Shown: positions 1 to 64,000, counted from the stretch's first letter. The stretch: 64,000 bases of DNA from Sphingomonadales bacterium (GCA_027483465.1 JAIXUQ010000108.1:49178-113177); one strand, 5' to 3'. Notes: generated by a model from the sequence alone, not told the origin. A program made the numbers and translations.

Positions 1-165
1 CATGCTGGCGTGTCGCCAAATATGGCTTTGAGGCTGTCAGCGGCTTTTGGCGAGGATGCGCATTTCTGGCTCCATCACCAACTGGAGTATGATCTGCCGC
101 AATCGCGCCAGCGGGTGCCGCTCTTGAACGTCACTCCTGTCGGGCGCCGCCCGGCAGACACCTAA
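1..165 (+). CDS. higA: HigA-type antitoxin (XRE-family HTH), C-terminal fragment; 5' end lies outside the window
   Basis: Frame +1 is open from base 1 to TAA 163-165. It reads ...SPNMALRLSAAFGEDAHFWLHHQLEYDLPQSRQRV... The ALRL-x3-FG-x4-FWL-x2-Q-x2-YDL block is the conserved end of the HTH domain of HigA/VapI antitoxins (recognised from memory). Confidence 0.6.
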   Translation, partial: HAGVSPNMALRLSAAFGEDAHFWLHHQLEYDLPQSRQRVPLLNVTPVGRRPADT

Positions 166-180
166 GCAAGGCTGTTCTGA

Positions 181-1914
181 GTGGCAACACAAGCGACTCC
201 AATTGCGGTCCAGCAACCGTCCTTTCTCGACCTTTGCCCAGTTGCCGCCGCCGTTGAATCCATGGCGAGCTCGGGCATCGACGAGCGTGGCGCGATCTTC
301 ACGCGCCGCGAAGTGGTCGACTTTGTTCTGGATTTGGTAGGCTACACCCCCGACAAGCCGCTGCATCGGAAGAAGCTCCTCGAACCGTCGTGCGGTCATG
401 GCGACTTTCTACTGCCGGCTATTGACCGCTTGCTGACTGCCTGGACGCGCGCCGGAAGCTCTGAACCATACAAGGCATTAGCGCCTGCAGTTCGTGCTGT
501 AGAGCTGCACCGCTCGTCGGCCGCTACCGTCCATTTGGCGGTGGTCGAAAGGCTGCTAAGTGCCGGCATTAGCTCTGCTGCCGCCGAGGCCATCGCCGAC
601 ACCTGGATCGTGCAAGGCGATTTCCTCCTCCTGCCCCTCGACAGCGATTTTGACACCATCGTGGGAAACCCGCCCTACATCAGGCAGGAGATGATCCCAG
701 ACGTGCTGATGGCCGAATATCGGTCTCGCTATCGGACGATCTATGACCGAGCAGACATCTACATCCCCTTCATCGAACGGTCCGTTTTGTCTCTGACAGA
801 AGGCGGGCAGGTTGGGTTCATTTGTTCCGATCGGTGGATGAAAAACAAGTACGGCGGTCCTCTGCGCCAGCTCATCGCCGATAAGTTCCATCTGAAGACC
901 TACGTGGATATGGTCGACACGCCGGCCTTCCTCGTGGACGTGGTTGCATACCCTGCCATCACCGTCATCGGGCGCGAGAAGCCTGGCGCGACGCGCATTG
1001 TCTCACGGCCAAACATCGACGCCGCAGAGCTAAGCACACTTGCAGCGACGATCATCGCCACGGCACCGCCGCCACTGGCCTCGACCGTCCGGGAGATCCA
1101 CGGCGTGACCGCCGGCGCGAGCCCATGGATTCTGGATTCCAGCGATCAGCTCGACCTTGTTCGCCGCTTGGAACGCGACTTCCCCACCATTGAGGAAGCC
1201 GGCTGCAAGGTCGGCATTGGCGTCGCGACTGGCGCGGACAAGGCCTTCTGCGGCCCGTTCGACAAGCTCGATGTTGAGCCCTGTCGCAAACTTCCAATGG
1301 TGACAACGAAGGACATTGCAACCGGGACCGTGGCCTGGCGGGGTATGGGCGTCGTCAATCCCTTTGGTGACGACGGTAAGCTCGTCGACCTTGTCCGCTA
1401 CCCTCGTCTGAAGGCATACCTAGAAGCTCGCCGGGACCAAATCGACAAGCGGCACGTCGCCCAAAAATCGCCCATCAACTGGTATAGAACCATCGATCGC
1501 ATTTATCCGGAAATTGCGGCCAAGCCAAAGCTCCTGATTCCCGATATCAAGGGCGCGGCCAACGTCGTGTACGAAGATGGCCATCTTTATCCTCACCACA
1601 ATCTATATTTCATCACGTCTGACACTTGGGACACGCGTGCTTTGCAGGCTGTCTTGATGTCGGGCATTGCACGCCTGTTCGTGGCGACCTATTCCACCAA
1701 AATGCGGGGTGGATATCTGCGCTTTCAGGCGCAGTATCTCCGTCGCATTCGGTTGCCGCGCTGGCAGGATGTTCCGGCCAATCTCAAGGGCAGGCTTGTT
1801 CAGGCTGCTGGCGCCGGCGATCTCGACGAGTGTAATGAGGCGGCGTTCGAGCTGTATGGGCTGAGCAGCCGAGAATGCGCGGCCTTGGGGGGCAGTGGGG
1901 ACAATGGCACTTGA
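181..1914 (+). CDS. N6-adenine DNA methyltransferase, type II (PaeR7I/TaqI/Eco57I-like gamma-class)
   Basis: 577-aa ORF. AdoMet motif I-like [11 protein letters not shown] lies upstream of catalytic motif [12 protein letters not shown] (NPPY). Its 3' end overlaps the downstream endonuclease gene by 11 nt. The start (GTG 181) is uncertain; ATG 262 is an alternative. Confidence 0.85.
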
Positions 1915-2641
1915 TCTAGCCGATTACGAGCGGAAGGCACGCGAAGCCACCATGGTCTTCTGGGGCAACCGGGAGAAAGCGCGCCAGAAGCAGATTGAGG
2001 CCGGTAAGGCCGACCAGGGCGAACGCGCCGGCGTCACTGGCGGCAAGAACATGGACGGCTTTCTGAGCCTGATCATCGACATCATTCAGGCAAATGGCCC
2101 TGCCACTGCGCAAGTCCATCTGCAGCGATCCGTGCTTTGCCTGCCCGGGTATTTTCGGCCGACGAAGCTGTGGGACGTGCTCGTACTGAACCGCAACCAG
2201 CTGATTGCCGCAATCGAGCTGAAGAGCCAAGTTGGCCCTTCGTTCGGGAACAACTTCAATAATCGCACGGAAGAGGCGATCGGCACCGCGCACGATCTTT
2301 GGACAGCCTATCGCGAGGGAGCGTTCGGCAACCAACCAAGGCCGTTCGTGGGCTGGTTGATGATGGTCGAAGATGCACCGGAGTCGCGCCGGCCGGTCAC
2401 CGACCGTTCGCCTCACTTCCCGGTTTTCCCGGAGTTTCAAAAGGCCTCATACCTCAATCGATATGACATACTTTGCCAGCGCTTGGCGAAGGAGCAACTT
2501 TATGGGTCGGCTACAATTCTTGCTTCACCTCGGACGGCTTCAGCAACGGGCGACTATTCTGAGTTATCCGGCCTCACGAGCCTTAAGACCTTCGTAACCA
2601 CGCTGGCGGGTCATATGGCTGCCGAGGCCGCAAGAGCATAA
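1904..2641 (+). CDS. Type II restriction endonuclease, XhoI/PaeR7I family
   Basis: 245 aa counted from ATG 1904. Blocks [21 protein letters not shown] and [29 protein letters not shown] match my memory of the XhoI/PaeR7I family. Size and position directly after an NPPY methyltransferase fit an R-M pair. Needs HMM confirmation. Confidence 0.7.
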
Positions 2642-2715
2642 CATCGTCCGATGCGGCGCCTCCGCTACTGGCGTGATGCGAATACGCCGTTTACAAACAA
2701 TTCGGGGAAATTTGA

Positions 2716-4719
2716 GTGGGTGTGGAGGCGGTGATCAGACTTCCTGTTCTAGAGCGTCTGCAGATCAAGGGGTACCAATTGTATCCCGGCTTGGCGAGTG
2801 CCGGGGGCATCGATGTAGCGTTCGATCGCGGGGCTTGGGTGATCATTGGCACCAACGGTTTGGGCAAAAGCACTCTTTTGCTTCTCATCCGGCAAGCGCT
2901 GACAGGGGCTGCAGCTGTCACTAACGCTGGGCCGGCCGGCAACCGTTCAGACATTATTCCTACCGATCGCCGATTCTTTGCTACACGGGTCGCAGACGGT
3001 GCGCGGGGTGCTACCGTAACACTGTCGGTTAAGTTTGGCGCTCAGCTTCTGGTGATCTCGCGCCGGGTTGACGATTTAGTCCTAACATCATGTGAACTTG
3101 ATGGCACTCCTCTTCCTTGTGAAGCAGATCTAGAGGCAGCTTACCGTCAGACAATCGCTACCCTTATGGGAGTCAGCAGCTTTGCCGACGTTCTTCGAGT
3201 CTTGCGATACCTCGTTTTTGTGCTGGAGGATCGGGACGGTCTAATTTGGAGTCCTCAAGCGCAAACCGAAGTTTTTAGAGCATTGTTCGTCCCAGAACGG
3301 GCTGCAAAATGGCGAGAACTAGAAGCGGAAATCGTGTCGACTGACAGCGGCGCGCGAAACGCAAACTCACTACTTACGAGTATTCTCAAAAGACAAGAAA
3401 AAGAGCACAAAAAGATAGAAGGCGCTGCCGAAATACGCATGCAACTTGCGTCGCTTGCGGGGGAGCAGGATCGAGATGAGGCGCTTGAGCTAGAGTTGCT
3501 CAAGGCCCGTGATGCTGCGGAAGACCGGCGCGTCGATGCTCGGACTGCCCTTCGCCAAAGGGAAGAGGAAAGCGAAGGTAAACGACGCGGTTACGAACGA
3601 CTGAAATTTAACGCGCTACGGCAGGCATTTGGCGACTTGCCCAATAGCGAGCAGTACCTGTTTATCAAGGTGTTGACGGAACGCATTTGCTCTTCTTGCG
3701 GGCAGGAGGCTGATGAGCTCGCAGCAGAGTTTGAACGTCGACGGAGCGAGAAGCTATGCGCTGTCTGTGGCAAGAAGAAGCCGGTTGATGACACTATCGT
3801 ATCGGCTGAGGCCTTCAGCGAAGAGCGGGCGTCTCAGGCATATGCTGGATGGGTTGCAGCCGAGGAGCAGGTTGCCAATGCTCGGGAAACTCTGTCGTTG
3901 GCGGAAGCTGAATTCGATCAGTTAGCTGCGCAGATCATTCAACTTCGTACAGCGCTGGATATGCGCGCGCGTGAAATGCGGAATCTGCAGCGGAAGCTGC
4001 CGGTAGATGAGCGGCAAGGTGCCCGGGATTTGGACGAGACGATGCTCCTGCGAGAGCGGGTTGTCCAATTTCGTTCGGAACGCGAGCATGCTGAGAATGC
4101 GCTGGAGGAATTGCTTCGAACCGCGCGAATGGCTGTTGAGGCAACCAAGGACAAGATTAGTGAAGTATTCTCCCATTATGCCGATCAGTTTCTGCACGAG
4201 AAGTTTCGCCTAGTCTATTCCCCTGATCGTAGAACAGTAGGCCAGACTGGCAAGTCACTCGAATTCCCTTCCTTCGAGTTGGAACTTACGAGCGGTGCGA
4301 CAGAAGGCAGGTCTACGCGGCGCAATGCAAGTCAGGTTTCGCTCTCCCAGCGAGAGTACCTAGACTATGCTTTTCGCATGGCGGTCATGAGCGTCATCGC
4401 CACTGACAGCGGCACGTTCGTTATCGATGGGCCTGAGGGCTCACTCGATTCCGTTTTCGCGCGCAGGGCAGGTCAAATGCTAGAGAGCTATGCCAACGCC
4501 GGCGGGGGAGAGGGCAACAGACTGATCGTTGCGTGCAACTTGGTCGACACACAACTCATACCCATTCTGCTGCGTGGAGAGAGCGGTCCTCCGAGCGAAA
4601 GGCGCGTTATCAACCTCCTCGGGTTAGCTACTCCATCCGCCGCGCTTGATGCTCTGCGTCCGGAGTATGAGGAAGCATATCGTCGCGTCATCGCTAACGC
4701 AGGGCCGGATGGGAAATGA
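2716..4719 (+). CDS. SMC/Rad50-like ABC ATPase with a long coiled-coil insert carrying CxxC-x19-CxxC (LmuB-like / ABC-3C ATPase candidate)
   Basis: 667 aa. N-terminal Walker A is GTNGLGKST (2848-2874). A roughly 280-aa E/R/A/L-rich segment follows. Signature-like SLSQRE and Walker B/D-loop FVIDGPEGSLD lie near the C-terminus. CSSC...CAVC is at 3688-3768. The start is GTG 2716, with other GTGs at 2722 and 2731. The stop overlaps the next ATG (ATGA at 4716-4719). Confidence 0.8.
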   Translation: MGVEAVIRLPVLERLQIKGYQLYPGLASAGGIDVAFDRGAWVIIGTNGLGKSTLLLLIRQALTGAAAVTNAGPAGNRSDIIPTDRRFFATRVADGARGATVTLSVKFGAQLLVISRRVDDLVLTSCELDGTPLPCEADLEAAYRQTIATLMGVSSFADVLRVLRYLVFVLEDRDGLIWSPQAQTEVFRALFVPERAAKWRELEAEIVSTDSGARNANSLLTSILKRQEKEHKKIEGAAEIRMQLASLAGEQDRDEALELELLKARDAAEDRRVDARTALRQREEESEGKRRGYERLKFNALRQAFGDLPNSEQYLFIKVLTERICSSCGQEADELAAEFERRRSEKLCAVCGKKKPVDDTIVSAEAFSEERASQAYAGWVAAEEQVANARETLSLAEAEFDQLAAQIIQLRTALDMRAREMRNLQRKLPVDERQGARDLDETMLLRERVVQFRSEREHAENALEELLRTARMAVEATKDKISEVFSHYADQFLHEKFRLVYSPDRRTVGQTGKSLEFPSFELELTSGATEGRSTRRNASQVSLSQREYLDYAFRMAVMSVIATDSGTFVIDGPEGSLDSVFARRAGQMLESYANAGGGEGNRLIVACNLVDTQLIPILLRGESGPPSERRVINLLGLATPSAALDALRPEYEEAYRRVIANAGPDGK

Positions 4720-5366
4720 TTGAGGAAATCGATCAGCCTACCCGGCTAAGGACGCGATTGCTCGTCATGCTGGCCTGTCTCGAACGGGCCGGCATTTCGC
4801 CAGTGGCTGTTGATCAGCTTCATGCGTTCGTCTTTTTCGCCGACGTTATGAGTCCGCTCTGGAGCCTAGAGCCGTTGAAGGGCTCGGTTCTCAAGCGGCG
4901 GGATGGACCCTTCTATAAAGAAGTCCAGGTGGCACTTGATGAGTTCGTTGCTTGTGGCCTGGTTGATGTTGTTTCTTTGGATTATGAGTTGGCGGATGAT
5001 ACGTCTGCCAGGTTGTCTGCCAGTTTTCGGATTATCCTGCCTCGGGCGGATCATGTACTTTCGGTCGTGCGCGCGATGCCGGATGAAGCTGACTGGGAGC
5101 GGTTCTTAGAGCAGCTTGCTTTCCTCTTTGCCGAGATTGCAACGGATCGCCGTGATGAGGCTGTTGAGGTCGATGCGACATACCAAGCAGGTGTGGACGA
5201 GCGAGTCGTCGACTTTGCTGAATGGCGAGCAGCCGGTGAAGCTGATCATTCCGTAAGAGCAGCACGGCGACTGCAAGCTTACGCGCCGAAGGGTGTAACT
5301 CTCAATCAGGCCGAACAGCTCGTTCTGTACATGCGCCTCGTCAAAAGGAAGGCGAGTGGTAGCTGA
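4716..5366 (+). CDS. Hypothetical 216-aa acidic protein; candidate middle/adaptor component (LmuC-like) of the three-gene system
   Basis: The ORF is translationally coupled on both sides (ATGA with the ATPase gene, 11-nt overlap with the next gene). I could recognise no catalytic motif. The N-terminal LLVMLACLERAGISPVAVDQLHAFVFFAD looks like a helical or winged-helix-type segment. The functional assignment is by position only. Confidence 0.55.
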   Translation: MIEEIDQPTRLRTRLLVMLACLERAGISPVAVDQLHAFVFFADVMSPLWSLEPLKGSVLKRRDGPFYKEVQVALDEFVACGLVDVVSLDYELADDTSARLSASFRIILPRADHVLSVVRAMPDEADWERFLEQLAFLFAEIATDRRDEAVEVDATYQAGVDERVVDFAEWRAAGEADHSVRAARRLQAYAPKGVTLNQAEQLVLYMRLVKRKASGS

Positions 5367-6435
5367 GCTTGAGTTTGGGGGCATCGCTGAAGACGAACTC
5401 CGGGCCTTCATGGCGACAACACCTGACTTCGATGACGCAGATATTCCAGCTGCGGCGCGATTCAGTCGCGCCGTCGCAGACCTGCTTTCTAAGAGGCAAG
5501 CTGCGGGAGAGCAGTTTCCGCTGGCTGTCTTCTTAATGAGTGACAGCCTTGCAGCCGACGTAAGAGAGCGAAATACCGAGCATGTCCCACTCTTGGCGAA
5601 TGGCAATGACCCAATTGGCGCTCGCATTTGGTTAGCTCAGGCCCAAGTTAGAAATGCTTACGCCCTCGCGACGCCGCTCAGCGATGCAGCAGAAGCTTTC
5701 CAAATGGTATCGACTGGCGGGTTGAGCAACCGTCCCGCCATTGTCGTCGACGGGCGGGCGGCCACCTGGCACGCGAGCCTCTATCCGCGTGGGCTGGCTT
5801 TCCCGGAGATGTGGTTGAGAATGGATTTGAGCGATGGACCTATTGCGGAGGCGGACCTTAAGGCGACCATCCATCGCTTCTGGTATCAAGGGTTGAGGAC
5901 GCCCGACGTAGCCCGTCAAAGCCCCATCAAAATCTGGAAGTCAGCTGCCGATGGTTGGCCCGAGCAGGGGCCAGAGGGCCGGCTACAGGGACGCCTCCGC
6001 GACGTTTTGTTTGGCGCCTACCCGCGTCGCAAGATCCGAGCAGAGGTTAAGAACGAAGAGGGACGGGCAGACATATTCATTGTCGGCCATGCAACCGCCG
6101 CCAGCGGCGTGCCGGCACAAGTCACTGACTGGGTGCTGGAGCTCAAGGCGCTATGCGACAAGACGACGAACGGTGGCAACGTTGATGAGACCACGGTGCG
6201 TGCCGCGGTAACGAAGGGCGTTGCGCAAGCAACCCTCTATCGCGACACCCAGAACGGGGTTCAAGCAGCTGTCTGCTGTTTTGATATGCGCAGTACCGAT
6301 GAAGACGATGAAGCATGCTTCGCTCACGTCAAAACGGCGGCAGAAGCGCGAGAGGTCAGATTGTGGCGCTGGCCACTCTTTAGAGCTGCCGATGATGCTC
6401 GTATGGCGAGCTTCGCCAGTCTCAATCAACCCTAA
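5356..6435 (+). CDS. Protein with C-terminal PD-(D/E)xK nuclease core; candidate effector
   Basis: 359 aa. GTG start is preceded by AAGGAAGG. GRAD(239)IFIV, then WVLE(262)LK(264)A (nt 6070-6147), followed by QATLY, is the classic D...ExK arrangement. The N-terminal ~200 aa has no motif I can name. Confidence 0.65.
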   Translation: MVAELEFGGIAEDELRAFMATTPDFDDADIPAAARFSRAVADLLSKRQAAGEQFPLAVFLMSDSLAADVRERNTEHVPLLANGNDPIGARIWLAQAQVRNAYALATPLSDAAEAFQMVSTGGLSNRPAIVVDGRAATWHASLYPRGLAFPEMWLRMDLSDGPIAEADLKATIHRFWYQGLRTPDVARQSPIKIWKSAADGWPEQGPEGRLQGRLRDVLFGAYPRRKIRAEVKNEEGRADIFIVGHATAASGVPAQVTDWVLELKALCDKTTNGGNVDETTVRAAVTKGVAQATLYRDTQNGVQAAVCCFDMRSTDEDDEACFAHVKTAAEAREVRLWRWPLFRAADDARMASFASLNQP

Positions 6436-7753
6436 ACGTTAGGAGTGTCTCTGCCAGTTCAGCTCGGCCGCCCTGCTGCGGCGAAGCTCGCATTGATCGG
6501 CAAGGTTCGCTGCCAAGCACCTCAAATCCCAGGTCAGCAGCCTCTTCCGTGAGAACGGCCGCAACAGGCACGTCCACGCCGGCGTACCTGCTATCACCCA
6601 CAACCATGTACACCCGGCCGCCGCTCGATAGCTTTGCGCGGAGCCCCTCAAGCACACACCGCATGTCCTCAAAATATGCGTCCACCATCTCGGGGATCGC
6701 GCTATTCCAGAGAACTGACCTGACCTGCCGAAGTTGATCGATTGTTCTAATCAATGTTGGAGACACAGTTGGCCGTGTCGAAAACGATCGCTTTATTTGC
6801 ACATGGCTACGGAGCGTCGACTCCCTCAAACGACGATTTGCCCCCCCGCTCGACAAATATCCGCCTGTCCAAAGCTCAATGTTGTACACGTCTGTGTAAT
6901 CGAAAGAATTGGGATAGGGGGGCGAGAAAACGCTTAGATCATGCTTACCTAAGCTGTGAACGAGTTGACGGCTGTCTCCGCGATAAATATTATAATCTAA
7001 GCGGGGACGACCACCGTAGCGGCGCACTTGGTACGTTGCCCTGAGGCATGCGTCATGGAATGCAGTATCGACTGCTGACGCATCCACCGGTCGCGCCTGC
7101 CATCCGCGGCGGTACCGTCGGCCCTTCCCGCTAATGAAAGCATTGCTGACCGACACGGTGATCGAAGCCAGCATTACTCTGAAAAACCTCCGAGCTATTA
7201 CGTCTTCCAAGGTTTCAATGACATCGCTGTATGCTGCAAGCCGCCTAGCAACGGGCAGCCAGAATAGAAAGCGGTCTTTCCCTTCCGCTTCAACGAAGGT
7301 CGCAGGTGCAGAAGAGAACGGAGCCGACACAGCTCTTTCCGCCACGTCGACGCGACCCACCACTTGGCTGAAAGCGTCTTCAAGAATACCATCCGGATAC
7401 GAGCTCAGTTTAGCCTCAATGAGGTCAGCCAAGAACGGATTTACTTCGATGGTAGAGGGTGCAACATTCAGGAACTGACATGCCAAGGCTGTGGTACCAG
7501 AACCCCCAAATGGATCTGAGCATGTCTCAACAGTTCGCCCCAAATCGGCCGCGGTCTCATCGACCGCTCGCTTTACCAATTCAGGTGCGAAAGCTTCTTT
7601 GAATCGTTTCCAATCCTGAAATGCGATTTCAGGCGTGCCTGCATTGGTCGACAACAGGAGCGGTGTGCGCTCCTGCACCCAATCATCAAAACCTAATGTT
7701 GGCTTTGGCGAAGCGGTATTAGCGGCAGAGGCCCTGGGGCCCTCCTCGCTCAT
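6422..7753 (-). CDS. DNA methyltransferase (N6-adenine or N4-cytosine), motif order I then IV
   Basis: 443 aa. DPFGGSGTT (motif I) lies near residue 80 and FSPPYPNSFDY (motif IV, SPPY) near residue 278. GGAG sits 7 nt before ATG 7753. The 3' end overlaps the convergent nuclease gene by 14 nt. Confidence 0.8.
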   Translation of the reverse strand: MSEEGPRASAANTASPKPTLGFDDWVQERTPLLLSTNAGTPEIAFQDWKRFKEAFAPELVKRAVDETAADLGRTVETCSDPFGGSGTTALACQFLNVAPSTIEVNPFLADLIEAKLSSYPDGILEDAFSQVVGRVDVAERAVSAPFSSAPATFVEAEGKDRFLFWLPVARRLAAYSDVIETLEDVIARRFFRVMLASITVSVSNAFISGKGRRYRRGWQARPVDASAVDTAFHDACLRATYQVRRYGGRPRLDYNIYRGDSRQLVHSLGKHDLSVFSPPYPNSFDYTDVYNIELWTGGYLSSGGANRRLRESTLRSHVQIKRSFSTRPTVSPTLIRTIDQLRQVRSVLWNSAIPEMVDAYFEDMRCVLEGLRAKLSSGGRVYMVVGDSRYAGVDVPVAAVLTEEAADLGFEVLGSEPCRSMRASPQQGGRAELAETLLTFRVD

Positions 7754-8101
7754 CGCTCCGTGTCCATCAATATCATCACCACCTCAAGAGACGCGCAGCC
7801 GTTATCGCCCTTTGTCAAGGCAATCCAGCATTTTTTCAGCGTCGTCCGAGGTGGCGTCTTCGTCACCTCACGATTTTGCAGGATTTCTCATGGTAGTGAG
7901 AAGATGGCTAACTCCAAACAGGGAACTACAAAAAATGTAGCCCCTTCGCCTTAAGGGGACCTGCGTTGGCCGGTATGGGTGAGCAACTCGAACAGCGCAT
8001 GGGCTGGAGGGTCGTCGCCGGCGCCTTCGGCTTAGCGATTGGGTTCGGCGGAACACAGCTCGCTGTGCCGCCGCAAGACTCATCGCCTGAGCGCCTGCCA
8101 A

Positions 8102-8120
8102 GTCTTGCACGGTGCAAGAC
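8102..8120. repeat. 19-bp perfect palindrome GTCTTGCACGGTGCAAGAC (copy 1 of 5; its flank orientation is inverted relative to copies 2-5)
   Basis: Read directly from the sequence. The outer flank, read on the minus strand, is TTGGCAGGCGC. This resembles the TTCGGCGCC tail of copy 5. Confidence 0.9.
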
Positions 8121-8220
8121 ATCAACGGCGGCCCTACCGATGGTTCTATTGCCGAGTATGCGACGTTCAGACCCGGGTCAATCGGTCGGCAATGGCGTAC
8201 ACAGTCGCGCCATCGTTCAT

Positions 8221-8610
8221 ATGTGGCACGCAGCTGGAAAGATGTTACAGGCGATCATGGCTCCGGGGCGCTTCGTTCGAATGCTTGTGCTGCTGACCAT
8301 GCTTGCGGTCGGCATTGGCTCGACGACGGCAGCTTTTGCGTGCGCGACGATAGCTGCACCGATTGCAATGTCGGAGATGCCTGCCAACCGCTGCGGCGAG
8401 CACGACCGCGGCAGTTCCAATGACGTAGCTAAGGGCGGAGTGTGCGCGCTGGCATGTCCTGCCGGCTGCTTGATGGCCATGCCGACCAGCGTGGCAGAAG
8501 CATCGATCCATCGCGATACCAAGTTCAACGCGATCGGCAATTTGCATCGCCTCACTGGCAAGGAGTTCGGTCCTGAGCCGCCCCGGCCACGAACAGCGAG
8601 CGCCTCTTGA
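8221..8610 (+). CDS. Hypothetical Cys/His-rich exported or membrane-anchored protein
   Basis: This is the C-terminal part of ORF 7966-8610. From ATG 8257 it reads MAPGRFVRMLVLLTMLAVGIGSTTAAFA (signal-like), followed by CATIA...RCGEHD...GGVCALACPAGC. Candidate starts are ATG 8221, 8242 and 8257. The 7966 extension crosses palindrome copy 1 and looks non-coding. Confidence 0.4.
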   Translation: MWHAAGKMLQAIMAPGRFVRMLVLLTMLAVGIGSTTAAFACATIAAPIAMSEMPANRCGEHDRGSSNDVAKGGVCALACPAGCLMAMPTSVAEASIHRDTKFNAIGNLHRLTGKEFGPEPPRPRTASAS

Positions 8611-8639
8611 AGACTTTGTCCAATCTCTAGGAGCTCAAC

Positions 8640-8789
8640 ATGAAGAAGCTTTTTCTGACAGCCGCAATCCTCCTGGCCAGCAGCACAGCCGCTTATGCCG
8701 CTGAGCCGGGAGCCGTTGCCAAAGCGGCCGCAGCCTGCTGCGACGCAGTCGCTGCATGCTGTGATGCAGCGATGGACTGCTGCGACTAA
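8640..8789 (+). CDS. Small secreted Cys-rich peptide (49 aa; three CCD motifs)
   Basis: Too short for the ORF track. AGGAG lies 6 nt before ATG 8640. It reads MKKLFLTAAILLASSTAAYA|AEPGAVAKAAAACCDAVAACCDAAMDCCD* and has a Sec-type signal with an AYA-A cleavage motif. Six Cys occur in 29 mature residues. Confidence 0.5.
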   Translation: MKKLFLTAAILLASSTAAYAAEPGAVAKAAAACCDAVAACCDAAMDCCD

Positions 8790-8908
8790 GGTGTGAGCCT
8801 CAGGGAAGAGGAGGCGTCGGGTCGAGAGGCTCGGCGCCTCTTTTGTAGTTGCCTTGGGACAGCCTTCAAAGAGGCGCCGAATCTGGCGCCCCTACCGGAC
8901 CCGGCAAA

Positions 8909-8927
8909 GTCTTGCACCGTGCAAGAC
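8909..8927. repeat. 19-bp perfect palindrome GTCTTGCACCGTGCAAGAC (copy 2)
   Basis: Read directly. It lies 120 nt after the Cys-rich peptide stop and 25 nt before the 3' end of the MerR-family gene. It is followed by AATTCGGCC. Confidence 0.9.
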
Positions 8928-8951
8928 AATTCGGCCGTCAAGTCGAGCGAT

Positions 8952-9356
8952 CTAGCGTCCGGGCATCGGCGCCAGAGCCTCGATGATCCGACAGTCGGCG
9001 ACGGCCCCGCCCTTGCAAGAGGTGATCACCGCCTTCAGCTCGCGGCGCAGCGCGGTCAGGTCGGCCAGCTTGCGTTCGACCTCCGCCAGGTGGGTGTGGG
9101 TGATCGCGTCGATGCTGGCGCAGTCGCCTTGACTGTCATCGGAAAGGGCGAGCAGGGCGCGCACCTGTTCGACAGAGAACCCCAGGTCGCGCGCCCGCCG
9201 GATGATCGGCAGCCGCGCCAGCTCCGCCGCGCCATAGCTGGGGTAGTTGCCTTGCGTTCGCGGCGGTGCCGGCAGCAATCCGATGCGCTCATAGTAGCGA
9301 ACGGTTTCGACCTTGGTGCCCGTCGCGCGGGCCAGCTCGCCGATCGTCGTTGCCAT
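8952..9356 (-). CDS. MerR-family heavy-metal-responsive transcriptional regulator
   Basis: 134 aa. The N-terminal HTH TIGELARATGTKVETVRYYERIGLL is present. A dimerisation helix and Cys residues (GDC...SCKGGAVADC) occupy the positions used for metal binding in CueR/CadR/MerR-type sensors. The start shares 1 nt with the stop of the upstream receptor gene (TGATG). Confidence 0.85.
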   Translation of the reverse strand: MATTIGELARATGTKVETVRYYERIGLLPAPPRTQGNYPSYGAAELARLPIIRRARDLGFSVEQVRALLALSDDSQGDCASIDAITHTHLAEVERKLADLTALRRELKAVITSCKGGAVADCRIIEALAPMPGR

Positions 9357-11383
9357 CAGTCATGCTCCTTCTCGCCGCCGAACATCAAGCGGACACCGCC
9401 ATTCAGCACGAACCCGTCCGTCGGCGCCCAGGCATCGACGGTCCAGCGGCCGTCCGGAGCCCGCGATGGCCGCACCAGCGGGTCGAACTTGGTCTGGCGG
9501 ACATTCAGGATGTTTTCGGCGTTGAGGAACAGCCTGAGCGGGCCCAGCACCACCTCCACGAACGCGCCCAGCTCGACATAGGGCTTGCTGACCGAGCGGA
9601 ACGGGTTGTCATCCAACGTCTGACGGCCGGTGTAATAGGCCTCCAGCCCGATGCGGCCGCGGCCGTGTTCTTCCCACATGGCGACGATGCCGGCGGTGTC
9701 ACGCGGCACCCTTGGCACGCGCCGCCGAGCGCCGCCTTCCGGATCGGGCTCGGTCGCATCGACATGGACGTAATTGCCGGTGATGGTGAACGCCTCCCAG
9801 CGGTAGCGTGCCACCAGCTCCACACCGCGTGTCCGTGTGGCGCCGGGGGCGTTGATTAGTCTTACGCGGTCGGGCCCGGCATTCTGCACCTGCACGGCGC
9901 CGTCGATGTCGGACCCGAACAGTGTCGCGCTGGCCGCGAACCCGCCGCTGCGATAGCCGATGTCCAGCGATGCGGTCTGCGCTGTCTCCGCCTGCAACCC
10001 AGTGAGAGGATCGAGGCGCGTCAGGCCGGTCGCCTCAATCTGCTCGACAAAGGGCGTCGGTGCGAAGAAGCCGCGTCCCCAAGAGGCCCGGAACGTCCAG
10101 GGTCCGGGCTTGTAGAGCGCCGAGACGCGCGGGCTGAGGAAGGTACCATATTCGCTGTGCCGGTCGAGCCGAGCACTCGCCGACAGGGTAAGGCGGTCGG
10201 CAATGTCGCCTTCCACCTGGCCGAACAGCCCCGGCACAACAAAATCATAGTCGAAATTGCCGAACTGCTCGGAGTGGTAGCCGTCGTGCTGCACGGCCGC
10301 GCCGGCCAGCCAGTCAACTCCTCCGGCCCTGCCGCTCAACGACAGCTCGCCAATGCTGGTCTCGTGGCGGTCGTCTTCGATCACCTCCCCGAACTGGTGA
10401 GAATGCTTCTGCCGCATCAACGAGCCACGGGCATGAAGGGTCACGGCATTCCCGAGCGGCGTCTCCCCGACCAGCCCTGCGTCGAAGCGCGTGGTGTCGA
10501 GCGCTTCCACGAACGGCCGAACGTCCGGCGCCTTGCGCCCCGGCAACGTGCCGCCGATGCGCTGCTCGGTCATGGCACCCGCGGTCAGCAGCAGCTTGGC
10601 ACCGTTCGATCCTTCAGCAAACAGGCGCGGTCGCACGGTCCAGCGCCGGTAGAAGGGCATGTCCGCCCAGCCATCGCCATCGAGGTCGTTGGCATCCTGC
10701 CGATGAAAGCCGCCGGTGACCGAGACACCGACCGTATCACTCGTCGGCATCGCGGCATAGGCGGTCAGGTCCTGCCCGTCCCTGCTGGTCAGGTTGACCA
10801 GCGCTTCGGCTTCGGCGACATCGGCCGGCCGGCGCGACACGAAGTTGATGACGCCGCCCAGCGCCGACGCGCCGTAGAGAGCCGATGCCGAACCCTTGAT
10901 GACCTCGACCTGGCCAAGGTCGGTCGGCGGTATCTGCAGGATGCCGGCGGACGATGCCTGCCCGCCGTAAAGCGGCAGGCCGTCGGCGAGTAGCTGGGTG
11001 TAACGCCCGTCCATGCCCTGCATGCGGATGTTGGAAGACCCCAGTGATGGCGAGGTGACCTGCACCCGCACGCCCGGCGTTTCGGCGACCAGCATCGCGA
11101 CATTGCCGGGCGTCATGAGGATCTTCTCCTCGATCTCCTCGCGCTCGATCACCTCGACGCGGATCGCCTCGTCGTCGGCACTGCGCCCCGAACGCGTCGC
11201 CTGGACGACGATCTCCTCCTCTGCCTCCTCTACTGGTGCAACCTGGGCCAGCGCCGGAACGGTGCCTAATGCACCTGCAATGCTGGCGACAAGCGTTAGT
11301 TGACGGGCGGCAGCAGGGGAAAACACGGTTCTCAAGAGGTGCTCCAGACAGAATGCTCCGGCGGTCGCAGAGCGTGCTGGCAC
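9356..11383 (-). CDS. TonB-dependent outer-membrane receptor
   Basis: 675-aa ORF. A signal-like ...LTLVASIAGALGTVPALAQ is followed by the plug region EEIVVQATR...GVRVQ...SNIRMQGMDGRYTQLLADGLPLYG and a long beta-barrel-type sequence. The true start is probably TTG 11335 (GGAG 6 nt upstream), because a promoter-like element abuts 11383. Confidence 0.85.
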   Translation of the reverse strand: MPARSATAGAFCLEHLLRTVFSPAAARQLTLVASIAGALGTVPALAQVAPVEEAEEEIVVQATRSGRSADDEAIRVEVIEREEIEEKILMTPGNVAMLVAETPGVRVQVTSPSLGSSNIRMQGMDGRYTQLLADGLPLYGGQASSAGILQIPPTDLGQVEVIKGSASALYGASALGGVINFVSRRPADVAEAEALVNLTSRDGQDLTAYAAMPTSDTVGVSVTGGFHRQDANDLDGDGWADMPFYRRWTVRPRLFAEGSNGAKLLLTAGAMTEQRIGGTLPGRKAPDVRPFVEALDTTRFDAGLVGETPLGNAVTLHARGSLMRQKHSHQFGEVIEDDRHETSIGELSLSGRAGGVDWLAGAAVQHDGYHSEQFGNFDYDFVVPGLFGQVEGDIADRLTLSASARLDRHSEYGTFLSPRVSALYKPGPWTFRASWGRGFFAPTPFVEQIEATGLTRLDPLTGLQAETAQTASLDIGYRSGGFAASATLFGSDIDGAVQVQNAGPDRVRLINAPGATRTRGVELVARYRWEAFTITGNYVHVDATEPDPEGGARRRVPRVPRDTAGIVAMWEEHGRGRIGLEAYYTGRQTLDDNPFRSVSKPYVELGAFVEVVLGPLRLFLNAENILNVRQTKFDPLVRPSRAPDGRWTVDAWAPTDGFVLNGGVRLMFGGEKEHD

Positions 11384-11385
11384 AG

Positions 11386-11416
11386 TTGCTAGACCCTGTA
11401 GCTGCTACGGGGTCAA
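11386..11416 (-). promoter_or_regulatory. MerR-type promoter/operator candidate for the receptor-merR-like operon
   Basis: The minus strand reads TTGACC-ccgtagcagctacagggtc(19)-TAGCAA. The 19-bp spacer is typical of MerR-family promoters. The spacer carries the dyad CCCTGTAGC-T-GCTACGGGG with 1 mismatch. Confidence 0.5.
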
Positions 11417-11466
11417 GAGCCTGCTGACTGTTGGCGATCTCTTCGAGCTGAGCCCGGCGGCCCCTC

Positions 11467-11497
11467 TTGACCCTGTAGTGACTAGAAGGTGCACAAC
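11467..11497 (+). promoter_or_regulatory. Second, divergent MerR-type promoter/operator candidate
   Basis: TTGACC-ctgtagtgactagaaggtg(19)-CACAAC. It resembles, from memory, the PbrR/CadR-type operator TTGACTCTATAGTAACTAGAGGGTG. The -10 is weak. It lies 33 nt upstream of TTG 11530. Confidence 0.4.
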
Positions 11498-11529
11498 GCT
11501 CGCACAGCCTGCGAATCAGGGAGCATGTC

Positions 11530-12369
11530 TTGCGCGTTCGATTGTCGACGAAACTGCCGATCACGGCAGACGAGGCCGCAGCGCTGGTCGCCACGCCGGC
11601 GCTGCTGAACCACATAGCCGCGCCCCTGCTCCGGTTCATGGCCCTCGACCCGACTGTTTTACCCGAGGTTCGGGCCGAACGCCGCTATCATGTCCGTGTG
11701 CTACTCGGCGGGGTGCTGCCGCTTGGCCGCCAGTGGATCGACATCTCGCGTCACGACGCCCAGGACGGTGGCTTTCGGATGCGCGATAACGGCTCAGGCG
11801 ATCTGGCGCGCCGCTGGGATCACTGGATCACCATCACACCCGACAACGCCGGCGGCTGCACTTACACGGACGATGTCGAGGTCGACGCAGGGCTACTAAC
11901 CCCGTTCGTCTGGAGCTTCGCAAGGCTGTTCTATGCGCATCGGCAGCGGCGGTGGCGCGCGCTTGCGGCCAAAGGCAGTGTGGGGGCGAACGAGCTGGCG
12001 CGGCGCGCGGCCTGGCACCTGCGTCTCAATGTTGAGCTTGCTGCGTTCCGAGCGGCGCGCGAGCGCGGCGACGTACTTTCGCAGTGGCAGTCACTGGAGC
12101 GCGCGCATATCCTTTCCCAGATCGAGGTGCGGCCACACCTGCATGCGCACTGGCTTATGCTCGGCCTTTCTGTAAGGCTTGGCGGCGGCTGGGAGAACAT
12201 CGGTCAGCTTGTCCGGCTCGTGCTGGCGCCGCTTGGATCGCTGTCGGGCCGCATTCCGTGGGGCAACACCGGCCGCTCCACGGTAAGCGCGTTTACGCCC
12301 ATGCCCATCCCTGCCGATTTGCGCGATGTGCTCCCACCTACGATCGTCAAGCTGCCGGACCCGCTCTGA
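11530..12369 (+). CDS. Hypothetical protein; N-terminal SRPBCC/START-like region fused to a C-terminal DUF3703-like His-rich helical region
   Basis: 279 aa. GGGAG lies 6 nt before TTG 11530. The N-terminal half has the general look of SRPBCC ligand-binding proteins. The C-terminal ERAHILSQIEVRPHLHAHWLMLG resembles DUF3703. Both assignments are from memory and are weak. Confidence 0.45.
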   Translation: MRVRLSTKLPITADEAAALVATPALLNHIAAPLLRFMALDPTVLPEVRAERRYHVRVLLGGVLPLGRQWIDISRHDAQDGGFRMRDNGSGDLARRWDHWITITPDNAGGCTYTDDVEVDAGLLTPFVWSFARLFYAHRQRRWRALAAKGSVGANELARRAAWHLRLNVELAAFRAARERGDVLSQWQSLERAHILSQIEVRPHLHAHWLMLGLSVRLGGGWENIGQLVRLVLAPLGSLSGRIPWGNTGRSTVSAFTPMPIPADLRDVLPPTIVKLPDPL

Positions 12370-12406
12370 ACGTCAGCCGCTCAAGGGTGCCCTGGAGGGC
12401 GGACAG

Positions 12407-12425
12407 CTCTTGCACCGTGCAAGTC
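12407..12425. repeat. Palindrome copy 3: CTCTTGCACCGTGCAAGTC (15-bp core perfect)
   Basis: Read directly. It lies 38 nt after the stop at 12369 and upstream of arsR. It is followed by AATTCGATG. Confidence 0.9.
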
Positions 12426-12509
12426 AATTCGATGATTGCAGAAACATCGAGACATTTTGCCGCGAAGCTGATATTTCGACGTGCATCGAATCGTCGACGG
12501 GAGTTCCAA

Positions 12510-12869
12510 GTGGATCAGCCTCGTGCCGTTGCCGCGCTCGCAGCGCTCGCCCAAGATACCCGACTAGCCGTCTTCCGGCTGCTCGTGCGCGCAGGCCCGG
12601 ACGGAATGATCGCTGGCGCCATTGCTGAGCACATTGGCACCCCCGGATCGACGATGTCCCATCACCTCGCAACGCTGGAGCGTGCCGGCCTTGTTGTCTC
12701 CGGGCGGGAGAGCCGGCTGATCCGCTACACCGCAAACTTTGAAGGCATGCGCGGCCTGCTCGGCTTCCTCATGGCAGACTGTTGCCAGGGCAATCCCGCG
12801 CTTTGCGACAATTTGCTGGCCGTCGCCGCCTGCCAACCTGCCCTCGCCGCAACCCATGGGAACGTCTGA
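12510..12869 (+). CDS. arsR: ArsR/SmtB-family arsenite-responsive repressor
   Basis: AALAQDTRLAVFRLL...STMSHHLATLERAGLV is the ArsR winged HTH. The C-terminal CCQGNPALC (CC-x6-C) resembles the C-terminal As(III) site type described for Acidithiobacillus ArsR. GTG 12510 with GGGAG upstream gives 119 aa; ATG 12432 is the alternative start. The stop overlaps the arsC ATG. Confidence 0.8.
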   Translation: MDQPRAVAALAALAQDTRLAVFRLLVRAGPDGMIAGAIAEHIGTPGSTMSHHLATLERAGLVVSGRESRLIRYTANFEGMRGLLGFLMADCCQGNPALCDNLLAVAACQPALAATHGNV

Positions 12870-13297
12870 TGCCGACCGACATCATCATCTATCACAACCC
12901 GGAGTGCGGCACCTCGCGCAACACGCTGGCGATGATCCGCAATGCCGGCATCGAGCCGCATGTCGTCGAGTATCTGAGGACGCCGCCGTCGCGGGTAATG
13001 CTAGTTGATCTGATCACTCGGGCCGGCCTGACGCCTCGTCAACTTCTCCGCGAAAAGGGCACCCCTTTTGCTGATCTTGGGCTTGGCGACGACAGCCTGA
13101 GCGATGACGCGCTCATTGACGCGATGTTGGCGCATCCGATCCTGATCAATCGACCGATTGTGGTCTCGCCGCTCGGTGTCCGACTTTGCCGTCCGTCCGA
13201 AGTGGTGCTCGACCTGCTGCCGTCGCCCCAGCTTGGGGCCTTTGCCAAGGAAGATGGCGAGCAGGTGATCAACGATGCAGGTCGGCGGCTTGACTGA
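12869..13297 (+). CDS. arsC: Arsenate reductase, glutaredoxin-coupled (R773 ArsC type)
   Basis: 142 aa starting [27 protein letters not shown]-x-CGTSRN is the catalytic Cys loop of Grx-type ArsC. TGATG overlap with arsR. Confidence 0.9.
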
Positions 13298-13322
13298 AGC
13301 CTCGGCACAGCAAGGACAATCT

Positions 13323-14393
13323 ATGCACGCTCCGGCTAAGCCCGAACGCCTGTCGTTCCTCGACCGCAACCTGACGCTGTGGATCTTTGCGGCCATGGCG
13401 CTGGGCATCGGCCTAGGGACCCTGTTTACCGGCTTGCCGGCGGCGCTCGAACGCCTGTCGTTGGGCACGACCAATGTTCCAATCGCCATCGGTCTCATCC
13501 TGATGATGTACCCGCCGCTCGCGCGCGTTCGCTATGAGGAACTGCCGGCGGTATTCGCCGACAAGCGCATCCTCGCCATCTCGCTGATCCAGAACTGGCT
13601 GATCGGCCCGGTGCTGATGTTCGCTCTGGCCGTCATCTTCCTGCGCGACCAGCCTGAATACATGACCGGTCTGATCCTTATCGGTCTCGCACGCTGCATC
13701 GCCATGGTGCTGGTCTGGAACCAGCTCGCCAAGGGCGACAACCAGTATGTGGCCGGGCTGGTAGCGTTCAACTCGATCTTCCAGGTGCTTTTCTTTAGCG
13801 TCTACGCCTGGTTCTTCCTGTCGGTGCTGCCGCCGCTGTTCGGCCTGCAAGGCAGCGTCGTCGACGTCAGCTTCTGGACGATCGCGGAGGCGGTGCTGAT
13901 TTACCTCGGTGTGCCGTTCCTTGTAGGCTTCCTGACCCGGCGCAGCCTGGTCGCCCGCAATGGCTCCGACTGGTATGAGCGCGAGTTCCTGCCGCGCATC
14001 GGGCCGATCACGCTAGTTTCACTACTGTTCACCATCGTCGCCATGTTCAGCCTGAAAGGGGGCGATGTCGTACGGCTGCCGTTCGATGCGCTGCGCATCG
14101 CTATCCCGCTGACGATATACTTCTTCGTCCAGTTTCTGATCAGCTTCTGGATGGGCAAGCTGATCGCGGCCGACTATCCGCGCACCACCGCCGTTGCCTT
14201 CACCGCGGCCGGCAACAACTTCGAGCTGGCCATTGCCGTTGCCATCGCAGCGTTCGGGCTCGCATCGCCGGTTGCCTTTGCCGCCGTCGTCGGACCATTG
14301 GTTGAAGTGCCGGTGCTGGTACTGCTGGTTTCAGTGGCGCTCCGGCTTGGCCGGCGCTGGTTTCCGGCTACGGCGCCGGGGGCGACACGCTGA
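13323..14393 (+). CDS. acr3: ACR3-family arsenite efflux permease
   Basis: 356 aa from ATG 13323. A polytopic membrane protein with [14 protein letters not shown]...[14 protein letters not shown]...GLARCIAMV. The R-C-I-A-M-V motif is typical of ACR3. Confidence 0.9.
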
Positions 14394-15139
14394 TGGATCG
14401 CCTGCGCACCCTCGTCGATCCCGGTCACCTGCCGGCGCTTGATCCGGCCTTCGTGCACCGGCGCCCGGCCCTGGGGCTTGGGCCGGACAATCCGCCGCCG
14501 CGCATCCTGCTGCTTTATGGCTCGCTCCGTGAGCGCTCCTACTCGCGGCTCTGTGTCGAGGAAGCAGCGCGGCTGCTGCAATTCTTCGGCTGCGAGACCC
14601 GGATCTTCGATCCGTCCGACCTGCCGCTGCCCGATCAGGTTGCCAACGACGATCACCCGGCAGTCGCCGAGCTTCGCGCGCATTCGATGTGGTCGGAAGG
14701 CCATGTCTGGTGCAGCCCGGAACGTCATGGCCAGGTAACCGGCATCATGAAGACGCAAATCGACCATCTGCCGCTGAGCTATGGCGGGATGCGACCGACG
14801 CAGGGGCGCACGTTGGCGGTAATGCAGGTGTCGGCCGGCTCGCAATCGTTCAACAGCGTCAACACGCTGCGCGTCCTCGGGCGGTGGATGCGGATGTTTA
14901 CCATCCCCAACCAGTCGAGCGTCGCCAAGGCGTTTGCCGAGTTCGACGACGCCGGACGTATGAAGCCGTCGGCTTATTATGACCGCATTATCGATGTGAT
15001 GGAGGAGCTGGTGCGGTTCACGGTGCTGCTGCGTCCGCATGCGGCGCAGCTGGTCGATCGTTATTCGGAACGCAAAGAAACCGCGGTGGCGTTAGATCCA
15101 GCGCGCCATCTTTCGACGATCGCGACAAAAGGTAAGTAG
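14393..15139 (+). CDS. arsH: ArsH, NADPH-dependent FMN reductase family
   Basis: 248 aa. [17 protein letters not shown]...[22 protein letters not shown] is the characteristic ArsH core. The ATG overlaps the acr3 stop. Confidence 0.9.
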
Positions 15140-15155
15140 CAGGGGCAAGGCGACG

Positions 15156-15174
15156 GGCTTGCACCGTGCAAGAC
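15156..15174. repeat. Palindrome copy 4: GGCTTGCACCGTGCAAGAC (15-bp core perfect)
   Basis: Read directly. It lies 17 nt after the arsH stop and 82 nt from the 3' end of merR. It is followed by CCCTCGGCC. Confidence 0.9.
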
Positions 15175-15255
15175 CCCTCGGCCCAAGAACGCCTGCACGG
15201 TCGGATTGTATTGCGATAGTCGGCGTAGGCCATAGCCACTAAACTACGAACCCAA

Positions 15256-15711
15256 CTAAAGTAGGGAACGCGCTGATGGATCCGCAGGCGGCTGCCCGTT
15301 GTCGTGCAGCGCGTCCATAATCGGGCAAACCGGCGCGTCTCCGCCTCCGCACTGATCCGATATTGCAGCAAGCGACTGTTCGAGGCGGCGAAGATCCCTG
15401 ATTCGATTGCGCACGTCCTGAAGGTGGCGTTCGGTTAGCGCGAGAATGTTGCCGCAGGTGTAATCGTGAGATTGCGCGAGATTGGCGAGACTGCGCACAT
15501 CCTCGACCGAGAAGCCCAGCTCCCGCGCGCGTAGGATAAAACCAAGTCGGGCCTGATCGTCTTTGGAATACAGACGATGCCCGCTTGCGGTGCGGCCGGG
15601 CGGGCGCATCAAGCCAATATTCTCATAGTACCGGATCGTCTCGATATTGCAGCCGTGGTGCCTTGCGAGCGCGCCCCGCTTCAGCCCGTCCACGCCACCT
15701 GGGACTGCCAT
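15256..15711 (-). CDS. merR: MerR, Hg(II)-responsive transcriptional regulator
   Basis: The HTH is GALARHHGCNIETIRYYENIGLM. Cys occurs in YTCGN and in CGGGDAPVC (C-x8-C), as in the MerR metal site. ATG 15711 is preferred because the longer ORF (to 15762) would run through the mer operator. Confidence 0.85.
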   Translation of the reverse strand: MAVPGGVDGLKRGALARHHGCNIETIRYYENIGLMRPPGRTASGHRLYSKDDQARLGFILRARELGFSVEDVRSLANLAQSHDYTCGNILALTERHLQDVRNRIRDLRRLEQSLAAISDQCGGGDAPVCPIMDALHDNGQPPADPSARSLL

Positions 15712-15722
15712 AAAATCACCCC

Positions 15723-15753
15723 TTGCACCTGTAGCTACTACAGAGGCTACAGT
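15723..15753 (+). promoter_or_regulatory. mer operator/promoter (PmerT) with 19-bp spacer
   Basis: TTGCAC-ctgtagctactacagaggc(19)-TACAGT. The dyad CTGTAG-CTA-CTACAG (15729-15743) lies inside the spacer. It sits between divergent merR and merT, as in classical mer operons. Confidence 0.6.
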
Positions 15754-15784
15754 GAGCTTCACATGGAAGCGAGAGTGGAGTGCA

Positions 15785-16180
15785 ATGTCCGGAACGCGGA
15801 TTCAGGATAGCCCGGCGATGATGATGCAAGGAGGCCGCCGCGGCGCAGGCCTTTGGGCGGCGGGCGGCGTTGTCGGCGCACTGCTTGCATCCTCCTGCTG
15901 CATCGGTCCGCTCGTCCTTGTAATGCTCGGGGTGTCGGGTGCCTGGATCGGAAATCTGTCCGCCCTCGAACGCTACAACCCCTACTTTTTCGCGATCACG
16001 CTCGTCCTTTTGGCCGGCGGCTTCTGGCACGTCTATGTTCGGCGGCAGCCGGTTTGCGACGATGGCAGCTTCTGCGCCCGGCCGGCATCATCGCGCATCA
16101 CCAAATCGGCCCTGTGGGTCGGCACTGTCCTGATTGTGCTTGCCATGACGTTGAAGTGGTGGGCGCCGCTGTTCTACTAG
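15785..16180 (+). CDS. merT: MerT mercuric ion transport protein
   Basis: 131 aa from ATG 15785 (GGAG upstream). The first TM helix has the CC pair (LLASSCCIGPLVLV) and a second Cys pair region (PVCDDGSFC) is present. Alternative Met starts lie a few codons downstream. Confidence 0.85.
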   Translation: MSGTRIQDSPAMMMQGGRRGAGLWAAGGVVGALLASSCCIGPLVLVMLGVSGAWIGNLSALERYNPYFFAITLVLLAGGFWHVYVRRQPVCDDGSFCARPASSRITKSALWVGTVLIVLAMTLKWWAPLFY

Positions 16181-16189
16181 GAGACATAC

Positions 16190-16513
16190 ATGAGACTCGA
16201 TCTGAAGGCTGCCGCTGCGCTGATTGCCGGCATCGCAGGAGCCGGCATTGTTGCAACCGTCCCGGCGGCGCTTGCCATGGCGGCGCCGGCCATTGTGCGG
16301 ACCAGCGTGTTCGCCGTCAGCAAGATGACGTGTGCGACGTGTCCGATTGCAGTGAAGACGGCGATGAGCCGCGTCGCCGGCGTCAAGCAGGTCAAGGTGA
16401 ACTTCGAGGCAAAGACAGCGACCGTGACCTATGATCCGGCGATAGCAAAACCCGTCACAATCGCGATGGCATCGACCGATATCGGATTTCCAGCGCAACC
16501 GGTCGCCCGGTGA
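16190..16513 (+). CDS. merP: MerP periplasmic mercury-binding protein
   Basis: 107 aa. A signal peptide is followed by the heavy-metal-associated motif KMTCATCP (GMTCxxC type). Confidence 0.9.
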   Translation: MRLDLKAAAALIAGIAGAGIVATVPAALAMAAPAIVRTSVFAVSKMTCATCPIAVKTAMSRVAGVKQVKVNFEAKTATVTYDPAIAKPVTIAMASTDIGFPAQPVAR

Positions 16514-16548
16514 CTGCTGTTCTTCCCGGCAGCCCCAAGACTTTTGCC

Positions 16549-16767
16549 ATGGAACTCATGTCCACGCTTACCTGCCCACATTGTGCGCACGCTGAAACTG
16601 AGACCATGCCCACCAATGCATGTCAGTTTTTCTATGACTGCAAAGGCTGCGGGGTAATGCTTCGCCCGAAGTCGGGGGACTGTTGTGTGTTCTGCTCCTT
16701 CGGCGACGTGCCCTGTCCGCCGATCCAGGAAGCCCGCGCGCTTGCAACCACTTCCTGCTGCCAGTAA
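16549..16767 (+). CDS. GDCCVxC-motif small Cys-rich protein (mer-associated)
   Basis: MELMSTLTCPHCAH...ACQFFYDCKGCG...SGDCCVFCSFGDVPCPP. The CPxC, CxGC and GDCCVFC pattern matches the GDCCVxC family as I remember it. The ORF track starts at GTG 16510 (overlapping merP), but the homolog-like length favours ATG 16549. Confidence 0.6.
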   Translation: MELMSTLTCPHCAHAETETMPTNACQFFYDCKGCGVMLRPKSGDCCVFCSFGDVPCPPIQEARALATTSCCQ

Positions 16768-16782
16768 GGCTGAAGGAGCTGC

Positions 16783-17142
16783 CTATCGGGTCGATCGACT
16801 AGAACTATTGGCGACTGCTGGCTGGCAATGGCCGGCATATCTTGCACCATCCAAGACTTCGGCGCCTCGCCGGCCGGGGCGAGGTGCCAAGGCGGTCAGA
16901 TCGTCACCATTGTTGAGCTGCTTGCCGTTTGTTCTTACATTGAAGCCAGGATCGTGGAGCTTCAGCCTGAGATAGACCCGGCCGTCCGCCGAGGTAACGG
17001 CCCACGTTGCGCCATTCTCGACCTTGCCCACAAACACCCGGCGGCTCGAGCCGCGTCGTTGCTGCGTTCGCGTTCGGAGATGATGCTGACGCGCCAGCAC
17101 CGAAAGGATGACGATCTGGCCGCCGTTGTCGCGACCGTTCAT
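16783..17142 (-). CDS. DUF736-family protein (ICE/plasmid backbone gene), possibly damaged at both ends
   Basis: GGQIVILSV...RRVFVGKVENGATWAVTSADGRVYLRLKLHDPGF matches the DUF736 pattern I recall (G-x-I-x-TLSV...HRVFxG...GAAW...GRxYLxLKLDDPxF). The upstream in-frame codons read R-A-T-I-G-R-L-R. AGG sits where homologs have the ATG of MATIG. Confidence 0.5.
   Translation of the reverse strand: MNGRDNGGQIVILSVLARQHHLRTRTQQRRGSSRRVFVGKVENGATWAVTSADGRVYLRLKLHDPGFNVRTNGKQLNNGDDLTALAPRPGRRGAEVLDGARYAGHCQPAVANSSSRSTR
16839..16857. repeat. Palindrome copy 5, degenerate: ATCTTGCACCATCCAAGAC
   Basis: Read directly. 15 of 19 positions match the consensus. It lies 72 nt after the last mer-module gene and inside the 3' tail of the DUF736 ORF. 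It is followed by TTCGGCGCC. Confidence 0.75.
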
Positions 17143-17715
17143 CCTTAACCGACCGATGGTAGCCCTTCAATTGATCCTTTGCTGGGTTGATCGGGCCTGA
17201 TTGCGGTTTTGAAGGCGGTAAGAAAGTCGGACGCGGGGCGCGCTCAGCCGCAAGCCAATAGCAACGCGCAAGACGACAGGGTGCAGAGCTTGTTGTGCTG
17301 CAAAGAACATCTATCAACACATAGCGGTACCTGGCGGCAGGGTAATAAAGTCGAATCCTCGCCATTGAAAACCCGGCCCCATAAAGCGACGTTGGCTCGA
17401 CGGTACCAGCGATTGGAGGGAAAGCCGATCAGAAGGGACAGGACGAAGCGACACCCTTGAATGGGCTGGACAGGCCCGCAGCGAAGTCAGATGGATTTCG
17501 CACGCAGGCCTTGGTTGAAGGCACATTAGAGCGTTTTCCGATCAAGTTGGGTCATCGGCACGGGAGCGATTTTGGTTCGGGGCAAGAAGCGAGGAGGGCG
17601 CGATGCTGTTTACATCGTAACCGACAAGCGACGCGGCCCTGAACCAAAATCACCCCGCCCCGAAAGGGGTCGCCCGCAGGGCGATGAGGGTGATCCAAAT
17701 TGGTCGGAAAGCGCT

Positions 17716-17988
17716 CTAGCGAGGGCCCTTTGCTTGAAGTTTGCTTGGAATCGAGACATGCCTAAAGCGAAGTTCGGCCAGTGCCTTGGCCCGGTCGTCA
17801 CGATCGGCTGCGCAGCTTTGCAGCCAGCCCTCGATATCGCTGGGCAGCCAGCGGATGCCCCCACCGCCGATCTTGATGGGTGGCGGGAACTGGCCACGCC
17901 GTTGCCAGCGCGCCAGCGTTTCGCGTGAGCCGATGCCAATAAGCGCCATCACATCGCGCTGGGTGAGAAGGCATTGTTGTTCAGCCAT
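17716..17988 (-). CDS. alpA: AlpA-family phage/island regulatory protein (excisionase-like HTH)
   Basis: 90 aa. LLTQRDVMALIGIGSRETLARWQRRGQFPPPIKIGGGGIRWLPSDIEGWL is the typical AlpA/Xis-type HTH with the R-W-x3-(D/E)-(I/V)-x2-W ending. Confidence 0.75.
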   Translation of the reverse strand: MAEQQCLLTQRDVMALIGIGSRETLARWQRRGQFPPPIKIGGGGIRWLPSDIEGWLQSCAADRDDRAKALAELRFRHVSIPSKLQAKGPR

Positions 17989-18084
17989 GATCCCGTCCTC
18001 TGTAGACAGAATGGACGGGAAGACTGACAGAAGAGACGGGTCAAGTCCCGTTTACGCGCCGCAAATCAGCCGCAAAAGGTCTTG

Positions 18085-19044
18085 CTAAGCATCATCCGGG
18101 ACTGCGATCTTCTTCAATGACTCAGAAAAATTTGGGTACCGCCCTGTGAAGGCTTGTTCCATCCAGGTCACGCTGTCAGTTCCGCGCAAGCCCAGCTTTG
18201 GCCCGTGCGGTTCTGATGACTGTCGGCGATAGCTGAGGGCGATCCGCTCCACCGGCTTGGTTCCGTAGGCGGCGGGATTGAGCATCAGCGCCTCGCCGCA
18301 AGTTGCCAGTAAAAAGTCGCAGGCCGCATCAACCAGAACTTTGGGTGATTGATGGCACAGGCCAAGACGCAACAGATCATTGGCTGTCATCATCGCATCG
18401 AATTTCATCATGCTGGCGGTATTGGCATCGATGTTGCCCAGCACCTGTCGAAGCGCCTTTGCAAGCGCCTCGGGCGGAAGCCCAAGGCAACGGTCCGCCC
18501 ATTTGGGAAAGGCCGTCTTCAGCGGATGGTGCCCAACTTGTACCTCGATGGCTGGAGTCGCGCCTGGGCGCCATGAAAACAGCGCCAAAACCTGCACATC
18601 GGGGTCAGACGACAGCAGCAAGGCACCGAACGGACGACAGATCACATCGGTTGACAGGTCAGACCAACCGTCAGCCTCGCTCCACTTGATCCGCATGCGT
18701 TTTTGCGAACTGCGCAGTTCGGCTAGAAGTTCGGTTGCAGCCGGCGGCATGTCTACCATCGGTATCGGTTGGCCGATCAATGTCAGAATGCCGGTTTTGC
18801 CAAACCAGATCAGGCCGGTGCGGGCGGCACGCACCAACACAAGAGCGACAGCCGCCAACACCAGGGCGGTCGGAACCCGGACACCCAACGACAAGGGCGC
18901 CACGATTGCCGCCGTCGCAAGAGCAATGATCAGATTGTTCCAGAACCGCAAACGCCGTGCATAGGCGGCGAGTGCAGCAAATGCGGTGTCAACGTCAGCC
19001 GAAACTTGGTTGCCCAGCGCAGTGACGACCGGAACCCAGCGCAT
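18085..19044 (-). CDS. Hypothetical membrane protein (island cargo)
   Basis: 319-aa ORF starting 12 nt after the integrase stop. Two hydrophobic helices lie near the N-terminus (NLIIALATAAIVAPLSLGV, ALVLAAVALVLV). No motif recognised. Confidence 0.5.
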   Translation of the reverse strand: MRWVPVVTALGNQVSADVDTAFAALAAYARRLRFWNNLIIALATAAIVAPLSLGVRVPTALVLAAVALVLVRAARTGLIWFGKTGILTLIGQPIPMVDMPPAATELLAELRSSQKRMRIKWSEADGWSDLSTDVICRPFGALLLSSDPDVQVLALFSWRPGATPAIEVQVGHHPLKTAFPKWADRCLGLPPEALAKALRQVLGNIDANTASMMKFDAMMTANDLLRLGLCHQSPKVLVDAACDFLLATCGEALMLNPAAYGTKPVERIALSYRRQSSEPHGPKLGLRGTDSVTWMEQAFTGRYPNFSESLKKIAVPDDA

Positions 19045-19055
19045 GGTTCCTGCAC

Positions 19056-20327
19056 CTAATTCCGCCTGCGACCGGGTGTCGCCTTCGGCGATCGAAGCGG
19101 CACCACATTGCTGTTCGCGGCGGCTGTCGCTGGCCTTTCACGGCGTGCCTCCAATTGCTCAACAACCGGCGGTTCTGCTTCGCCCGCCACGAATGCTGCC
19201 CAATCCTCGATCATCGCCCGACGCAGCGCCAACTGACCGTCGCGGCCATAGGGCGCGCGGGACTGGTTGCTGTCGACGTGGGCCAGCTGGAACTCCGACA
19301 GATAATCCTCCCAGCGCGCGGCGCGAGACCAGTCCTTGAAGCTGGATCGGAAACCGTGCGCCGTGGCCGCATACCCCATCGCCTTTATCGCACTGGTCTT
19401 GGTGTTGTCACTGATCGGGCCGAGACCGCGGTCGCCAGGGAAGACGTATGGGCTCTTGTCCTTGCGCCAGCCTTTGGCAAAATCGAGCAGTTCGATGGCG
19501 CGCGGTGGCAGCGGTACGACATGATCGCGGCGCATCTTCATCTTGTCGGCAGGGATCCGCCACGTAGCGCTGTCGAAGTCGATCTCGTCCCACGTCATGA
19601 AGCGGATGTTGCCCGGCCTGCTGGCGGTAAGCACGGTCAGCTCAATGGCAGCACGAACCTTGGAGCTGGCTTTGGCCATGGCCAGCGTCTTCATAAACGC
19701 CGGCACGTCCGTGTAGTGCACCGCCTTCATGTGGGTGACCTCGTCGGTCTGGCGCGGCAGCGCGCGAGTCACCAGCTTGAAGTTGATGCCGTCCTCGCGG
19801 ATGTCTTCGCCCACCGCCCAGTCGATCACCGCCTCGATGCGCTGCTTCACCCGGCGCGCAGTCTCCGGCAACTTCAGCCAGATGGGTGCCAGTGCCGCCA
19901 CAACATCACTGCGCGTAACTTCGGCCACCGGCTTCCTGCCGAACACCGGGAACACGTGGGTTCGCAGCGTCGATATCCATTGATCCTGATGCTTGCCGTT
20001 CGACCAGCTTGCCAGCCGGGCCCGGTGCGCGCGCTCAGCTGCATCGGCGAAGCTGATATTGTCCTTCGCCTCGCTGTGCCGCTCCTCCACCGGGTCGATG
20101 CCCTGTCGCAGCTTGAGGCGCGCCGCCATCGCCAGCTCGCGCGCGTCGCGCAGTGACAAAAGCCGTTCCGCCCCGAGCGACAGGTCACGACGCCGTCCGC
20201 TATGGGTGTAACGGAAATACCAGTAACGCCGGCCACCAGAATCAACGACCAGCATCAGCCCGTCGCCGTCACTGTAGCGGCCCGGCTCGGTCAGACCGGC
20301 AATGGCCTTGGTGGTAAGTTTACCCAC
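19056..20327 (-). CDS. Tyrosine site-specific integrase, P4-like (DUF4102 N-terminal arm-binding domain)
   Basis: 423 aa. The N-terminal LTTKAIAGLTEPGRYSDGDGLMLVV...RRYWYFRY is the DUF4102-type start. The C-terminal catalytic region has HGFRSSFKDW and ...LAHVDSNQSRAPYGR (His/Arg/Tyr). It lies adjacent to a tRNA 3' end. Confidence 0.9.
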   Translation of the reverse strand: MGKLTTKAIAGLTEPGRYSDGDGLMLVVDSGGRRYWYFRYTHSGRRRDLSLGAERLLSLRDARELAMAARLKLRQGIDPVEERHSEAKDNISFADAAERAHRARLASWSNGKHQDQWISTLRTHVFPVFGRKPVAEVTRSDVVAALAPIWLKLPETARRVKQRIEAVIDWAVGEDIREDGINFKLVTRALPRQTDEVTHMKAVHYTDVPAFMKTLAMAKASSKVRAAIELTVLTASRPGNIRFMTWDEIDFDSATWRIPADKMKMRRDHVVPLPPRAIELLDFAKGWRKDKSPYVFPGDRGLGPISDNTKTSAIKAMGYAATAHGFRSSFKDWSRAARWEDYLSEFQLAHVDSNQSRAPYGRDGQLALRRAMIEDWAAFVAGEAEPPVVEQLEARRERPATAAANSNVVPLRSPKATPGRRRN

Positions 20328-20493
20328 AGCAGCCTCCTGAATGCCCGTTCCCCCACAATTTCACCCACACTAGGACGAGTCTTGGAGAGACACGGTCTGA
20401 CCTGATGAGGCCATAGGCCGCCTATTCATGCAAGCATTTTCAGTGTGTTGAAGGCAGGATGAGGCTTGGGGAGACGCCCTGATACAGGGCAAT

Positions 20494-20584
20494 TGGCGGA
20501 GCGGGAGGGATTCGAACCCTCGATGAGCTTTTGACCCATACACACTTTCCAGGCGTGCGCCTTCGACCACTCGGCCACCGCTCC
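20494..20584 (-). tRNA. tRNA-Ser (anticodon GGA), CCA encoded
   Basis: The reverse complement folds by hand. The acceptor stem is GGAGCGG/CCGCTCC. The D arm is GCCG...GGCG. The anticodon stem CACGC/GTGTG closes the loop CTGGAAA. A long variable arm (TATGGGTCAAAAGCTCATC) is present. The T arm is GAGGG-TTCGAAT-CCCTC, followed by GCCA. Confidence 0.9.
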
Positions 20585-20643
20585 GCGCTCTGGAAGGGCG
20601 GCGATAGCAAGGGTGGGGCGGGGCGGCAAGGCGGGGGGTGCAG

Positions 20644-20676
20644 AAAAAAATGGGGCGGTGCTGCGCGCACCGCCCC
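20644..20676 (-). terminator. Rho-independent terminator downstream of the flagellin gene
   Basis: On the minus strand a 10-bp GC stem (GGGGCGGTGC / GCACCGCCCC), formed by 20652-20661 pairing with 20667-20676 around a 5-nt loop, is followed by TTTTTTT (complement of 20644-20650). It lies 35 nt after the flagellin stop. Confidence 0.75.
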
Positions 20677-20710
20677 ACTCCCGGCCCTCCCGAGCCTGTT
20701 CACATCAGGA

Positions 20711-22906
20711 TTACTGCAGCAGCTGGGTGACCTGCTGGGCCGACTGGTTGGCCCGGGCCAGCATCGCCTGTGCGGCCTGGCCAAGCACCTGGTTCTTCGA
20801 CAGGTTGGTCGATTCCGCCGCAAAGTCGGTGTCCTGGATCCGGCTGCGCGAGGCCTGCAGGTTGGTGCTGTTGGACGACAGGTTGTTCACCGCCGCTTCC
20901 AGCCGGTTCTGCACGGCACCGATCTTGGCGCGGTCCAGGTTCACGCTGCCCAGCGCCTCGTCGATGGCGGTCAGCGCGGCGTTGGCGCCGTCAACGGTGC
21001 TGATGTCCACCTCGGAAATGCGCAGGCCGCCTTCCTTGGCACCATAGCTGTTTTCCTCGAAGCCGAGGTTGGTGAAGTTCGACGCGGTGCCGAAGGCCTG
21101 GCTGCCGGCGCGCACATCGATGGCGGTGGCCGATTCCAGCCGCACCGTCGAATAGGCCGTCTGCACCGCCGAGGCCGACAGGTCGAGCGGATCGGCCACG
21201 CCCACCGCGGTGTAGCTGGTGCCGGTGCCGTTGATGGTGGCGCCGGCCAGGCCGAAGTTGGCCGCCGTGGCTTCCGCCGTGTCGAAATAGACGAACATGT
21301 TGCGCCCGTCCTCGGCGGTGAGATCGAGCCCGCCCAGGCCATTGTCCTTGGCGGTCACGCCGGTGAGACCGGAGCGCAGGTTGATTTCACGGGCGACATT
21401 GTCGCGGGTCTGCTGGGCGCTGTCGGTGGCCGACAGGGTGACATCGAAGGTGATGCCGTTGATGCCCAGGGTGGCCGCAGCGGTGGTGCCGATCACCGTG
21501 GTGGTGGTCGAACGGATGGTCAGCGCGTTGGCCTTGGCGGTCACGCCGGTCTGTTCGCTGCTGGCGTTGATGGCGTTGGCAATGGCGATGGCGCTGCCGG
21601 TGCGCACCGAGGACGGGGCCACGGCTGAGCTGGCGGTGTCGTCGGCGGTGGTGGCGGCGCGGATGGCAACGCCGTTGATGGCCAGGTCACCATTGTTCAG
21701 GCTGCGGGCCGTCGCGGCACCGGTGGCCACGGCACGGGCATCGCTGGACACGGTGGAGATGCCGCGTTCATAGGTGCCGGCCGCCAGACCCGAGCGCGAC
21801 AGGCGCGCGGTGGACGACGAGGCCGAGCTGATCTCGATCGGGCGGCCGTTGGTGCTTTCCAGGCTGAACGTGCCCGATTGGATGCCCACGCGCAGGCCGG
21901 TGCTGGCCGCGGTCAGCGTGTTGCCCAGCGCCACTTCGATGTTGCGGCCGTCAGCGGCTTCCAGTCGGATGCCGCCGTTGGCATCGCCGGTGTCAAACGC
22001 GGTCACGCCGGTCTGGCCCGAAATCGCGTTGATGGCATCGCGCACCAGGCGGCGGCTGTCGGAGGCGACAGCGGTGGTGGCGACGTTGCTGGTGGCCACG
22101 CCGTTGATGGTGATGGTGCCATCGGTGGCGGCGGCGGTCATCGCCGAACCGTTCATCACGGTCTTGCCCACCACGGCGCGCACGCCGGTCTGATCCGCCA
22201 CGCGGTTGATGGCGGCGGCCTTGGCGCTGGCCGAAGCGGCCTTGGCCGACAGCGAATTGTCATCATCGGTGGTGGTGGTGGCGCCCACGGCAATGCCGTT
22301 GATCACCAGGTCACCGCCCTGCAGCGACTGGTTGGTGGTGAGGGTGGCGGCATCGGCGGCAAAGGCGCCGGTGGCCGACAGCGCCGGGCTGGAACCCAGG
22401 CCCAGATCGCGGGCGCGGGTGGAACCCAGGCTGAAGCCGATGCTTTCGCCGGCGCGGCTGCCGGTTTGCAGGCGGACATTCTTGGCCGAACCATCAAGCA
22501 GGCTGCGGCCGTTGAAGTTGGTGCGCACGCCGATATTGTCGATTTCGCCCACCAGCTGGCCCACTTCGGCCTGCAGGGCGGTGCGGTCAACCGCGGTCAG
22601 CGTGCCGTTGGCCGACTGCACGGCCAGTTCGCGCATGCGCTGCAGCATGTTGGTGACTTCGCCCATGGCGCTTTCCGCCGTCTGCGCCATGCTGATGCCG
22701 TCGTTGGCGTTGCGCATGGCCACGGCCAGGCCGCGCACATCGGCGGTCATCTTCTGGCTGATGGCCAGGCCGGCGGCGTCGTCCTTGGCGCTGTTGATGC
22801 GCAGGCCGGTCGACAGCCGCTGCATCGCAGTGCCCATTGCATTGTTGGCGGTGCGCTGCGCATTCTGGGCGGTCAGCGCGCTGATGTTGGTGTTGATCAC
22901 AGTCAT
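20711..22906 (-). CDS. fliC: Flagellin, 731 aa, with an enlarged repeat-containing central domain
   Basis: The N-terminus MTVINTNISALTAQNAQRTANNAMGTAMQRLSTGLRINSAKDDAAGLAIS and the C-terminus ...QNRLEAAVNNLSSNSTNLQASRSRIQDTDFAAESTNLSKNQVLGQAAQAMLARANQSAQQVTQLLQ are canonical flagellin D0/D1. GGGAG lies before ATG 22906. The ORF-track extension to 23209 is not supported. Confidence 0.92.
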   Translation of the reverse strand: MTVINTNISALTAQNAQRTANNAMGTAMQRLSTGLRINSAKDDAAGLAISQKMTADVRGLAVAMRNANDGISMAQTAESAMGEVTNMLQRMRELAVQSANGTLTAVDRTALQAEVGQLVGEIDNIGVRTNFNGRSLLDGSAKNVRLQTGSRAGESIGFSLGSTRARDLGLGSSPALSATGAFAADAATLTTNQSLQGGDLVINGIAVGATTTTDDDNSLSAKAASASAKAAAINRVADQTGVRAVVGKTVMNGSAMTAAATDGTITINGVATSNVATTAVASDSRRLVRDAINAISGQTGVTAFDTGDANGGIRLEAADGRNIEVALGNTLTAASTGLRVGIQSGTFSLESTNGRPIEISSASSSTARLSRSGLAAGTYERGISTVSSDARAVATGAATARSLNNGDLAINGVAIRAATTADDTASSAVAPSSVRTGSAIAIANAINASSEQTGVTAKANALTIRSTTTTVIGTTAAATLGINGITFDVTLSATDSAQQTRDNVAREINLRSGLTGVTAKDNGLGGLDLTAEDGRNMFVYFDTAEATAANFGLAGATINGTGTSYTAVGVADPLDLSASAVQTAYSTVRLESATAIDVRAGSQAFGTASNFTNLGFEENSYGAKEGGLRISEVDISTVDGANAALTAIDEALGSVNLDRAKIGAVQNRLEAAVNNLSSNSTNLQASRSRIQDTDFAAESTNLSKNQVLGQAAQAMLARANQSAQQVTQLLQ

Positions 22907-22956
22907 CTGGGATACTCCCGCTTCCCGCCGCCGCAGGGTTGCGGGGCGCTGCACTG

Positions 22957-22985
22957 GAAACGGCACGCGGTGAAAATTGCTTAAA
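22957..22985 (-). promoter_or_regulatory. Possible sigma-28 (FliA)-type promoter for the flagellin gene
   Basis: The minus strand reads TTTAAG-n15-GCCGTTTC, compared with the enterobacterial consensus TAAA-n15-GCCGATAA. It ends 50 nt upstream of the ATG. This is a weak match and the consensus may differ in this lineage. Confidence 0.3.
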
Positions 22986-23711
22986 CACGTTGCCACTGAT
23001 GGTGATGGAGCCAATGATTTGAACGGGTTGGATGTGATCTGGGCCAGCCGGGACGTGGTGGTGATCAACAAGCCGGCCGGGCTTGTCGTGCACCCGGGGC
23101 CGCGCACGCCGCACAGTCTGGAGGCCTTGCTGCCCACGCTGGCCATCGGCGGCTTCGTGCCGGTGGCGGCGCACCGGCTGGATCGCGACACCTCGGGCTG
23201 CCTGGCCATCGCCCGCAGCCGCCGCGGCGCGCGCTGGCTGGCGGCGGCCTTTGCCGGCGGCGGGGCGGAAAAATGCTATTGGGCCATCCTCACCGCCCTG
23301 CCCGCCCAGCCGCAGGGCCGGGTGGTGGCGCCGTTGGCCAAGATTTCCAGCGCGGCGGCCGGCTGGCGCATGGTGGTTGACCCGGCCGGCAAGCCGGCGG
23401 CCACCGGCTGGCGCGTGCTGGATGCCGCCAGCCGGCTGGTGGAATTCCGGCCCGAAACCGGCCGCACCCACCAGATCCGCGTGCACGCCGCCCATATCGG
23501 CTGCCCGATTGCCGGCGATCCGGTCTATGGCAATGGCGTGGCGGACAGGGGCAGTCCGGGGGCGCCCATGCGCCTGCATGCCCGCAGCCTCGTCATCCCC
23601 CTGCCCGATGGCAGCGCGATCAGGGCGCTGGCGGATCCGCCGTCGGGCTGGCCGGCCCCGCCCGCCCCTCGGAACTGCGGACCTGCGAACTGCGGCCCTG
23701 AAATCCGATGA
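22977..23711 (+). CDS. RluA-family pseudouridine synthase
   Basis: VVVINKPAGLVVHPG, the catalytic HRLDRDTSG and GRTHQIRVH are RluA-family hallmarks. The real start is probably TTG 23019 (GGAG 8 nt upstream) rather than TTG 22977. Confidence 0.8.
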   Translation: MLKHVATDGDGANDLNGLDVIWASRDVVVINKPAGLVVHPGPRTPHSLEALLPTLAIGGFVPVAAHRLDRDTSGCLAIARSRRGARWLAAAFAGGGAEKCYWAILTALPAQPQGRVVAPLAKISSAAAGWRMVVDPAGKPAATGWRVLDAASRLVEFRPETGRTHQIRVHAAHIGCPIAGDPVYGNGVADRGSPGAPMRLHARSLVIPLPDGSAIRALADPPSGWPAPPAPRNCGPANCGPEIR

Positions 23712-24516
23712 AGTCGCTGTAATTCTCGGCCAGCCGGGCCAGGCGCTGGTGAACAAGATCAGGCCCGATCTTTTGCACCACCCCGTCCACCAGCAGGTTG
23801 AGCAGCGAGGCCAGCGCGGTGTTCATGTCCCAGAAATGGCCCAGCGCCACTTCGGCGGTGAGGATATGGGCGGTGAGATCGCGCGCCCACGGGCAATAGG
23901 GATCGGTGATCACCACCAGCGGCCGGCCGGCGGCGGCCACGCGTTCGGCCAGCAGGCGGAACTGGCGGGAATAGCGGCGCACATCCACAGCCACGAACAC
24001 ATCATGCGGCCCGGCATCGATCAGTTCGGCATGGATGCCGGCCGCACTGTCGATGCCGAACACCTGCGGGCGCACATAGGCCAGATGGCGGGCAAAGCCG
24101 GCGGCCAGGCCAGCCTCGGTCTGGAATCCGGCCACGTGCACGGCCGGCGCGGTGGCCAGCAGCGCCACCACCGCGGCCCATTCGGCGGTTTCAGTCTGGG
24201 CATAGACGCCGGCGATGGCGGCGGTTTCGGCCTTCAGCCGGGCATCGGCACTGGGCGCCGGCCGGGTGAGCAGCCAGGGCGCGTCGCGCGCCTCCTCGCG
24301 CAGATCATCCTTCAGCGCCGACAGATTGTCATAGCCCAGGCTTTTCACCAGGCGCGCCACCGTCATCGCCGAAACGCCCACGCGCTGGCCGATAGAGGCG
24401 GCGGTTTCAAACGGCAATTGCGCCAGATTGTCGGCCATCCAGCCGGCGATCATCCGTTCGGAAACGGTGAGATGCTCATATCGTTCGCTCAGCCTTGTGG
24501 CGACGCGGGGGCTCAT
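23620..24516 (-). CDS. MurR/RpiR-family transcriptional regulator (HTH + SIS domain)
   Basis: 298 aa from ATG 24516. LTVSERMIAGWMADNL...ASIGQRVGVSAMTVARLVKSLGY is the RpiR HTH and is followed by a SIS-like region. The longer ORF to 25116 overlaps the acylase gene and was rejected. Confidence 0.8.
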   Translation of the reverse strand: MSPRVATRLSERYEHLTVSERMIAGWMADNLAQLPFETAASIGQRVGVSAMTVARLVKSLGYDNLSALKDDLREEARDAPWLLTRPAPSADARLKAETAAIAGVYAQTETAEWAAVVALLATAPAVHVAGFQTEAGLAAGFARHLAYVRPQVFGIDSAAGIHAELIDAGPHDVFVAVDVRRYSRQFRLLAERVAAAGRPLVVITDPYCPWARDLTAHILTAEVALGHFWDMNTALASLLNLLVDGVVQKIGPDLVHQRLARLAENYSDFIGFQGRSSQVRSSEGRAGPASPTADPPAP

Positions 24517-24553
24517 GTGATCGGGATAACATTGTGCCCACAGCGCGCAACCG

Positions 24554-26602
24554 CTAAAATTCCACCGTCTTCCAGCGTTCGGCGGCAAACAGCGGTGCCT
24601 GATCGGCATAGTGCGGCGACAGCGTGCGGATGGTGGCGGCGCCAAACTGGTGGATGGATTGCGAACGCACCGGCCGGCCAGCCGGCCATTCCACCAGCAT
24701 GATATAGCCATCGCCATTGTTGCCCACCCGGCGGCCATCGGGGGCGCGATCGGCATAGATCGCCCGCAGCGCATCGGGCCCGCCCAGCACCGGCAGGTCC
24801 ATCCGGCCCCGGCGCAGGCGCTGGAATTCGCCCAGCGGCACATCCAGCCGGCCAAAGCTGCCCTGCAGCCAGTCCACCGCCTCCCGCAGCTTGGGCGCCG
24901 CCGGCGGCAGCGCATCGCCGCGATAGACTTCGCGCCCCACCCCGGCCAGCAGCGCCACCGCCAGGCTGTCGGCCGGGCCGATGCCATCGGCTGTCCAGTC
25001 CCAGCGGCGCAGCAGCGCCTGGGCGGCGGCCAAATCGGGGCTGGCGCGCGTGTCCACCGCCAGCACGGCGGCGATCCACCGCCCGGCCGCGGCGGCCTTG
25101 CTGTAGCCCTTGTCAAACTTGATGCGCAGCAGCGCGTCGCGGCTGACCGGCCCGTTCACCCCGGCAAACAATTCGGCAAAGCGGTGCATGCGGTTGGTGG
25201 TGAATGTTTCCACCCCCAGTTCGGGCGCGAAGGCGCCGGCTTGCAGATTTTCGGCCGGTGCGGTGGCCACCATGGGCGTGTTGTTGGCATTGGCCACCCA
25301 GCCGGCCTTTGGATCAACCACCATCGGAATGGCCGAAAACGGCCGGTAGCGGGTCCACAGCGTGGCCGACGTGTCACCGGGCAGCACGCCCTTCCAATCG
25401 AAACCGGGCCGGCGATCGGGGAATTTCGCGTTGTAGAACAGGCCGATATGGCCCTGTGCATCGGCATAGACGAAATTGGTGCCCGGCACCATCTGGGTGG
25501 CCATGATGCGCCGCCACTCATCGAAATCGCGCGCCTTGTTGAGCCGGTAATATTGCTCCACCTGCCCCACCTCGCCGATCCCGGCATGGCGGATAGCAAA
25601 GCCGCCGCGATCGTTCAGGATCACCGCGCCGTGGCGGCTGCGATAGACCATGCGCGGCACCGGCAGCACCAGCGGCCCGAACTTCACCCGCAGCCAGACG
25701 CGCTTCGCCTCCAGCGGCAGCCAGCGGCAATCCAGCCGATAGGCGGTGCGATCTTCATTCAGCACCAGGCGATAGACATCGATCAGATCGGGGCGGTTGA
25801 CCGTGTTGGCCCAGCCCAGATGCTTGTTGTGGCCCAGCAGCGGAAACGGCGCACCGGGGAAATTGGCGCCGGCAAAATCCCAGCCTTCATCCGAATGCAC
25901 CACCAGTTCCCACCAGGTCACACCGCCTTCCCACGGTTGGTGGCTGTTGATGATCAGCCGTGTGGTGGCATCGTCGGACCGGGCGGCGGCCACGGCAAAG
26001 GCATTGCTGCCGCGTTCATCGGCCGGGCCGGCATCGCGCGGCGGCAGCTTGCCCTCCACCAGCGGGCCGAGCACCCGGTCCATCCCGAAAAAGAAGGGGG
26101 AGCGCAGCACGAAGCCGGCCACCACATCGCGGCCGGTGACGGGGAACAGGCCCTGCAGGCGCAGCTCGTGGCTGTGGCGGGCGGCATAATCATTCAGGCC
26201 CTGGGCATAGGCCTCCACCAGCGCGCGGGTGGCGGGCGACAGGCTGGCATAGCCGGCGGCGGCGACGCCCTGCGCATCGAGCAGATGGCCGGCGAAATCC
26301 AGCCTGGCCCCCTCCTCCCCCAGGATCGCCCCGGCGCGGCCGCGCACCGCGGCCAGCACCTCCTCGAGATTGCGGAAATCATCCTCGGCATGGGCCAGCG
26401 CGATGCCATAGGCGACATCGGCATCGGTCTTGCCCTGGATGTGCGGCACGCCCCATTGATCGCGCACGAACGTCACCTGGCGCGGGCGGGCCGGATCGGC
26501 GGCGGGCGGGCTGGCGATCAGCGCATCCCAGCTGGCCAGGCCCACCACCACGGCGCCCAGCGCAATCGCCGCCCAAAAGGCCCAGGTGAACCAGCGCGGC
26601 AT
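24554..26602 (-). CDS. Penicillin/AHL acylase-family Ntn hydrolase
   Basis: 682 aa from ATG 26602 (TM/signal MPRWFTWAFWAAIALGAVVVGLA). VTFVRDQWGVPHI is present. The self-processing nucleophile context is ERGSNAFAV, and ...LLGHNKHLGWANTVN follows. Confidence 0.85.
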   Translation of the reverse strand: MPRWFTWAFWAAIALGAVVVGLASWDALIASPPAADPARPRQVTFVRDQWGVPHIQGKTDADVAYGIALAHAEDDFRNLEEVLAAVRGRAGAILGEEGARLDFAGHLLDAQGVAAAGYASLSPATRALVEAYAQGLNDYAARHSHELRLQGLFPVTGRDVVAGFVLRSPFFFGMDRVLGPLVEGKLPPRDAGPADERGSNAFAVAAARSDDATTRLIINSHQPWEGGVTWWELVVHSDEGWDFAGANFPGAPFPLLGHNKHLGWANTVNRPDLIDVYRLVLNEDRTAYRLDCRWLPLEAKRVWLRVKFGPLVLPVPRMVYRSRHGAVILNDRGGFAIRHAGIGEVGQVEQYYRLNKARDFDEWRRIMATQMVPGTNFVYADAQGHIGLFYNAKFPDRRPGFDWKGVLPGDTSATLWTRYRPFSAIPMVVDPKAGWVANANNTPMVATAPAENLQAGAFAPELGVETFTTNRMHRFAELFAGVNGPVSRDALLRIKFDKGYSKAAAAGRWIAAVLAVDTRASPDLAAAQALLRRWDWTADGIGPADSLAVALLAGVGREVYRGDALPPAAPKLREAVDWLQGSFGRLDVPLGEFQRLRRGRMDLPVLGGPDALRAIYADRAPDGRRVGNNGDGYIMLVEWPAGRPVRSQSIHQFGAATIRTLSPHYADQAPLFAAERWKTVEF

Positions 26603-26696
26603 CAGCGGACGTGCCCGGTGGCTGGAAACTGCATCGCCTGTTCTCCCCCTGATGCCAGCAGGATAGGGCGCAACCGGCAGCGGGGCAACCGGGCGA

Positions 26697-27785
26697 TCAG
26701 GCCACCTGCGGCAGATCCAGCGGGGAGGGCAGCGGCGGCACCCGGCTGCCATCGCCGTTCACCAGCGCGGCCAGGAACTGGTCCACACAGGCATCCCAGC
26801 CATAGCGGCGGCCATGGGCGATGCAATCGGCGCGGCGGGCGGTGAGCGCCCTCGTCATCGCCTCGCCCAGATCATGCGCCACCGCACCGATGCGCCCGGC
26901 GGCGCGGCCATCGGGGCCATAGCCATCGGCACCCACCACATCGAGCGGCCCCGGCACCGGATAGCCGGCCACCGGCGTGCCGCAGGCCAGCGCCTCGATC
27001 ATCACCAGCCCGAACGTGTCGGTGCGGCTGGGAAAGGCCAGCACATCGGCGGCGGCATAGGCGCTGGCCAGCGCCGGGCCGTGCAGGGCGCCGGTGAAAT
27101 GCGCTTGCGGGTAGCGTTTCTGCAGGCTGTCCAGCGCCGGGCCGTCGCCCACCACCAATTTGTCCCCCGGCCAGGGCGCGGCCAGAAACGCCTCGATATT
27201 CTTTTCCACCGCCACCCGGCCGACATGCAGCGCCAGCGGCCGTTTCAGCCCGGCGGCGGCCGGGTGTGGCGGCAGATCGGGGCGGAACTGCGCCACGTCC
27301 ACCCCGCGCGACCAGGGCCGGGTCTGGGTGATGCCATGGCCGGCCAGTTCGGCGGCCAGCCGCGGCGTGGCCACCATCACGGCATGGGCCGGGCCGTGGA
27401 AGCGGCGCAGCACCCGCCACACCCGCTCAGGGTGGAGGCCGATGCGGGCCTGCACATAATCGGGAAAGCGGGTGTGGAAACTGGTGGTGAAGGCAAAGCC
27501 CTGGCGCAGCGCCCAGCCGCGCGCCAGCCAGCCCAGCGGGCCTTCGGTGGCGATGTGCAGCGCATCCGGGCCAAAGCCGCCGATCATCCGCGCGATCCGC
27601 CGCCGCGTCGTCATCGCCAGCCGGATTTCGGGATAGGATGGCATCGGCACCGACCAGAATTGATCGGGCGAGATGATCTGCACCCGCACGCCCCGTTCGG
27701 CCAGCAGCCGCACCGTGGTTGACAGCGTGCGCACCACGCCGTTCACCTGCGGTTCCCAGGCATCGGTCACCAATGTCAGCTTCAT
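26697..27785 (-). CDS. Glycosyltransferase, GT4 (GT-B fold)
   Basis: 362 aa. MKLTLVTDAWEPQVNGVVRT is the typical GT4 N-terminus. The C-terminal region ...FPSRTDTFGLVMIEALACGTPV is the E-x7-E-like donor-binding region. Confidence 0.8.
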   Translation of the reverse strand: MKLTLVTDAWEPQVNGVVRTLSTTVRLLAERGVRVQIISPDQFWSVPMPSYPEIRLAMTTRRRIARMIGGFGPDALHIATEGPLGWLARGWALRQGFAFTTSFHTRFPDYVQARIGLHPERVWRVLRRFHGPAHAVMVATPRLAAELAGHGITQTRPWSRGVDVAQFRPDLPPHPAAAGLKRPLALHVGRVAVEKNIEAFLAAPWPGDKLVVGDGPALDSLQKRYPQAHFTGALHGPALASAYAAADVLAFPSRTDTFGLVMIEALACGTPVAGYPVPGPLDVVGADGYGPDGRAAGRIGAVAHDLGEAMTRALTARRADCIAHGRRYGWDACVDQFLAALVNGDGSRVPPLPSPLDLPQVA

Positions 27786-27796
27786 CGGGCGTCTCC

Positions 27797-28735
27797 TCAG
27801 GAGGCCATGGCAACGCGGGGCGCCTGAACGCCGGCCGAACGGCGCGCCCGGTCGCGGCTCACTTGCGCCCAGTCGATGATCTCGATGCGGCCATCGGCAT
27901 GTTCGGCCAGCGCCGTGCAGCTTTCCACCCAGTCACCATCGTTCAGATAGGTGATGCCGGCAAAATCGCGGATTTCGGCCGAATGGATATGGCCGCACAC
28001 CACGCCGTCCAGCCCGCGCAGCCGCGCCGCATCGGCCACCGCCTGTTCAAAGCGGCCGATGAAGGCCACCGCATTCTTCACCCGCTTCTTGATATGAGCC
28101 GAGATCGACCAATAGGGCAGGCCAAAGCGCCGCCGCGCCCGGTTGAACTGCACATTCAGCTTGAGCAGCAGTTCATAGCCCACGTCTCCGGCCCAGGCGA
28201 GCCAGCGGTGATAGAGCACCACCGCATCAAATTCATCGCCATGGCACACCAGCAGGCGGCGGCCATCGGCGGTGGTGTGGATCGCCTCCAGCGCGATTTC
28301 CACGCCGCCCACATTCAGCCCGGCATAGGGCCGGAACGCCTCGTCATGGTTGCCGGGGATATAGACCACCCTTGTGCCGCGCGCCGCCAGCTTGAGGATG
28401 CGGCGCACGATGTCGTTGTGGCGCTGCGGCCAGTACCAGCCGCGCTTCAGCTTCCAACCGTCAACAATGTCGCCCACCAGATAGAGGGTTTCGGGCTGGA
28501 TCGCCTTCAGGAAATCCAGCAGCAGATCGGCGTTGCAGCCCGGCGTGCCGAGATGGACATCGGAAATCCACACCGTCCGGTGCCGCAGCTTGCCGGCCGG
28601 CGGCGGCTCGTCCTCCGGCTCGTGCAGGAAGGCCGGGCCAGCGGCCACCGGCTTCAGCATGCCGGGCAGCAGCGGTTCCCAGGGATTGGGCAGTTCGGCA
28701 AGCGGCATCGTCGCCATGGCAAGGCCCCCGTTCAA
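27797..28735 (-). CDS. LpxH-like metallophosphoesterase (UDP-2,3-diacylglucosamine diphosphatase family)
   Basis: TVWISDVHLGTPGCNADLLLDFL...LYLVGDIVDGW...IPGNHDE...VCHGDEFD are calcineurin-like phosphoesterase motifs arranged as in LpxH-type enzymes. Confidence 0.7.
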   Translation of the reverse strand: MNGGLAMATMPLAELPNPWEPLLPGMLKPVAAGPAFLHEPEDEPPPAGKLRHRTVWISDVHLGTPGCNADLLLDFLKAIQPETLYLVGDIVDGWKLKRGWYWPQRHNDIVRRILKLAARGTRVVYIPGNHDEAFRPYAGLNVGGVEIALEAIHTTADGRRLLVCHGDEFDAVVLYHRWLAWAGDVGYELLLKLNVQFNRARRRFGLPYWSISAHIKKRVKNAVAFIGRFEQAVADAARLRGLDGVVCGHIHSAEIRDFAGITYLNDGDWVESCTALAEHADGRIEIIDWAQVSRDRARRSAGVQAPRVAMAS

Positions 28736-28878
28736 CGTCCTTGCCCGGACGCCCTAACGAAGGCCGATGACCCTGATGTGTCAGGCCCATTGCAATCGCG
28801 TTGCAGTGCGGCAGACCGCACAGAAAAAGGGCAGCCCGTGGCGGGGCCGCCCCTTCTGTTGCCAATTCAGGCGCGCGA

Positions 28879-31800
28879 TCAGAATTTGACGCGGGCGCCG
28901 AAACGCAGGGCCCACAGCGAGCCGTTGAGGTTCACGCCGCGGGTGGGCTCCGTGAAGGTGGTACCCGCACGGTTCTGGAACTGATACTGCGCGCAGGGCT
29001 GGCTGGGCAGCGTCGCCGCCGTGCCACCCGCCGTCTGCAGGCAGACCACGTTCACAGTGGTGCCATAATAGGGGAAGGCCACCTGGCGGATGGTGCCCCA
29101 GTCGCGGTTGATCAGGTTGAGCACATTCTCGATTTCGGCCGACAGCTCGACCTTGCCGCCAAACACGAACGGCACTTCCTGGCGGAAGGAGAAATCGAGG
29201 CGGTTGTAGCGCGGCGAGCGGCCGATGTTCTTCGGCGCCACATTGCCCTGGAAGCGGTTCAGCTCCGAATTCTGCACAAAGCGCTGGAAGCCGGCAAAAT
29301 CGAAGTTGGCCGCGTAGGACACGCGCGGATCGGCCGTGATCGAGCTCACGTTCGGCACATAGAGCAGGTAGCGGTTGTTGGTGCCGGTGGTGCCGAACAC
29401 CGCCGAACGCAGGTTGCCCGAGGCCTGATCAGCCATGGTGTAGCTGAAGCGCTGGCCCGACTGCGAGTTGAAGAAGAATTCAACGCGGGTGTTGTTGTCA
29501 CCGAACAGGTTGAAATCATAGCTGGCCACCAGGCGATAGGCATTGTCGCGCTGATAGTTGGAGATGCCATAGGCGGCATCGTTGGAGTCGAAGCCGGCGG
29601 CGGCGTTGGTGTAGTTGGAGAAGGCCACCGACGAGGTGCCGGCATTGGCATCACGCGCCCGCTGGAAGGTGTAGCTGCCGCCCAGGCGGAAGCCGTTGGT
29701 CCAGCGCTTGTCAAAGCGGGTGACGATGTTCCAGCTGTAGCCCTTGTCAACGTTGGTCAGCAGGATGTCGGTGTTGGTGGTGGTGCCCTGTCCGGCCAGC
29801 ACATTGTAGCGGGTGCGGCCATCCGGCAGGATGCCATTCGGCACCGAGCGCAGATCGGTCCAGGTCAGGCCGTTCTTCACGCGGCTCCACACCACGTCCA
29901 GGCCCAGGCGCCATTCGTCGCCCAGGAAGCCCAGGTTGGCGTTGTAATCCACCGAGCCCGACACGCGCCACTGCGACGGCACTTCGAAATCCGGGGCCAG
30001 CGCGTTGGTGGGCGAAGCGGCGGTGCCGGTGGTGCGGATCACGTTGACCAGGCTGGACGGGATGCCGGCGCCGCCGGAGACATTGTTCAGCGTGGCGGCA
30101 CCGATCGTGTTCTGATCGGCAGCAGAGATGCCGGTCAGGCCCGAGATGGTGAAGGTGTCGGGCGCGCCGCCGGTGCCGGGCACGCGCCGCACCTGCACCC
30201 GGCCGAGCGTGGGGCCGGGGTTGGAATAGCTGTTGGAAATCCACACGTTGGGGCTGCCGCCGCCAAACAGGCCGGCCGAAGCCCGGATCTGCAGGCGGTC
30301 AGCCGGCTTCCAGTTGAAGCCCAGGCGCGGCTGGAACAGGCCACGGCCATTCAGCGTGCCGCTGTTGGGGAAACCGAACCGGTCCTGGAAGGCCTGGTTG
30401 AAGAAGGGCGTGTCCGGCGTGTCGAACAGGTCATAGCGGAAGCCGGCGATCAGGGTGGCGTTGCCGCCCAGATCGATCGTGTCCTGCAGGCCGAAGGTCC
30501 AGCTGTTGTTCTGGAAGATCGCGGCCACCGTGTCGATGCCGCCGCGCAGCGGCACGGCCAGATCGAGTTCGTTGGCGCGGCGGCCCTGGAGATCGGCCAC
30601 CGAGTCAAAATACCAGGCGCCCGAAACGCGCTGGGCGAACAGGTTGTAGATGTCCTGCGACCGGCGTTCCACGATGGCCTTCACGCTGTGGCTGCCCATC
30701 TTCAGCGTGGCGTTGAATTCGAAGTTCAGCGACTGCGAGCGCAGTTCGTTGGCCTGGCGGCTGATGTCCGGGCCAAAGGTGAGCTGGCGGAAGGCCGGGT
30801 TGGTGCCGACCGCGCCGCCGCAGGTGAGCGCCGCGCCCGACGAGGTCGGTTCAAGGCAGGTGCGGAATTCACCGAAGCCACGGTCGCTGAACGGCACCTG
30901 CAGCCGCTCGTAATCGGCGTAGGAAACGCGGACCTGGGTGGAGAAATTGTCGCTCCACTGGTCGTTCAGTTCAAAGATGCCGAAATGGTTGATGGCGCCC
31001 TGGTTGTAGTTGTTGGACAGCAGGGCGAAGTTCGGGTTGGTGGCATTCAGCTGCGCCACGCCGGTCTGACCGGCCAGCACCGTGCCCTCGTTGTACATGT
31101 AGGTGAACGAGGCGCGGTGACCATCGGCGATGTTCAGGTCGAACTTCGCGATCAGCTTGTCGTCCTTCTCGACGATGTTCGAAGGCACGCCGCCGGTGTT
31201 GAAGTTGTAGACGTTCTGGGCGATCTGGCCGATCTGGCTGATCTGGGCATCGGTGATGCCCAGCTGGCTCGGCGCGATGGCGGCCGGCACGGTGTCACGC
31301 GTGCGCTCATAGGTGACGGCGAAGAACAGCCGGTCCTTGATGATCGGGCCGGTCACCTGCGCGGTGTAGACCTGCGATTCAAAAGCGCCGATGCGCAGCA
31401 CGCCGCGGGCGTTGTCGCCGCGCAGCTTGTCGGAGTTGTAATAGGCGCCGCCCAGCGCGGTGAAGCGGTTGGAGCCCGACTTCAGCTGGGTGTTGATGGC
31501 GCCGCCCTGGAAGAAGCCCTGGCGGATATCGACCGGGGCGACTTCCACGGAGAATTCGCCGATGGCATCCAGCGGCACCGGGCCGCGGGTGGAAACCAGG
31601 CCGCCGGCTTCGAGGCCGAACGGGTCGCCAAAGGCCACGCCGTCAACGGTGAAGCGGTTGAAGCGGTTGTTCTGGCCGGCGATCGAGATCGCGCCACCGT
31701 TGGTGGGATCGATGTTCACCATCGGATCGCGCGCCGCCAGATTGCGGATGTCGCGGTTGACGTTGGCCACACCCAGAATGTCGCGGGCGGTGAGCACGGT

Positions 31801-32220
31801 GGCGGCGCCGGTGGCGATGGTGATGGCGCTGCGGCTGCGGGCAGCGGTGACGGTGATCGCCTTGCCGGCCGAAGCCAGCATCACCTCGATGCGCTGCGGC
31901 GAACCGGCGGTCAGGCCGTCCAGCGTGTCGGTGGCGGCATCAAAGCCGGGGGCTTCGACGGTGACGCTGTAGGGGCCGCCCAGGCGCAGGCCGGTGGCGT
32001 TGAATTCGCCGTTGGCGCCCGAGGTTTGCACCACGCGGGTGCCCGACGGGGTGTGGATGATCGTGACCGTGGCGCCAGCAATCGCCTGGCTCTTTTCGTT
32101 GACGATGGCACCGCGGATCGAGGCGGTGGTTTCCTGGGCGTGCACGGCAACAGGCGCAAACAGGGCCGGAACGGCAAGCGCGGCCAGCGCGACGCCAAGA
32201 CGAAGATGACGCATGATCAA
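28879..32220 (-). CDS. TonB-dependent receptor with N-terminal carboxypeptidase-regulatory-like domain
   Basis: 1113 aa. The signal peptide is ...ALAVPALFAPVAVHAQ. IRGAIVNEKSQAIAGATVTIIHTPSGTRVVQTSGANGEFNATGLRLGGPYSVTV is CarbopepD_reg-like. A plug and long barrel follow, ending ...LWALRFGARVKF with the terminal aromatic residue. Confidence 0.9.
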   Translation of the reverse strand: MIMRHLRLGVALAALAVPALFAPVAVHAQETTASIRGAIVNEKSQAIAGATVTIIHTPSGTRVVQTSGANGEFNATGLRLGGPYSVTVEAPGFDAATDTLDGLTAGSPQRIEVMLASAGKAITVTAARSRSAITIATGAATVLTARDILGVANVNRDIRNLAARDPMVNIDPTNGGAISIAGQNNRFNRFTVDGVAFGDPFGLEAGGLVSTRGPVPLDAIGEFSVEVAPVDIRQGFFQGGAINTQLKSGSNRFTALGGAYYNSDKLRGDNARGVLRIGAFESQVYTAQVTGPIIKDRLFFAVTYERTRDTVPAAIAPSQLGITDAQISQIGQIAQNVYNFNTGGVPSNIVEKDDKLIAKFDLNIADGHRASFTYMYNEGTVLAGQTGVAQLNATNPNFALLSNNYNQGAINHFGIFELNDQWSDNFSTQVRVSYADYERLQVPFSDRGFGEFRTCLEPTSSGAALTCGGAVGTNPAFRQLTFGPDISRQANELRSQSLNFEFNATLKMGSHSVKAIVERRSQDIYNLFAQRVSGAWYFDSVADLQGRRANELDLAVPLRGGIDTVAAIFQNNSWTFGLQDTIDLGGNATLIAGFRYDLFDTPDTPFFNQAFQDRFGFPNSGTLNGRGLFQPRLGFNWKPADRLQIRASAGLFGGGSPNVWISNSYSNPGPTLGRVQVRRVPGTGGAPDTFTISGLTGISAADQNTIGAATLNNVSGGAGIPSSLVNVIRTTGTAASPTNALAPDFEVPSQWRVSGSVDYNANLGFLGDEWRLGLDVVWSRVKNGLTWTDLRSVPNGILPDGRTRYNVLAGQGTTTNTDILLTNVDKGYSWNIVTRFDKRWTNGFRLGGSYTFQRARDANAGTSSVAFSNYTNAAAGFDSNDAAYGISNYQRDNAYRLVASYDFNLFGDNNTRVEFFFNSQSGQRFSYTMADQASGNLRSAVFGTTGTNNRYLLYVPNVSSITADPRVSYAANFDFAGFQRFVQNSELNRFQGNVAPKNIGRSPRYNRLDFSFRQEVPFVFGGKVELSAEIENVLNLINRDWGTIRQVAFPYYGTTVNVVCLQTAGGTAATLPSQPCAQYQFQNRAGTTFTEPTRGVNLNGSLWALRFGARVKF

Positions 32221-32444
32221 GACCCCCTGGGGATGGAGCGGACGGGATAAGCGGCCGAACCGCCGGGAATCACGCCCCGCCGGTTCTGTTGGCTTGGCCC
32301 TTGCCGGGGTTTTGTGACGTTTCTGTTACAGCTTCATGGCGGGTTCATGATTGTTGGATTCGCCCGCGTGAGTGTTGCGGTGCGGCAACACCGCAGCCGG
32401 GCGAGCGGATAACGCCCCGCGTTATCCGCCGACTCCGGCAAGGT

Positions 32445-32585
32445 CGGCCGGCGACCAAAGACGGCGGCCCCGACAGGCCGCCGTTTTCGTGTGTCGTCCG
32501 ACGGCGTGGCTCCGCCACGCTCTTGCTTTCTTCCTTTCTTCCTTGGACCCCCGACACGGACTCGGCGGCTTTGCCGCCGGCCGTG
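32445..32585 (-). repeat. Left copy of an inverted pair of ~135-nt structured elements
   Basis: It is the reverse complement of 32686-32818 with substitutions and indels. It contains three hairpins (GACGGCGGCC/GGCCGCCGT, GCGTGGC/GCCACGC, CGGCGGC/GCCGCCG) and a CT-rich tract, tcttgctttcttcctttcttcc. Confidence 0.7.
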
Positions 32586-32685
32586 CCCCGCAAGACCAAA
32601 TGCAAGGACCCCAGTTCCTCCCCCACCGGGGGAGGTGCCCGAAGGGCGGAGGGGGCGGCTCACGCCGAAACACGCGCCCGGCTCA

Positions 32686-32818
32686 CACGGCCGGCGGCAA
32701 AGCCGCCGAGTCCGTTTCAGGGGCCAAGAGAAAGAGAAAAAATGCGCGGCGGAGCCGCGCCGTCGGACGACGCACGAAAATGCCGACCTGAGGGTCGGCA
32801 TTTTTGGTCGCCGGCCGG
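32686..32818 (+). repeat. Right copy of the inverted structured element; ends in a terminator-like hairpin
   Basis: The hairpins are CGGCGGC/GCCGCCG, GCGCGGC/GCCGCGC and AAAATGCCGACC-tgag-GGTCGGCATTTTT. The last is a bidirectional rho-independent terminator shape and could also terminate tRNA-Val read-through on the minus strand. Confidence 0.7.
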
Positions 32819-32864
32819 CCTTGTGCGAGTCTGGCCGCAGCCTGCGGCCAGCCGCACTGCGGCG

Positions 32865-32936
32865 TGGGCGGTGAGGGGTTCGAACCCCCGACCCGCTCCG
32901 TGTAAAGAAGCCGCTCTACCCCTGAGCTAACCGCCC
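32865..32936 (-). tRNA. tRNA-Val (anticodon TAC); CCA not encoded
   Basis: Hand fold of the reverse complement. The acceptor stem is GGGCGGT/ACCGCCC. The D arm is GCTC-AGGGGTA-GAGC. The anticodon stem GCTTC/GGAGC closes the loop TTTACAC. The T arm is GGGGG-TTCGAAC-CCCTC and the discriminator is A. Confidence 0.85.
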
Positions 32937-32980
32937 CACGCGCCGCCCGCCCCTAGCCGCGCGCCAAACTTCGTGCAACC

Positions 32981-34468
32981 GTGCCGGCCATGCCTAGCCT
33001 CAATGCGTCCAGCCTCAACGCCACGCAGACCGCCGTGTTCATCGCGCTCACCCTGGCCATGGCGCTGGCCACCATCTGGCAGGTGCGGCGCATGGCGGCG
33101 AAACAGGGCCGCCGCAGCGAAGCCAACAGCAACCGCGAATTTTTCCTCGCCGGTGGCGGCCTCACCTGGCCGTTCATCGCCGGCTCCATCACGCTCACCA
33201 ATCTCTCGACCGATCAACTGGTGGGCATGAACGGCCAGCAGATGCTGCTGCTGGCCTGGTGGGAGCTTTCGGCCGTGGCGGGCCTGGCCATCCTCGCCCT
33301 GGTGTTCCTGCCGGTCTATTACCGCGAAGGCTGCACCACCACCACCGAACTGCTGCAGAAACGCTACAACTCGCCCGGCCTGCGGGCGCTGGTTTCGGCG
33401 CTGTTCCTGGCCGGCAACCTGTTCATCTATCTGCCGATCACCCTCTACACCGGCGCGCTGTTCCTGCGCACCGTCTCGGGCGCCGATCTGCCGCTGCTGC
33501 CGCTGGCCGCGGTGCTGGGCGTGGTCGGCTCGCTCTATGCCATCCTGGGCGGGCTGCGGGCGGTGGCAGTGTATGACACGATTGCGGGCGTGGGCGTGCT
33601 GGGTTCGGCGCTGGCCATCGTGTGGCTGGCGCTGGCGGCCATCGGCTGGGATTTTTCCGGCATCCCGGCCGAACGCCTGACGCTGGTGGGCGGGCCCGAC
33701 AGCCCGATCCCCTTCCCCACCCTGTTCACCGGCATGATCTTCATCCAGATGTTCTACTGGTCAACCAACCAGAACATCACCCAGCGCGCCATGGCGGCGC
33801 CCAGTTTGCGCGAAGGCCAGAAGGGCGTGTTTGCCGCCGGCGTGATCCGGCTGATGATCGTGCCGGCGATCGTGGTGCTGCCCGGCATCGCCAGCTACAA
33901 ATTGTTCGGCCCGCTGGGCGACAGCGCCTATGGCCGCATCGTGGCCGCGGTGATGCCGGCCTGGGCCTCGGGCGCCTTTGCCGCCTTCATGGCCGCCGCC
34001 GTGCTCACCCACTACACCTCGATCCTCAACAGCACGACGACGCTGTGGGTGTGCGACATCCACGAAGCCTATATCAACCCCCGCCCCGATGTGGCGCGGC
34101 TGAACCGGCTGATCTCGATCGGCTTCGTGGCCCTGTCGATCGCGCTGGTGCCGCTCTACAGCGGGGCGGCCTCGATCATCAATCTGGTGCAGCAGTTGAA
34201 CGGCCTCCTGTCGATGCCGATCCTGGCCGTGTTCATCTGCGGGCTGGTGTTCACCGGCATAAGGGCGCCGGCCATGATGCTGGCGTTGCTGGGCGGGGTG
34301 GGCCTCTATGCCGTGTTCACCTGGGTGTGGACCCCGGCGCATTACATCCACCTGATGCTGGTGACATTATTGGCCACCATGGCCCTGGCATTGGCCACCA
34401 ATCGCCTGTTGGCCGTCACCACGCGGTTGCGGGCGGCCACCAGTGGCGGCATTAAGGACACCGATTGA
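32981..34468 (+). CDS. Sodium:solute symporter family (SSF/SLC5) transporter
   Basis: 495 aa, polytopic. REFFLAGGGLTWPFIAGSITLTNLSTDQLVGMNGQ and ...YWSTNQNITQRAMAA are typical SSF blocks. Confidence 0.85.
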   Translation: MPAMPSLNASSLNATQTAVFIALTLAMALATIWQVRRMAAKQGRRSEANSNREFFLAGGGLTWPFIAGSITLTNLSTDQLVGMNGQQMLLLAWWELSAVAGLAILALVFLPVYYREGCTTTTELLQKRYNSPGLRALVSALFLAGNLFIYLPITLYTGALFLRTVSGADLPLLPLAAVLGVVGSLYAILGGLRAVAVYDTIAGVGVLGSALAIVWLALAAIGWDFSGIPAERLTLVGGPDSPIPFPTLFTGMIFIQMFYWSTNQNITQRAMAAPSLREGQKGVFAAGVIRLMIVPAIVVLPGIASYKLFGPLGDSAYGRIVAAVMPAWASGAFAAFMAAAVLTHYTSILNSTTTLWVCDIHEAYINPRPDVARLNRLISIGFVALSIALVPLYSGAASIINLVQQLNGLLSMPILAVFICGLVFTGIRAPAMMLALLGGVGLYAVFTWVWTPAHYIHLMLVTLLATMALALATNRLLAVTTRLRAATSGGIKDTD

Positions 34469-34474
34469 CTCGGT

Positions 34475-34714
34475 TTGATGGAGTGTTGGACGATGTTTGC
34501 CCGGCTGTTCCTGGAACACCCCCGCTGCGTGAACGAGACCTATGGCGAGCATATGGGCGCCGCCTTTGGCGTGGGCGGCCGGCTGCTGGCGGCCAGCCTG
34601 AAATGCTTCATTCATGGCCTGATTCCAGGGCTTTACAAGACGGCCGGCTCCGATGCCATCATCGCGCTGCACAAGGAAATCGCGCCGCGCAAATATGACC
34701 AGCCGACCTTCTGA
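34475..34714 (+). CDS. Small conserved hypothetical protein
   Basis: 79-aa ORF in the gap between two same-strand genes. MFARLFLEHPRCVNETYGEHMGAAFGVGGRLLAASLKCFIHGLIPGLY resembles a small alphaproteobacterial family I recall only vaguely (possibly DUF6356). The start could be ATG 34493. Confidence 0.4.
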   Translation: MMECWTMFARLFLEHPRCVNETYGEHMGAAFGVGGRLLAASLKCFIHGLIPGLYKTAGSDAIIALHKEIAPRKYDQPTF

Positions 34715-34738
34715 TCGGCCACAACCGGGGGGAACGAC

Positions 34739-35953
34739 ATGACCGACACGCTGGGCTTCTGCCCCGATCGCCTGGCGCGGCTTGATCGCTTTCTGGCCGA
34801 AAAATATATTGAAACCAGGCGCTTGCCCGGCACCCTCACGCTGGTTGCCCGCCATGGCGAGATCGCCCATCTCCACGCCCAGGGCCTGGCAGACGTGGAA
34901 CGCGGCATCCCGCTGCGCGACGACACGATCTTCCGCATCTATTCCATGACCAAGCCGATCACCTCGGTCGCGCTGATGATGCTGGTGGAACGCGGCCTGA
35001 TCGCGCTGGACGAACCGGTGCACAAATATATCCCGGAATGGAAAAACCTGGGCGTGTTCGTGGCCGGCACGCACAAATTGGGCTTCCAGACCCGGCCCTG
35101 CGCACGGCCGATGCAGGTGGTTGATCTGTTCCGCCACACCGCCGGCCTCACCTATGGCTTTCAGCTGCGCAGCAATGTGGATGAAGCCTATCGCCGTGAA
35201 AAAATTGGCGAAATCGAAAAGGCCGGCACGCTGGAGGGCATGATCCAGGCGCTGGCAAAGCTGCCGCTGGAATTCTCGCCGGGGGAAGCCTGGAATTATT
35301 CGGTGGCCACCGACGTGCTGGGCTGGCTGGTGCAGGTCGTCTCCGGCCGGCCGTTCGAGCAGTTTCTGGCCGAAGAGATCTTTGCGCCCCTGGGCATGAC
35401 CGACACCGGTTTTCACGTGCGTGACGGCCAGCAGCATCGCTTTGCCGCCTGCTATCAGCCCGGCCGCGATGGCAGCATCACCCTGCAGGATGATCCGGCC
35501 ATCTCCAGCTTCCGCAATCCCCCCGGCTTTGTGTCGGGCGGCGGCGGGCTGGTTTCCACCGCGCATGATTATCTGCAATTCTGCCGCATGCTGGCCAATG
35601 GCGGCACGCTGAACGGCACCCGCATCCTCAGCCGCAAGACGATCGATCTGATGACCGCCAACCATCTGCCCGGCGGCAGCAGCATCGCTGCGCAATCAAA
35701 ATCCCTGTTCAGCGAAGCCGCCTATGATGGTGTGGGCTTTGGCCTGGGCTTTGCCACCACCCTCAATGCCAGCCAGACACTGATGCCCGGTTCCAACGGC
35801 GATTATTTCTGGGGCGGCGCGGCCAGCACCTTCTTCTGGGTGGACCCGGAGGAGGATCTGATCGGCATCTTCATGACCCAGCTCATCCCCTCCTCCACCT
35901 GGCCGGTGCGCCGCGAAATGCGCACCATGGTCTATGCCGCGCTGGATGATTGA
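34739..35953 (+). CDS. Serine hydrolase, beta-lactamase/esterase (class C-like) family
   Basis: 404 aa. The nucleophile motif is FRIYSMTKPITS (S-x-x-K). A downstream YS.. motif and the ...GGGGLVSTAHDY region are typical of EstB/AmpC-like proteins. Confidence 0.85.
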   Translation: MTDTLGFCPDRLARLDRFLAEKYIETRRLPGTLTLVARHGEIAHLHAQGLADVERGIPLRDDTIFRIYSMTKPITSVALMMLVERGLIALDEPVHKYIPEWKNLGVFVAGTHKLGFQTRPCARPMQVVDLFRHTAGLTYGFQLRSNVDEAYRREKIGEIEKAGTLEGMIQALAKLPLEFSPGEAWNYSVATDVLGWLVQVVSGRPFEQFLAEEIFAPLGMTDTGFHVRDGQQHRFAACYQPGRDGSITLQDDPAISSFRNPPGFVSGGGGLVSTAHDYLQFCRMLANGGTLNGTRILSRKTIDLMTANHLPGGSSIAAQSKSLFSEAAYDGVGFGLGFATTLNASQTLMPGSNGDYFWGGAASTFFWVDPEEDLIGIFMTQLIPSSTWPVRREMRTMVYAALDD

Positions 35954-36400
35954 TCAGCCATAGGATGGATCGAGCCCGGCGCCGTGCTGGGCCAGCCAGG
36001 CCATCGCCAATTGATTGTCGAACTCGGCGAGATCATAGACATCGCTGATCAGGGCGATGCGGCCATCATCGCGCAGATGGAGCTGTTCCTGCGCCGAAAA
36101 GCTGAGGACCGGCGCCCCGGCCCGGCGATAGACGCCCATCGCCCGGCCCGCCAGGCAGTTGCCCACCGCGCGCCAGCCCACACCGAACCAGCGGCGCTCG
36201 TCAAATCGCCGGTCAAAATTGGCGATGGAGCGGGCAAAACCGGCCAGCACCGCGTCGCGCCCGCGCAATTCGCAGCCAAAGGGCGCGCCTGTCACCATAT
36301 AAACCACATCTTCGGCCAACATCGGCACCAGCCGCTGCCAGTCATCATCGGCGACACAGGCATCAAAGCCCGCCACCCACGCCTGAAACCTGTCCAGCAT
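35954..36400 (-). CDS. NTF2/SnoaL-like fold protein (hypothetical)
   Basis: 148 aa. The size and the pattern ...WQRLVPMLAEDVVYMVTG...LRGRDAVLAGF... resemble SnoaL-like domains. The call is weak. Confidence 0.5.
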   Translation of the reverse strand: MLDRFQAWVAGFDACVADDDWQRLVPMLAEDVVYMVTGAPFGCELRGRDAVLAGFARSIANFDRRFDERRWFGVGWRAVGNCLAGRAMGVYRRAGAPVLSFSAQEQLHLRDDGRIALISDVYDLAEFDNQLAMAWLAQHGAGLDPSYG

Positions 36401-36476
36401 TTCCTGCTCCTGCTTGCATTGCCGGGCCGGTATTGCCAGTCTGACATTATCGGATCGATTACCTTGAGGTCATGGC

Positions 36477-37259
36477 ATGGATGCCACCGCCTTTGGCCCG
36501 TTGCTGCAACGGCTGCGGCGGCAGCGGCGATTGTCCCAACAGGCGCTGGCCGGCACAGCCGGCCTGTCGCAGCGCCATGTCTGCTTTCTGGAAACCGGCC
36601 GGGCCCAGCCGGGCGCCCGCGCCCTGCCGAAACTGGTCGCGGCACTGGCGCTGTCGTCGGCCGAGGCCGCCGAACTGGTCGCAGCCGCCGGCCTCGCACC
36701 ACCGGCGGCCGGGCTGGACTGGCACGCCCCGGCGCTGGCGCGGCTGCGCGCGATCACGGCCGAGATGCTGGCGGCCTGGGCCGATGTGCCGGCCTATGTG
36801 CTGGATGCCGGCGGCCAGATCCTGGCGCGCAACCCGATGTTTGAGCAGCTTTTGCGCCAGGCCCCACCGGTGCCGCCGGGGCTAGCCGGCAATATCCATG
36901 ATCTGGTGCTGCACCCCGATGGCCTGGCCGATGCCATTGCCGCCCCCGATCAATTGGTGCCGGCCCTGATCCGCCGCCTGCGGCGCACCGCCGCCAGCCA
37001 GCCGGCGGCCGCGGCCACGCTGGCGCGCGTGCGCCATTATCCAATCGTGCAGCGCCACGGTGCCAGCCTGCCGCGCGCCAGCGATCTGGGCGTGATCCCG
37101 GAAACCTATCGCATCGCGGGTGAGCGCTGGGCCTTCATCGCGGCCACGGCCGGCTTTCTGGGCGCCGATCAAGCCCTCGCCGCCGGGATTGAAGTGGAGG
37201 CACTGTTCCCGGCCGATGACAATACCCGTCGGCGCATGCGCCTGTTGGCCGCTCAATAA
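36477..37259 (+). CDS. XRE-family HTH regulator with MmyB-like C-terminal domain
   Basis: 260 aa. LLQRLRRQRRLSQQALAGTAGLSQRHVCFLETGRAQP is the XRE HTH. The length and C-terminal region fit MmyB-type regulators. Confidence 0.7.
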   Translation: MDATAFGPLLQRLRRQRRLSQQALAGTAGLSQRHVCFLETGRAQPGARALPKLVAALALSSAEAAELVAAAGLAPPAAGLDWHAPALARLRAITAEMLAAWADVPAYVLDAGGQILARNPMFEQLLRQAPPVPPGLAGNIHDLVLHPDGLADAIAAPDQLVPALIRRLRRTAASQPAAAATLARVRHYPIVQRHGASLPRASDLGVIPETYRIAGERWAFIAATAGFLGADQALAAGIEVEALFPADDNTRRRMRLLAAQ

Positions 37260-38878
37260 TTCGCCCGCTCGGGCAGTTCGGTGCGGCGGAAGCGGATCGT
37301 GCGCTCTTTCCCCGGCGGCACCACCACCCGCCACAGCGGCCGGCCATCGCGCCATGCCAGCGGGCGCGAAAAGCGGCTGAGCGCGTGTTCGGCCGTGTCG
37401 GCAAATTCCACCTCGGCCGTGATTGCCGCCTCGCCATCGTTGCGCACCGTCAGCGTCACCCTGGTCCAGTTCGAACCATCGGGGCCGTCATCCTCGTCCG
37501 TGTCGAAATCGACATCGTCATCGCCGGCATCGGGCAGATCGAAATCCACCCGCTCGCCCACCGCCTTCTCCTTCACCCCCACTTCGCCGATCGGGTGGCG
37601 GCCCAGCGGCGTCTCCTGAAACAGCGCAATGCGGCCACGCGGCAGCGGTTCGCCCAGCCCGCTCGCCTTGTCATTGGTCAGGCGGTAACTGAATTTCGGA
37701 TCGTCGATATAATCACCGCGATAGACGGCGTGGTGCACAAACGCGCCCTTCAGCACCCGGTCATCCAGGAACCGCACCTGCTTGATGCTGCGGGCGCCAA
37801 TGTCGCTGCGATGGCTGAGCGTGTAGAGTTTGGCATCGCCGATATCGCTCTGGTCGGCGCGGCGCATGCCGGTCACCACGATGTCATCGCTGCAGCCATC
37901 CTCCTCATCCTCCTCGGCGCAGCCGCCACCGCCGCCAAACCAGCCGCCACTGCCCAGCCGCACGGCGATGGGCGCCTCCTGCGGGCCCGGCAGCCGCGGC
38001 GTGAACTGCGGCACATTCACCCGCGCCGCCGCCGTGCGGCCCAGCGGCCAGCAGCCGGCCGAAACCGCAATATTGTCAGGCGCATAGGGATCGGCATCGC
38101 GCTCCGCCTCCGCCGCCTGGTCTTCATCGTCGGTCGGCTGCGCGCGGCTGATCATGCCGGCAATCGCGCTCACCTGCGCCTGTTCAAACCGGGTGCGGTC
38201 GCGGCTGCCCAGCGTGAGCCAGGACGACAGCGCCAGCGTGCGGCCATCGGCCGAGAAGGTGCCGACATAATCGGCCTGCCAATCGAAATTGCCGGCCAGA
38301 TAGACCAGCCGCAGCCGCAGTCGGCCGCCGCGGTTGCTTTCGGGCAATTCCACCGACAGCGTGGGCTTGGCGGTCAGGTCCGGCGGCCGGCCGGGAAACA
38401 ACAGCGTGTTGAGGCTGCCCTCGCACTGCACCGCCTCCACCCCGCGCGCCGTCTTCAGCACCAGCGCATCCGCGCCCGAAAGGATGGTGCCGGGCTCCAG
38501 CACCGACGTACCGCTCACCGGATCGGCCCGGCGGATCATCACCCGCTGCCCGGCAAAGCCGTCGATCAGCCCGCGTTGTGACAACAGCCGGGCATCGAAA
38601 TTTTTCTCGCCCACCGTGATGTCATACAAGAGCGCGCTTTGCGGCACGATGCTTCCGGCCACCCCTTCCAGCCGCAGCGTCACCCGCCCGGCCGGCACCG
38701 TCACCTCGCGCACCTCCTCCAGCAGGGCGAAGCCGCCCAGCGGTTCATCGCTGTTCGGGTCCATGTCCATCACGTCGCCCGCCGCGCGGCCGGGATCGCG
38801 ATAAAAGCTGATCGCCGTCTCAACCGGCGCGGCCGAGACCACGATCGGCGCCAGCGCCAGGGCCAGCGCAGCCGGCAT
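37253..38878 (-). CDS. DUF4139-family exported protein (paralog 2)
   Basis: 541 aa from ATG 38878 (signal MPAALALALAPIVVSAAP). ...TAKPTLSVELPESNRGGRLRLRLVYLAGNFDWQADYVGTF...LSSWLTLGS parallels the upstream paralog. TGATG overlap with it. Confidence 0.65.
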   Translation of the reverse strand: MPAALALALAPIVVSAAPVETAISFYRDPGRAAGDVMDMDPNSDEPLGGFALLEEVREVTVPAGRVTLRLEGVAGSIVPQSALLYDITVGEKNFDARLLSQRGLIDGFAGQRVMIRRADPVSGTSVLEPGTILSGADALVLKTARGVEAVQCEGSLNTLLFPGRPPDLTAKPTLSVELPESNRGGRLRLRLVYLAGNFDWQADYVGTFSADGRTLALSSWLTLGSRDRTRFEQAQVSAIAGMISRAQPTDDEDQAAEAERDADPYAPDNIAVSAGCWPLGRTAAARVNVPQFTPRLPGPQEAPIAVRLGSGGWFGGGGGCAEEDEEDGCSDDIVVTGMRRADQSDIGDAKLYTLSHRSDIGARSIKQVRFLDDRVLKGAFVHHAVYRGDYIDDPKFSYRLTNDKASGLGEPLPRGRIALFQETPLGRHPIGEVGVKEKAVGERVDFDLPDAGDDDVDFDTDEDDGPDGSNWTRVTLTVRNDGEAAITAEVEFADTAEHALSRFSRPLAWRDGRPLWRVVVPPGKERTIRFRRTELPERANY

Positions 38879-40350
38879 CAGAAGGCCGTGAGATAGGTGA
38901 CGTTCAGTTCGGCGCTGCCGCGCGCCGGCACCGGCACCTGCCATTCGCGCACGTCGCTGCGGTCCTGACTGCCCTTTATGCTTTCCTCGGTGATGCGCGT
39001 GGCTTCGCGCCAGCCCTGCAGCCCCGATTGGCGCAGCGCCACGGTCACCGGTTGCGGGCGGGCGTTGGTGACGATGAACTTCATCTGGGTGCGATAATAT
39101 TCGCGCTGGCGCTGCACCGTCACCGTTTGCACCGCGCCATTTTCAACGATGCGGAATTTCGCCGTCGCCTGCCATTCATCGGCGCTGATGCGTTCGCGCC
39201 TGATCACCATCGGCCGCAGCTTCACATCAAAGGCCAGCGCGGTGGGCAATTCCACATCCGCACCCGCCGTGGTGTGCTCGATGCGGTTTTCGCCCACAAA
39301 GCGGGTCTTACCCCCGGCGTCGCGCATATAGACCCGCACGATCCCGGCCGGCAGGGCGCGGCCCAGGCCGCCCTTGGCCCCGGTGCCGAAATTCAGGATG
39401 CTGGTCACGGCCTGCGCTTCGTCGGCCTCGCACAGCCAGTCGCAGTCAAAACGATAGAGCCGCCTGGCCGCCACGCCCGAGGCATCGAGGAAACTCACCT
39501 GCTTCTTCTGGTTGCTGGCCACCGTGGTGCGCGCCGCCACCGGATAAAGATAAAGATCGCCCACCGCCTGCTCGTTGCTCTCGCCATCGCCGAGGCGGGT
39601 GCTGGCATAGGGGTTGGGCGCCCGCCGGCGCGGCTGTTGCAGCTTCATCAGATCGCCGGCGGCCAGCGTGATCAACGCATCGCGAAATTCGGTGCCGCTG
39701 CTGTTGGTCAGCGTCACCCAGCCCTGCAGGTCCATGCGGCCGGCTGCTTCATCAAACAGGCCGACATAATCCGCCTTCCACGCCAGCCCGCTGGTCAGAT
39801 AGCGCAGCGTCACCGGCTGCACCCCGGCCTTTTCCGCCGCCAGCGTCACCGAAAGCGTGGGCCGGGCGCGCAGATTGGGCGGAATGCGATCAAAGATCAC
39901 CCGCACCGGCAGGCCATCATCGCGCAGGATTTCCACGTGTCCGCCGGTTTCCAGCACCACGCCGCCGTTCACCGCCAGCACCTTGGCCGTGTCTCGGGTT
40001 TCCGCGCCGGTGGCCGGGTTGCTGCGCACCAGGGTGATGGACTGGCCCTCGGCCTTGCGCATCAGGCTTTCGGGCGAGAGCAGGTCATAATCGAAATTCT
40101 GTTCCACCACCTCGATACCGTCACCGCCCAGCGTCACGGTTTCAGGGCGGATGGTGGCCGACACATCGGGAAACAACTGGCGGCTGATCCCCGCCGGCAG
40201 GCTGAGACTGCGGCGATCCTCCACCAGCGCCTGATCGGCATAGACGGTGATGCGCACATCGCCCTGCCCGGTGCCCGTTCCGGCAATGGGGGCCGCCGTC
40301 TGCGCCAATGCCGCCGCCGGCAGCATCACCATGGCCCAGATCACCCGCAT
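38878..40350 (-). CDS. DUF4139-family exported protein (paralog 1)
   Basis: 490 aa from ATG 40350 (signal MRVIWAMVMLPAAALAQ). ...RARPTLSVTLAAEKAGVQPVTLRYLTSGLAWKADYVGLF...LQGWVTLTNSSG is the pattern I associate with DUF4139/DUF4140 proteins. Confidence 0.65.
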   Translation of the reverse strand: MRVIWAMVMLPAAALAQTAAPIAGTGTGQGDVRITVYADQALVEDRRSLSLPAGISRQLFPDVSATIRPETVTLGGDGIEVVEQNFDYDLLSPESLMRKAEGQSITLVRSNPATGAETRDTAKVLAVNGGVVLETGGHVEILRDDGLPVRVIFDRIPPNLRARPTLSVTLAAEKAGVQPVTLRYLTSGLAWKADYVGLFDEAAGRMDLQGWVTLTNSSGTEFRDALITLAAGDLMKLQQPRRRAPNPYASTRLGDGESNEQAVGDLYLYPVAARTTVASNQKKQVSFLDASGVAARRLYRFDCDWLCEADEAQAVTSILNFGTGAKGGLGRALPAGIVRVYMRDAGGKTRFVGENRIEHTTAGADVELPTALAFDVKLRPMVIRRERISADEWQATAKFRIVENGAVQTVTVQRQREYYRTQMKFIVTNARPQPVTVALRQSGLQGWREATRITEESIKGSQDRSDVREWQVPVPARGSAELNVTYLTAF

Positions 40351-40512
40351 CGTCCCGATCCCCCCGATGGTCAGGCAGGATGCCACACGGCATCCCCGGC
40401 GCAAGCAGCGCTGCCAAAAAAATCTAGTCGGCCCTGTCTGTTTGGGCGATGCTCGCGGCTCATCTGGGCGAACCGGCCATTGCGGCCCTGGTTCGCTGAT
40501 GGAGCAAGACCG

Positions 40513-40866
40513 ATGCAATATGCCCTGATCTATCGTGAAACCGCCGCCGAACTGGCCCGCGAGAAGCGCGAGCCTGACGCCTATTGGGGCGCGTGGAACG
40601 CCTATATGGGCGCCATGGGCGCGGCCGGCATCATGCGCGGCGGTGCCGGCCTGTTGCAGCCGCCCACCGCCACCACGCTGCGCATCGCCGATGGCGAATG
40701 GCAGGTGCAGGATGGCCCTTTTGCCGACACCAAGGAGATGCTGGGCGGCTTCGTGGTGATCGACGTGCCGGATCTGGATGCGGCGCTGGCCTGGGCGGCC
40801 CGCGCGCCCTGCGCCAGCGCCGGTTCGGTGGAGGTGCGCCCCACGCTGCCGCCGCCGGCCGCCTGA
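40513..40866 (+). CDS. YciI-family (DGPF-motif) protein
   Basis: 117 aa. GGAG lies before ATG 40513. ...VQDGPFADTKEMLGGFVVIDVPDLDAALAWA is the YciI/DGPF signature. It precedes its usual sigma-factor partner. Confidence 0.8.
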   Translation: MQYALIYRETAAELAREKREPDAYWGAWNAYMGAMGAAGIMRGGAGLLQPPTATTLRIADGEWQVQDGPFADTKEMLGGFVVIDVPDLDAALAWAARAPCASAGSVEVRPTLPPPAA

Positions 40867-40883
40867 GCCAATTGCCCAAGACC

Positions 40884-42107
40884 ATGGCCCGCGCCGCTGC
40901 TTCCCCGGCCCAACAGGCGGCCGAAGCAGCGGCGCGCACCGCCTATGGCCGGCTGCTGGCCCTGATCGCGCGCGACAGCCGCGACATTGCCGCGGCCGAG
41001 GATGCGCTGGCCACCGCGCTGGCCCGCGCCCTTGGCCGCTGGCCCACCGAGGGTGTGCCGGCCGCGCCCGAGGCCTGGCTGCTCACCGTGGCGCGCCGCG
41101 AACTGGGCCATGGCCGCGCCCGCGCCGCCACCGCAGCGGCGGCCGCCCCGGCCGTGGCCCTGCTGGCCGAGGAGCGCGGCGATGGGCCGTCGGAATGGCC
41201 GGATGAGCGGCTGAAGCTGATGTTTGTCTGCACCCATCCGGCGATTTCGGCGCGCATCCAGGCGCCGCTGATGCTGCAGGTGGTGCTGGGGCTGGATGCG
41301 GCCCGCATCGCGGCGGCCTTTCTCGTCTCACCGGCGGCGATGGGCCAGGCGCTGGTCAGGGCCAAGGCGCGCATCCGCGATGCCGGCATCGGCTTTGCCG
41401 TGCCACCGCCGGCCGATCGTCCGGCCCGGCTGGCCGCCATCCGCAGCGCCATCTATGCCGCCTATGGCGCCGAGTGGGACGATGCTGCCAGCCGCAGCGA
41501 TCTGGCCGGCGAGGCGATCTTTCTGGCCCGGCTGGTGACGCAACTGGCCCCGGATGATCCCGAAAATGCCGGCCTGCTGGCGCTGATCTGCCTGTGCGAG
41601 GCGCGGCGCCCGGCCCGCCGCGATGCCGCCGGTGCCTATGTGCCGCTGGACCGGCAGGATGTGCAGGCCTGGCAGGGCGATCTGCTGGCCGAAGGCGAGG
41701 CCGCGCTGCGCCGTGCCGCCAGCCACGGCCAGCCGGGCCGGTTCCAGTTGGAGGCCGCCATCCAGTCGCTGCACAATCATCAGCGCCTGACCGGCCATGA
41801 TCTGTCGGCCCCGCTGGTTGGCCTTTATGATCGGCTGCTGGCCATCGCGCTCAGCATCGGCGCCGCCATCGCCCGCGCCGCCGCGCTGATTGCGGCCGGG
41901 GCCGCCCCGGCGGCGCTGGTGGCGCTGGATGAACTGGCCCCGCGCTGCCGCGATCATCAGCCCTGGTGGGCCACCCGCGCCCGGGCGCTGGCCGTGGTGG
42001 GCAATGCCGAGGCCGCGCGTGCGGCCGCCCACCGCGCGGCCGGCCTCACCAGCGATCCGGCCATCCGGGCCTTTCTGCTGTCAGACGATTTTTTGGCAGC
42101 CCAATAG
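40884..42107 (+). CDS. ECF-type RNA polymerase sigma factor with extended C-terminal (TPR-like) domain
   Basis: 407 aa from ATG 40884. ...AYGRLLALIARDSRDIAAAEDALATAL...PEAWLLTVARR is region 2. ...LMLQVVLGLDAARIAAAFLVSPAAMGQALVRAKARI is the region 4 HTH. A long Ala-rich C-terminal extension follows. Confidence 0.8.
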   Translation: MARAAASPAQQAAEAAARTAYGRLLALIARDSRDIAAAEDALATALARALGRWPTEGVPAAPEAWLLTVARRELGHGRARAATAAAAAPAVALLAEERGDGPSEWPDERLKLMFVCTHPAISARIQAPLMLQVVLGLDAARIAAAFLVSPAAMGQALVRAKARIRDAGIGFAVPPPADRPARLAAIRSAIYAAYGAEWDDAASRSDLAGEAIFLARLVTQLAPDDPENAGLLALICLCEARRPARRDAAGAYVPLDRQDVQAWQGDLLAEGEAALRRAASHGQPGRFQLEAAIQSLHNHQRLTGHDLSAPLVGLYDRLLAIALSIGAAIARAAALIAAGAAPAALVALDELAPRCRDHQPWWATRARALAVVGNAEAARAAAHRAAGLTSDPAIRAFLLSDDFLAAQ

Positions 42108-42338
42108 GGGTTGGCCCTGTCCTACACGGGCAGACCATGCGCTTATGGCGGCAGGGTGAATCAGCAGCGGAGGCCGCCGGGGCGGAGGCTGCCGGACTCC
42201 GGTCAATTTCGTCAAAACTGTCAAAACCCAGGCAAAGCGCAGACCGGGGCCTGCCCAAGATTTTCTCGCCAAGCTGACGGGTTGGCAAAGCCCGGCGGCG
42301 GGGCCACAACAACCGGGATCATCGCGCAGGAGACAGCC

Positions 42339-43205
42339 ATGACCGACTATGTGCCCCCCAAGGTGTGGACGTGGGACAAGGGCTTTGGCGGCCGCTTTGC
42401 CAATATCAACCGCCCGATTGCCGGCCCCACCCACGACAAGGAGTTGCCGGTGGGCAGGCACCCGATCCAGCTTTACAGCCTGGGCACCCCCAACGGGGTG
42501 AAGGTGACCGTGATGCTGGAAGAGTTGCTGGCCGCCGGCCACAGCGGGGCCGAATATGATGCCTGGCTGATCAACATCGGCAGCGGTGACCAGTTTGGTT
42601 CGGGCTTTGTGGCCGTGAACCCCAACAGCAAGATCCCGGCGATGGTCGATCGCTCCACCGATCCGCCCACCCGCCTGTTCGAAAGCGGCGCCATGCTGCT
42701 CTATCTGGCAGAAAAGTTCGGCGCCTTCCTGCCCACCGATCATCATGCCCGCACCGAGGCCCTGTGCTGGCTGTTCTGGCAGATGGGATCGGCGCCGATC
42801 CTGGGCGGCGGCTTTGGCCATTTCTATGCCTATGCCCCCACCAAGCAGGAATATCCGATCAACCGCTATGCCATGGAGGTGAAGCGGCAGATGGACGTGC
42901 TGGACCGGCACCTGGCCGAAAACGAGTATATGGCCGGCGCCGAATACAGCATCGCCGACATGGCGATCTGGCCCTGGTATGGCGCGATGAGCCTTGGGCT
43001 GCTCTATGAGGCCGGCGAGTTCCTCGAGGTTTCGGGCTATGGCAATGTCATCCGCTGGACCAGGCAGATTGGCGAGCGCCCGGCGGTGAAGCGCGGCCGC
43101 ATGGTGAACCGGGCCTTTGGCGAGCCGTCGAGCCAGTTGCACGAACGCCACGACGCCAGCGATTTCGACACGAAAACGCAGGACAAGATCGGCAAGCCGG
43201 CGTGA
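42339..43205 (+). CDS. yghU: Nu-class glutathione S-transferase / GSH-dependent disulfide reductase (YghU-like)
   Basis: 288 aa from ATG 42339. ...HPIQLYSLGTPNGVKVTVMLEELL...INIGSGDQFGSGFVAVNPNSKIPAM...ESGAMLLYLAEKFG matches YghU/YfcG-type GSTs. Confidence 0.85.
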   Translation: MTDYVPPKVWTWDKGFGGRFANINRPIAGPTHDKELPVGRHPIQLYSLGTPNGVKVTVMLEELLAAGHSGAEYDAWLINIGSGDQFGSGFVAVNPNSKIPAMVDRSTDPPTRLFESGAMLLYLAEKFGAFLPTDHHARTEALCWLFWQMGSAPILGGGFGHFYAYAPTKQEYPINRYAMEVKRQMDVLDRHLAENEYMAGAEYSIADMAIWPWYGAMSLGLLYEAGEFLEVSGYGNVIRWTRQIGERPAVKRGRMVNRAFGEPSSQLHERHDASDFDTKTQDKIGKPA

Positions 43206-43633
43206 CCGCGATCCCCACCCCGCCCGACACCGGCCCGGCCGGTTCGCTGCCGCACAGCCTGGCGCAGCGCCGCATCATCCGTTTTGATCCCGGCCATGCC
43301 GTGATCGAATATGAAGTGCTGCCCGGCATGTGCCATTCCGGCGGCGTGGCCCAGGGCGGCTTTGTCACCGGCTGGATCGATGCCGCCATGGCCCATGCGG
43401 TGATGGCGCAGTTCGGCTTTGAGCGGGTGCCGATCAGCCTGGAACTCAAGGTCAGTTTCTTTGCGCCGGCCAATCCGGGCCGGGTGCTGGCGGAAGGCTG
43501 GATCGAACGCGCCGGGGGCCGCACCCTGTTCGCCGAAGGCCGGCTGACCACGCTGGATGGCAAGATCCTGGCCAAGGCCTCCAGCACGATCAGCCTGATC
43601 GATGCCGCCAAGGTGCGCGAAAAGATGGTGTGA
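43202..43633 (+). CDS. PaaI/hotdog-fold thioesterase family protein
   Basis: 143 aa. ...MCHSGGVAQGGFVTGWIDAAMAHAV... is the typical PaaI-type active-site segment. Confidence 0.7.
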   Translation: MTAIPTPPDTGPAGSLPHSLAQRRIIRFDPGHAVIEYEVLPGMCHSGGVAQGGFVTGWIDAAMAHAVMAQFGFERVPISLELKVSFFAPANPGRVLAEGWIERAGGRTLFAEGRLTTLDGKILAKASSTISLIDAAKVREKMV

Positions 43634-43638
43634 GGGGG

Positions 43639-44355
43639 CTATTCCGCATCCCGCAGATCGATGCGGATGCTCACCCAGGTGCCCACCAGATACTCGCCGT
43701 CCACCCGTGGTGGCTTCACGCGGAACTGCCAGGCGGCTTCCTGGACGGCATAGCCCAGGCCGGTGCCGGGGGTTTCGCCGATGGCACGGCAATCCTCCAC
43801 CCGGAAGCGCGGGGCGGTGCGGCAGGCGATCAGGCCATAGGCGCCGGGGCGGCCCTTGCCCTTGATGTAAAAGGCCAATTCGGCATCGGTGGGCTCGCGC
43901 TGCCATTCGGCGGCATAGAGTTTTGATCCATCCGGCGCCACACCCACCACCGGCGTGTTGGGCAGATTGGCACCGGCCACCTCCACCGCCGGCACCTGGG
44001 CCCGCTCGGTCTTCCGAAGATCAAAGCCCAGCAGCGCCGGATCACCGAAGCTCCATTTGGCCGGCGCCGCATCGGGCGCCTTCACAATGGCTTCGGGCTG
44101 CGGCGCGGCGCGCGGCGTGGGTGGGCGGACACGGGGTTGCACCTTGGGCTGGGCGCGCTCCGGCGTGGGGGCAGCGATGTTCACCGCCACCAGCGCATCC
44201 CGCCCCGGCCGGCCCTTGGGGCGCGGCGGCGCCAAAATGGCCAGGCCCAACAGCAATAACAGGTGCAGCACCACCACCACGCCCAGCACCGACACGCGGC
44301 GGCGGCCCGGCCACAGGCCGGCAGGGGCAAGGAACGAGGCGGTGGCGCTGGTCAT
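43639..44355 (-). CDS. TonB-like energy transducer
   Basis: 238 aa. An N-terminal TM helix (VLGVVVVLHLLLLLGLAIL) is followed by a Pro/Lys/Arg-rich spacer (PPRPKGRP...PKVQPRVRPPTPRAAPQPE) and a C-terminal ~90-aa domain. Confidence 0.6.
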   Translation of the reverse strand: MTSATASFLAPAGLWPGRRRVSVLGVVVVLHLLLLLGLAILAPPRPKGRPGRDALVAVNIAAPTPERAQPKVQPRVRPPTPRAAPQPEAIVKAPDAAPAKWSFGDPALLGFDLRKTERAQVPAVEVAGANLPNTPVVGVAPDGSKLYAAEWQREPTDAELAFYIKGKGRPGAYGLIACRTAPRFRVEDCRAIGETPGTGLGYAVQEAAWQFRVKPPRVDGEYLVGTWVSIRIDLRDAE

Positions 44356-44401
44356 GGCAAGACGGCTGAGCGCCGTCGATACGGTGCCGGCGCTGCCCCT
44401 G

Positions 44402-47011
44402 CTAGTCCAGATTTGGCCGCAGCAACTGCACGGCGCGTTCGCGGCTCACGCCCAGCCGGCCGGCATAATCCTCCAGCTGGTCCTCACCCACCCGGGCCAC
44501 GCCGAAATAGGCGCTTTCGGGATGGGCGAAGTAGAAGCCCGACACGGCCGCCGTGGGCAGCATGGCGAAACTGTCGGTGAGCGTGATGCCGGCGCGGGCT
44601 TCCACCTGCATCAGATCGAACAGGCGGCGCTTCAGGCTGTGCTCCGGGCAGGCGGGATAGCCGGGGGCCGGGCGGATGCCGGTGTAGCGCTCGCGGATCA
44701 GATCCTCGTTTGACATCCTGTTGCCCTGTTCATGGCCCCAGATCTCGCGCCGCACCCGCTCATGCAGATATTCGGCAAAGGCCTCGGCCAACCGGTCAGC
44801 CAGCGCCTTCAGCAGAATGTCGTTGTAATCATCATGGGCAGCCTTGAAGCGGGCGAGCTGCGCGTCAATCCCCTCACCGGCCTGCACGGCAAAGCCGCCC
44901 AGCCAATCGGCTTTCGGGTGGATGAAATCGGCCAGGCACATGTTGGCACGGCCGTCACGCTTGGCGATCTGCTGGCGCAGGAAGGGCAGCCGGGCGATGG
45001 CCGCGGTGCGGCTTTCGTCGCCGAACAGCACGACATCGTCGCCCTCGCGCCGTGCTGGCCAAATGGCGATCACGCCCTTGGGCCGCAGCCAGTCTTCGGC
45101 CACGATCGTCTTCAGCATGGCCTGCGCATCGGCATAAAGGCTGGTGGCGCTCGCCCCCACCACCTCGTCGGTGAGTATGGCCGGATAATTGCCGTGGAGT
45201 TCCCAGGCCCGGAAAAACGGCGTCCAGTCGATATAGGGGATCAGCGTCTCCACCGTCACATCGTCGATCGTCATCGTGCCGGTGAAGGCCGGCTGCACCG
45301 GCGGATGGGTGATGAAATCGGTGGGGAAGCCATTGTCACGCGCCTGTTCCAGCGGCACCAGCGCCGATTGCGCCCCGCCGGCACGGGCCACGCGGATCTT
45401 TTCATATTCGGCCGCGGTCTCGGCCACGAATTGATCGCGCAGCGTGTCGCTGACCAGCGTGCCGGCCACGCCCACCGCACGGCTGGCATCCAGCACATGC
45501 ACCACCGGGCCGGCATAGGCCGGCTCGATGCGCAGCGCCGTGTGGACCCGGCTGGTGGTGGCACCACCGATCAGCAGCGGCATGGTCATGCCGGCCCGCT
45601 GCATCTCGCTGGCCACATGCACCATTTCATCAAGGCTGGGGGTGATCAGGCCCGAAAGGCCGATCATGTCAGCCTGGTGCTGGCGGGCGGCATCCAGGAT
45701 GGTCTGCGCTGGCACCATCACGCCCAGATCGATCACCTCGAAATTGTTGCACTGAAGCACGACGCCAACGATGTTCTTGCCGATATCGTGCACATCGCCC
45801 TTCACCGTGGCCATGATGATGCGGCCCTTGGACGATGCGCCGACCTGCTTTTCCGCCTCGATATAGGGCAGCAGGATGGCCACCGCCTTCTTCATCACCC
45901 GGGCGGATTTCACCACCTGAGGCAGGAACATCTTGCCGGCGCCAAACAGATCGCCCACCACGTTCATGCCGGCCATCAATGGGCCTTCGATCACCTCGAT
46001 CGGGCGGGCGAACTGGTGGCGGGCTTCCTCGGTATCGGCCTCAACAAAGGCATCGATGCCCTTCACCAGCGCATGTTCCAGCCGCTTTTCCACCGGCCAG
46101 CCGCGCCACTCCTCGGCTGCCGGGTCTGCTGCCTTGGCCGGCCCGCCCTTGAACCGGTCAGCCGCGGCCAGCAGCCGGTCGGTCGCGTCGGCGCGGCGGT
46201 TGAGCACCACCTCCTCGCACAGATCGCGCAGTTCAGGATCGATGGCATCATAGACATCAAGCTGCCCGGCGTTGACGATGCCCATGTCCATCCCGGCGGC
46301 GATGGCGTGATAGAGGAACACCGAGTGCATCGCCCGGCGCACGGGTTCGTTGCCGCGGAAACTGAACGACAGGTTGGAAACGCCGCCCGAAATATGGGCA
46401 TGCGGGCAGCGGCGGCGGATTTCGGCGCAGGCCTCGATGAAATCCACCCCGTAATTATTGTGCTCCTCGATCCCGGTGGCCACCGCAAAGATGTTGGGAT
46501 CAAAGATGATGTCTTCCGGCGGGAAGCCGATGCCGGTGAGCAGGCGATAGGCGCGCTCGCAAATCTCGATCTTGCGCGCCGCCGTGTCGGCCTGGCCGAT
46601 CTCGTCAAAGGCCATCACCACCACCGCTGCGCCATAGCGCAGGCACAGCCGGGCCTGTTCGAGGAAGGCGGCTTCGCCCTCCTTCATGCTGATGGAATTG
46701 ACAATGCCCTTGCCGGCCAGACATTTGAGGCCAGCCTCGATCACGCTCCATTTCGAGCTGTCAACCATCACCGGCACCCGGGCGATATCGGGTTCGGCGG
46801 CGATCAGGTTGAGGAAGGTGACCATGGCCGTCTCGCTGTCGAGCAGGCCTTCATCCATGTTGACATCGATGATCTGGGCGCCGTTTTCCACCTGCTGGCG
46901 GGCCACCTCCACGGCGGCGGTATAGTCACCGGCCAGGATCAGCTTCTTGAAGGCGGCCGAACCGGTGACGTTGGTGCGCTCACCGATGTTGATGAAACTG
47001 GCGCTGGTCAT
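44402..47011 (-). CDS. metH: Cobalamin-dependent methionine synthase, pterin-binding + B12-binding + AdoMet-activation modules (split MetH, large subunit)
   Basis: 869 aa. It starts directly with the pterin domain [19 protein letters not shown]. The B12 module is ...[23 protein letters not shown] (DxHxxG). A C-terminal activation domain is present. The Hcy-binding domain is absent and is encoded by the upstream gene. Confidence 0.9.
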
Positions 47012-48057
47012 GCGGCAAACCTGTGGGCTTCAAGGCCAGAGAGGCGCAGCGCCGGTTCCGGCTGCGGGATTGTGCGGGCGGGCAGGCCCGCCACCTGGCG
47101 GGCCATGGCGGCGATGTGATCGGGGGTGTTGCCACAGCAGCCACCCACAATGTTGACCAAGCCTTCATCGGCCCAGCCGCGGATCAGCCCGGCGGTGGTT
47201 TCCGGCAGTTCGTCATAGGCGCCCAGATCATTGGGCAAGCCGGCGTTGGGATAGGTCATCAGCAGCGTATCGGCCACCTTGGCCAGCGCCTGCACGTGCG
47301 GGCGCAATTCGGTGGCCCCGAACGAGCAGTTCAGCCCCACCGCCACCGGCTTCACATGGGCGATCGAATGCCAGAAGGCTTCCACCGTCTGCCCCGAAAG
47401 ATTGCGGCCCGACAAATCGGTCAGCGTCATCGAGAGCATCACCGGCACGGGCGCGCCGCGCGCATCGCCGGCTTCGGCCGCGGCAAAGGCGGCGGCCTTG
47501 GCGTTCAGCGTGTCGAACACGGTTTCGATCAGGATGAAATCCACCCCACCATCCAACAGCGCATCAATCTGCTCGCGATACACGTCCTTCACCTGATCGA
47601 AGGTCACTTCGCGATAGCCGGGATCGGACACGCGCGGGCTGAGCGACAAGGTCTTGTTGGTCGGGCCAAGGCTGCCGGCCACCCAGCGCGGCTTGCCATC
47701 CAGGGCGGTGGCGGCGTCCACGCAGTCGCGGATGATACGCGCGGCGGCCAGATTGATCTCGCGCACCCGGTCCTCCAGGCCGTAATCGGCCTGGCTGATG
47801 CGGTTGGCGTTGAAACTGTTGGTGGCCAGAAGATCGGCCCCGGCCGCGATATAGGCATTGCAGATGCCGGCGATCGCCTGCGGCTGGGTGAGGTTCAACA
47901 GGTCGTTGTTGCCCTTCTGATCATGGTTGCTGGCGATGTGGCCGGCATAATCGGCCGCGTTCAGGCCCAGCTTCTGGATGGCAGTGCCATAGGGCCCGTC
48001 CTTCACCAGGATACGGGCGGCAGCGGCGGCGCGGAAGGCCTCGGTTGCGTTGGTCAT
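47008..48057 (-). CDS. Homocysteine S-methyltransferase domain protein (split MetH, small subunit)
   Basis: 349 aa from ATG 48057. ...[13 protein letters not shown]...LNLTQPQAI...NSFNANR...[10 protein letters not shown]...[12 protein letters not shown] are the Zn/Hcy-binding motifs. ATGA overlap with metH. Confidence 0.85.
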
Positions 48058-49013
48058 GCGATCACCTGTTCGGCCGGCCGCACACCCAGAAGATGGCAGA
48101 TGGCATAGGAAAGCTCGGCGCGGTTGAGCGTGTAGAAATGGAAATGCCGCACACCGCCGGCATAAAGGCGGCGGGCCAGTTCGGCGGCCACGGTCGCCGC
48201 CACCAGCTGGCGGGCGGCGGGCTTGTCGTCCAGCCCTTCGAACAGGGTGGCCATCCAGCCGGGCAGCGCCGTGCCGCAACTGGCCGCCATGCGCTTCAGA
48301 TTGGCAAAATTGCTGACCGGCAGGATGCCCGGTACCAGTTCGATCGACAGGCCGGCCGCCGCAACCTTGTCGCGGAAGCGGAAGAACAGGTCAGGCTCGA
48401 AGAAGAACTGGCTGATCGCCCGGCTGGCACCGGCGTCAATCTTGGCCTTCAGGGCCGCCAGATCGGCCGCGGCGTTGCCGGCTTCGGGGTGCACCTCGGG
48501 ATAGCAGCTCACCGACACCTCGAAGTCATGCCGGCGCTTGAGCGCGGCGACCAGTTCGGCGGCGCTGGCATGGCCGCCGGGCACCGGCTGGAAACGTGCC
48601 GGGCCGCCGGCGGGATCAGCCGGCGGATCGCCGCGCAGCGCCACGATATGGCGCACGCCGGCCGCCCAATAGTCATCGGCGATCACGTCAAGCTCGGCAG
48701 CTGTCGCATTCACGCAGGTGAGATGGGCGGCAGCCGGCACCGGGGTGTCCTGCGCGATGCGCGCCACCGTGGCATGGGTGCGTTCCCGCGTGGATCCACC
48801 GGCGCCATAGGTCACCGAAAAAAAGCGCGGCTGCAGCGGCACCAGCGTTTCCACCGCCTGCCACAGGCTTTCCTGCATGGCCGGCGTCTTGGGCGGGAAA
48901 AACTCAAAGCTCACCTGCAGATCCCCGGGCAGATCGGCAAACAGCGGGCCGTTCAGGGCGCGCGCCGCCTCGGCCATCTGGCTCAATGTCAACATCGGTG
49001 CAGTCGCGGTCAT
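48054..49013 (-). CDS. metF: 5,10-methylenetetrahydrofolate reductase
   Basis: VSFEFFPPKTPAMQESL...FFSVTYGAGGSTRERT...HLTCV. ATG 49013 forms an ATGA overlap with the upstream gene. The ORF track allows a start at 49034. Confidence 0.9.
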   Translation of the reverse strand: MTATAPMLTLSQMAEAARALNGPLFADLPGDLQVSFEFFPPKTPAMQESLWQAVETLVPLQPRFFSVTYGAGGSTRERTHATVARIAQDTPVPAAAHLTCVNATAAELDVIADDYWAAGVRHIVALRGDPPADPAGGPARFQPVPGGHASAAELVAALKRRHDFEVSVSCYPEVHPEAGNAAADLAALKAKIDAGASRAISQFFFEPDLFFRFRDKVAAAGLSIELVPGILPVSNFANLKRMAASCGTALPGWMATLFEGLDDKPAARQLVAATVAAELARRLYAGGVRHFHFYTLNRAELSYAICHLLGVRPAEQVIA

Positions 49014-49960
49014 GGCCGCTTTTCTCCCAACCACAGGGTCACTCCCAATTGTCCCGGCGCCTCGGCCGGCAATTGCCGGGCCACCTGGCCCGTGCAGCCC
49101 GCCGCATCCAGCCAGCCCAGCACGGCGGCGTCGGCAAAGCCCAGGCGCATGTGCCGGCGCTCCTCGCGCAGCACATCGCGATCATGCGGCATCAGATCCA
49201 CCACCAGCAGCCGGCCGCCAGGGCGCAGCACCCGCGCCGCTTCCGACAGCACGGCCGCCGGATCATCGGCGAAATGCAGCACCTGGTGCAGCACAATCGT
49301 ATCGGCCGCCGCGGTTGGCAGCGGCAGCGCATACATGTCTCCCACCTGCACGCGGGCGCGGGCCAGGCCCGCAGCCTCCAGCCGGTTGCGCGCGATGCGC
49401 AGCATTTCGGGTGACCGGTCCAGTCCCAGGGCCGTGCCGGCCTGGCCGCCCAGCAATTCGATCATCCGCCCGGTGCCGGTGCCCACATCGATAAGATCGC
49501 CCAGCCGGGCTTCGGGGCCACCCAGGGCGGCCACGATCGCCGCCTCCACGCCAGCCTCGCGGCTGTAGAGCGCGCGCTCCTGCTCCCATTCGGCGGCATG
49601 GTCGTTGAACCAGCTCTGCACCGCCGCCCGCCGCTCGGCACGCACCACGGCCAGCCGGTCACGGTCGCTGGCGCCGGGATCATCCGCTGCAAGTGCATCG
49701 ATCGCCGCCAGCACCGGGGTCGTCACCGCCGCCGGGCCCAGCCGCACAAACACCCAGGCGCCTTCCTTGACCCGCTCCACCAACCCGGCCTCAGCCAGGA
49801 TGCGCAGATGGCGGGACACACGCGGCTGGCTCTGCTGAAGCACGCGGGCAATCTCGCCCACGGCCAGATCAAGCCCGCGCACCAGCAGCAGGATGCGCAG
49901 CCGGCTGGGATCACCCAGAGCACGGAAGATGGCGAGAAGGCTCTCCATTGCCATTGCCAT
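49010..49960 (-). CDS. ArsR/SmtB-family HTH fused to a class I SAM-dependent methyltransferase domain
   Basis: 316 aa. The ArsR HTH is FRALGDPSRLRILLLV...VGEIARVLQQSQPRVSRHLRILAEAGLV. SAM motif I is LIDVGTGTGRMIELL. The first gene of the met operon. Confidence 0.8.
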   Translation of the reverse strand: MAMAMESLLAIFRALGDPSRLRILLLVRGLDLAVGEIARVLQQSQPRVSRHLRILAEAGLVERVKEGAWVFVRLGPAAVTTPVLAAIDALAADDPGASDRDRLAVVRAERRAAVQSWFNDHAAEWEQERALYSREAGVEAAIVAALGGPEARLGDLIDVGTGTGRMIELLGGQAGTALGLDRSPEMLRIARNRLEAAGLARARVQVGDMYALPLPTAAADTIVLHQVLHFADDPAAVLSEAARVLRPGGRLLVVDLMPHDRDVLREERRHMRLGFADAAVLGWLDAAGCTGQVARQLPAEAPGQLGVTLWLGEKRP

Positions 49961-49978
49961 ATAAAGTTCCCTTTATAT
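49959..49978. promoter_or_regulatory. AT-rich perfect inverted repeat ATATAAAG-ttcc-CTTTATAT; candidate operator
   Basis: Read directly. It overlaps or abuts the first of three possible ATG starts of the ArsR-MTase gene, in a 61-nt divergent intergenic region of an otherwise GC-rich locus. Confidence 0.35.
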
Positions 49979-50021
49979 CCGTCAAGCGACTTGGCGTCGC
50001 GATTGCACCGCCGCCGCGCCC

Positions 50022-50795
50022 GTGCCAATCAGGGCCATGATCCGCTCGGTCTCATGCGTGCTCATGCTGCTGCTGGCCGGCTGCGTCACCACCGGCAGCA
50101 CCGATCTTTCGCGGGCCGAGGCTGACCCGTGGGAGAAATCCAACCGCCGCATCTTTGCCTTCAACAAACGGCTGGATCGCTGGGTGGTGAAGCCGGTGGC
50201 CAGCGGTTATCGCGCGGTGGTGCCCAAACCGGCGCGCACCGCGGTTGCCAATGCCTATGGCAATTATGGCGAGCCGGCCAATTTCGCCAACAGCCTGTTG
50301 CAGGGCAAGATTGCCCAGGCCTTCCGCACGCTTGATCGCTTCATCCTGAACACCACGCTGGGCGTGGCCGGCGTGGCCGATGTCGCCACCGATCTCGGCC
50401 GCCCGCGCGAGCCGGAGGATTTCGGCCAGACGCTGGCGCGCTGGGGGGTGAAATCCGGCCCCTATCTGGTGCTGCCGCTGTTCGGCCCCTCCACCCTGCG
50501 CGATGGCCTGATGACGCCGGTGGATTTCTTCGTCGATCCGGCCGATTTCACCCGCAACGCCTGGCTTTCGCCCGGCTGGGACGTGCGGATCGGCATGTCG
50601 GCCGGGCGCATCGTCAATTTCCGCAACACGCTGATCGAAACCGGGGCCGACAAATTGCTGGCCGACAGCCTGGATGATTATGCCCTTGCCCGGTCGGCCT
50701 ATCTGCAGCGGCGGCGCCTGCAGTTGCTGGATGGCAATCTGCCGGCCGAAGCCGATCCCTTTGCCGATCCGGCCGAGGAACCGCCTAAGCCCTGA
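50022..50795 (+). CDS. mlaA: MlaA/VacJ-family outer-membrane lipoprotein
   Basis: 257 aa. The lipobox is MLLLAGC. ...NRRIFAFNKRLDRWVVKPVASGYRAVVP...NFANSLLQGK...GPYLVLPLFGPSTLRD are typical MlaA blocks. Confidence 0.85.
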   Translation: MPIRAMIRSVSCVLMLLLAGCVTTGSTDLSRAEADPWEKSNRRIFAFNKRLDRWVVKPVASGYRAVVPKPARTAVANAYGNYGEPANFANSLLQGKIAQAFRTLDRFILNTTLGVAGVADVATDLGRPREPEDFGQTLARWGVKSGPYLVLPLFGPSTLRDGLMTPVDFFVDPADFTRNAWLSPGWDVRIGMSAGRIVNFRNTLIETGADKLLADSLDDYALARSAYLQRRRLQLLDGNLPAEADPFADPAEEPPKP

Positions 50796-51414
50796 TGGCG
50801 CTGCCCATGACCAGCGGGGTCAACCGCTTGAGCGCGCCAAAGGCCCGCTCCTCCTCCTGAACCGGCATCGGATCGAGCCGGAACCCGGCTGCCGCCACCA
50901 GGTGGGCCGTCGGCCGGTTGAGGTTGCAGCCCACGCCCACCACCCGCTGCACCGGGTTCAGCCGCTGCTGCCAACGCTGCCGCTGCGGATCGTCCGACAG
51001 CACATGCTCCATGAACAGAAAGGCCCCGCCGGACCGCAGCACCCGCCGCACCTCGGCCAGCACCTGGCCAACATCCTGCACCGAACACAGGGTGAGGCAG
51101 CAGACCACCGTATCAAAGCTGGCAGCGGCAAATGGCAGTTGTTCGCCCGCACCGGGCACCGATCGGATCGGCACCGGCGCGGCGGCCAGATGCGCGGCCG
51201 CGCGCCGGTTCATGCCGTCGGAGGGCTCCACCACCGTCAGGCTGGTCACCGTGGCCGGGTCATAGAAGGGCAGGGTTGCCCCCGAACCGAAGCCGATCTC
51301 CAGCACCTCGCCGCTGGCGCCGCCCACGAGCGCTTGCCGCCGCCGCATGATGTTGGGGTGGCCCAAAGCCTTGTCGAGCAGCCAGGGGAAGATGGTTTCG
51401 GAATAAAGGCCCAT
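50785..51414 (-). CDS. Class I SAM-dependent methyltransferase
   Basis: 209 aa from ATG 51414. Motif I is VLEIGFGSGATL. ...FDTVVCCLTLCSV...LRSGGAFLFMEHV follows. Confidence 0.75.
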   Translation of the reverse strand: MGLYSETIFPWLLDKALGHPNIMRRRQALVGGASGEVLEIGFGSGATLPFYDPATVTSLTVVEPSDGMNRRAAAHLAAAPVPIRSVPGAGEQLPFAAASFDTVVCCLTLCSVQDVGQVLAEVRRVLRSGGAFLFMEHVLSDDPQRQRWQQRLNPVQRVVGVGCNLNRPTAHLVAAAGFRLDPMPVQEEERAFGALKRLTPLVMGSAIRA

Positions 51415-51470
51415 GGCGCGGATGGTGCCATGGGCTTGGCGCGGCGGCCAGTGCTGGTTATCGTCAGGAC

Positions 51471-51611
51471 ATGCGCTGGTTGCTGCCCCTTTTGCTGATG
51501 CTCTCGGCCTGCTCGAAGGAAACCGAAGCGCCGGCCGGCAATCAGCAGGCGGTGATCGACAAGGCCGATGCCGATGTGCAGGCGGCAGAGGCCGAGGCGG
51601 CAAAGCCTTGA
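51471..51611 (+). CDS. Possible small lipoprotein (46 aa)
   Basis: Too short for the ORF track. It reads MRWLLPLLLMLSAC|SKETEAPAGNQQAVIDKADADVQAAEAEAAKP*, with a lipobox LSAC after a short hydrophobic leader. No strong RBS. Confidence 0.35.
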   Translation: MRWLLPLLLMLSACSKETEAPAGNQQAVIDKADADVQAAEAEAAKP

Positions 51612-51681
51612 CCCTGGGCCTGGTTGGCGTCCGGCGGGAGAAGCAGGGCATGCGTGGCATCGCCGCGCGGTGAGACGAATC

Positions 51682-51710
51682 AAAAAGGGGCGGCTGTCAG
51701 GCCGCCCCTT
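51682..51710 (-). terminator. Rho-independent terminator after groEL
   Basis: Minus strand: AAGGGGCGGC-ctgaca-GCCGCCCCTT followed by a T run. A second 13-bp GC hairpin (51737-51766) sits directly after the groEL stop. Confidence 0.7.
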
Positions 51711-51773
51711 GTCGTTCGTTGGCCGGATTTCGATGAGGCTGGCGGCAGCGTCGGCTGCCGCCAGCCAACCGGA

Positions 51774-53450
<1,677 letters not shown>

Positions 53451-53473
53451 TCAAGCAGTCCCGGCGGTGTGGA

Positions 53474-53761
53474 TCAGCCCACGATGCCCAGGATGTCGCT
53501 TTCCTTCATGATCAGCAGGTCTTCACCGTTCAGCTTGACTTCGGTGCCCGACCACTTGCCGAACAGGATGCGATCGCCAGCCTTCACCTCCAGCGGGGTG
53601 ACAGTGCCGTTGTCAGCGCGCGCACCGGTGCCCACGGCCACCACTTCGCCTTCCTGCGGCTTTTCCTTGGCGGTGTCGGGGATGATGATGCCGCCGGCGG
53701 TCTTTTCCTCGGCAGCGACGCGGCGCACCAGCACGCGGTCATGAAGCGGACGGAATGCCAT
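53474..53761 (-). CDS. groES: Co-chaperonin GroES
   Basis: 95 aa from ATG 53761. [44 protein letters not shown]... Confidence 0.95.
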
Positions 53762-53798
53762 TGCTTTGCCTCTTCCTGATGGATGAATTTCGATGCTG

Positions 53799-53825
53799 TT
53801 GGCACTCAACATGGGTGAGTGCCAG
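53799..53825. promoter_or_regulatory. CIRCE element (HrcA operator) upstream of groES
   Basis: TTGGCACTC-aacatgggt-GAGTGCCAG compared with the consensus TTAGCACTC-n9-GAGTGCTAA. It lies 38 nt upstream of the groES ATG. Confidence 0.8.
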
Positions 53826-53953
53826 CAGTGAGGGCCATATGGGTGCCCGCATCCGGCCCGTCAAGGCGGCAGCGCGGCGGGTGCGGCAAATTTTTTCGCC
53901 ACCCACTGCCCCCGCGTCGGTTGCTGGACAGGCCATGCCCGGCTTGTCACAAC

Positions 53954-55423
53954 ATGGTCATGCTGTTCAGCCCTTCCGTGTCGCGTGCCCTGGCGGCTGC
54001 GCTGTGCCTGGCCCTGGTGTCGTGCGGCGGCGGTGGCGGTGGTGGCCCGGTGGCGGTGGCGCCAACCCCCACCCCATCCCCCACCCCCACGCCAACCCCC
54101 GGGGCCACCTGTTCCCTGCGCGATCGGCAATTGTGGGCCGAGGCCCAGTTGCGCGAATGGTATCTGTTCCCCGCCGATCTGCCGGCCAGCCTTGATCCGG
54201 CGCCCTATGCCACGGTGCAGGCCTATATCGATGCGCTCACCGCCACGGCGCGCGCCGCCGGGCGTGACCGGTTCTTCACCGCCATCACCTCGATTGCCGA
54301 GGAGAATGCCTTTTTCGCCCAAGGGCAAACCGCAGCCTTCGGCATCCGCATCAATTATGACAACGCCGCCCGCCGCGCGCAGGTGATCGACGCCTTTGAA
54401 TCTGGTCCGGCCTTTGCCGCCGGCCTTGATCGCAGCGCCGAACTGCTGGCCATCGGTGACAGCCCGGCCAGCCTGGTGAGCGTGACCGATCTGTTTGCCC
54501 GCGGCGGCAGCGCCGCCGTGTCAGACGCGCTGGGGCCGAGCGATGCCGGCATCACCCGCACCATCCAGTTTCGCCTGCGCGGCGAAACCCGCACCGCCAC
54601 CATCACCAAGACCATCTTCAACATCCCGCCGGTTTCGGAACGATTTGGCACGCAGCTGATCGATGACGGGGCCGGCGGGCGGATCGGCTATGTCAATCTG
54701 CGCAGTTTCATCTCCACGGCGGAAACCCCGCTGCGCGCCGCGTTCGCCCGGTTCCGCAGCGAGGGCGTGTCGCGGGTGATCATCGATGTGCGCTACAATG
54801 GCGGCGGGCTGGTGCGGATCGCCGAACTGATGGGCGATCTGATGGGCCGCAACCGCCAGGCCAGCGAGGTGTTCAGCTTCACCACCTTTCGCGCCAGCAA
54901 ATCGGCAGAGAATGAAACCCGCCTGTTCCGCAGCGCGCCCGAAAGCATCGCGCCCACCGGCCTTGCCTTCATCACCACCAGCGCCTCGGCTTCGGCCAGC
55001 GAACTGGTGGCCAATGCCATGCTGCCCTACACCCGCGGCGCCATCAGCCTGGTGGGGGCCAACACCAGCGGCAAGCCGGTGGGGCAGATCGCAATTGACC
55101 GGACCGCCTGCGACGACCGGCTGCGCATCGTGGCCTTCGCCACCGAGAATGCCGACCGGCAGGGCGATTATTTCAACGGCCTGGCCCCCGTGTTTGCCGC
55201 CCGCGGCGGGCGCACCTGTGCGGCCAGCGATGATTTCAGCCAGCCGATGGGCAGCGCCGCCGAAGCCTCCACCGGCCGTGCAGTCGCGACCCTGAAGGGC
55301 GAAGGCTGCGCAGCCATCGCCGGCACCGCCGGCACGCTGGCCGAACAATCCGTCGCGCTGCGCGGCCTGCTGAGCCCGGCCCATCCCACGGTGGCGCAGC
55401 GGGAGGTGCCGGGCCTTTATTGA
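53954..55423 (+). CDS. S41-family peptidase lipoprotein
   Basis: 489 aa from ATG 53954. The lipobox is LALVSCGG, followed by a Pro/Thr linker. ...VIIDVRYNGGGLVRIA... and ...FITTSASASASELVAN... are the S41 (C-terminal processing peptidase-like) motifs. Confidence 0.75.
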   Translation: MVMLFSPSVSRALAAALCLALVSCGGGGGGGPVAVAPTPTPSPTPTPTPGATCSLRDRQLWAEAQLREWYLFPADLPASLDPAPYATVQAYIDALTATARAAGRDRFFTAITSIAEENAFFAQGQTAAFGIRINYDNAARRAQVIDAFESGPAFAAGLDRSAELLAIGDSPASLVSVTDLFARGGSAAVSDALGPSDAGITRTIQFRLRGETRTATITKTIFNIPPVSERFGTQLIDDGAGGRIGYVNLRSFISTAETPLRAAFARFRSEGVSRVIIDVRYNGGGLVRIAELMGDLMGRNRQASEVFSFTTFRASKSAENETRLFRSAPESIAPTGLAFITTSASASASELVANAMLPYTRGAISLVGANTSGKPVGQIAIDRTACDDRLRIVAFATENADRQGDYFNGLAPVFAARGGRTCAASDDFSQPMGSAAEASTGRAVATLKGEGCAAIAGTAGTLAEQSVALRGLLSPAHPTVAQREVPGLY

Positions 55424-55427
55424 GCGG

Positions 55428-56438
55428 TCACAGCTTCAGCAGTTGCTTGCCGAAATTCTTGCCTTCGAACAGGCGGCGCAGCGTGGCGGGGCAATTTTCA
55501 AAGCCGTGCGCCACGTCCTCCGCCGTTTTCAGCTTGCCCGCCGCCATCAGCCTGGCCAGCTCCGCCACGCCCTCGCCATAGCGTTTGGCGAAATCGAGCA
55601 CGATGAAGCCTTCCATGCGCCCGCGCATCACGGTGAGGTTCATGTAATTGCGCAAGCCCGGCGAGCGGTCCTCCGCCGTGTCATTATAGCTGGAAATGCC
55701 GCCGCACAGCACCACCCGGGCGTTGAGCGCCAGATTGGCCAGCGCTGCATCGAGGATTTCACCGCCGACATTTTCAAACACCACATTCACCCCCTTGGGC
55801 GCATGCTGGCGGATCTGGCGGGCCACGCCACCGGCGCGATAATCGATGCAGGCATCGGCGCCGGCGGTTTCAACCACCCAGCGGCATTTTTCTGGCCCGC
55901 CGGCAATGCCGATCACCGTGCAGCCCAGCGCCTTGCCCACCTGCACCACCACGCTGCCAGTGGCGCCCGCCGCGCCCGAAACCAGGATCGTGTCCCCCGG
56001 CTTGGGCTGGCCGATCTCGGTCAGGCCAAACCATGCGGTCAGTCCAGTGGTGCCAAACACGCCCAGCGCCTGTTCCGGCGTCACCCCGGCGCGCAGCTTC
56101 GTCACCGGGCCGGTTTCGGTCATGCCGTCGCTCAGGGCATGTTCCTGCCAGCCGAACGTGCCCTGCACCATATCCCCCACCGCGAATTTGGGGTGGCGAC
56201 TTTCGATCACCTCACCGATGCCGCCGGCGCGCACCACGCCGCCGATCGGCACCGCCGGCAAATAGGTATCGCCGCCCAGCCAGCCGCGCTGGGTGGGATC
56301 AAAGGAAAAATGCGTCAGCTTCACCAGGAACTGGCCATCGCCCACCTCCGGCAGCGGCAGAGTGACCAGATCGAAATCCGTGTCCTGCACAGGGCCGTTC
56401 GGGCGCGACTTCAGCAGCCAGCGGCGGGTTGTTGCCAT
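55428..56438 (-). CDS. NADP-dependent oxidoreductase, MDR family (alkenal/one reductase, YncB/PTGR-like)
   Basis: 336 aa. ...GDTILVSGAAGATGSVVVQVGKALGCTVIGIAGG is the Rossmann AxxGxxG. The N-terminal GroES-like fold lacks Zn ligands. Confidence 0.85.
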   Translation of the reverse strand: MATTRRWLLKSRPNGPVQDTDFDLVTLPLPEVGDGQFLVKLTHFSFDPTQRGWLGGDTYLPAVPIGGVVRAGGIGEVIESRHPKFAVGDMVQGTFGWQEHALSDGMTETGPVTKLRAGVTPEQALGVFGTTGLTAWFGLTEIGQPKPGDTILVSGAAGATGSVVVQVGKALGCTVIGIAGGPEKCRWVVETAGADACIDYRAGGVARQIRQHAPKGVNVVFENVGGEILDAALANLALNARVVLCGGISSYNDTAEDRSPGLRNYMNLTVMRGRMEGFIVLDFAKRYGEGVAELARLMAAGKLKTAEDVAHGFENCPATLRRLFEGKNFGKQLLKL

Positions 56439-56508
56439 GATCCTTCTCCCCTTGGTTCGTTCTTGCGCGCCAGCATGCCCAGCCGATGCGGCGCCGGCAA
56501 GCCCATGC

Positions 56509-57423
56509 TCAGCCGGCCGGGCTGATCAGGCGGAACAGATCAGGCCGGGCATAATGGCCGGCGGGATCAAAATCGAAGCGAGCGCGCACCACGTCGGCCA
56601 GGTCAACCTCAGTCAGCAGCAGGCCCTCCCCGCCGCGCAACGGGCCGGCCAGCATGTCGCCCAGCGGCGAGACAATCAGGCTGCCGCCACCGATCATCGG
56701 CGCGTCAGCGGCCCGGTCGCGCAGGCTGATGTCATCACCCAGCGCCGTTGTCGCCGGCCCCTGCCACTGGCAGGCCGAAACCAGAAAGCAGCGGCTTTCC
56801 AAGGCGATATGGCGCATGGTGATTTCCCATTGCGGCCGTTCATCCACAGTGGGTGCCGCCCACAGGCTGATACCCTTTTCATACAGGGCCGCCCGAAACA
56901 GCGGCATATAGTTTTCCCAGCAGATCACCGGGCCGATGCGGCCGATCGGGCTTTCAAATGTCTGCACATCCTGTGGCCCGCCCTGCCCCCACACCAACCG
57001 CTCGGCTGCGGTTGGCATCAGCTTGCGGCGATGGCTGCCCAGGCGCCCATCGGGCGTCAGATGCAGGGCCGCGCAGTGCAACGTCGCCCCATCACGAATG
57101 ATCGCGCCGGCCACGATCGTGGCGCCAAGCTCGGCGGCCAATTGGCCCAGGGCTGCCACCTCCGGCCCATCCAGCGCGATGGCCTGTTCCCAATAGCGGC
57201 GGAAGGCGTCGCGGCCAGCCTGCGTGCGATAGCCCAGCCGCACGCCGAAATCGGCGCCCTTGGGATAGCCGCCCAGCAGGGCTTCGGGCAGCACCAGCAG
57301 ATCGGGCCGCGCTTCGGCCAGCCGGTCACGCCAGCCCAGCAGTTCGGCCAGCGTCTCGGCCGTGGTGGCGCGGCTGCCCAATTGCAATGCGGCCAGCCGT
57401 GCCATGCCTGTGGTGATGCTCAT
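56509..57423 (-). CDS. Carbon-nitrogen hydrolase (nitrilase-family) protein
   Basis: 304 aa. The catalytic triad context is LLVLPEALLGG (Glu) ...RRKLMPT (Lys) ...VICWENYMPL (Cys). Confidence 0.85.
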   Translation of the reverse strand: MSITTGMARLAALQLGSRATTAETLAELLGWRDRLAEARPDLLVLPEALLGGYPKGADFGVRLGYRTQAGRDAFRRYWEQAIALDGPEVAALGQLAAELGATIVAGAIIRDGATLHCAALHLTPDGRLGSHRRKLMPTAAERLVWGQGGPQDVQTFESPIGRIGPVICWENYMPLFRAALYEKGISLWAAPTVDERPQWEITMRHIALESRCFLVSACQWQGPATTALGDDISLRDRAADAPMIGGGSLIVSPLGDMLAGPLRGGEGLLLTEVDLADVVRARFDFDPAGHYARPDLFRLISPAG

Positions 57424-58466
57424 GCTGCCTCCAATCGGGCCATGGCCCAGGCCGCCGCTTCGGCGACCACCGGGTCGGGATCATCCAGATGCGCGCGCAC
57501 TGCCGGGATCAGTGCGGCATCGCTGCTGTTGCCGGCGGCATAGAGGCAATTGCGCAAAAATCGCTTCACCCCGATGCGCTTGATGGCCGATCCCGAAAAC
57601 AGCGCCCGGAACGACGCATCATCCAGCGCCAGCAACGCGGCCAGCTTCGGCGCGGTCAATTCGGCGCGCGGCAGGAAGGCCGGCTCCTCGGTGGCGCTCG
57701 CAAAGCGGTTCCACGGGCAGACCGACAGGCAATCATCACAGCCATAGATGCGGTTGGCCATCGGCTGGCGGAACGCTTCGGGGATCGGCCCGGCATGTTC
57801 GATCGTCAGATAGGCCAGGCAGCGCCGGGCATCCAGGCGATAAGGCGCAGGAAATGCCTGGGTTGGGCAGGCCGCCTGGCACCGGGTGCAGGAACCGCAG
57901 CGATCAGCGTGCGCCGGATCGGCCGGCAATTCCAGCGTGGTATAGATCGCCCCCAGAAACAGCCAGCTGCCATGCCGCCTTGAGACGAGATTGCTGTGCT
58001 TGCCCTGCCAGCCCAGCCCGGCGGCCGCCGCCAGCGGCTTTTCCATCACTGGCGCGGTGTCCACAAACACCTTCACCCCCGCCCCTGGCACCGCAGCCAC
58101 CAGCCAGCGCGCCAGCGCCTTCAGCCGCTTCTTGATCAGATCATGATAATCGCGGTTCCAGGCATAAACCGAAATCACGCCGGTATCGCCCACGCCTGCC
58201 AGCCGCAGCGGATCAAGCGGCGGGGCATAGCTGGTGCCGAGCATGATGACGCTCTTCACCTCTGGCCACAGGCCCTGCGGAGACGCGCGCTCGCCAGCGC
58301 GGCTTGCCATCCAGATCATGTCCCCATGGCAGCCTTCGGCCAGCCAGGCGCGCAGCCGTTCGCCGGCCTCGGGCACCGCATCGGCGGCGCAAACGCCCAC
58401 ATCGGCAAAGCCCAGCGCCCGTGCCTGGGCCTTGAGCGCCGGGATCAGTGCAGGCTGGCCAGCCAC
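57420..58466 (-). CDS. queG: tRNA epoxyqueuosine(34) reductase
   Basis: 348 aa. ...CGSCTRCQAACPTQAF... and ...GCDDCLSVCPWN... are the 4Fe-4S motifs. C-terminal HEAT-like repeats are present. ATGA overlap with the nitrilase gene. Confidence 0.9.
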   Translation of the reverse strand: MAGQPALIPALKAQARALGFADVGVCAADAVPEAGERLRAWLAEGCHGDMIWMASRAGERASPQGLWPEVKSVIMLGTSYAPPLDPLRLAGVGDTGVISVYAWNRDYHDLIKKRLKALARWLVAAVPGAGVKVFVDTAPVMEKPLAAAAGLGWQGKHSNLVSRRHGSWLFLGAIYTTLELPADPAHADRCGSCTRCQAACPTQAFPAPYRLDARRCLAYLTIEHAGPIPEAFRQPMANRIYGCDDCLSVCPWNRFASATEEPAFLPRAELTAPKLAALLALDDASFRALFSGSAIKRIGVKRFLRNCLYAAGNSSDAALIPAVRAHLDDPDPVVAEAAAWAMARLEAA

Positions 58467-59224
58467 GCCACCACCATGGCTGCCACCTGTTGTTCCAGAT
58501 CGCCCCAGAACAGCCAGTGCGGTGCGCCGGGCAGTTCGTGATAATCCACCGTGCCACCATTGCCGGCATTCAGGTTGCGCGCCGTGGCCCTGGCGATGCC
58601 GGGCGGGGTGATACGGTCATCGGTGCCCACCAGCACCAGCGCCGGCCGGGTGAGCCGGGCATAATCCACCCGCGTGCTGTGGCCGAACAGCGGCGGCAGC
58701 GCCATTTCGGCCAGCACATGGCCCGAATCCCACACCAGTGCCGCGATTTCGGCCCTGGCCACATCGTCGGGCACGCCGTTGAAGATGCCCCACAGCGCCC
58801 CTTCGGCATCACACAGGGTCGGTTCTTCCCACCATCCCCATTTCAGCACGACATTCTTCAGCGTGCGCAAGGGATCAAGGCTGAGGCTCTGGCTGTTGGC
58901 CGCCGCCGCCGGCGACAGCAGCACCAGCCCGGCATGATCGATGCGCGCGGCCAGCAGTTGGGCCAGCAGGCTGCCCATCGAATGGCCCAGAATGATCGGC
59001 GGCGCCGGCAGCTTCAGCGCCTCGGCCTCAAGCTGATCAACATAGGCACGCACGGGCAGCTGGCGCAGGCCCGGCGCCGGCGGCAGGCTGACGGGCCGGT
59101 CATGAAACAACAGGCAGGGGGCATGGGTGGCGTGACCGGCGGCTTCCAGCGCCACGCGCACCCGATCAAACGTGGCCGGGGTGGACCACATGCCATGGAT
59201 GAGGAGGATCGGCGGCTTCAGCAC
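58445..59224 (-). CDS. Alpha/beta-fold hydrolase
   Basis: 259 aa. PILLIHGMWSTP and the nucleophile elbow ILGHSMGSLLA (G-x-S-x-G). Confidence 0.75.
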   Translation of the reverse strand: MLKPPILLIHGMWSTPATFDRVRVALEAAGHATHAPCLLFHDRPVSLPPAPGLRQLPVRAYVDQLEAEALKLPAPPIILGHSMGSLLAQLLAARIDHAGLVLLSPAAAANSQSLSLDPLRTLKNVVLKWGWWEEPTLCDAEGALWGIFNGVPDDVARAEIAALVWDSGHVLAEMALPPLFGHSTRVDYARLTRPALVLVGTDDRITPPGIARATARNLNAGNGGTVDYHELPGAPHWLFWGDLEQQVAAMVVAWLASLH

Positions 59225-61479
59225 ACCACCCCGGTGGACGCCAGCACCCCAAGCGTGACGATGTCATTGGCGCTGGCGTTCATCGGCACGATCTGCACCG
59301 GCAGGTTCATGTTGACCAGCATCGGGCCCACCACGCGCAGATTGGCCACTTCCTTGATCAGCTTGGCCGCGATGTTGGCGCTGTGCAGGCCGGGCATGAT
59401 CAGCACATTGGCCGGGCCCGACAGGCGATTGAACGGATATTGCGCCCGCATCGCCGGATTGAGCGCCACGTCGGCCGACATTTCGCCTTCATATTCAAAG
59501 CCCACCTGGCGCTGATCGAGCAAGGCCACCGCACCGCGCACGTTATCGACAAATTCGCCGCGCGGGTTGCCGAAATTCGAATAGCTGACAAAGGCCACCC
59601 GCGGTTCCTGGCCCAGCCGGCGGGCAACCGCCGCCGTTTCGATGGCGATGCTGGCCAGCGTCTCGGCCTTGGGGCGCTCTGTCACCGTGGTGTCGGCGAT
59701 GAAGATGGTCTGCTGCTTGCCCACCAGCATGTGGATGCCGAACGGCCGCTGCCCCGGCACCGGATCAATCACCTGGCGCACCTGGCGATAGGTGGTGGCG
59801 AAATTGCGGGTCACACCGGTCAGCATCAGATCGGCTTCGCCCAGGGCCACCAGCAGGGCACCAAACACGTTGCGTTCATGGTTGACCATGCGCTGCACGT
59901 CGCGGTGCAGCATGCCGCGGCGCTGCAACCGGCTGTAGAGATGATCGACCATGCGCGGCACCAGCGGCGAGATGGCGCTGTTGTGGATCTCGAAACTGTC
60001 GAGATCGGTCTCGCCCAGCCGGGCCAAGCCCTCACGCACCGGCTCCTCGCGGCCCACCAGCACCGGGGTGCCATAGCCGGCGTTCTTCCAGTTCACCGCG
60101 GCGCGCAGCACCACTTCCTGTTCGGCTTCGGCAAACACCGCCCGGCGCGGCCGGCTGCGGGCACTTTCGATCGCCCCCTGCAGGATCGAGGTGGTGGGAT
60201 TGAGCCGCCCGCGCAGTTCGTGGCGATAGGCATCCTCGTCAAAGAACGGCTTCTTCGCCACGCCCGATGCCATGGCCGCCTTGGCCACCGCGGTCGGCAC
60301 ATGCTCGATCAGGCGGGGATCGAACGGTGCCGGGATGATATATTCCGGGCCAAACACGCGCGCCTTGCCGCCATAGGCGGCGGCCACCTCATCAGGCACC
60401 GGCATGCGGGCCAGGCTGGCGATGGCATTGGCGGCGGCCAGCTTCATCTCCTCGTTGATCGCGGTGGCCCGCACATCCAGCGCACCCCGGAACAGATAGG
60501 GGAAGCACAGAACATTGTTGACCTGGTTGGGATAATCGCTGCGCCCGGTGGCCACGATGGCATCCTGGCGCACCTTGTGCACCTCTTCCGGGGTGATTTC
60601 CGGATCAGGGTTGGCCATGGCAAAGATGATCGGGTTGGCCGCCATGCTGGCCACCATCTCCGGCGTCACCGCGCCCTTCTGGGAAAGGCCCATGAACACA
60701 TCGGCGCCCACGATCGCTTCTTCCAGGCTGCGCGCCGGGGTATCGGCGGCATGGGCCGATTTCCACTGGTTCATGCCCTTCTCGCGGCCCTTGTAGATCA
60801 CGCCCGACGTGTCACACATGATGACATTCTTGACGCCATACAGCTTGATCAGTTCGGTACAGGCGATGGCCGCAGCCCCGGCACCATTCACCACCAGCTT
60901 CACATCCTCCGGCTTGCGGCCGGTCAGATGCATGGCGTTGATCAGCCCGGCGGCGGCCACGATGGCAGTGCCATGCTGATCATCGTGAAAGACCGGGATG
61001 TTCATCCGCTCCTTCAGGGTCGTCTCGATGATGAAGCATTCCGGCGCCTTGATATCCTCGAGGTTGATGCCGCCAAAGCTGGGTTCCAGCAGCTCGATCG
61101 CGGCAATGAAGCGATCAACATCTTCGGTCGCCACTTCCAGATCGATCGAATCGATGTCGGCAAAGCGCTTGAACAGCACCGCCTTGCCCTCCATCACCGG
61201 CTTGGAGGCCAGCGCACCCAGATTGCCCAGGCCCAGGATGGCGGTGCCGTTGGAGATGACGGCCACCAGATTGCCCTTGATGGTGTAATCATAGGCACTG
61301 TCAGGGTCGGCGGCGATCGCGCGTACCGGGGCGGCCACGCCGGGCGAATAGGCCAGGCTCAGGTCTCGCTGGGTCGCCATCGGCTTGGAGGCGACAATGT
61401 CGATCTTCCCGGCCTTGCCGGTGCGATGGTAGATCAGCGCCTCGCGATCGCCGAAATCATTGTCGGTGGTCTTGCTCAT
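59218..61479 (-). CDS. maeB: NADP-dependent malic enzyme (malic enzyme + PTA-like domain)
   Basis: 753 aa from ATG 61479. ...DLSLAYSPGVAAP...VISNGTAILGLGNLGALASKPVMEGKAVLFK... plus a C-terminal phosphotransacetylase-like domain. Confidence 0.9.
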   Translation of the reverse strand: MSKTTDNDFGDREALIYHRTGKAGKIDIVASKPMATQRDLSLAYSPGVAAPVRAIAADPDSAYDYTIKGNLVAVISNGTAILGLGNLGALASKPVMEGKAVLFKRFADIDSIDLEVATEDVDRFIAAIELLEPSFGGINLEDIKAPECFIIETTLKERMNIPVFHDDQHGTAIVAAAGLINAMHLTGRKPEDVKLVVNGAGAAAIACTELIKLYGVKNVIMCDTSGVIYKGREKGMNQWKSAHAADTPARSLEEAIVGADVFMGLSQKGAVTPEMVASMAANPIIFAMANPDPEITPEEVHKVRQDAIVATGRSDYPNQVNNVLCFPYLFRGALDVRATAINEEMKLAAANAIASLARMPVPDEVAAAYGGKARVFGPEYIIPAPFDPRLIEHVPTAVAKAAMASGVAKKPFFDEDAYRHELRGRLNPTTSILQGAIESARSRPRRAVFAEAEQEVVLRAAVNWKNAGYGTPVLVGREEPVREGLARLGETDLDSFEIHNSAISPLVPRMVDHLYSRLQRRGMLHRDVQRMVNHERNVFGALLVALGEADLMLTGVTRNFATTYRQVRQVIDPVPGQRPFGIHMLVGKQQTIFIADTTVTERPKAETLASIAIETAAVARRLGQEPRVAFVSYSNFGNPRGEFVDNVRGAVALLDQRQVGFEYEGEMSADVALNPAMRAQYPFNRLSGPANVLIMPGLHSANIAAKLIKEVANLRVVGPMLVNMNLPVQIVPMNASANDIVTLGVLASTGVVC

Positions 61480-61589
61480 GCCTGCACGCTTTCCCCGGAT
61501 ACCGTCTGCAGGGATAGAAGTGTGGCAGCATTGGGGCAAGAGCTTTGCGGCCCCTTCCCGCCGCGCGCCCCGCACGCTATCCCCGGCCG

Positions 61590-64000
61590 GTGACCGCCGC
61601 TTCCCCCATGATTGCCCAATATCTGGCCCTGAAGGCCGAGGCCGGCGATGCCCTGCTGTTCTTCCGCATGGGCGACTTTTACGAACTGTTCTTTGACGAT
61701 GCCGCGCTGGCCGCCGCCGCGCTGGATATCGCGCTGACGCGGCGCGGCGAACATCAGGGTGAGCCGATCCCGATGTGCGGCGTTCCGGCCCATTCCCACG
61801 AGAATTATCTGGCCCGGCTGATCCGCGCCGGCCACCGGGTCGCGATTGCCGAGCAGGTGGAAGACCCGGCCGAAGCCCGCAAGCGCGGCAGCAAGGCCGT
61901 GGTGGCCCGCGCCATCACCCGCATTGTCACGCCCGGCACCGTGACCGAGGCCGGCCTGCTGGAGCCCAAGCGCGCCAACTGGCTGGCGGCCCTGGCCGGC
62001 GAGGGCGAGCACTGGGCTCTGGCCTGGCTCGATCTTTCAACCGGTGCCTTCCACACCCGCGCCGGCCCTCTGGCCGAAATCAAGGCCGAACGCGCCCGGC
62101 TGGCGCCGGCGGAAACGCTGGTGCCCGAAGGGAGCGCGCTACCCTTCACGCCGCGCCCGGCGGCCGATTTTGCCCCTGCCCGCGCCGAAGCGGCGCTGAA
62201 ATCACGCTTTGGCGTTGCGACGCTGGATGGCTGGGGGCAGTTCAGCCGGGCCGAACTGGCGGCGGCCGGCGCGTGCCTGGCGTATGTGGCCGAAACCGCC
62301 CGGGCCGCCGCCCCCCTGCTGTTGCCGCCCCGCCAGGAACGGCCCGGTTCCACCATGGCCATCGATGCCGCCACCCGCGCCAGCCTCGAACTTTCGCGCA
62401 GCCACAGCCGCCACAGCCTGGAAGCCGCCATCGACCGCTGCGTCACTGCCGCGGGCTCGCGCCTGCTCGCCGCCGATCTGTCCGCCCCGCTCACCGATGT
62501 TGCCGCCATCACCCAGCGGCTTGATCTGGTTGGCTGGTTCATCGCCGATCCCTTGGGCCGCGCCGCCACCCGCGAGGCGCTGTCGGCCCTGCCCGATCTG
62601 GCGCGCGCCCTGGCCCGGATCAGCATCGGCCGCTGGTCCCCGCGCGATCTGGGCCAGGTGGCGGCCGGCCTCGCCGGGGCCCTGGCGCTGCGCCGCGCGC
62701 TGGCCGGCCGGGCGGCGGCGGCGCCGCTGCTGGCGCAACTGCTGGGCCAGATCGGCACCGGCGGCATCGGCGCGCTGGTGGAACAGCTGGCGCGTGCGCT
62801 GGTTGATGAACCGCCGATCGAATTGCCCGGCGCCATCCGCCCCGGCCATGATGCCGCGCTGGATGATCTGCGCGAAACCGCGCGCGATGGCCGCAGCGCC
62901 ATTGTCGCGCTGGAAACCCGGCTGAAATCGGAAACCGGCATCACCGCCCTGAAAATCCGCCACAACAATGTGCTGGGCTATCATATCGAAGTGCCGGCAG
63001 CCCGGGCCGATCCGCTGCTGCGGGCCGAAAGCGGCTTCATCCACCGGCAGACGATGGCCGGCGCCGTGCGCTTTTCCAGCCCGGAACTGGCCAGCCTGGC
63101 CGCCCGCATCCTCACCGCCGCCGATCACGCGCTGGCGGCCGAGGCGGCGCATCTGGAGGAATTGCGCGCCGCCGTGCTGGCCCATGCCCAGGCCATCACC
63201 GAAACCGCCGCCGCGCTGGCGCGCATCGATGTCGCCGCCGGCCTTGGCGAACTGGCAGCTGCGGAAAACTGGTGCCGGCCCAGCGTGGATGCCACCACCG
63301 CCTTCCACATCGCCGGCGGCCGCCATCCGGTGGTGGAACTGGCCACGCGCCGGCAGGGCAACCGCTTCACGCCCAATGATTGCGATCTGTCGGCCGATGC
63401 GCGCGTCTGGCTGGTCACCGGCCCCAACATGGCGGGCAAATCCACCTTCCTGCGCCAGAACGCCCTGATCGCCGTGCTGGCCCAGGCCGGCAGCCACGTG
63501 CCTGCAGCCTCGGCCCATATCGGCGTGGTCGATCGGCTCTACAGCCGGGTGGGCGCCGCCGATGATCTGGCCGAGGGCCGCTCCACCTTCATGGTGGAGA
63601 TGGTGGAGACCGCCGCCATCCTGTCGGGCGCCACCGACCGGTCGCTGGTGATCCTGGATGAGGTTGGCCGCGGCACCTCCACCTATGATGGCCTCGCCAT
63701 CGCCTGGGCGGTGCTGGAGGCGGTGCATGATGATCTGCGCTGCCGCTGCCTGTTTGCCACCCATTATCACGAACTCGTGCCCTTGACGGCGAAGCTCGCC
63801 AGCCTGGCCAGCGTGACGGTGAAGGTGCGCGAATGGAAAGGGGATCTGGTGTTCCTGCACCAGGTCGCCCCCGGCGCGGCCGACAAGAGCTATGGCCTCG
63901 CCGTTGCCCGTCTCGCCGGCATCCCCGCCCCGGTGCTGGCGCGCGCGCGGGCGATCCTGGCCCGGCTGGAGGCGCGGCGCGAGCAGACCGGCGGGATCGC
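61590..64000 (+). CDS. mutS: DNA mismatch repair protein MutS, 5' part (runs off the window)
   Basis: This frame is open to the window end, so it is absent from the ORF track. It reads (V)TAASPMIAQYLALKAEAGDALLFFRMGDFYELFFDDA...GPNMAGKSTFLRQ (Walker A)...DEVGRGTSTYDG...GLAVARLAGIP. GTG 61590 or ATG 61608 is the start. Confidence 0.9.
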   Translation, partial: MTAASPMIAQYLALKAEAGDALLFFRMGDFYELFFDDAALAAAALDIALTRRGEHQGEPIPMCGVPAHSHENYLARLIRAGHRVAIAEQVEDPAEARKRGSKAVVARAITRIVTPGTVTEAGLLEPKRANWLAALAGEGEHWALAWLDLSTGAFHTRAGPLAEIKAERARLAPAETLVPEGSALPFTPRPAADFAPARAEAALKSRFGVATLDGWGQFSRAELAAAGACLAYVAETARAAAPLLLPPRQERPGSTMAIDAATRASLELSRSHSRHSLEAAIDRCVTAAGSRLLAADLSAPLTDVAAITQRLDLVGWFIADPLGRAATREALSALPDLARALARISIGRWSPRDLGQVAAGLAGALALRRALAGRAAAAPLLAQLLGQIGTGGIGALVEQLARALVDEPPIELPGAIRPGHDAALDDLRETARDGRSAIVALETRLKSETGITALKIRHNNVLGYHIEVPAARADPLLRAESGFIHRQTMAGAVRFSSPELASLAARILTAADHALAAEAAHLEELRAAVLAHAQAITETAAALARIDVAAGLGELAAAENWCRPSVDATTAFHIAGGRHPVVELATRRQGNRFTPNDCDLSADARVWLVTGPNMAGKSTFLRQNALIAVLAQAGSHVPAASAHIGVVDRLYSRVGAADDLAEGRSTFMVEMVETAAILSGATDRSLVILDEVGRGTSTYDGLAIAWAVLEAVHDDLRCRCLFATHYHELVPLTAKLASLASVTVKVREWKGDLVFLHQVAPGAADKSYGLAVARLAGIPAPVLARARAILARLEARREQTGGI

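Follow-up and report, generated by a model that had tools for sequence, protein, structure and literature searches.

Described Systems Closest to the Cassette

Lamassu systems, the closest characterised relatives as far as the ATPase is concerned, act by abortive infection without methylation, a point that counts against the restriction–modification (R–M) reading given below. They comprise an effector (LmuA), a small middle protein (LmuC) and an SMC/Rad50-like ATPase (LmuB), encoded in the order effector–middle–ATPase, and LmuA combines an N-terminal effector with a C-terminal LmuB-binding domain (CTD). The locus analysed here, found in a window of 64,000 nucleotides from a Sphingomonadales bacterium, likewise encodes three such components: its ATPase is of the LmuB type, its effector is a nuclease, and the middle protein between them is small and HTH-like. 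Like short LmuB proteins, the ATPase measures ~660 aa, its coiled coil is short, CxxC motifs are present and its Walker B is non-canonical. However, its gene order is ATPase–middle–effector, its nuclease domain is C-terminal, and its middle protein is comparable to LmuC by functional analogy only, as a small winged-helix/HTH-like protein. Moreover, the cassette is near-obligately linked to a DNA methyltransferase (MTase), a word with 0 occurrences in the Lamassu survey. An earlier note on this DNA had proposed a Lamassu- or ABC-3C-like system, which is supported for the ATPase but not for ORF2 and ORF3, since these fail every LmuC/LmuA sequence test and match no ABC-3C profile either. Its listing of the double CxxC as a difference from Lamassu has to be withdrawn, since short LmuB proteins contain 0, 1 or 2 CxxC (bioRxiv 10.1101/2025.04.02.646746).

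The CxC-ABC ATPase/DndE (PbeABCD-type) systems also pair a nuclease with a coiled-coil ABC ATPase that has an apex Zn site, together with a small partner that binds DNA, and circularly permuted cytosine-N4 methylases occur in some of their neighbourhoods (PMC10853773). [quoted passage not shown] MADS (mad1-8) is a further methylation-associated system, in which the ABC ATPase MAD3 is needed for restriction, but it differs in composition, being an eight-gene operon of ~22 kb with mandatory MAD6-8; at the cassette, weak ATPase-level matches to mad3 and mad8 were obtained and no other mad genes were found.

CglI and NgoAVII (M + R + N-ATPase) are multi-subunit, ATP-dependent Type II-like R–M systems, in which the NTPase is SF2/helicase-like and the nuclease is of the PLD family. 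As in these systems, the MTase of the cassette stands alone, and the nuclease and NTPase of its putative restriction module are separate subunits; its NTPase, however, is an ABC ATPase of the SMC/Rad50-like kind, its nuclease is of the PD-(D/E)xK type, and a winged-helix subunit is added. A zinc-hook coiled-coil ABC ATPase working with a nuclease is also found in SbcCD/Rad50–Mre11, the complex proposed in the Lamassu survey as the evolutionary source of Lamassu. Compared with this complex, the cassette has a much shorter coiled coil with four Cys per chain, lies on a mobile element, is linked to an MTase and lacks an Mre11/SbcD phosphoesterase.

Layout and Genomic Context

ORF calling in the window yields three plus-strand genes, encoding the ATPase (ORF1, 2716-4719), the middle protein (ORF2, 4716-5366) and the nuclease (ORF3, 5356-6435), hereafter the triad. 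The ATGA at 4716-4719 provides both the stop of ORF1 and the start of ORF2, while ORF3, whose GTG start at 5356 is preceded by AAGGAAGG, overlaps ORF2 and its TGA stop (5364-5366) by 11 nt. The coordinates, lengths, overlaps and motifs are as the earlier note had given them, and the same coupled overlaps are seen in about 30 further loci. On the minus strand, the MTase gene (6422..7753, 443 aa) is convergent to the nuclease gene, and the 3' ends of the two overlap by 14 nt.

The cassette has a GC content of 56.1% against 65.1% for the whole window, and its neighbours there (TraG, RES-Xre, XhoI R-M and ars genes) are of mobile-element and defence type. In other triad loci, integrases, AbiEii, HEPN/NTase, RT and a radical-SAM HxsD cluster are found nearby. 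The defence-island context proposed earlier stands as regards the neighbours, although the "second methyltransferase" counted among them belongs to the unit itself. The cassette in the window looks like ICE/plasmid-like cargo, with resistance genes and a RES-Xre toxin-antitoxin pair alongside. Its distribution is sporadic.

The ATPase

The 667-aa product of ORF1 is assigned as a coiled-coil ABC (SMC/Rad50/LmuB-like) ATPase from the ORF call and the PADLOC LmuB profile. On the plus strand, its gene encodes a Walker A motif, GTNGLGKST (aa 45-53; 2848..2874), in which G45, N47, G48, G50, K51 and T53 are invariant among 28 sequences, and, midway along the coiled coil, the motifs CSSC (aa 325-328) and CAVC (aa 348-351; together 3688..3768), whose cysteines C325, C328, C348 and C351 are invariant and whose 19-residue spacing is constant in the family (CxxC-19-CxxC). 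A four-Cys zinc site is predicted at the coiled-coil apex. Downstream lie the signature-like VSLSQRE (aa 541-547) and a deviant Walker B/D-loop, FVIDGPEGSLD (aa 568-578; together 4336..4449), with V541, S542, S544, Q545, E547, D571, P573, E574, S576 and D578 invariant among the 28 sequences. Of the ABC motifs, Walker A, a signature-like SxSQxE, the Asp of Walker B and the SLD of the D-loop are kept throughout the family. In an alignment to MJ0796 (LADEP), Gly/Ala occupies the position of the canonical catalytic Glu, and an invariant Glu follows two residues later.

The PADLOC LmuB model PDLC03859 matches 28/28 family members, the best match (E 1.8e-22) being end to end, with residues 28-610 aligned to positions 17-584 of the 611-position model. 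For the window ATPase itself, LmuB scores 4.3e-9 and the best PADLOC match is mad3 (3e-12), a profile of 374 positions that aligns over residues 12-594 with the coiled coil skipped, i.e., with the head domain only. PbeC profiles match 7/28 members, and LmuB profiles fit the family better than those of PbeC or DndD. Pfam returned only a sub-threshold AAA_23 match for the window ATPase, and no significant sequence match to solved structures was found beyond the P-loop. By these profiles, the ATPase family shows LmuB-like homology.

The Middle Protein

The middle protein (216 aa; 4716..5366, plus strand) is modelled by AF2 (pLDDT 72.7) as an N-terminal winged-helix-like domain, a linker and C-terminal helices, the low-confidence linker bearing an invariant RVVDFAEW motif. 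Foldseek matched the model to winged-helix proteins (RTP, PadR, TFIIE) and to the DarTG complex chain 7yk3_B, all weakly, while sequence searches of Pfam, PADLOC, NCBIfam and PDB gave no match. None of 17 family members matched PADLOC LmuC or Pfam MC at E<=1. The family comprises 295 representatives in 1.84 billion proteins, the complete ones being about 205-240 aa long.

The Nuclease

ORF3 (5356..6435, plus strand) encodes a two-domain nuclease of 359 aa, in which the AF2 model and the invariant motifs place a PD-(D/E)xK core at aa ~205-340. The motifs EEGRADIFI (D239), LELKAL (E262, K264) and QATLY 291-295 (Q291, Y295) are encoded at 6055..6240, and E230, D239, E262, K264, Q291 and Y295 are invariant among 18 homologues. 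The motif residues of both enzymes do not vary among the homologues compared, 28 for the ATPase and 18 for the nuclease, and so are not a product of chance. In the AF2 model (pLDDT 85), residues 206-310 adopt an alpha-beta-beta-beta-alpha-beta topology that agrees with a nuclease fold, whereas the Foldseek check suggested earlier gave weak matches to the nuclease domains of Mus81/XPF/Hef, Card1 and Cdn1 (best E 2.5e-3, TM about 0.2-0.3). Moreover, 16/18 family members match PDDEXK_9, sub-threshold. From sequence and model together, ORF3 appears to have a restriction-endonuclease-type active site and core.

The N-terminal domain (aa ~30-200) is alpha/beta in the AF2 model, and a search for its fold assignment returned none; PADLOC LmuA models and Pfam CTD families matched none of the 18 members. 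The C-terminal position of the core behind an unassigned region, pointed out in the earlier note as a difference from Lamassu and ABC-3C systems, is retained. Database calls include a shorter, 341-aa version of ORF3 (P0021) as well as the 359-aa start, whose additional 18 N-terminal residues are partly conserved, with G8 nearly invariant. Taken together, the proposed architecture of an SMC/Rad50-type ABC ATPase, a small middle protein and a PD-(D/E)xK effector is supported.

The Methyltransferase

The product of 6422..7753 is assigned by Pfam (N6_N4_Mtase) and PADLOC as a circularly permuted N6/N4 DNA amino-methyltransferase. Its SAM-binding motif I, DPFGGSGTT (aa 80-88; 7490..7516, minus strand), has D80, P81, G84, G86 and T87 invariant (n=32), and its catalytic motif IV, SPPYPNSFDY (aa 277-286; 6896..6925, minus strand), has S277, P278, P279, Y280, N282, D285 and Y286 invariant. 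The motif order is permuted, since motif IV comes after motif I. An SPPY motif IV is commoner in N4-cytosine enzymes. The Pfam match corresponds to the motif I region, PADLOC MTase_II (PDLC03224) matches at 3e-42, and PDB profile matches are to beta-class DNA MTases (N6A/N4C), the best at 5.3e-11 and covering motif I only.

With a mean column identity of 0.50 against 0.32-0.37 for the others, the MTase is more strongly conserved than any of the other three proteins, and its conserved non-catalytic regions include FKEAFAPEL and GKGRRYR. No hypervariable, TRD-like segment was seen in the main clade, which is unusual for R–M families that diversify specificity.

Linkage and Co-Divergence of the Four Genes

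Synteny of the four genes is nearly obligate, from whichever side it is searched, and the genes diverge together. The order ATPase–middle–nuclease is invariant in 32 genome loci, each from a different species, and likewise in metagenome loci, so the triad is kept as a unit and its ATPase-first arrangement is a constant departure from Lamassu, as the earlier note had supposed. The carriers span at least five phyla and include Alpha-, Beta- and Gammaproteobacteria, Actinomycetota, Acidobacteriota, Chloroflexota and a deltaproteobacterial symbiont; Rhodovarius lipocyclicus CCUG 44693 and Sphingomonas trueperi 1770 are examples of carrier strains. That note described a three-gene system; however, in 32/32 genome loci, the sequence fetched around the triad includes a member of this MTase family. 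In 30 of these, it directly adjoins the nuclease gene, convergently in 24 (including a weak partial match, L030) and co-directionally in 6, and the 3' ends of the two genes commonly overlap. In L037, the MTase gene is found just upstream of the ATPase gene and divergently transcribed, and in L033 it is 3.3 kb away.

Searched from the MTase side, the nuclease gene is adjacent in 58/63 metagenome loci with enough flank, and all three triad genes are present in 42/47. Of the five exceptions, three still have a triad that is divergent or divergently placed or, in L106, just its ATPase end at a contig edge. For pairwise identity in the convergent clade, the MTase matrix is correlated with those of the ATPase, middle protein and nuclease at r = 0.79-0.83, while those among the triad genes correlate at r = 0.87-0.94 in that clade and 0.80-0.93 across all 27 loci. 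In one whole clade, the MTase is replaced by a 24%-identical subfamily in another orientation, with a triad that is no more divergent. The pairing is not absolute, since one MTase is common to two tandem triads in L036 and, in L091, an MTase relative adjoins a KaiC-like ATPase operon instead of a triad. The MTase gene belongs to the system as its fourth gene, not to its context.

Natural variants fit R–M logic: a sibling contig (99.5% identical) has IS66 copies inside the nuclease gene and a Mesorhizobium ciceri isolate has a frameshifted ATPase gene, both with the MTase intact, while in no locus was a visible defect of the MTase seen beside an intact triad.

Proposed Function and Alternatives

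The four-gene, horizontally mobile cassette is probably an ATP-dependent defence system of the R–M type. It is rare and recognised by no current annotation resource; the expectation that profile libraries, including PADLOC and Pfam, would assign the triad to no described subtype was borne out. Generic R–M features are present, namely an MTase with intact catalytic motifs, a restriction-type nuclease and tight, conserved linkage. The membership of the MTase moves the predicted logic from Lamassu-type abortive infection to a methylation-coupled, R–M-like one, because an MTase accompanies the triad in every locus examined. The convergent, permuted SPPY amino-methyltransferase would mark host (self) DNA, while the three translationally coupled gene products would form one complex. 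In it, the LmuB/Rad50-like ATPase may dimerise, with the four-Cys zinc site at the coiled-coil apex, and may serve as a slow ATP switch, not a motor, as suggested by a Walker B without the canonical catalytic Glu. DNA contact and the tethering of the partners would fall to the winged-helix middle subunit, possibly via the RVVDFAEW linker peptide, and the PD-(D/E)xK core would be licensed to cut once the complex engages unmethylated foreign DNA. We infer complex formation, self-protection by methylation, a methylation-reading subunit and a defence phenotype.

No methylation- or DNA-sequence-reading domain was identified in the triad, which favours a Type I/III- or BREX/MADS-like alternative, in which the MTase is a physical subunit giving target recognition and the readerless ATPase, middle protein and nuclease act only if recruited by it at unmodified sites. 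The conservation of the MTase, including its non-catalytic regions, and the MAD3 match of the window ATPase agree with this arrangement. Nevertheless, it is rather unlikely, since the convergent orientation implies a separate MTase promoter, a whole clade has exchanged its MTase without greater triad divergence, one MTase is shared by two triads in L036, and the gene number, length and composition of MADS are different. A Lamassu-type abortive infection, in which DNA ends or replication intermediates are sensed by an LmuB-like complex that then frees the nuclease to destroy all DNA, would reduce the MTase to an often co-transferred accessory, e.g., an anti-restriction or epigenetic passenger. 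While the LmuB-like ATPase, its deviant Walker B and CxxC motifs and the small HTH-like middle subunit, an analogue of LmuC, speak for it, near-obligate two-way MTase linkage and co-divergence, the absence of the word methyltransferase from the Lamassu survey, the unmatched LmuA, LmuC, CTD and MC profiles and the inverted gene and effector-domain orders make it improbable.

The cassette might also not be primarily defensive, but a selfish addiction module or one that serves DNA repair or maintenance in integrative elements, akin to SbcCD/Rad50; the MTase would then provide element-specific epigenetic regulation. R–M modules can behave as addiction modules, and both the sporadic occurrence and the cargo position next to a toxin-antitoxin pair and resistance genes are in keeping with this. 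However, we consider this reading very improbable, since the nuclease is of the restriction-endonuclease type, an Mre11/SbcD-type enzyme is missing, and addiction behaviour would leave defence possible; moreover, defence genes often adjoin the cassette in other loci.

Composition of the Cassette and Its Fourth Gene

The cassette comprises four genes in about 5 kb, namely those of an ATPase (ORF1, 2716-4719, plus strand, GTG start, 667 aa), a middle protein (ORF2 or Mid, 4716-5366, plus strand, ATG start, 216 aa), a nuclease (ORF3 or Nuc, 5356-6435, plus strand, GTG start, 359 aa), and a convergent DNA methyltransferase (MTase, 6422-7753, minus strand, 443 aa) that overlaps the 3' end of the nuclease gene by 14 nt. 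As read from the sequence, an ATGA at 4716-4719 joins ORF1 to ORF2, and an 11-nt overlap at 5356-5366 joins ORF2 to ORF3, with a Shine-Dalgarno-like AAGGAAGG just 5' of the ORF3 GTG. The three ORFs, their overlaps, and the motifs that an earlier note had quoted are all present exactly as it described them. Since the motif residues are invariant in 28 ATPase and 18 nuclease homologues, and the same stop/start overlaps recur at about 30 other loci, these features exceed chance. The GC content of the cassette is 56.1%, against 65.1% for the window, and climbs to 63% just downstream.

The MTase is a DNA amino-methyltransferase carrying motif I (DPFGGSGTT, aa 80-88) and an invariant motif IV (SPPY, aa 277-280); because motif I comes before motif IV, the motif order is a circular permutation of that in the beta-class enzymes that it matches. 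The earlier note had regarded this gene as flanking context of a three-gene system. Its view of the triad as a conserved unit was borne out, but the MTase proved to be a fourth gene. In the first homologous contexts it was 57-58% identical and convergent, as in the window. A search with the nuclease profile, taking one genome per species and identifying neighbours by tblastn, then gave 32 loci from Alpha-, Beta-, and Gammaproteobacteria, Actinomycetota, Acidobacteriota, Chloroflexota, and a deltaproteobacterial symbiont, in all of which the order ATPase-Mid-Nuc is unvarying and an MTase homologue lies in the flank (32/32). Carrier isolates include Rhodovarius lipocyclicus CCUG 44693, Sphingomonas trueperi 1770, and Mesorhizobium ciceri LMG 14989. 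The MTase is convergent and abutting at 24 of these loci, including L030 with only a weak partial match, and follows the nuclease in the same direction at six (L019, L020, L025, L027, L029, and L040, from Actinomycetota, Chloroflexota, and Gaiellaceae), where it belongs to a divergent subfamily of about 24% identity with unchanged motif order. An upstream, divergently transcribed MTase is found at one of the 32 loci (L037), as well as at L099 and L106. The triads of all nine loci with co-directional or divergent MTases are no farther from that of the window than other distant triads. At the remaining locus, L033, the MTase lies 3.3 kb away behind an insert (8043-11206) in the MTase operon, which encodes a HATPase_c_3/histidine-kinase-like protein (705 aa), a response-regulator receiver, and a PIN-domain protein, and which may be an embedded accessory module.

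The association also holds from the side of the methyltransferase. Among the best 80 of more than 535 MTase relatives in metagenomes, the nuclease adjoins the MTase at 58 of the 63 loci that retain 1 kb or more of flank, and the whole triad is present at 42 of the 47 with at least 3.8 kb. The five exceptions include L078 with a divergent triad, L099 with a triad that is divergently transcribed, L106, where only the ATPase end of a triad is visible at the contig edge, and L056, with nothing recognisable next to the MTase. At L091 (7310-11474), the place of the triad is taken by another three-gene operon, which ends in an 846-aa KaiC-like ATPase and converges on an MTase of the family (48% identity); thus, the MTase may be shared with another, uncharacterised module. 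A Stenotrophomonas sp. MAG (L036, 1242-10312) carries two tandem triads with one convergent MTase in common. The first triad (ATPase 1242-3257, Mid 3250-3942, Nuc 3939-5153), in which the Walker B reads LVMETPEASLD, has diverged enough for its nuclease to be missed by tblastn; the second starts with its ATPase at 5283-7286, followed by Mid and Nuc. Pairwise-identity matrices of the convergent clade correlate at r = 0.79-0.83 between the MTase and the three triad proteins, and at r = 0.87-0.94 among the triad proteins themselves (0.80-0.93 over all 27 loci). Of the four components, the MTase shows the highest conservation, and no hypervariable segment was seen in it.

The ATPase and Its Lamassu-Like Homology

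Alignment of the 28 ATPase homologues shows invariance of the Walker A residues, the four Cys residues of a double CxxC (with a constant spacer of 19 residues), the SxSQxE signature-like motif, and D571-x-P573-E574-x-S576-x-D578. In an alignment with the transporter MJ0796, Gly or Ala stands in place of the canonical catalytic Glu that should follow the Walker B Asp, and an invariant Glu is found two residues downstream. ORF1 stayed below every curated threshold of Pfam and NCBIfam. When the whole family was scanned with PADLOC, all 28 members matched the Lamassu LmuB model PDLC03859, the best match running end to end (E 1.8e-22; residues 28-610 against 17-584 of the 611 model positions), and four further LmuB models each matched 11-21 of the 28; the MADS component mad3 (24/28) and the PbeABCD-type component PbeC (7/28) matched more weakly. 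The ATPase is, thus, LmuB-like by sequence homology. The earlier note had counted the double CxxC among the differences from Lamassu, a distinction that falls because short LmuB proteins carry 0, 1, or 2 CxxC copies and, moreover, a non-canonical Walker B (Haudiquet et al., bioRxiv 10.1101/2025.04.02.646746).

The cassette is a real and rare entity, with a few hundred protein clusters, that is widespread across phyla and missed by annotation resources. The three triad proteins and their profiles returned only P-loop and coiled-coil noise against PDB chains, with nothing specific to LmuB, Rad50, or SbcC; no triad protein matched NCBIfam, and none matched Pfam above threshold. Because PADLOC recognises only the ATPase of the triad, a Lamassu call would be made without its partners. 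An ORF1 homologue from Azospirillum fermentarium (P0045, 42% identity) bears the NCBI name 'seryl-tRNA synthetase', presumably a coiled-coil artefact, and the remaining named homologues of the three proteins are all 'hypothetical protein'. Given these blanks, the ATPase-only match, and the mislabelling, the family probably escapes current defence-system censuses. A literature search found no publication describing the four-gene cassette; the likeliest prior source, Krishnan et al. 2020 (NAR gkaa726, PMC7544218), lay outside that search.

The Middle Protein and the Nuclease

Neither ORF2 itself nor a scan of all 17 members of its family gave a match in Pfam, PADLOC, NCBIfam, or PDB sequences, and a profile search found only 295 relatives among 1.84 billion representative proteins, the full-length ones being stand-alone proteins of about 205-240 aa. 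Its AF2 model (pLDDT 72.7) comprises an N-terminal winged-helix-like domain, a linker, and C-terminal helices, with weak Foldseek matches to a DarTG complex chain (7yk3_B, 7e-4), winged-helix RTP, PadR, and TFIIE. The linker (aa ~144-175, window 5145-5240, plus strand) is the sole low-confidence stretch of the model (pLDDT 31-46) and nonetheless carries the invariant RVVDFAEW; D153, A154, R163, and D166-F-A-E169 are family-invariant, and W170 nearly so. In the model, this segment looks like a conserved partner-binding peptide within a flexible linker.

ORF3 is modelled as a confident two-domain fold (AF2, pLDDT 85), whose C-terminal domain follows the restriction-endonuclease topology alpha-beta-beta-beta-alpha-beta: D239 opens strand 2, E262-x-K264 falls within strand 3, and Q291 sits on the next helix. 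E230, D239, E262, K264, Q291, and Y295 are invariant in the 18 nuclease homologues, 16 of which matched PDDEXK_9 below threshold, and Foldseek gave weak matches to the nuclease domains of Mus81/XPF/Hef, Card1, and Cdn1. The N-terminal alpha/beta domain (aa ~30-200, window 5440-5960, plus strand) is also confidently folded and contains invariant LLxNGND and VVDxR motifs; Foldseek against PDB and BFVD yielded only weak matches from which no fold or family could be assigned. This domain is a candidate sensor or reader.

Proposed Mechanism and Relation to Known Systems

Through its ATPase, the cassette has Lamassu/ABC-3C as its closest known system. The Lamassu- or ABC-3C-like reading of the earlier note stands for this subunit, but three of the four Lamassu defining features tested fail, namely LmuA architecture, LmuC/MC family, and gene order. 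Moreover, Lamassu as described in the literature compared has no linked MTase, unlike the cassette. MADS was rejected as its identity, since MADS is an eight-gene operon whose likeness is confined to the ATPase head. The Aravind group's CxC-ABC/DndE systems have a concept in common with the cassette, and some of their neighbourhoods contain 'circularly permuted cytosine-N4 methylases' (PMC10853773), but they differ in a double-RHH DndE partner, an HKD-SF2 nuclease, and another hook motif. A methyltransferase-coupled, Lamassu-like ABC-ATPase restriction cassette is the most fitting description, the function being inferred.

Natural variants fit a restriction-modification logic. In L048 (8079-13329), a sibling contig from another sample that is 99.5% identical to the window, two tandem IS66 elements (TnpA/TnpB/TnpC) lie inside the nuclease gene, with the breakpoint at window ~5675 (about codon 107), and the MTase is intact; the restriction arm has here been knocked out naturally. 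In the Mesorhizobium ciceri isolate LMG 14989 (L014), the ATPase is frameshifted and the MTase is likewise intact. The natural-variant evidence consists of these two cases, and no intact triad beside a visibly broken MTase was seen among the loci compared. Frameshifts in L004, L022, and L026 were set aside as evidence of co-decay, since these contigs resemble long-read assemblies and sequencing errors are possible.

The most economical reading of the cassette is a system of the restriction-modification (R-M) type. By analogy with solved Lamassu complexes, an ATPase dimer would bind one middle subunit and one nuclease, the winged-helix middle subunit would contact DNA, and the nuclease would be licensed on foreign DNA, while the methyl mark would protect the host; the displaced catalytic Glu suggests slow, switch-like ATP turnover. 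The mark could be read by the nuclease N-terminal domain, by the middle protein, or by the MTase itself as a subunit of the complex. The last of these is a less likely, rival reading, as is a pure Lamassu-type abortive mechanism, which is consistent with the LmuB-like ATPase.

The R-M-type reading can be taken further, tentatively and with the balance leaning somewhat against it, to an undescribed class ('methylation-gated Lamassu') that restricts by means of a Lamassu-type SMC/Rad50-like complex. Its LmuB-like ATPase would act as the sensor of foreign DNA structures, and the host would escape by virtue of a dedicated m4C or m6A mark. If so, an abortive-infection architecture would have been turned into a non-suicidal self/non-self system, an evolutionary bridge from R-M to SMC-based immunity. 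Should methylation gate the nuclease complex, SMC-type sensors could serve self/non-self discrimination beyond abortive infection, and the cassette would provide both a small, clonable model of nuclease licensing by such ATPases and a new pairing of a permuted SPPY methyltransferase with an ATP-dependent PD-(D/E)xK nuclease.

Immunity based on SMC/Rad50-like ATPases (Lamassu, Wadjet) and the epigenetic marking of self (R-M, BREX, MADS) are established separately. The cassette appears to unite both within four genes, and offers a small and directly testable link between them.

Genomic Context

The cassette lies in a mobile and defence context, with the order TraG_N, UvrD, RES-Xre, C-protein and XhoI R-M pair, cassette, MerR, and ars genes. 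Directly upstream, a complete XhoI-type Type II R-M pair consists of an Eco57I/TaqI_C-type MTase (181-1914, plus strand) and a XhoI-family endonuclease (1895-2641, plus strand; Pfam 5e-97), itself preceded on the parent contig by an HTH_3 controller-like gene and a RES-Xre toxin-antitoxin pair (L044 4454-7926). This pair (181-2641) was rejected as a cassette member because every other locus has different upstream neighbours. A near-identity plasmid search matched only the XhoI R-M part; tblastn with ORF3 found no match in phages and, in plasmids, one unannotated Burkholderia chromid. The vicinity of the island showed no tRNA gene, and promoter and terminator scans stayed at background level. 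Downstream (window 8000-20000; L044 14237-20424) lie a MerR regulator, a TonB-dependent receptor, and an arsenic-resistance cluster (ArsR, ArsC, Acr3-type SBF, ArsH-like), which, together with TraG_N and UvrD upstream, make the cassette appear to be cargo of a conjugative element. At other loci, the neighbours include integrases, AbiEii, HEPN/NTase, and reverse transcriptase genes.
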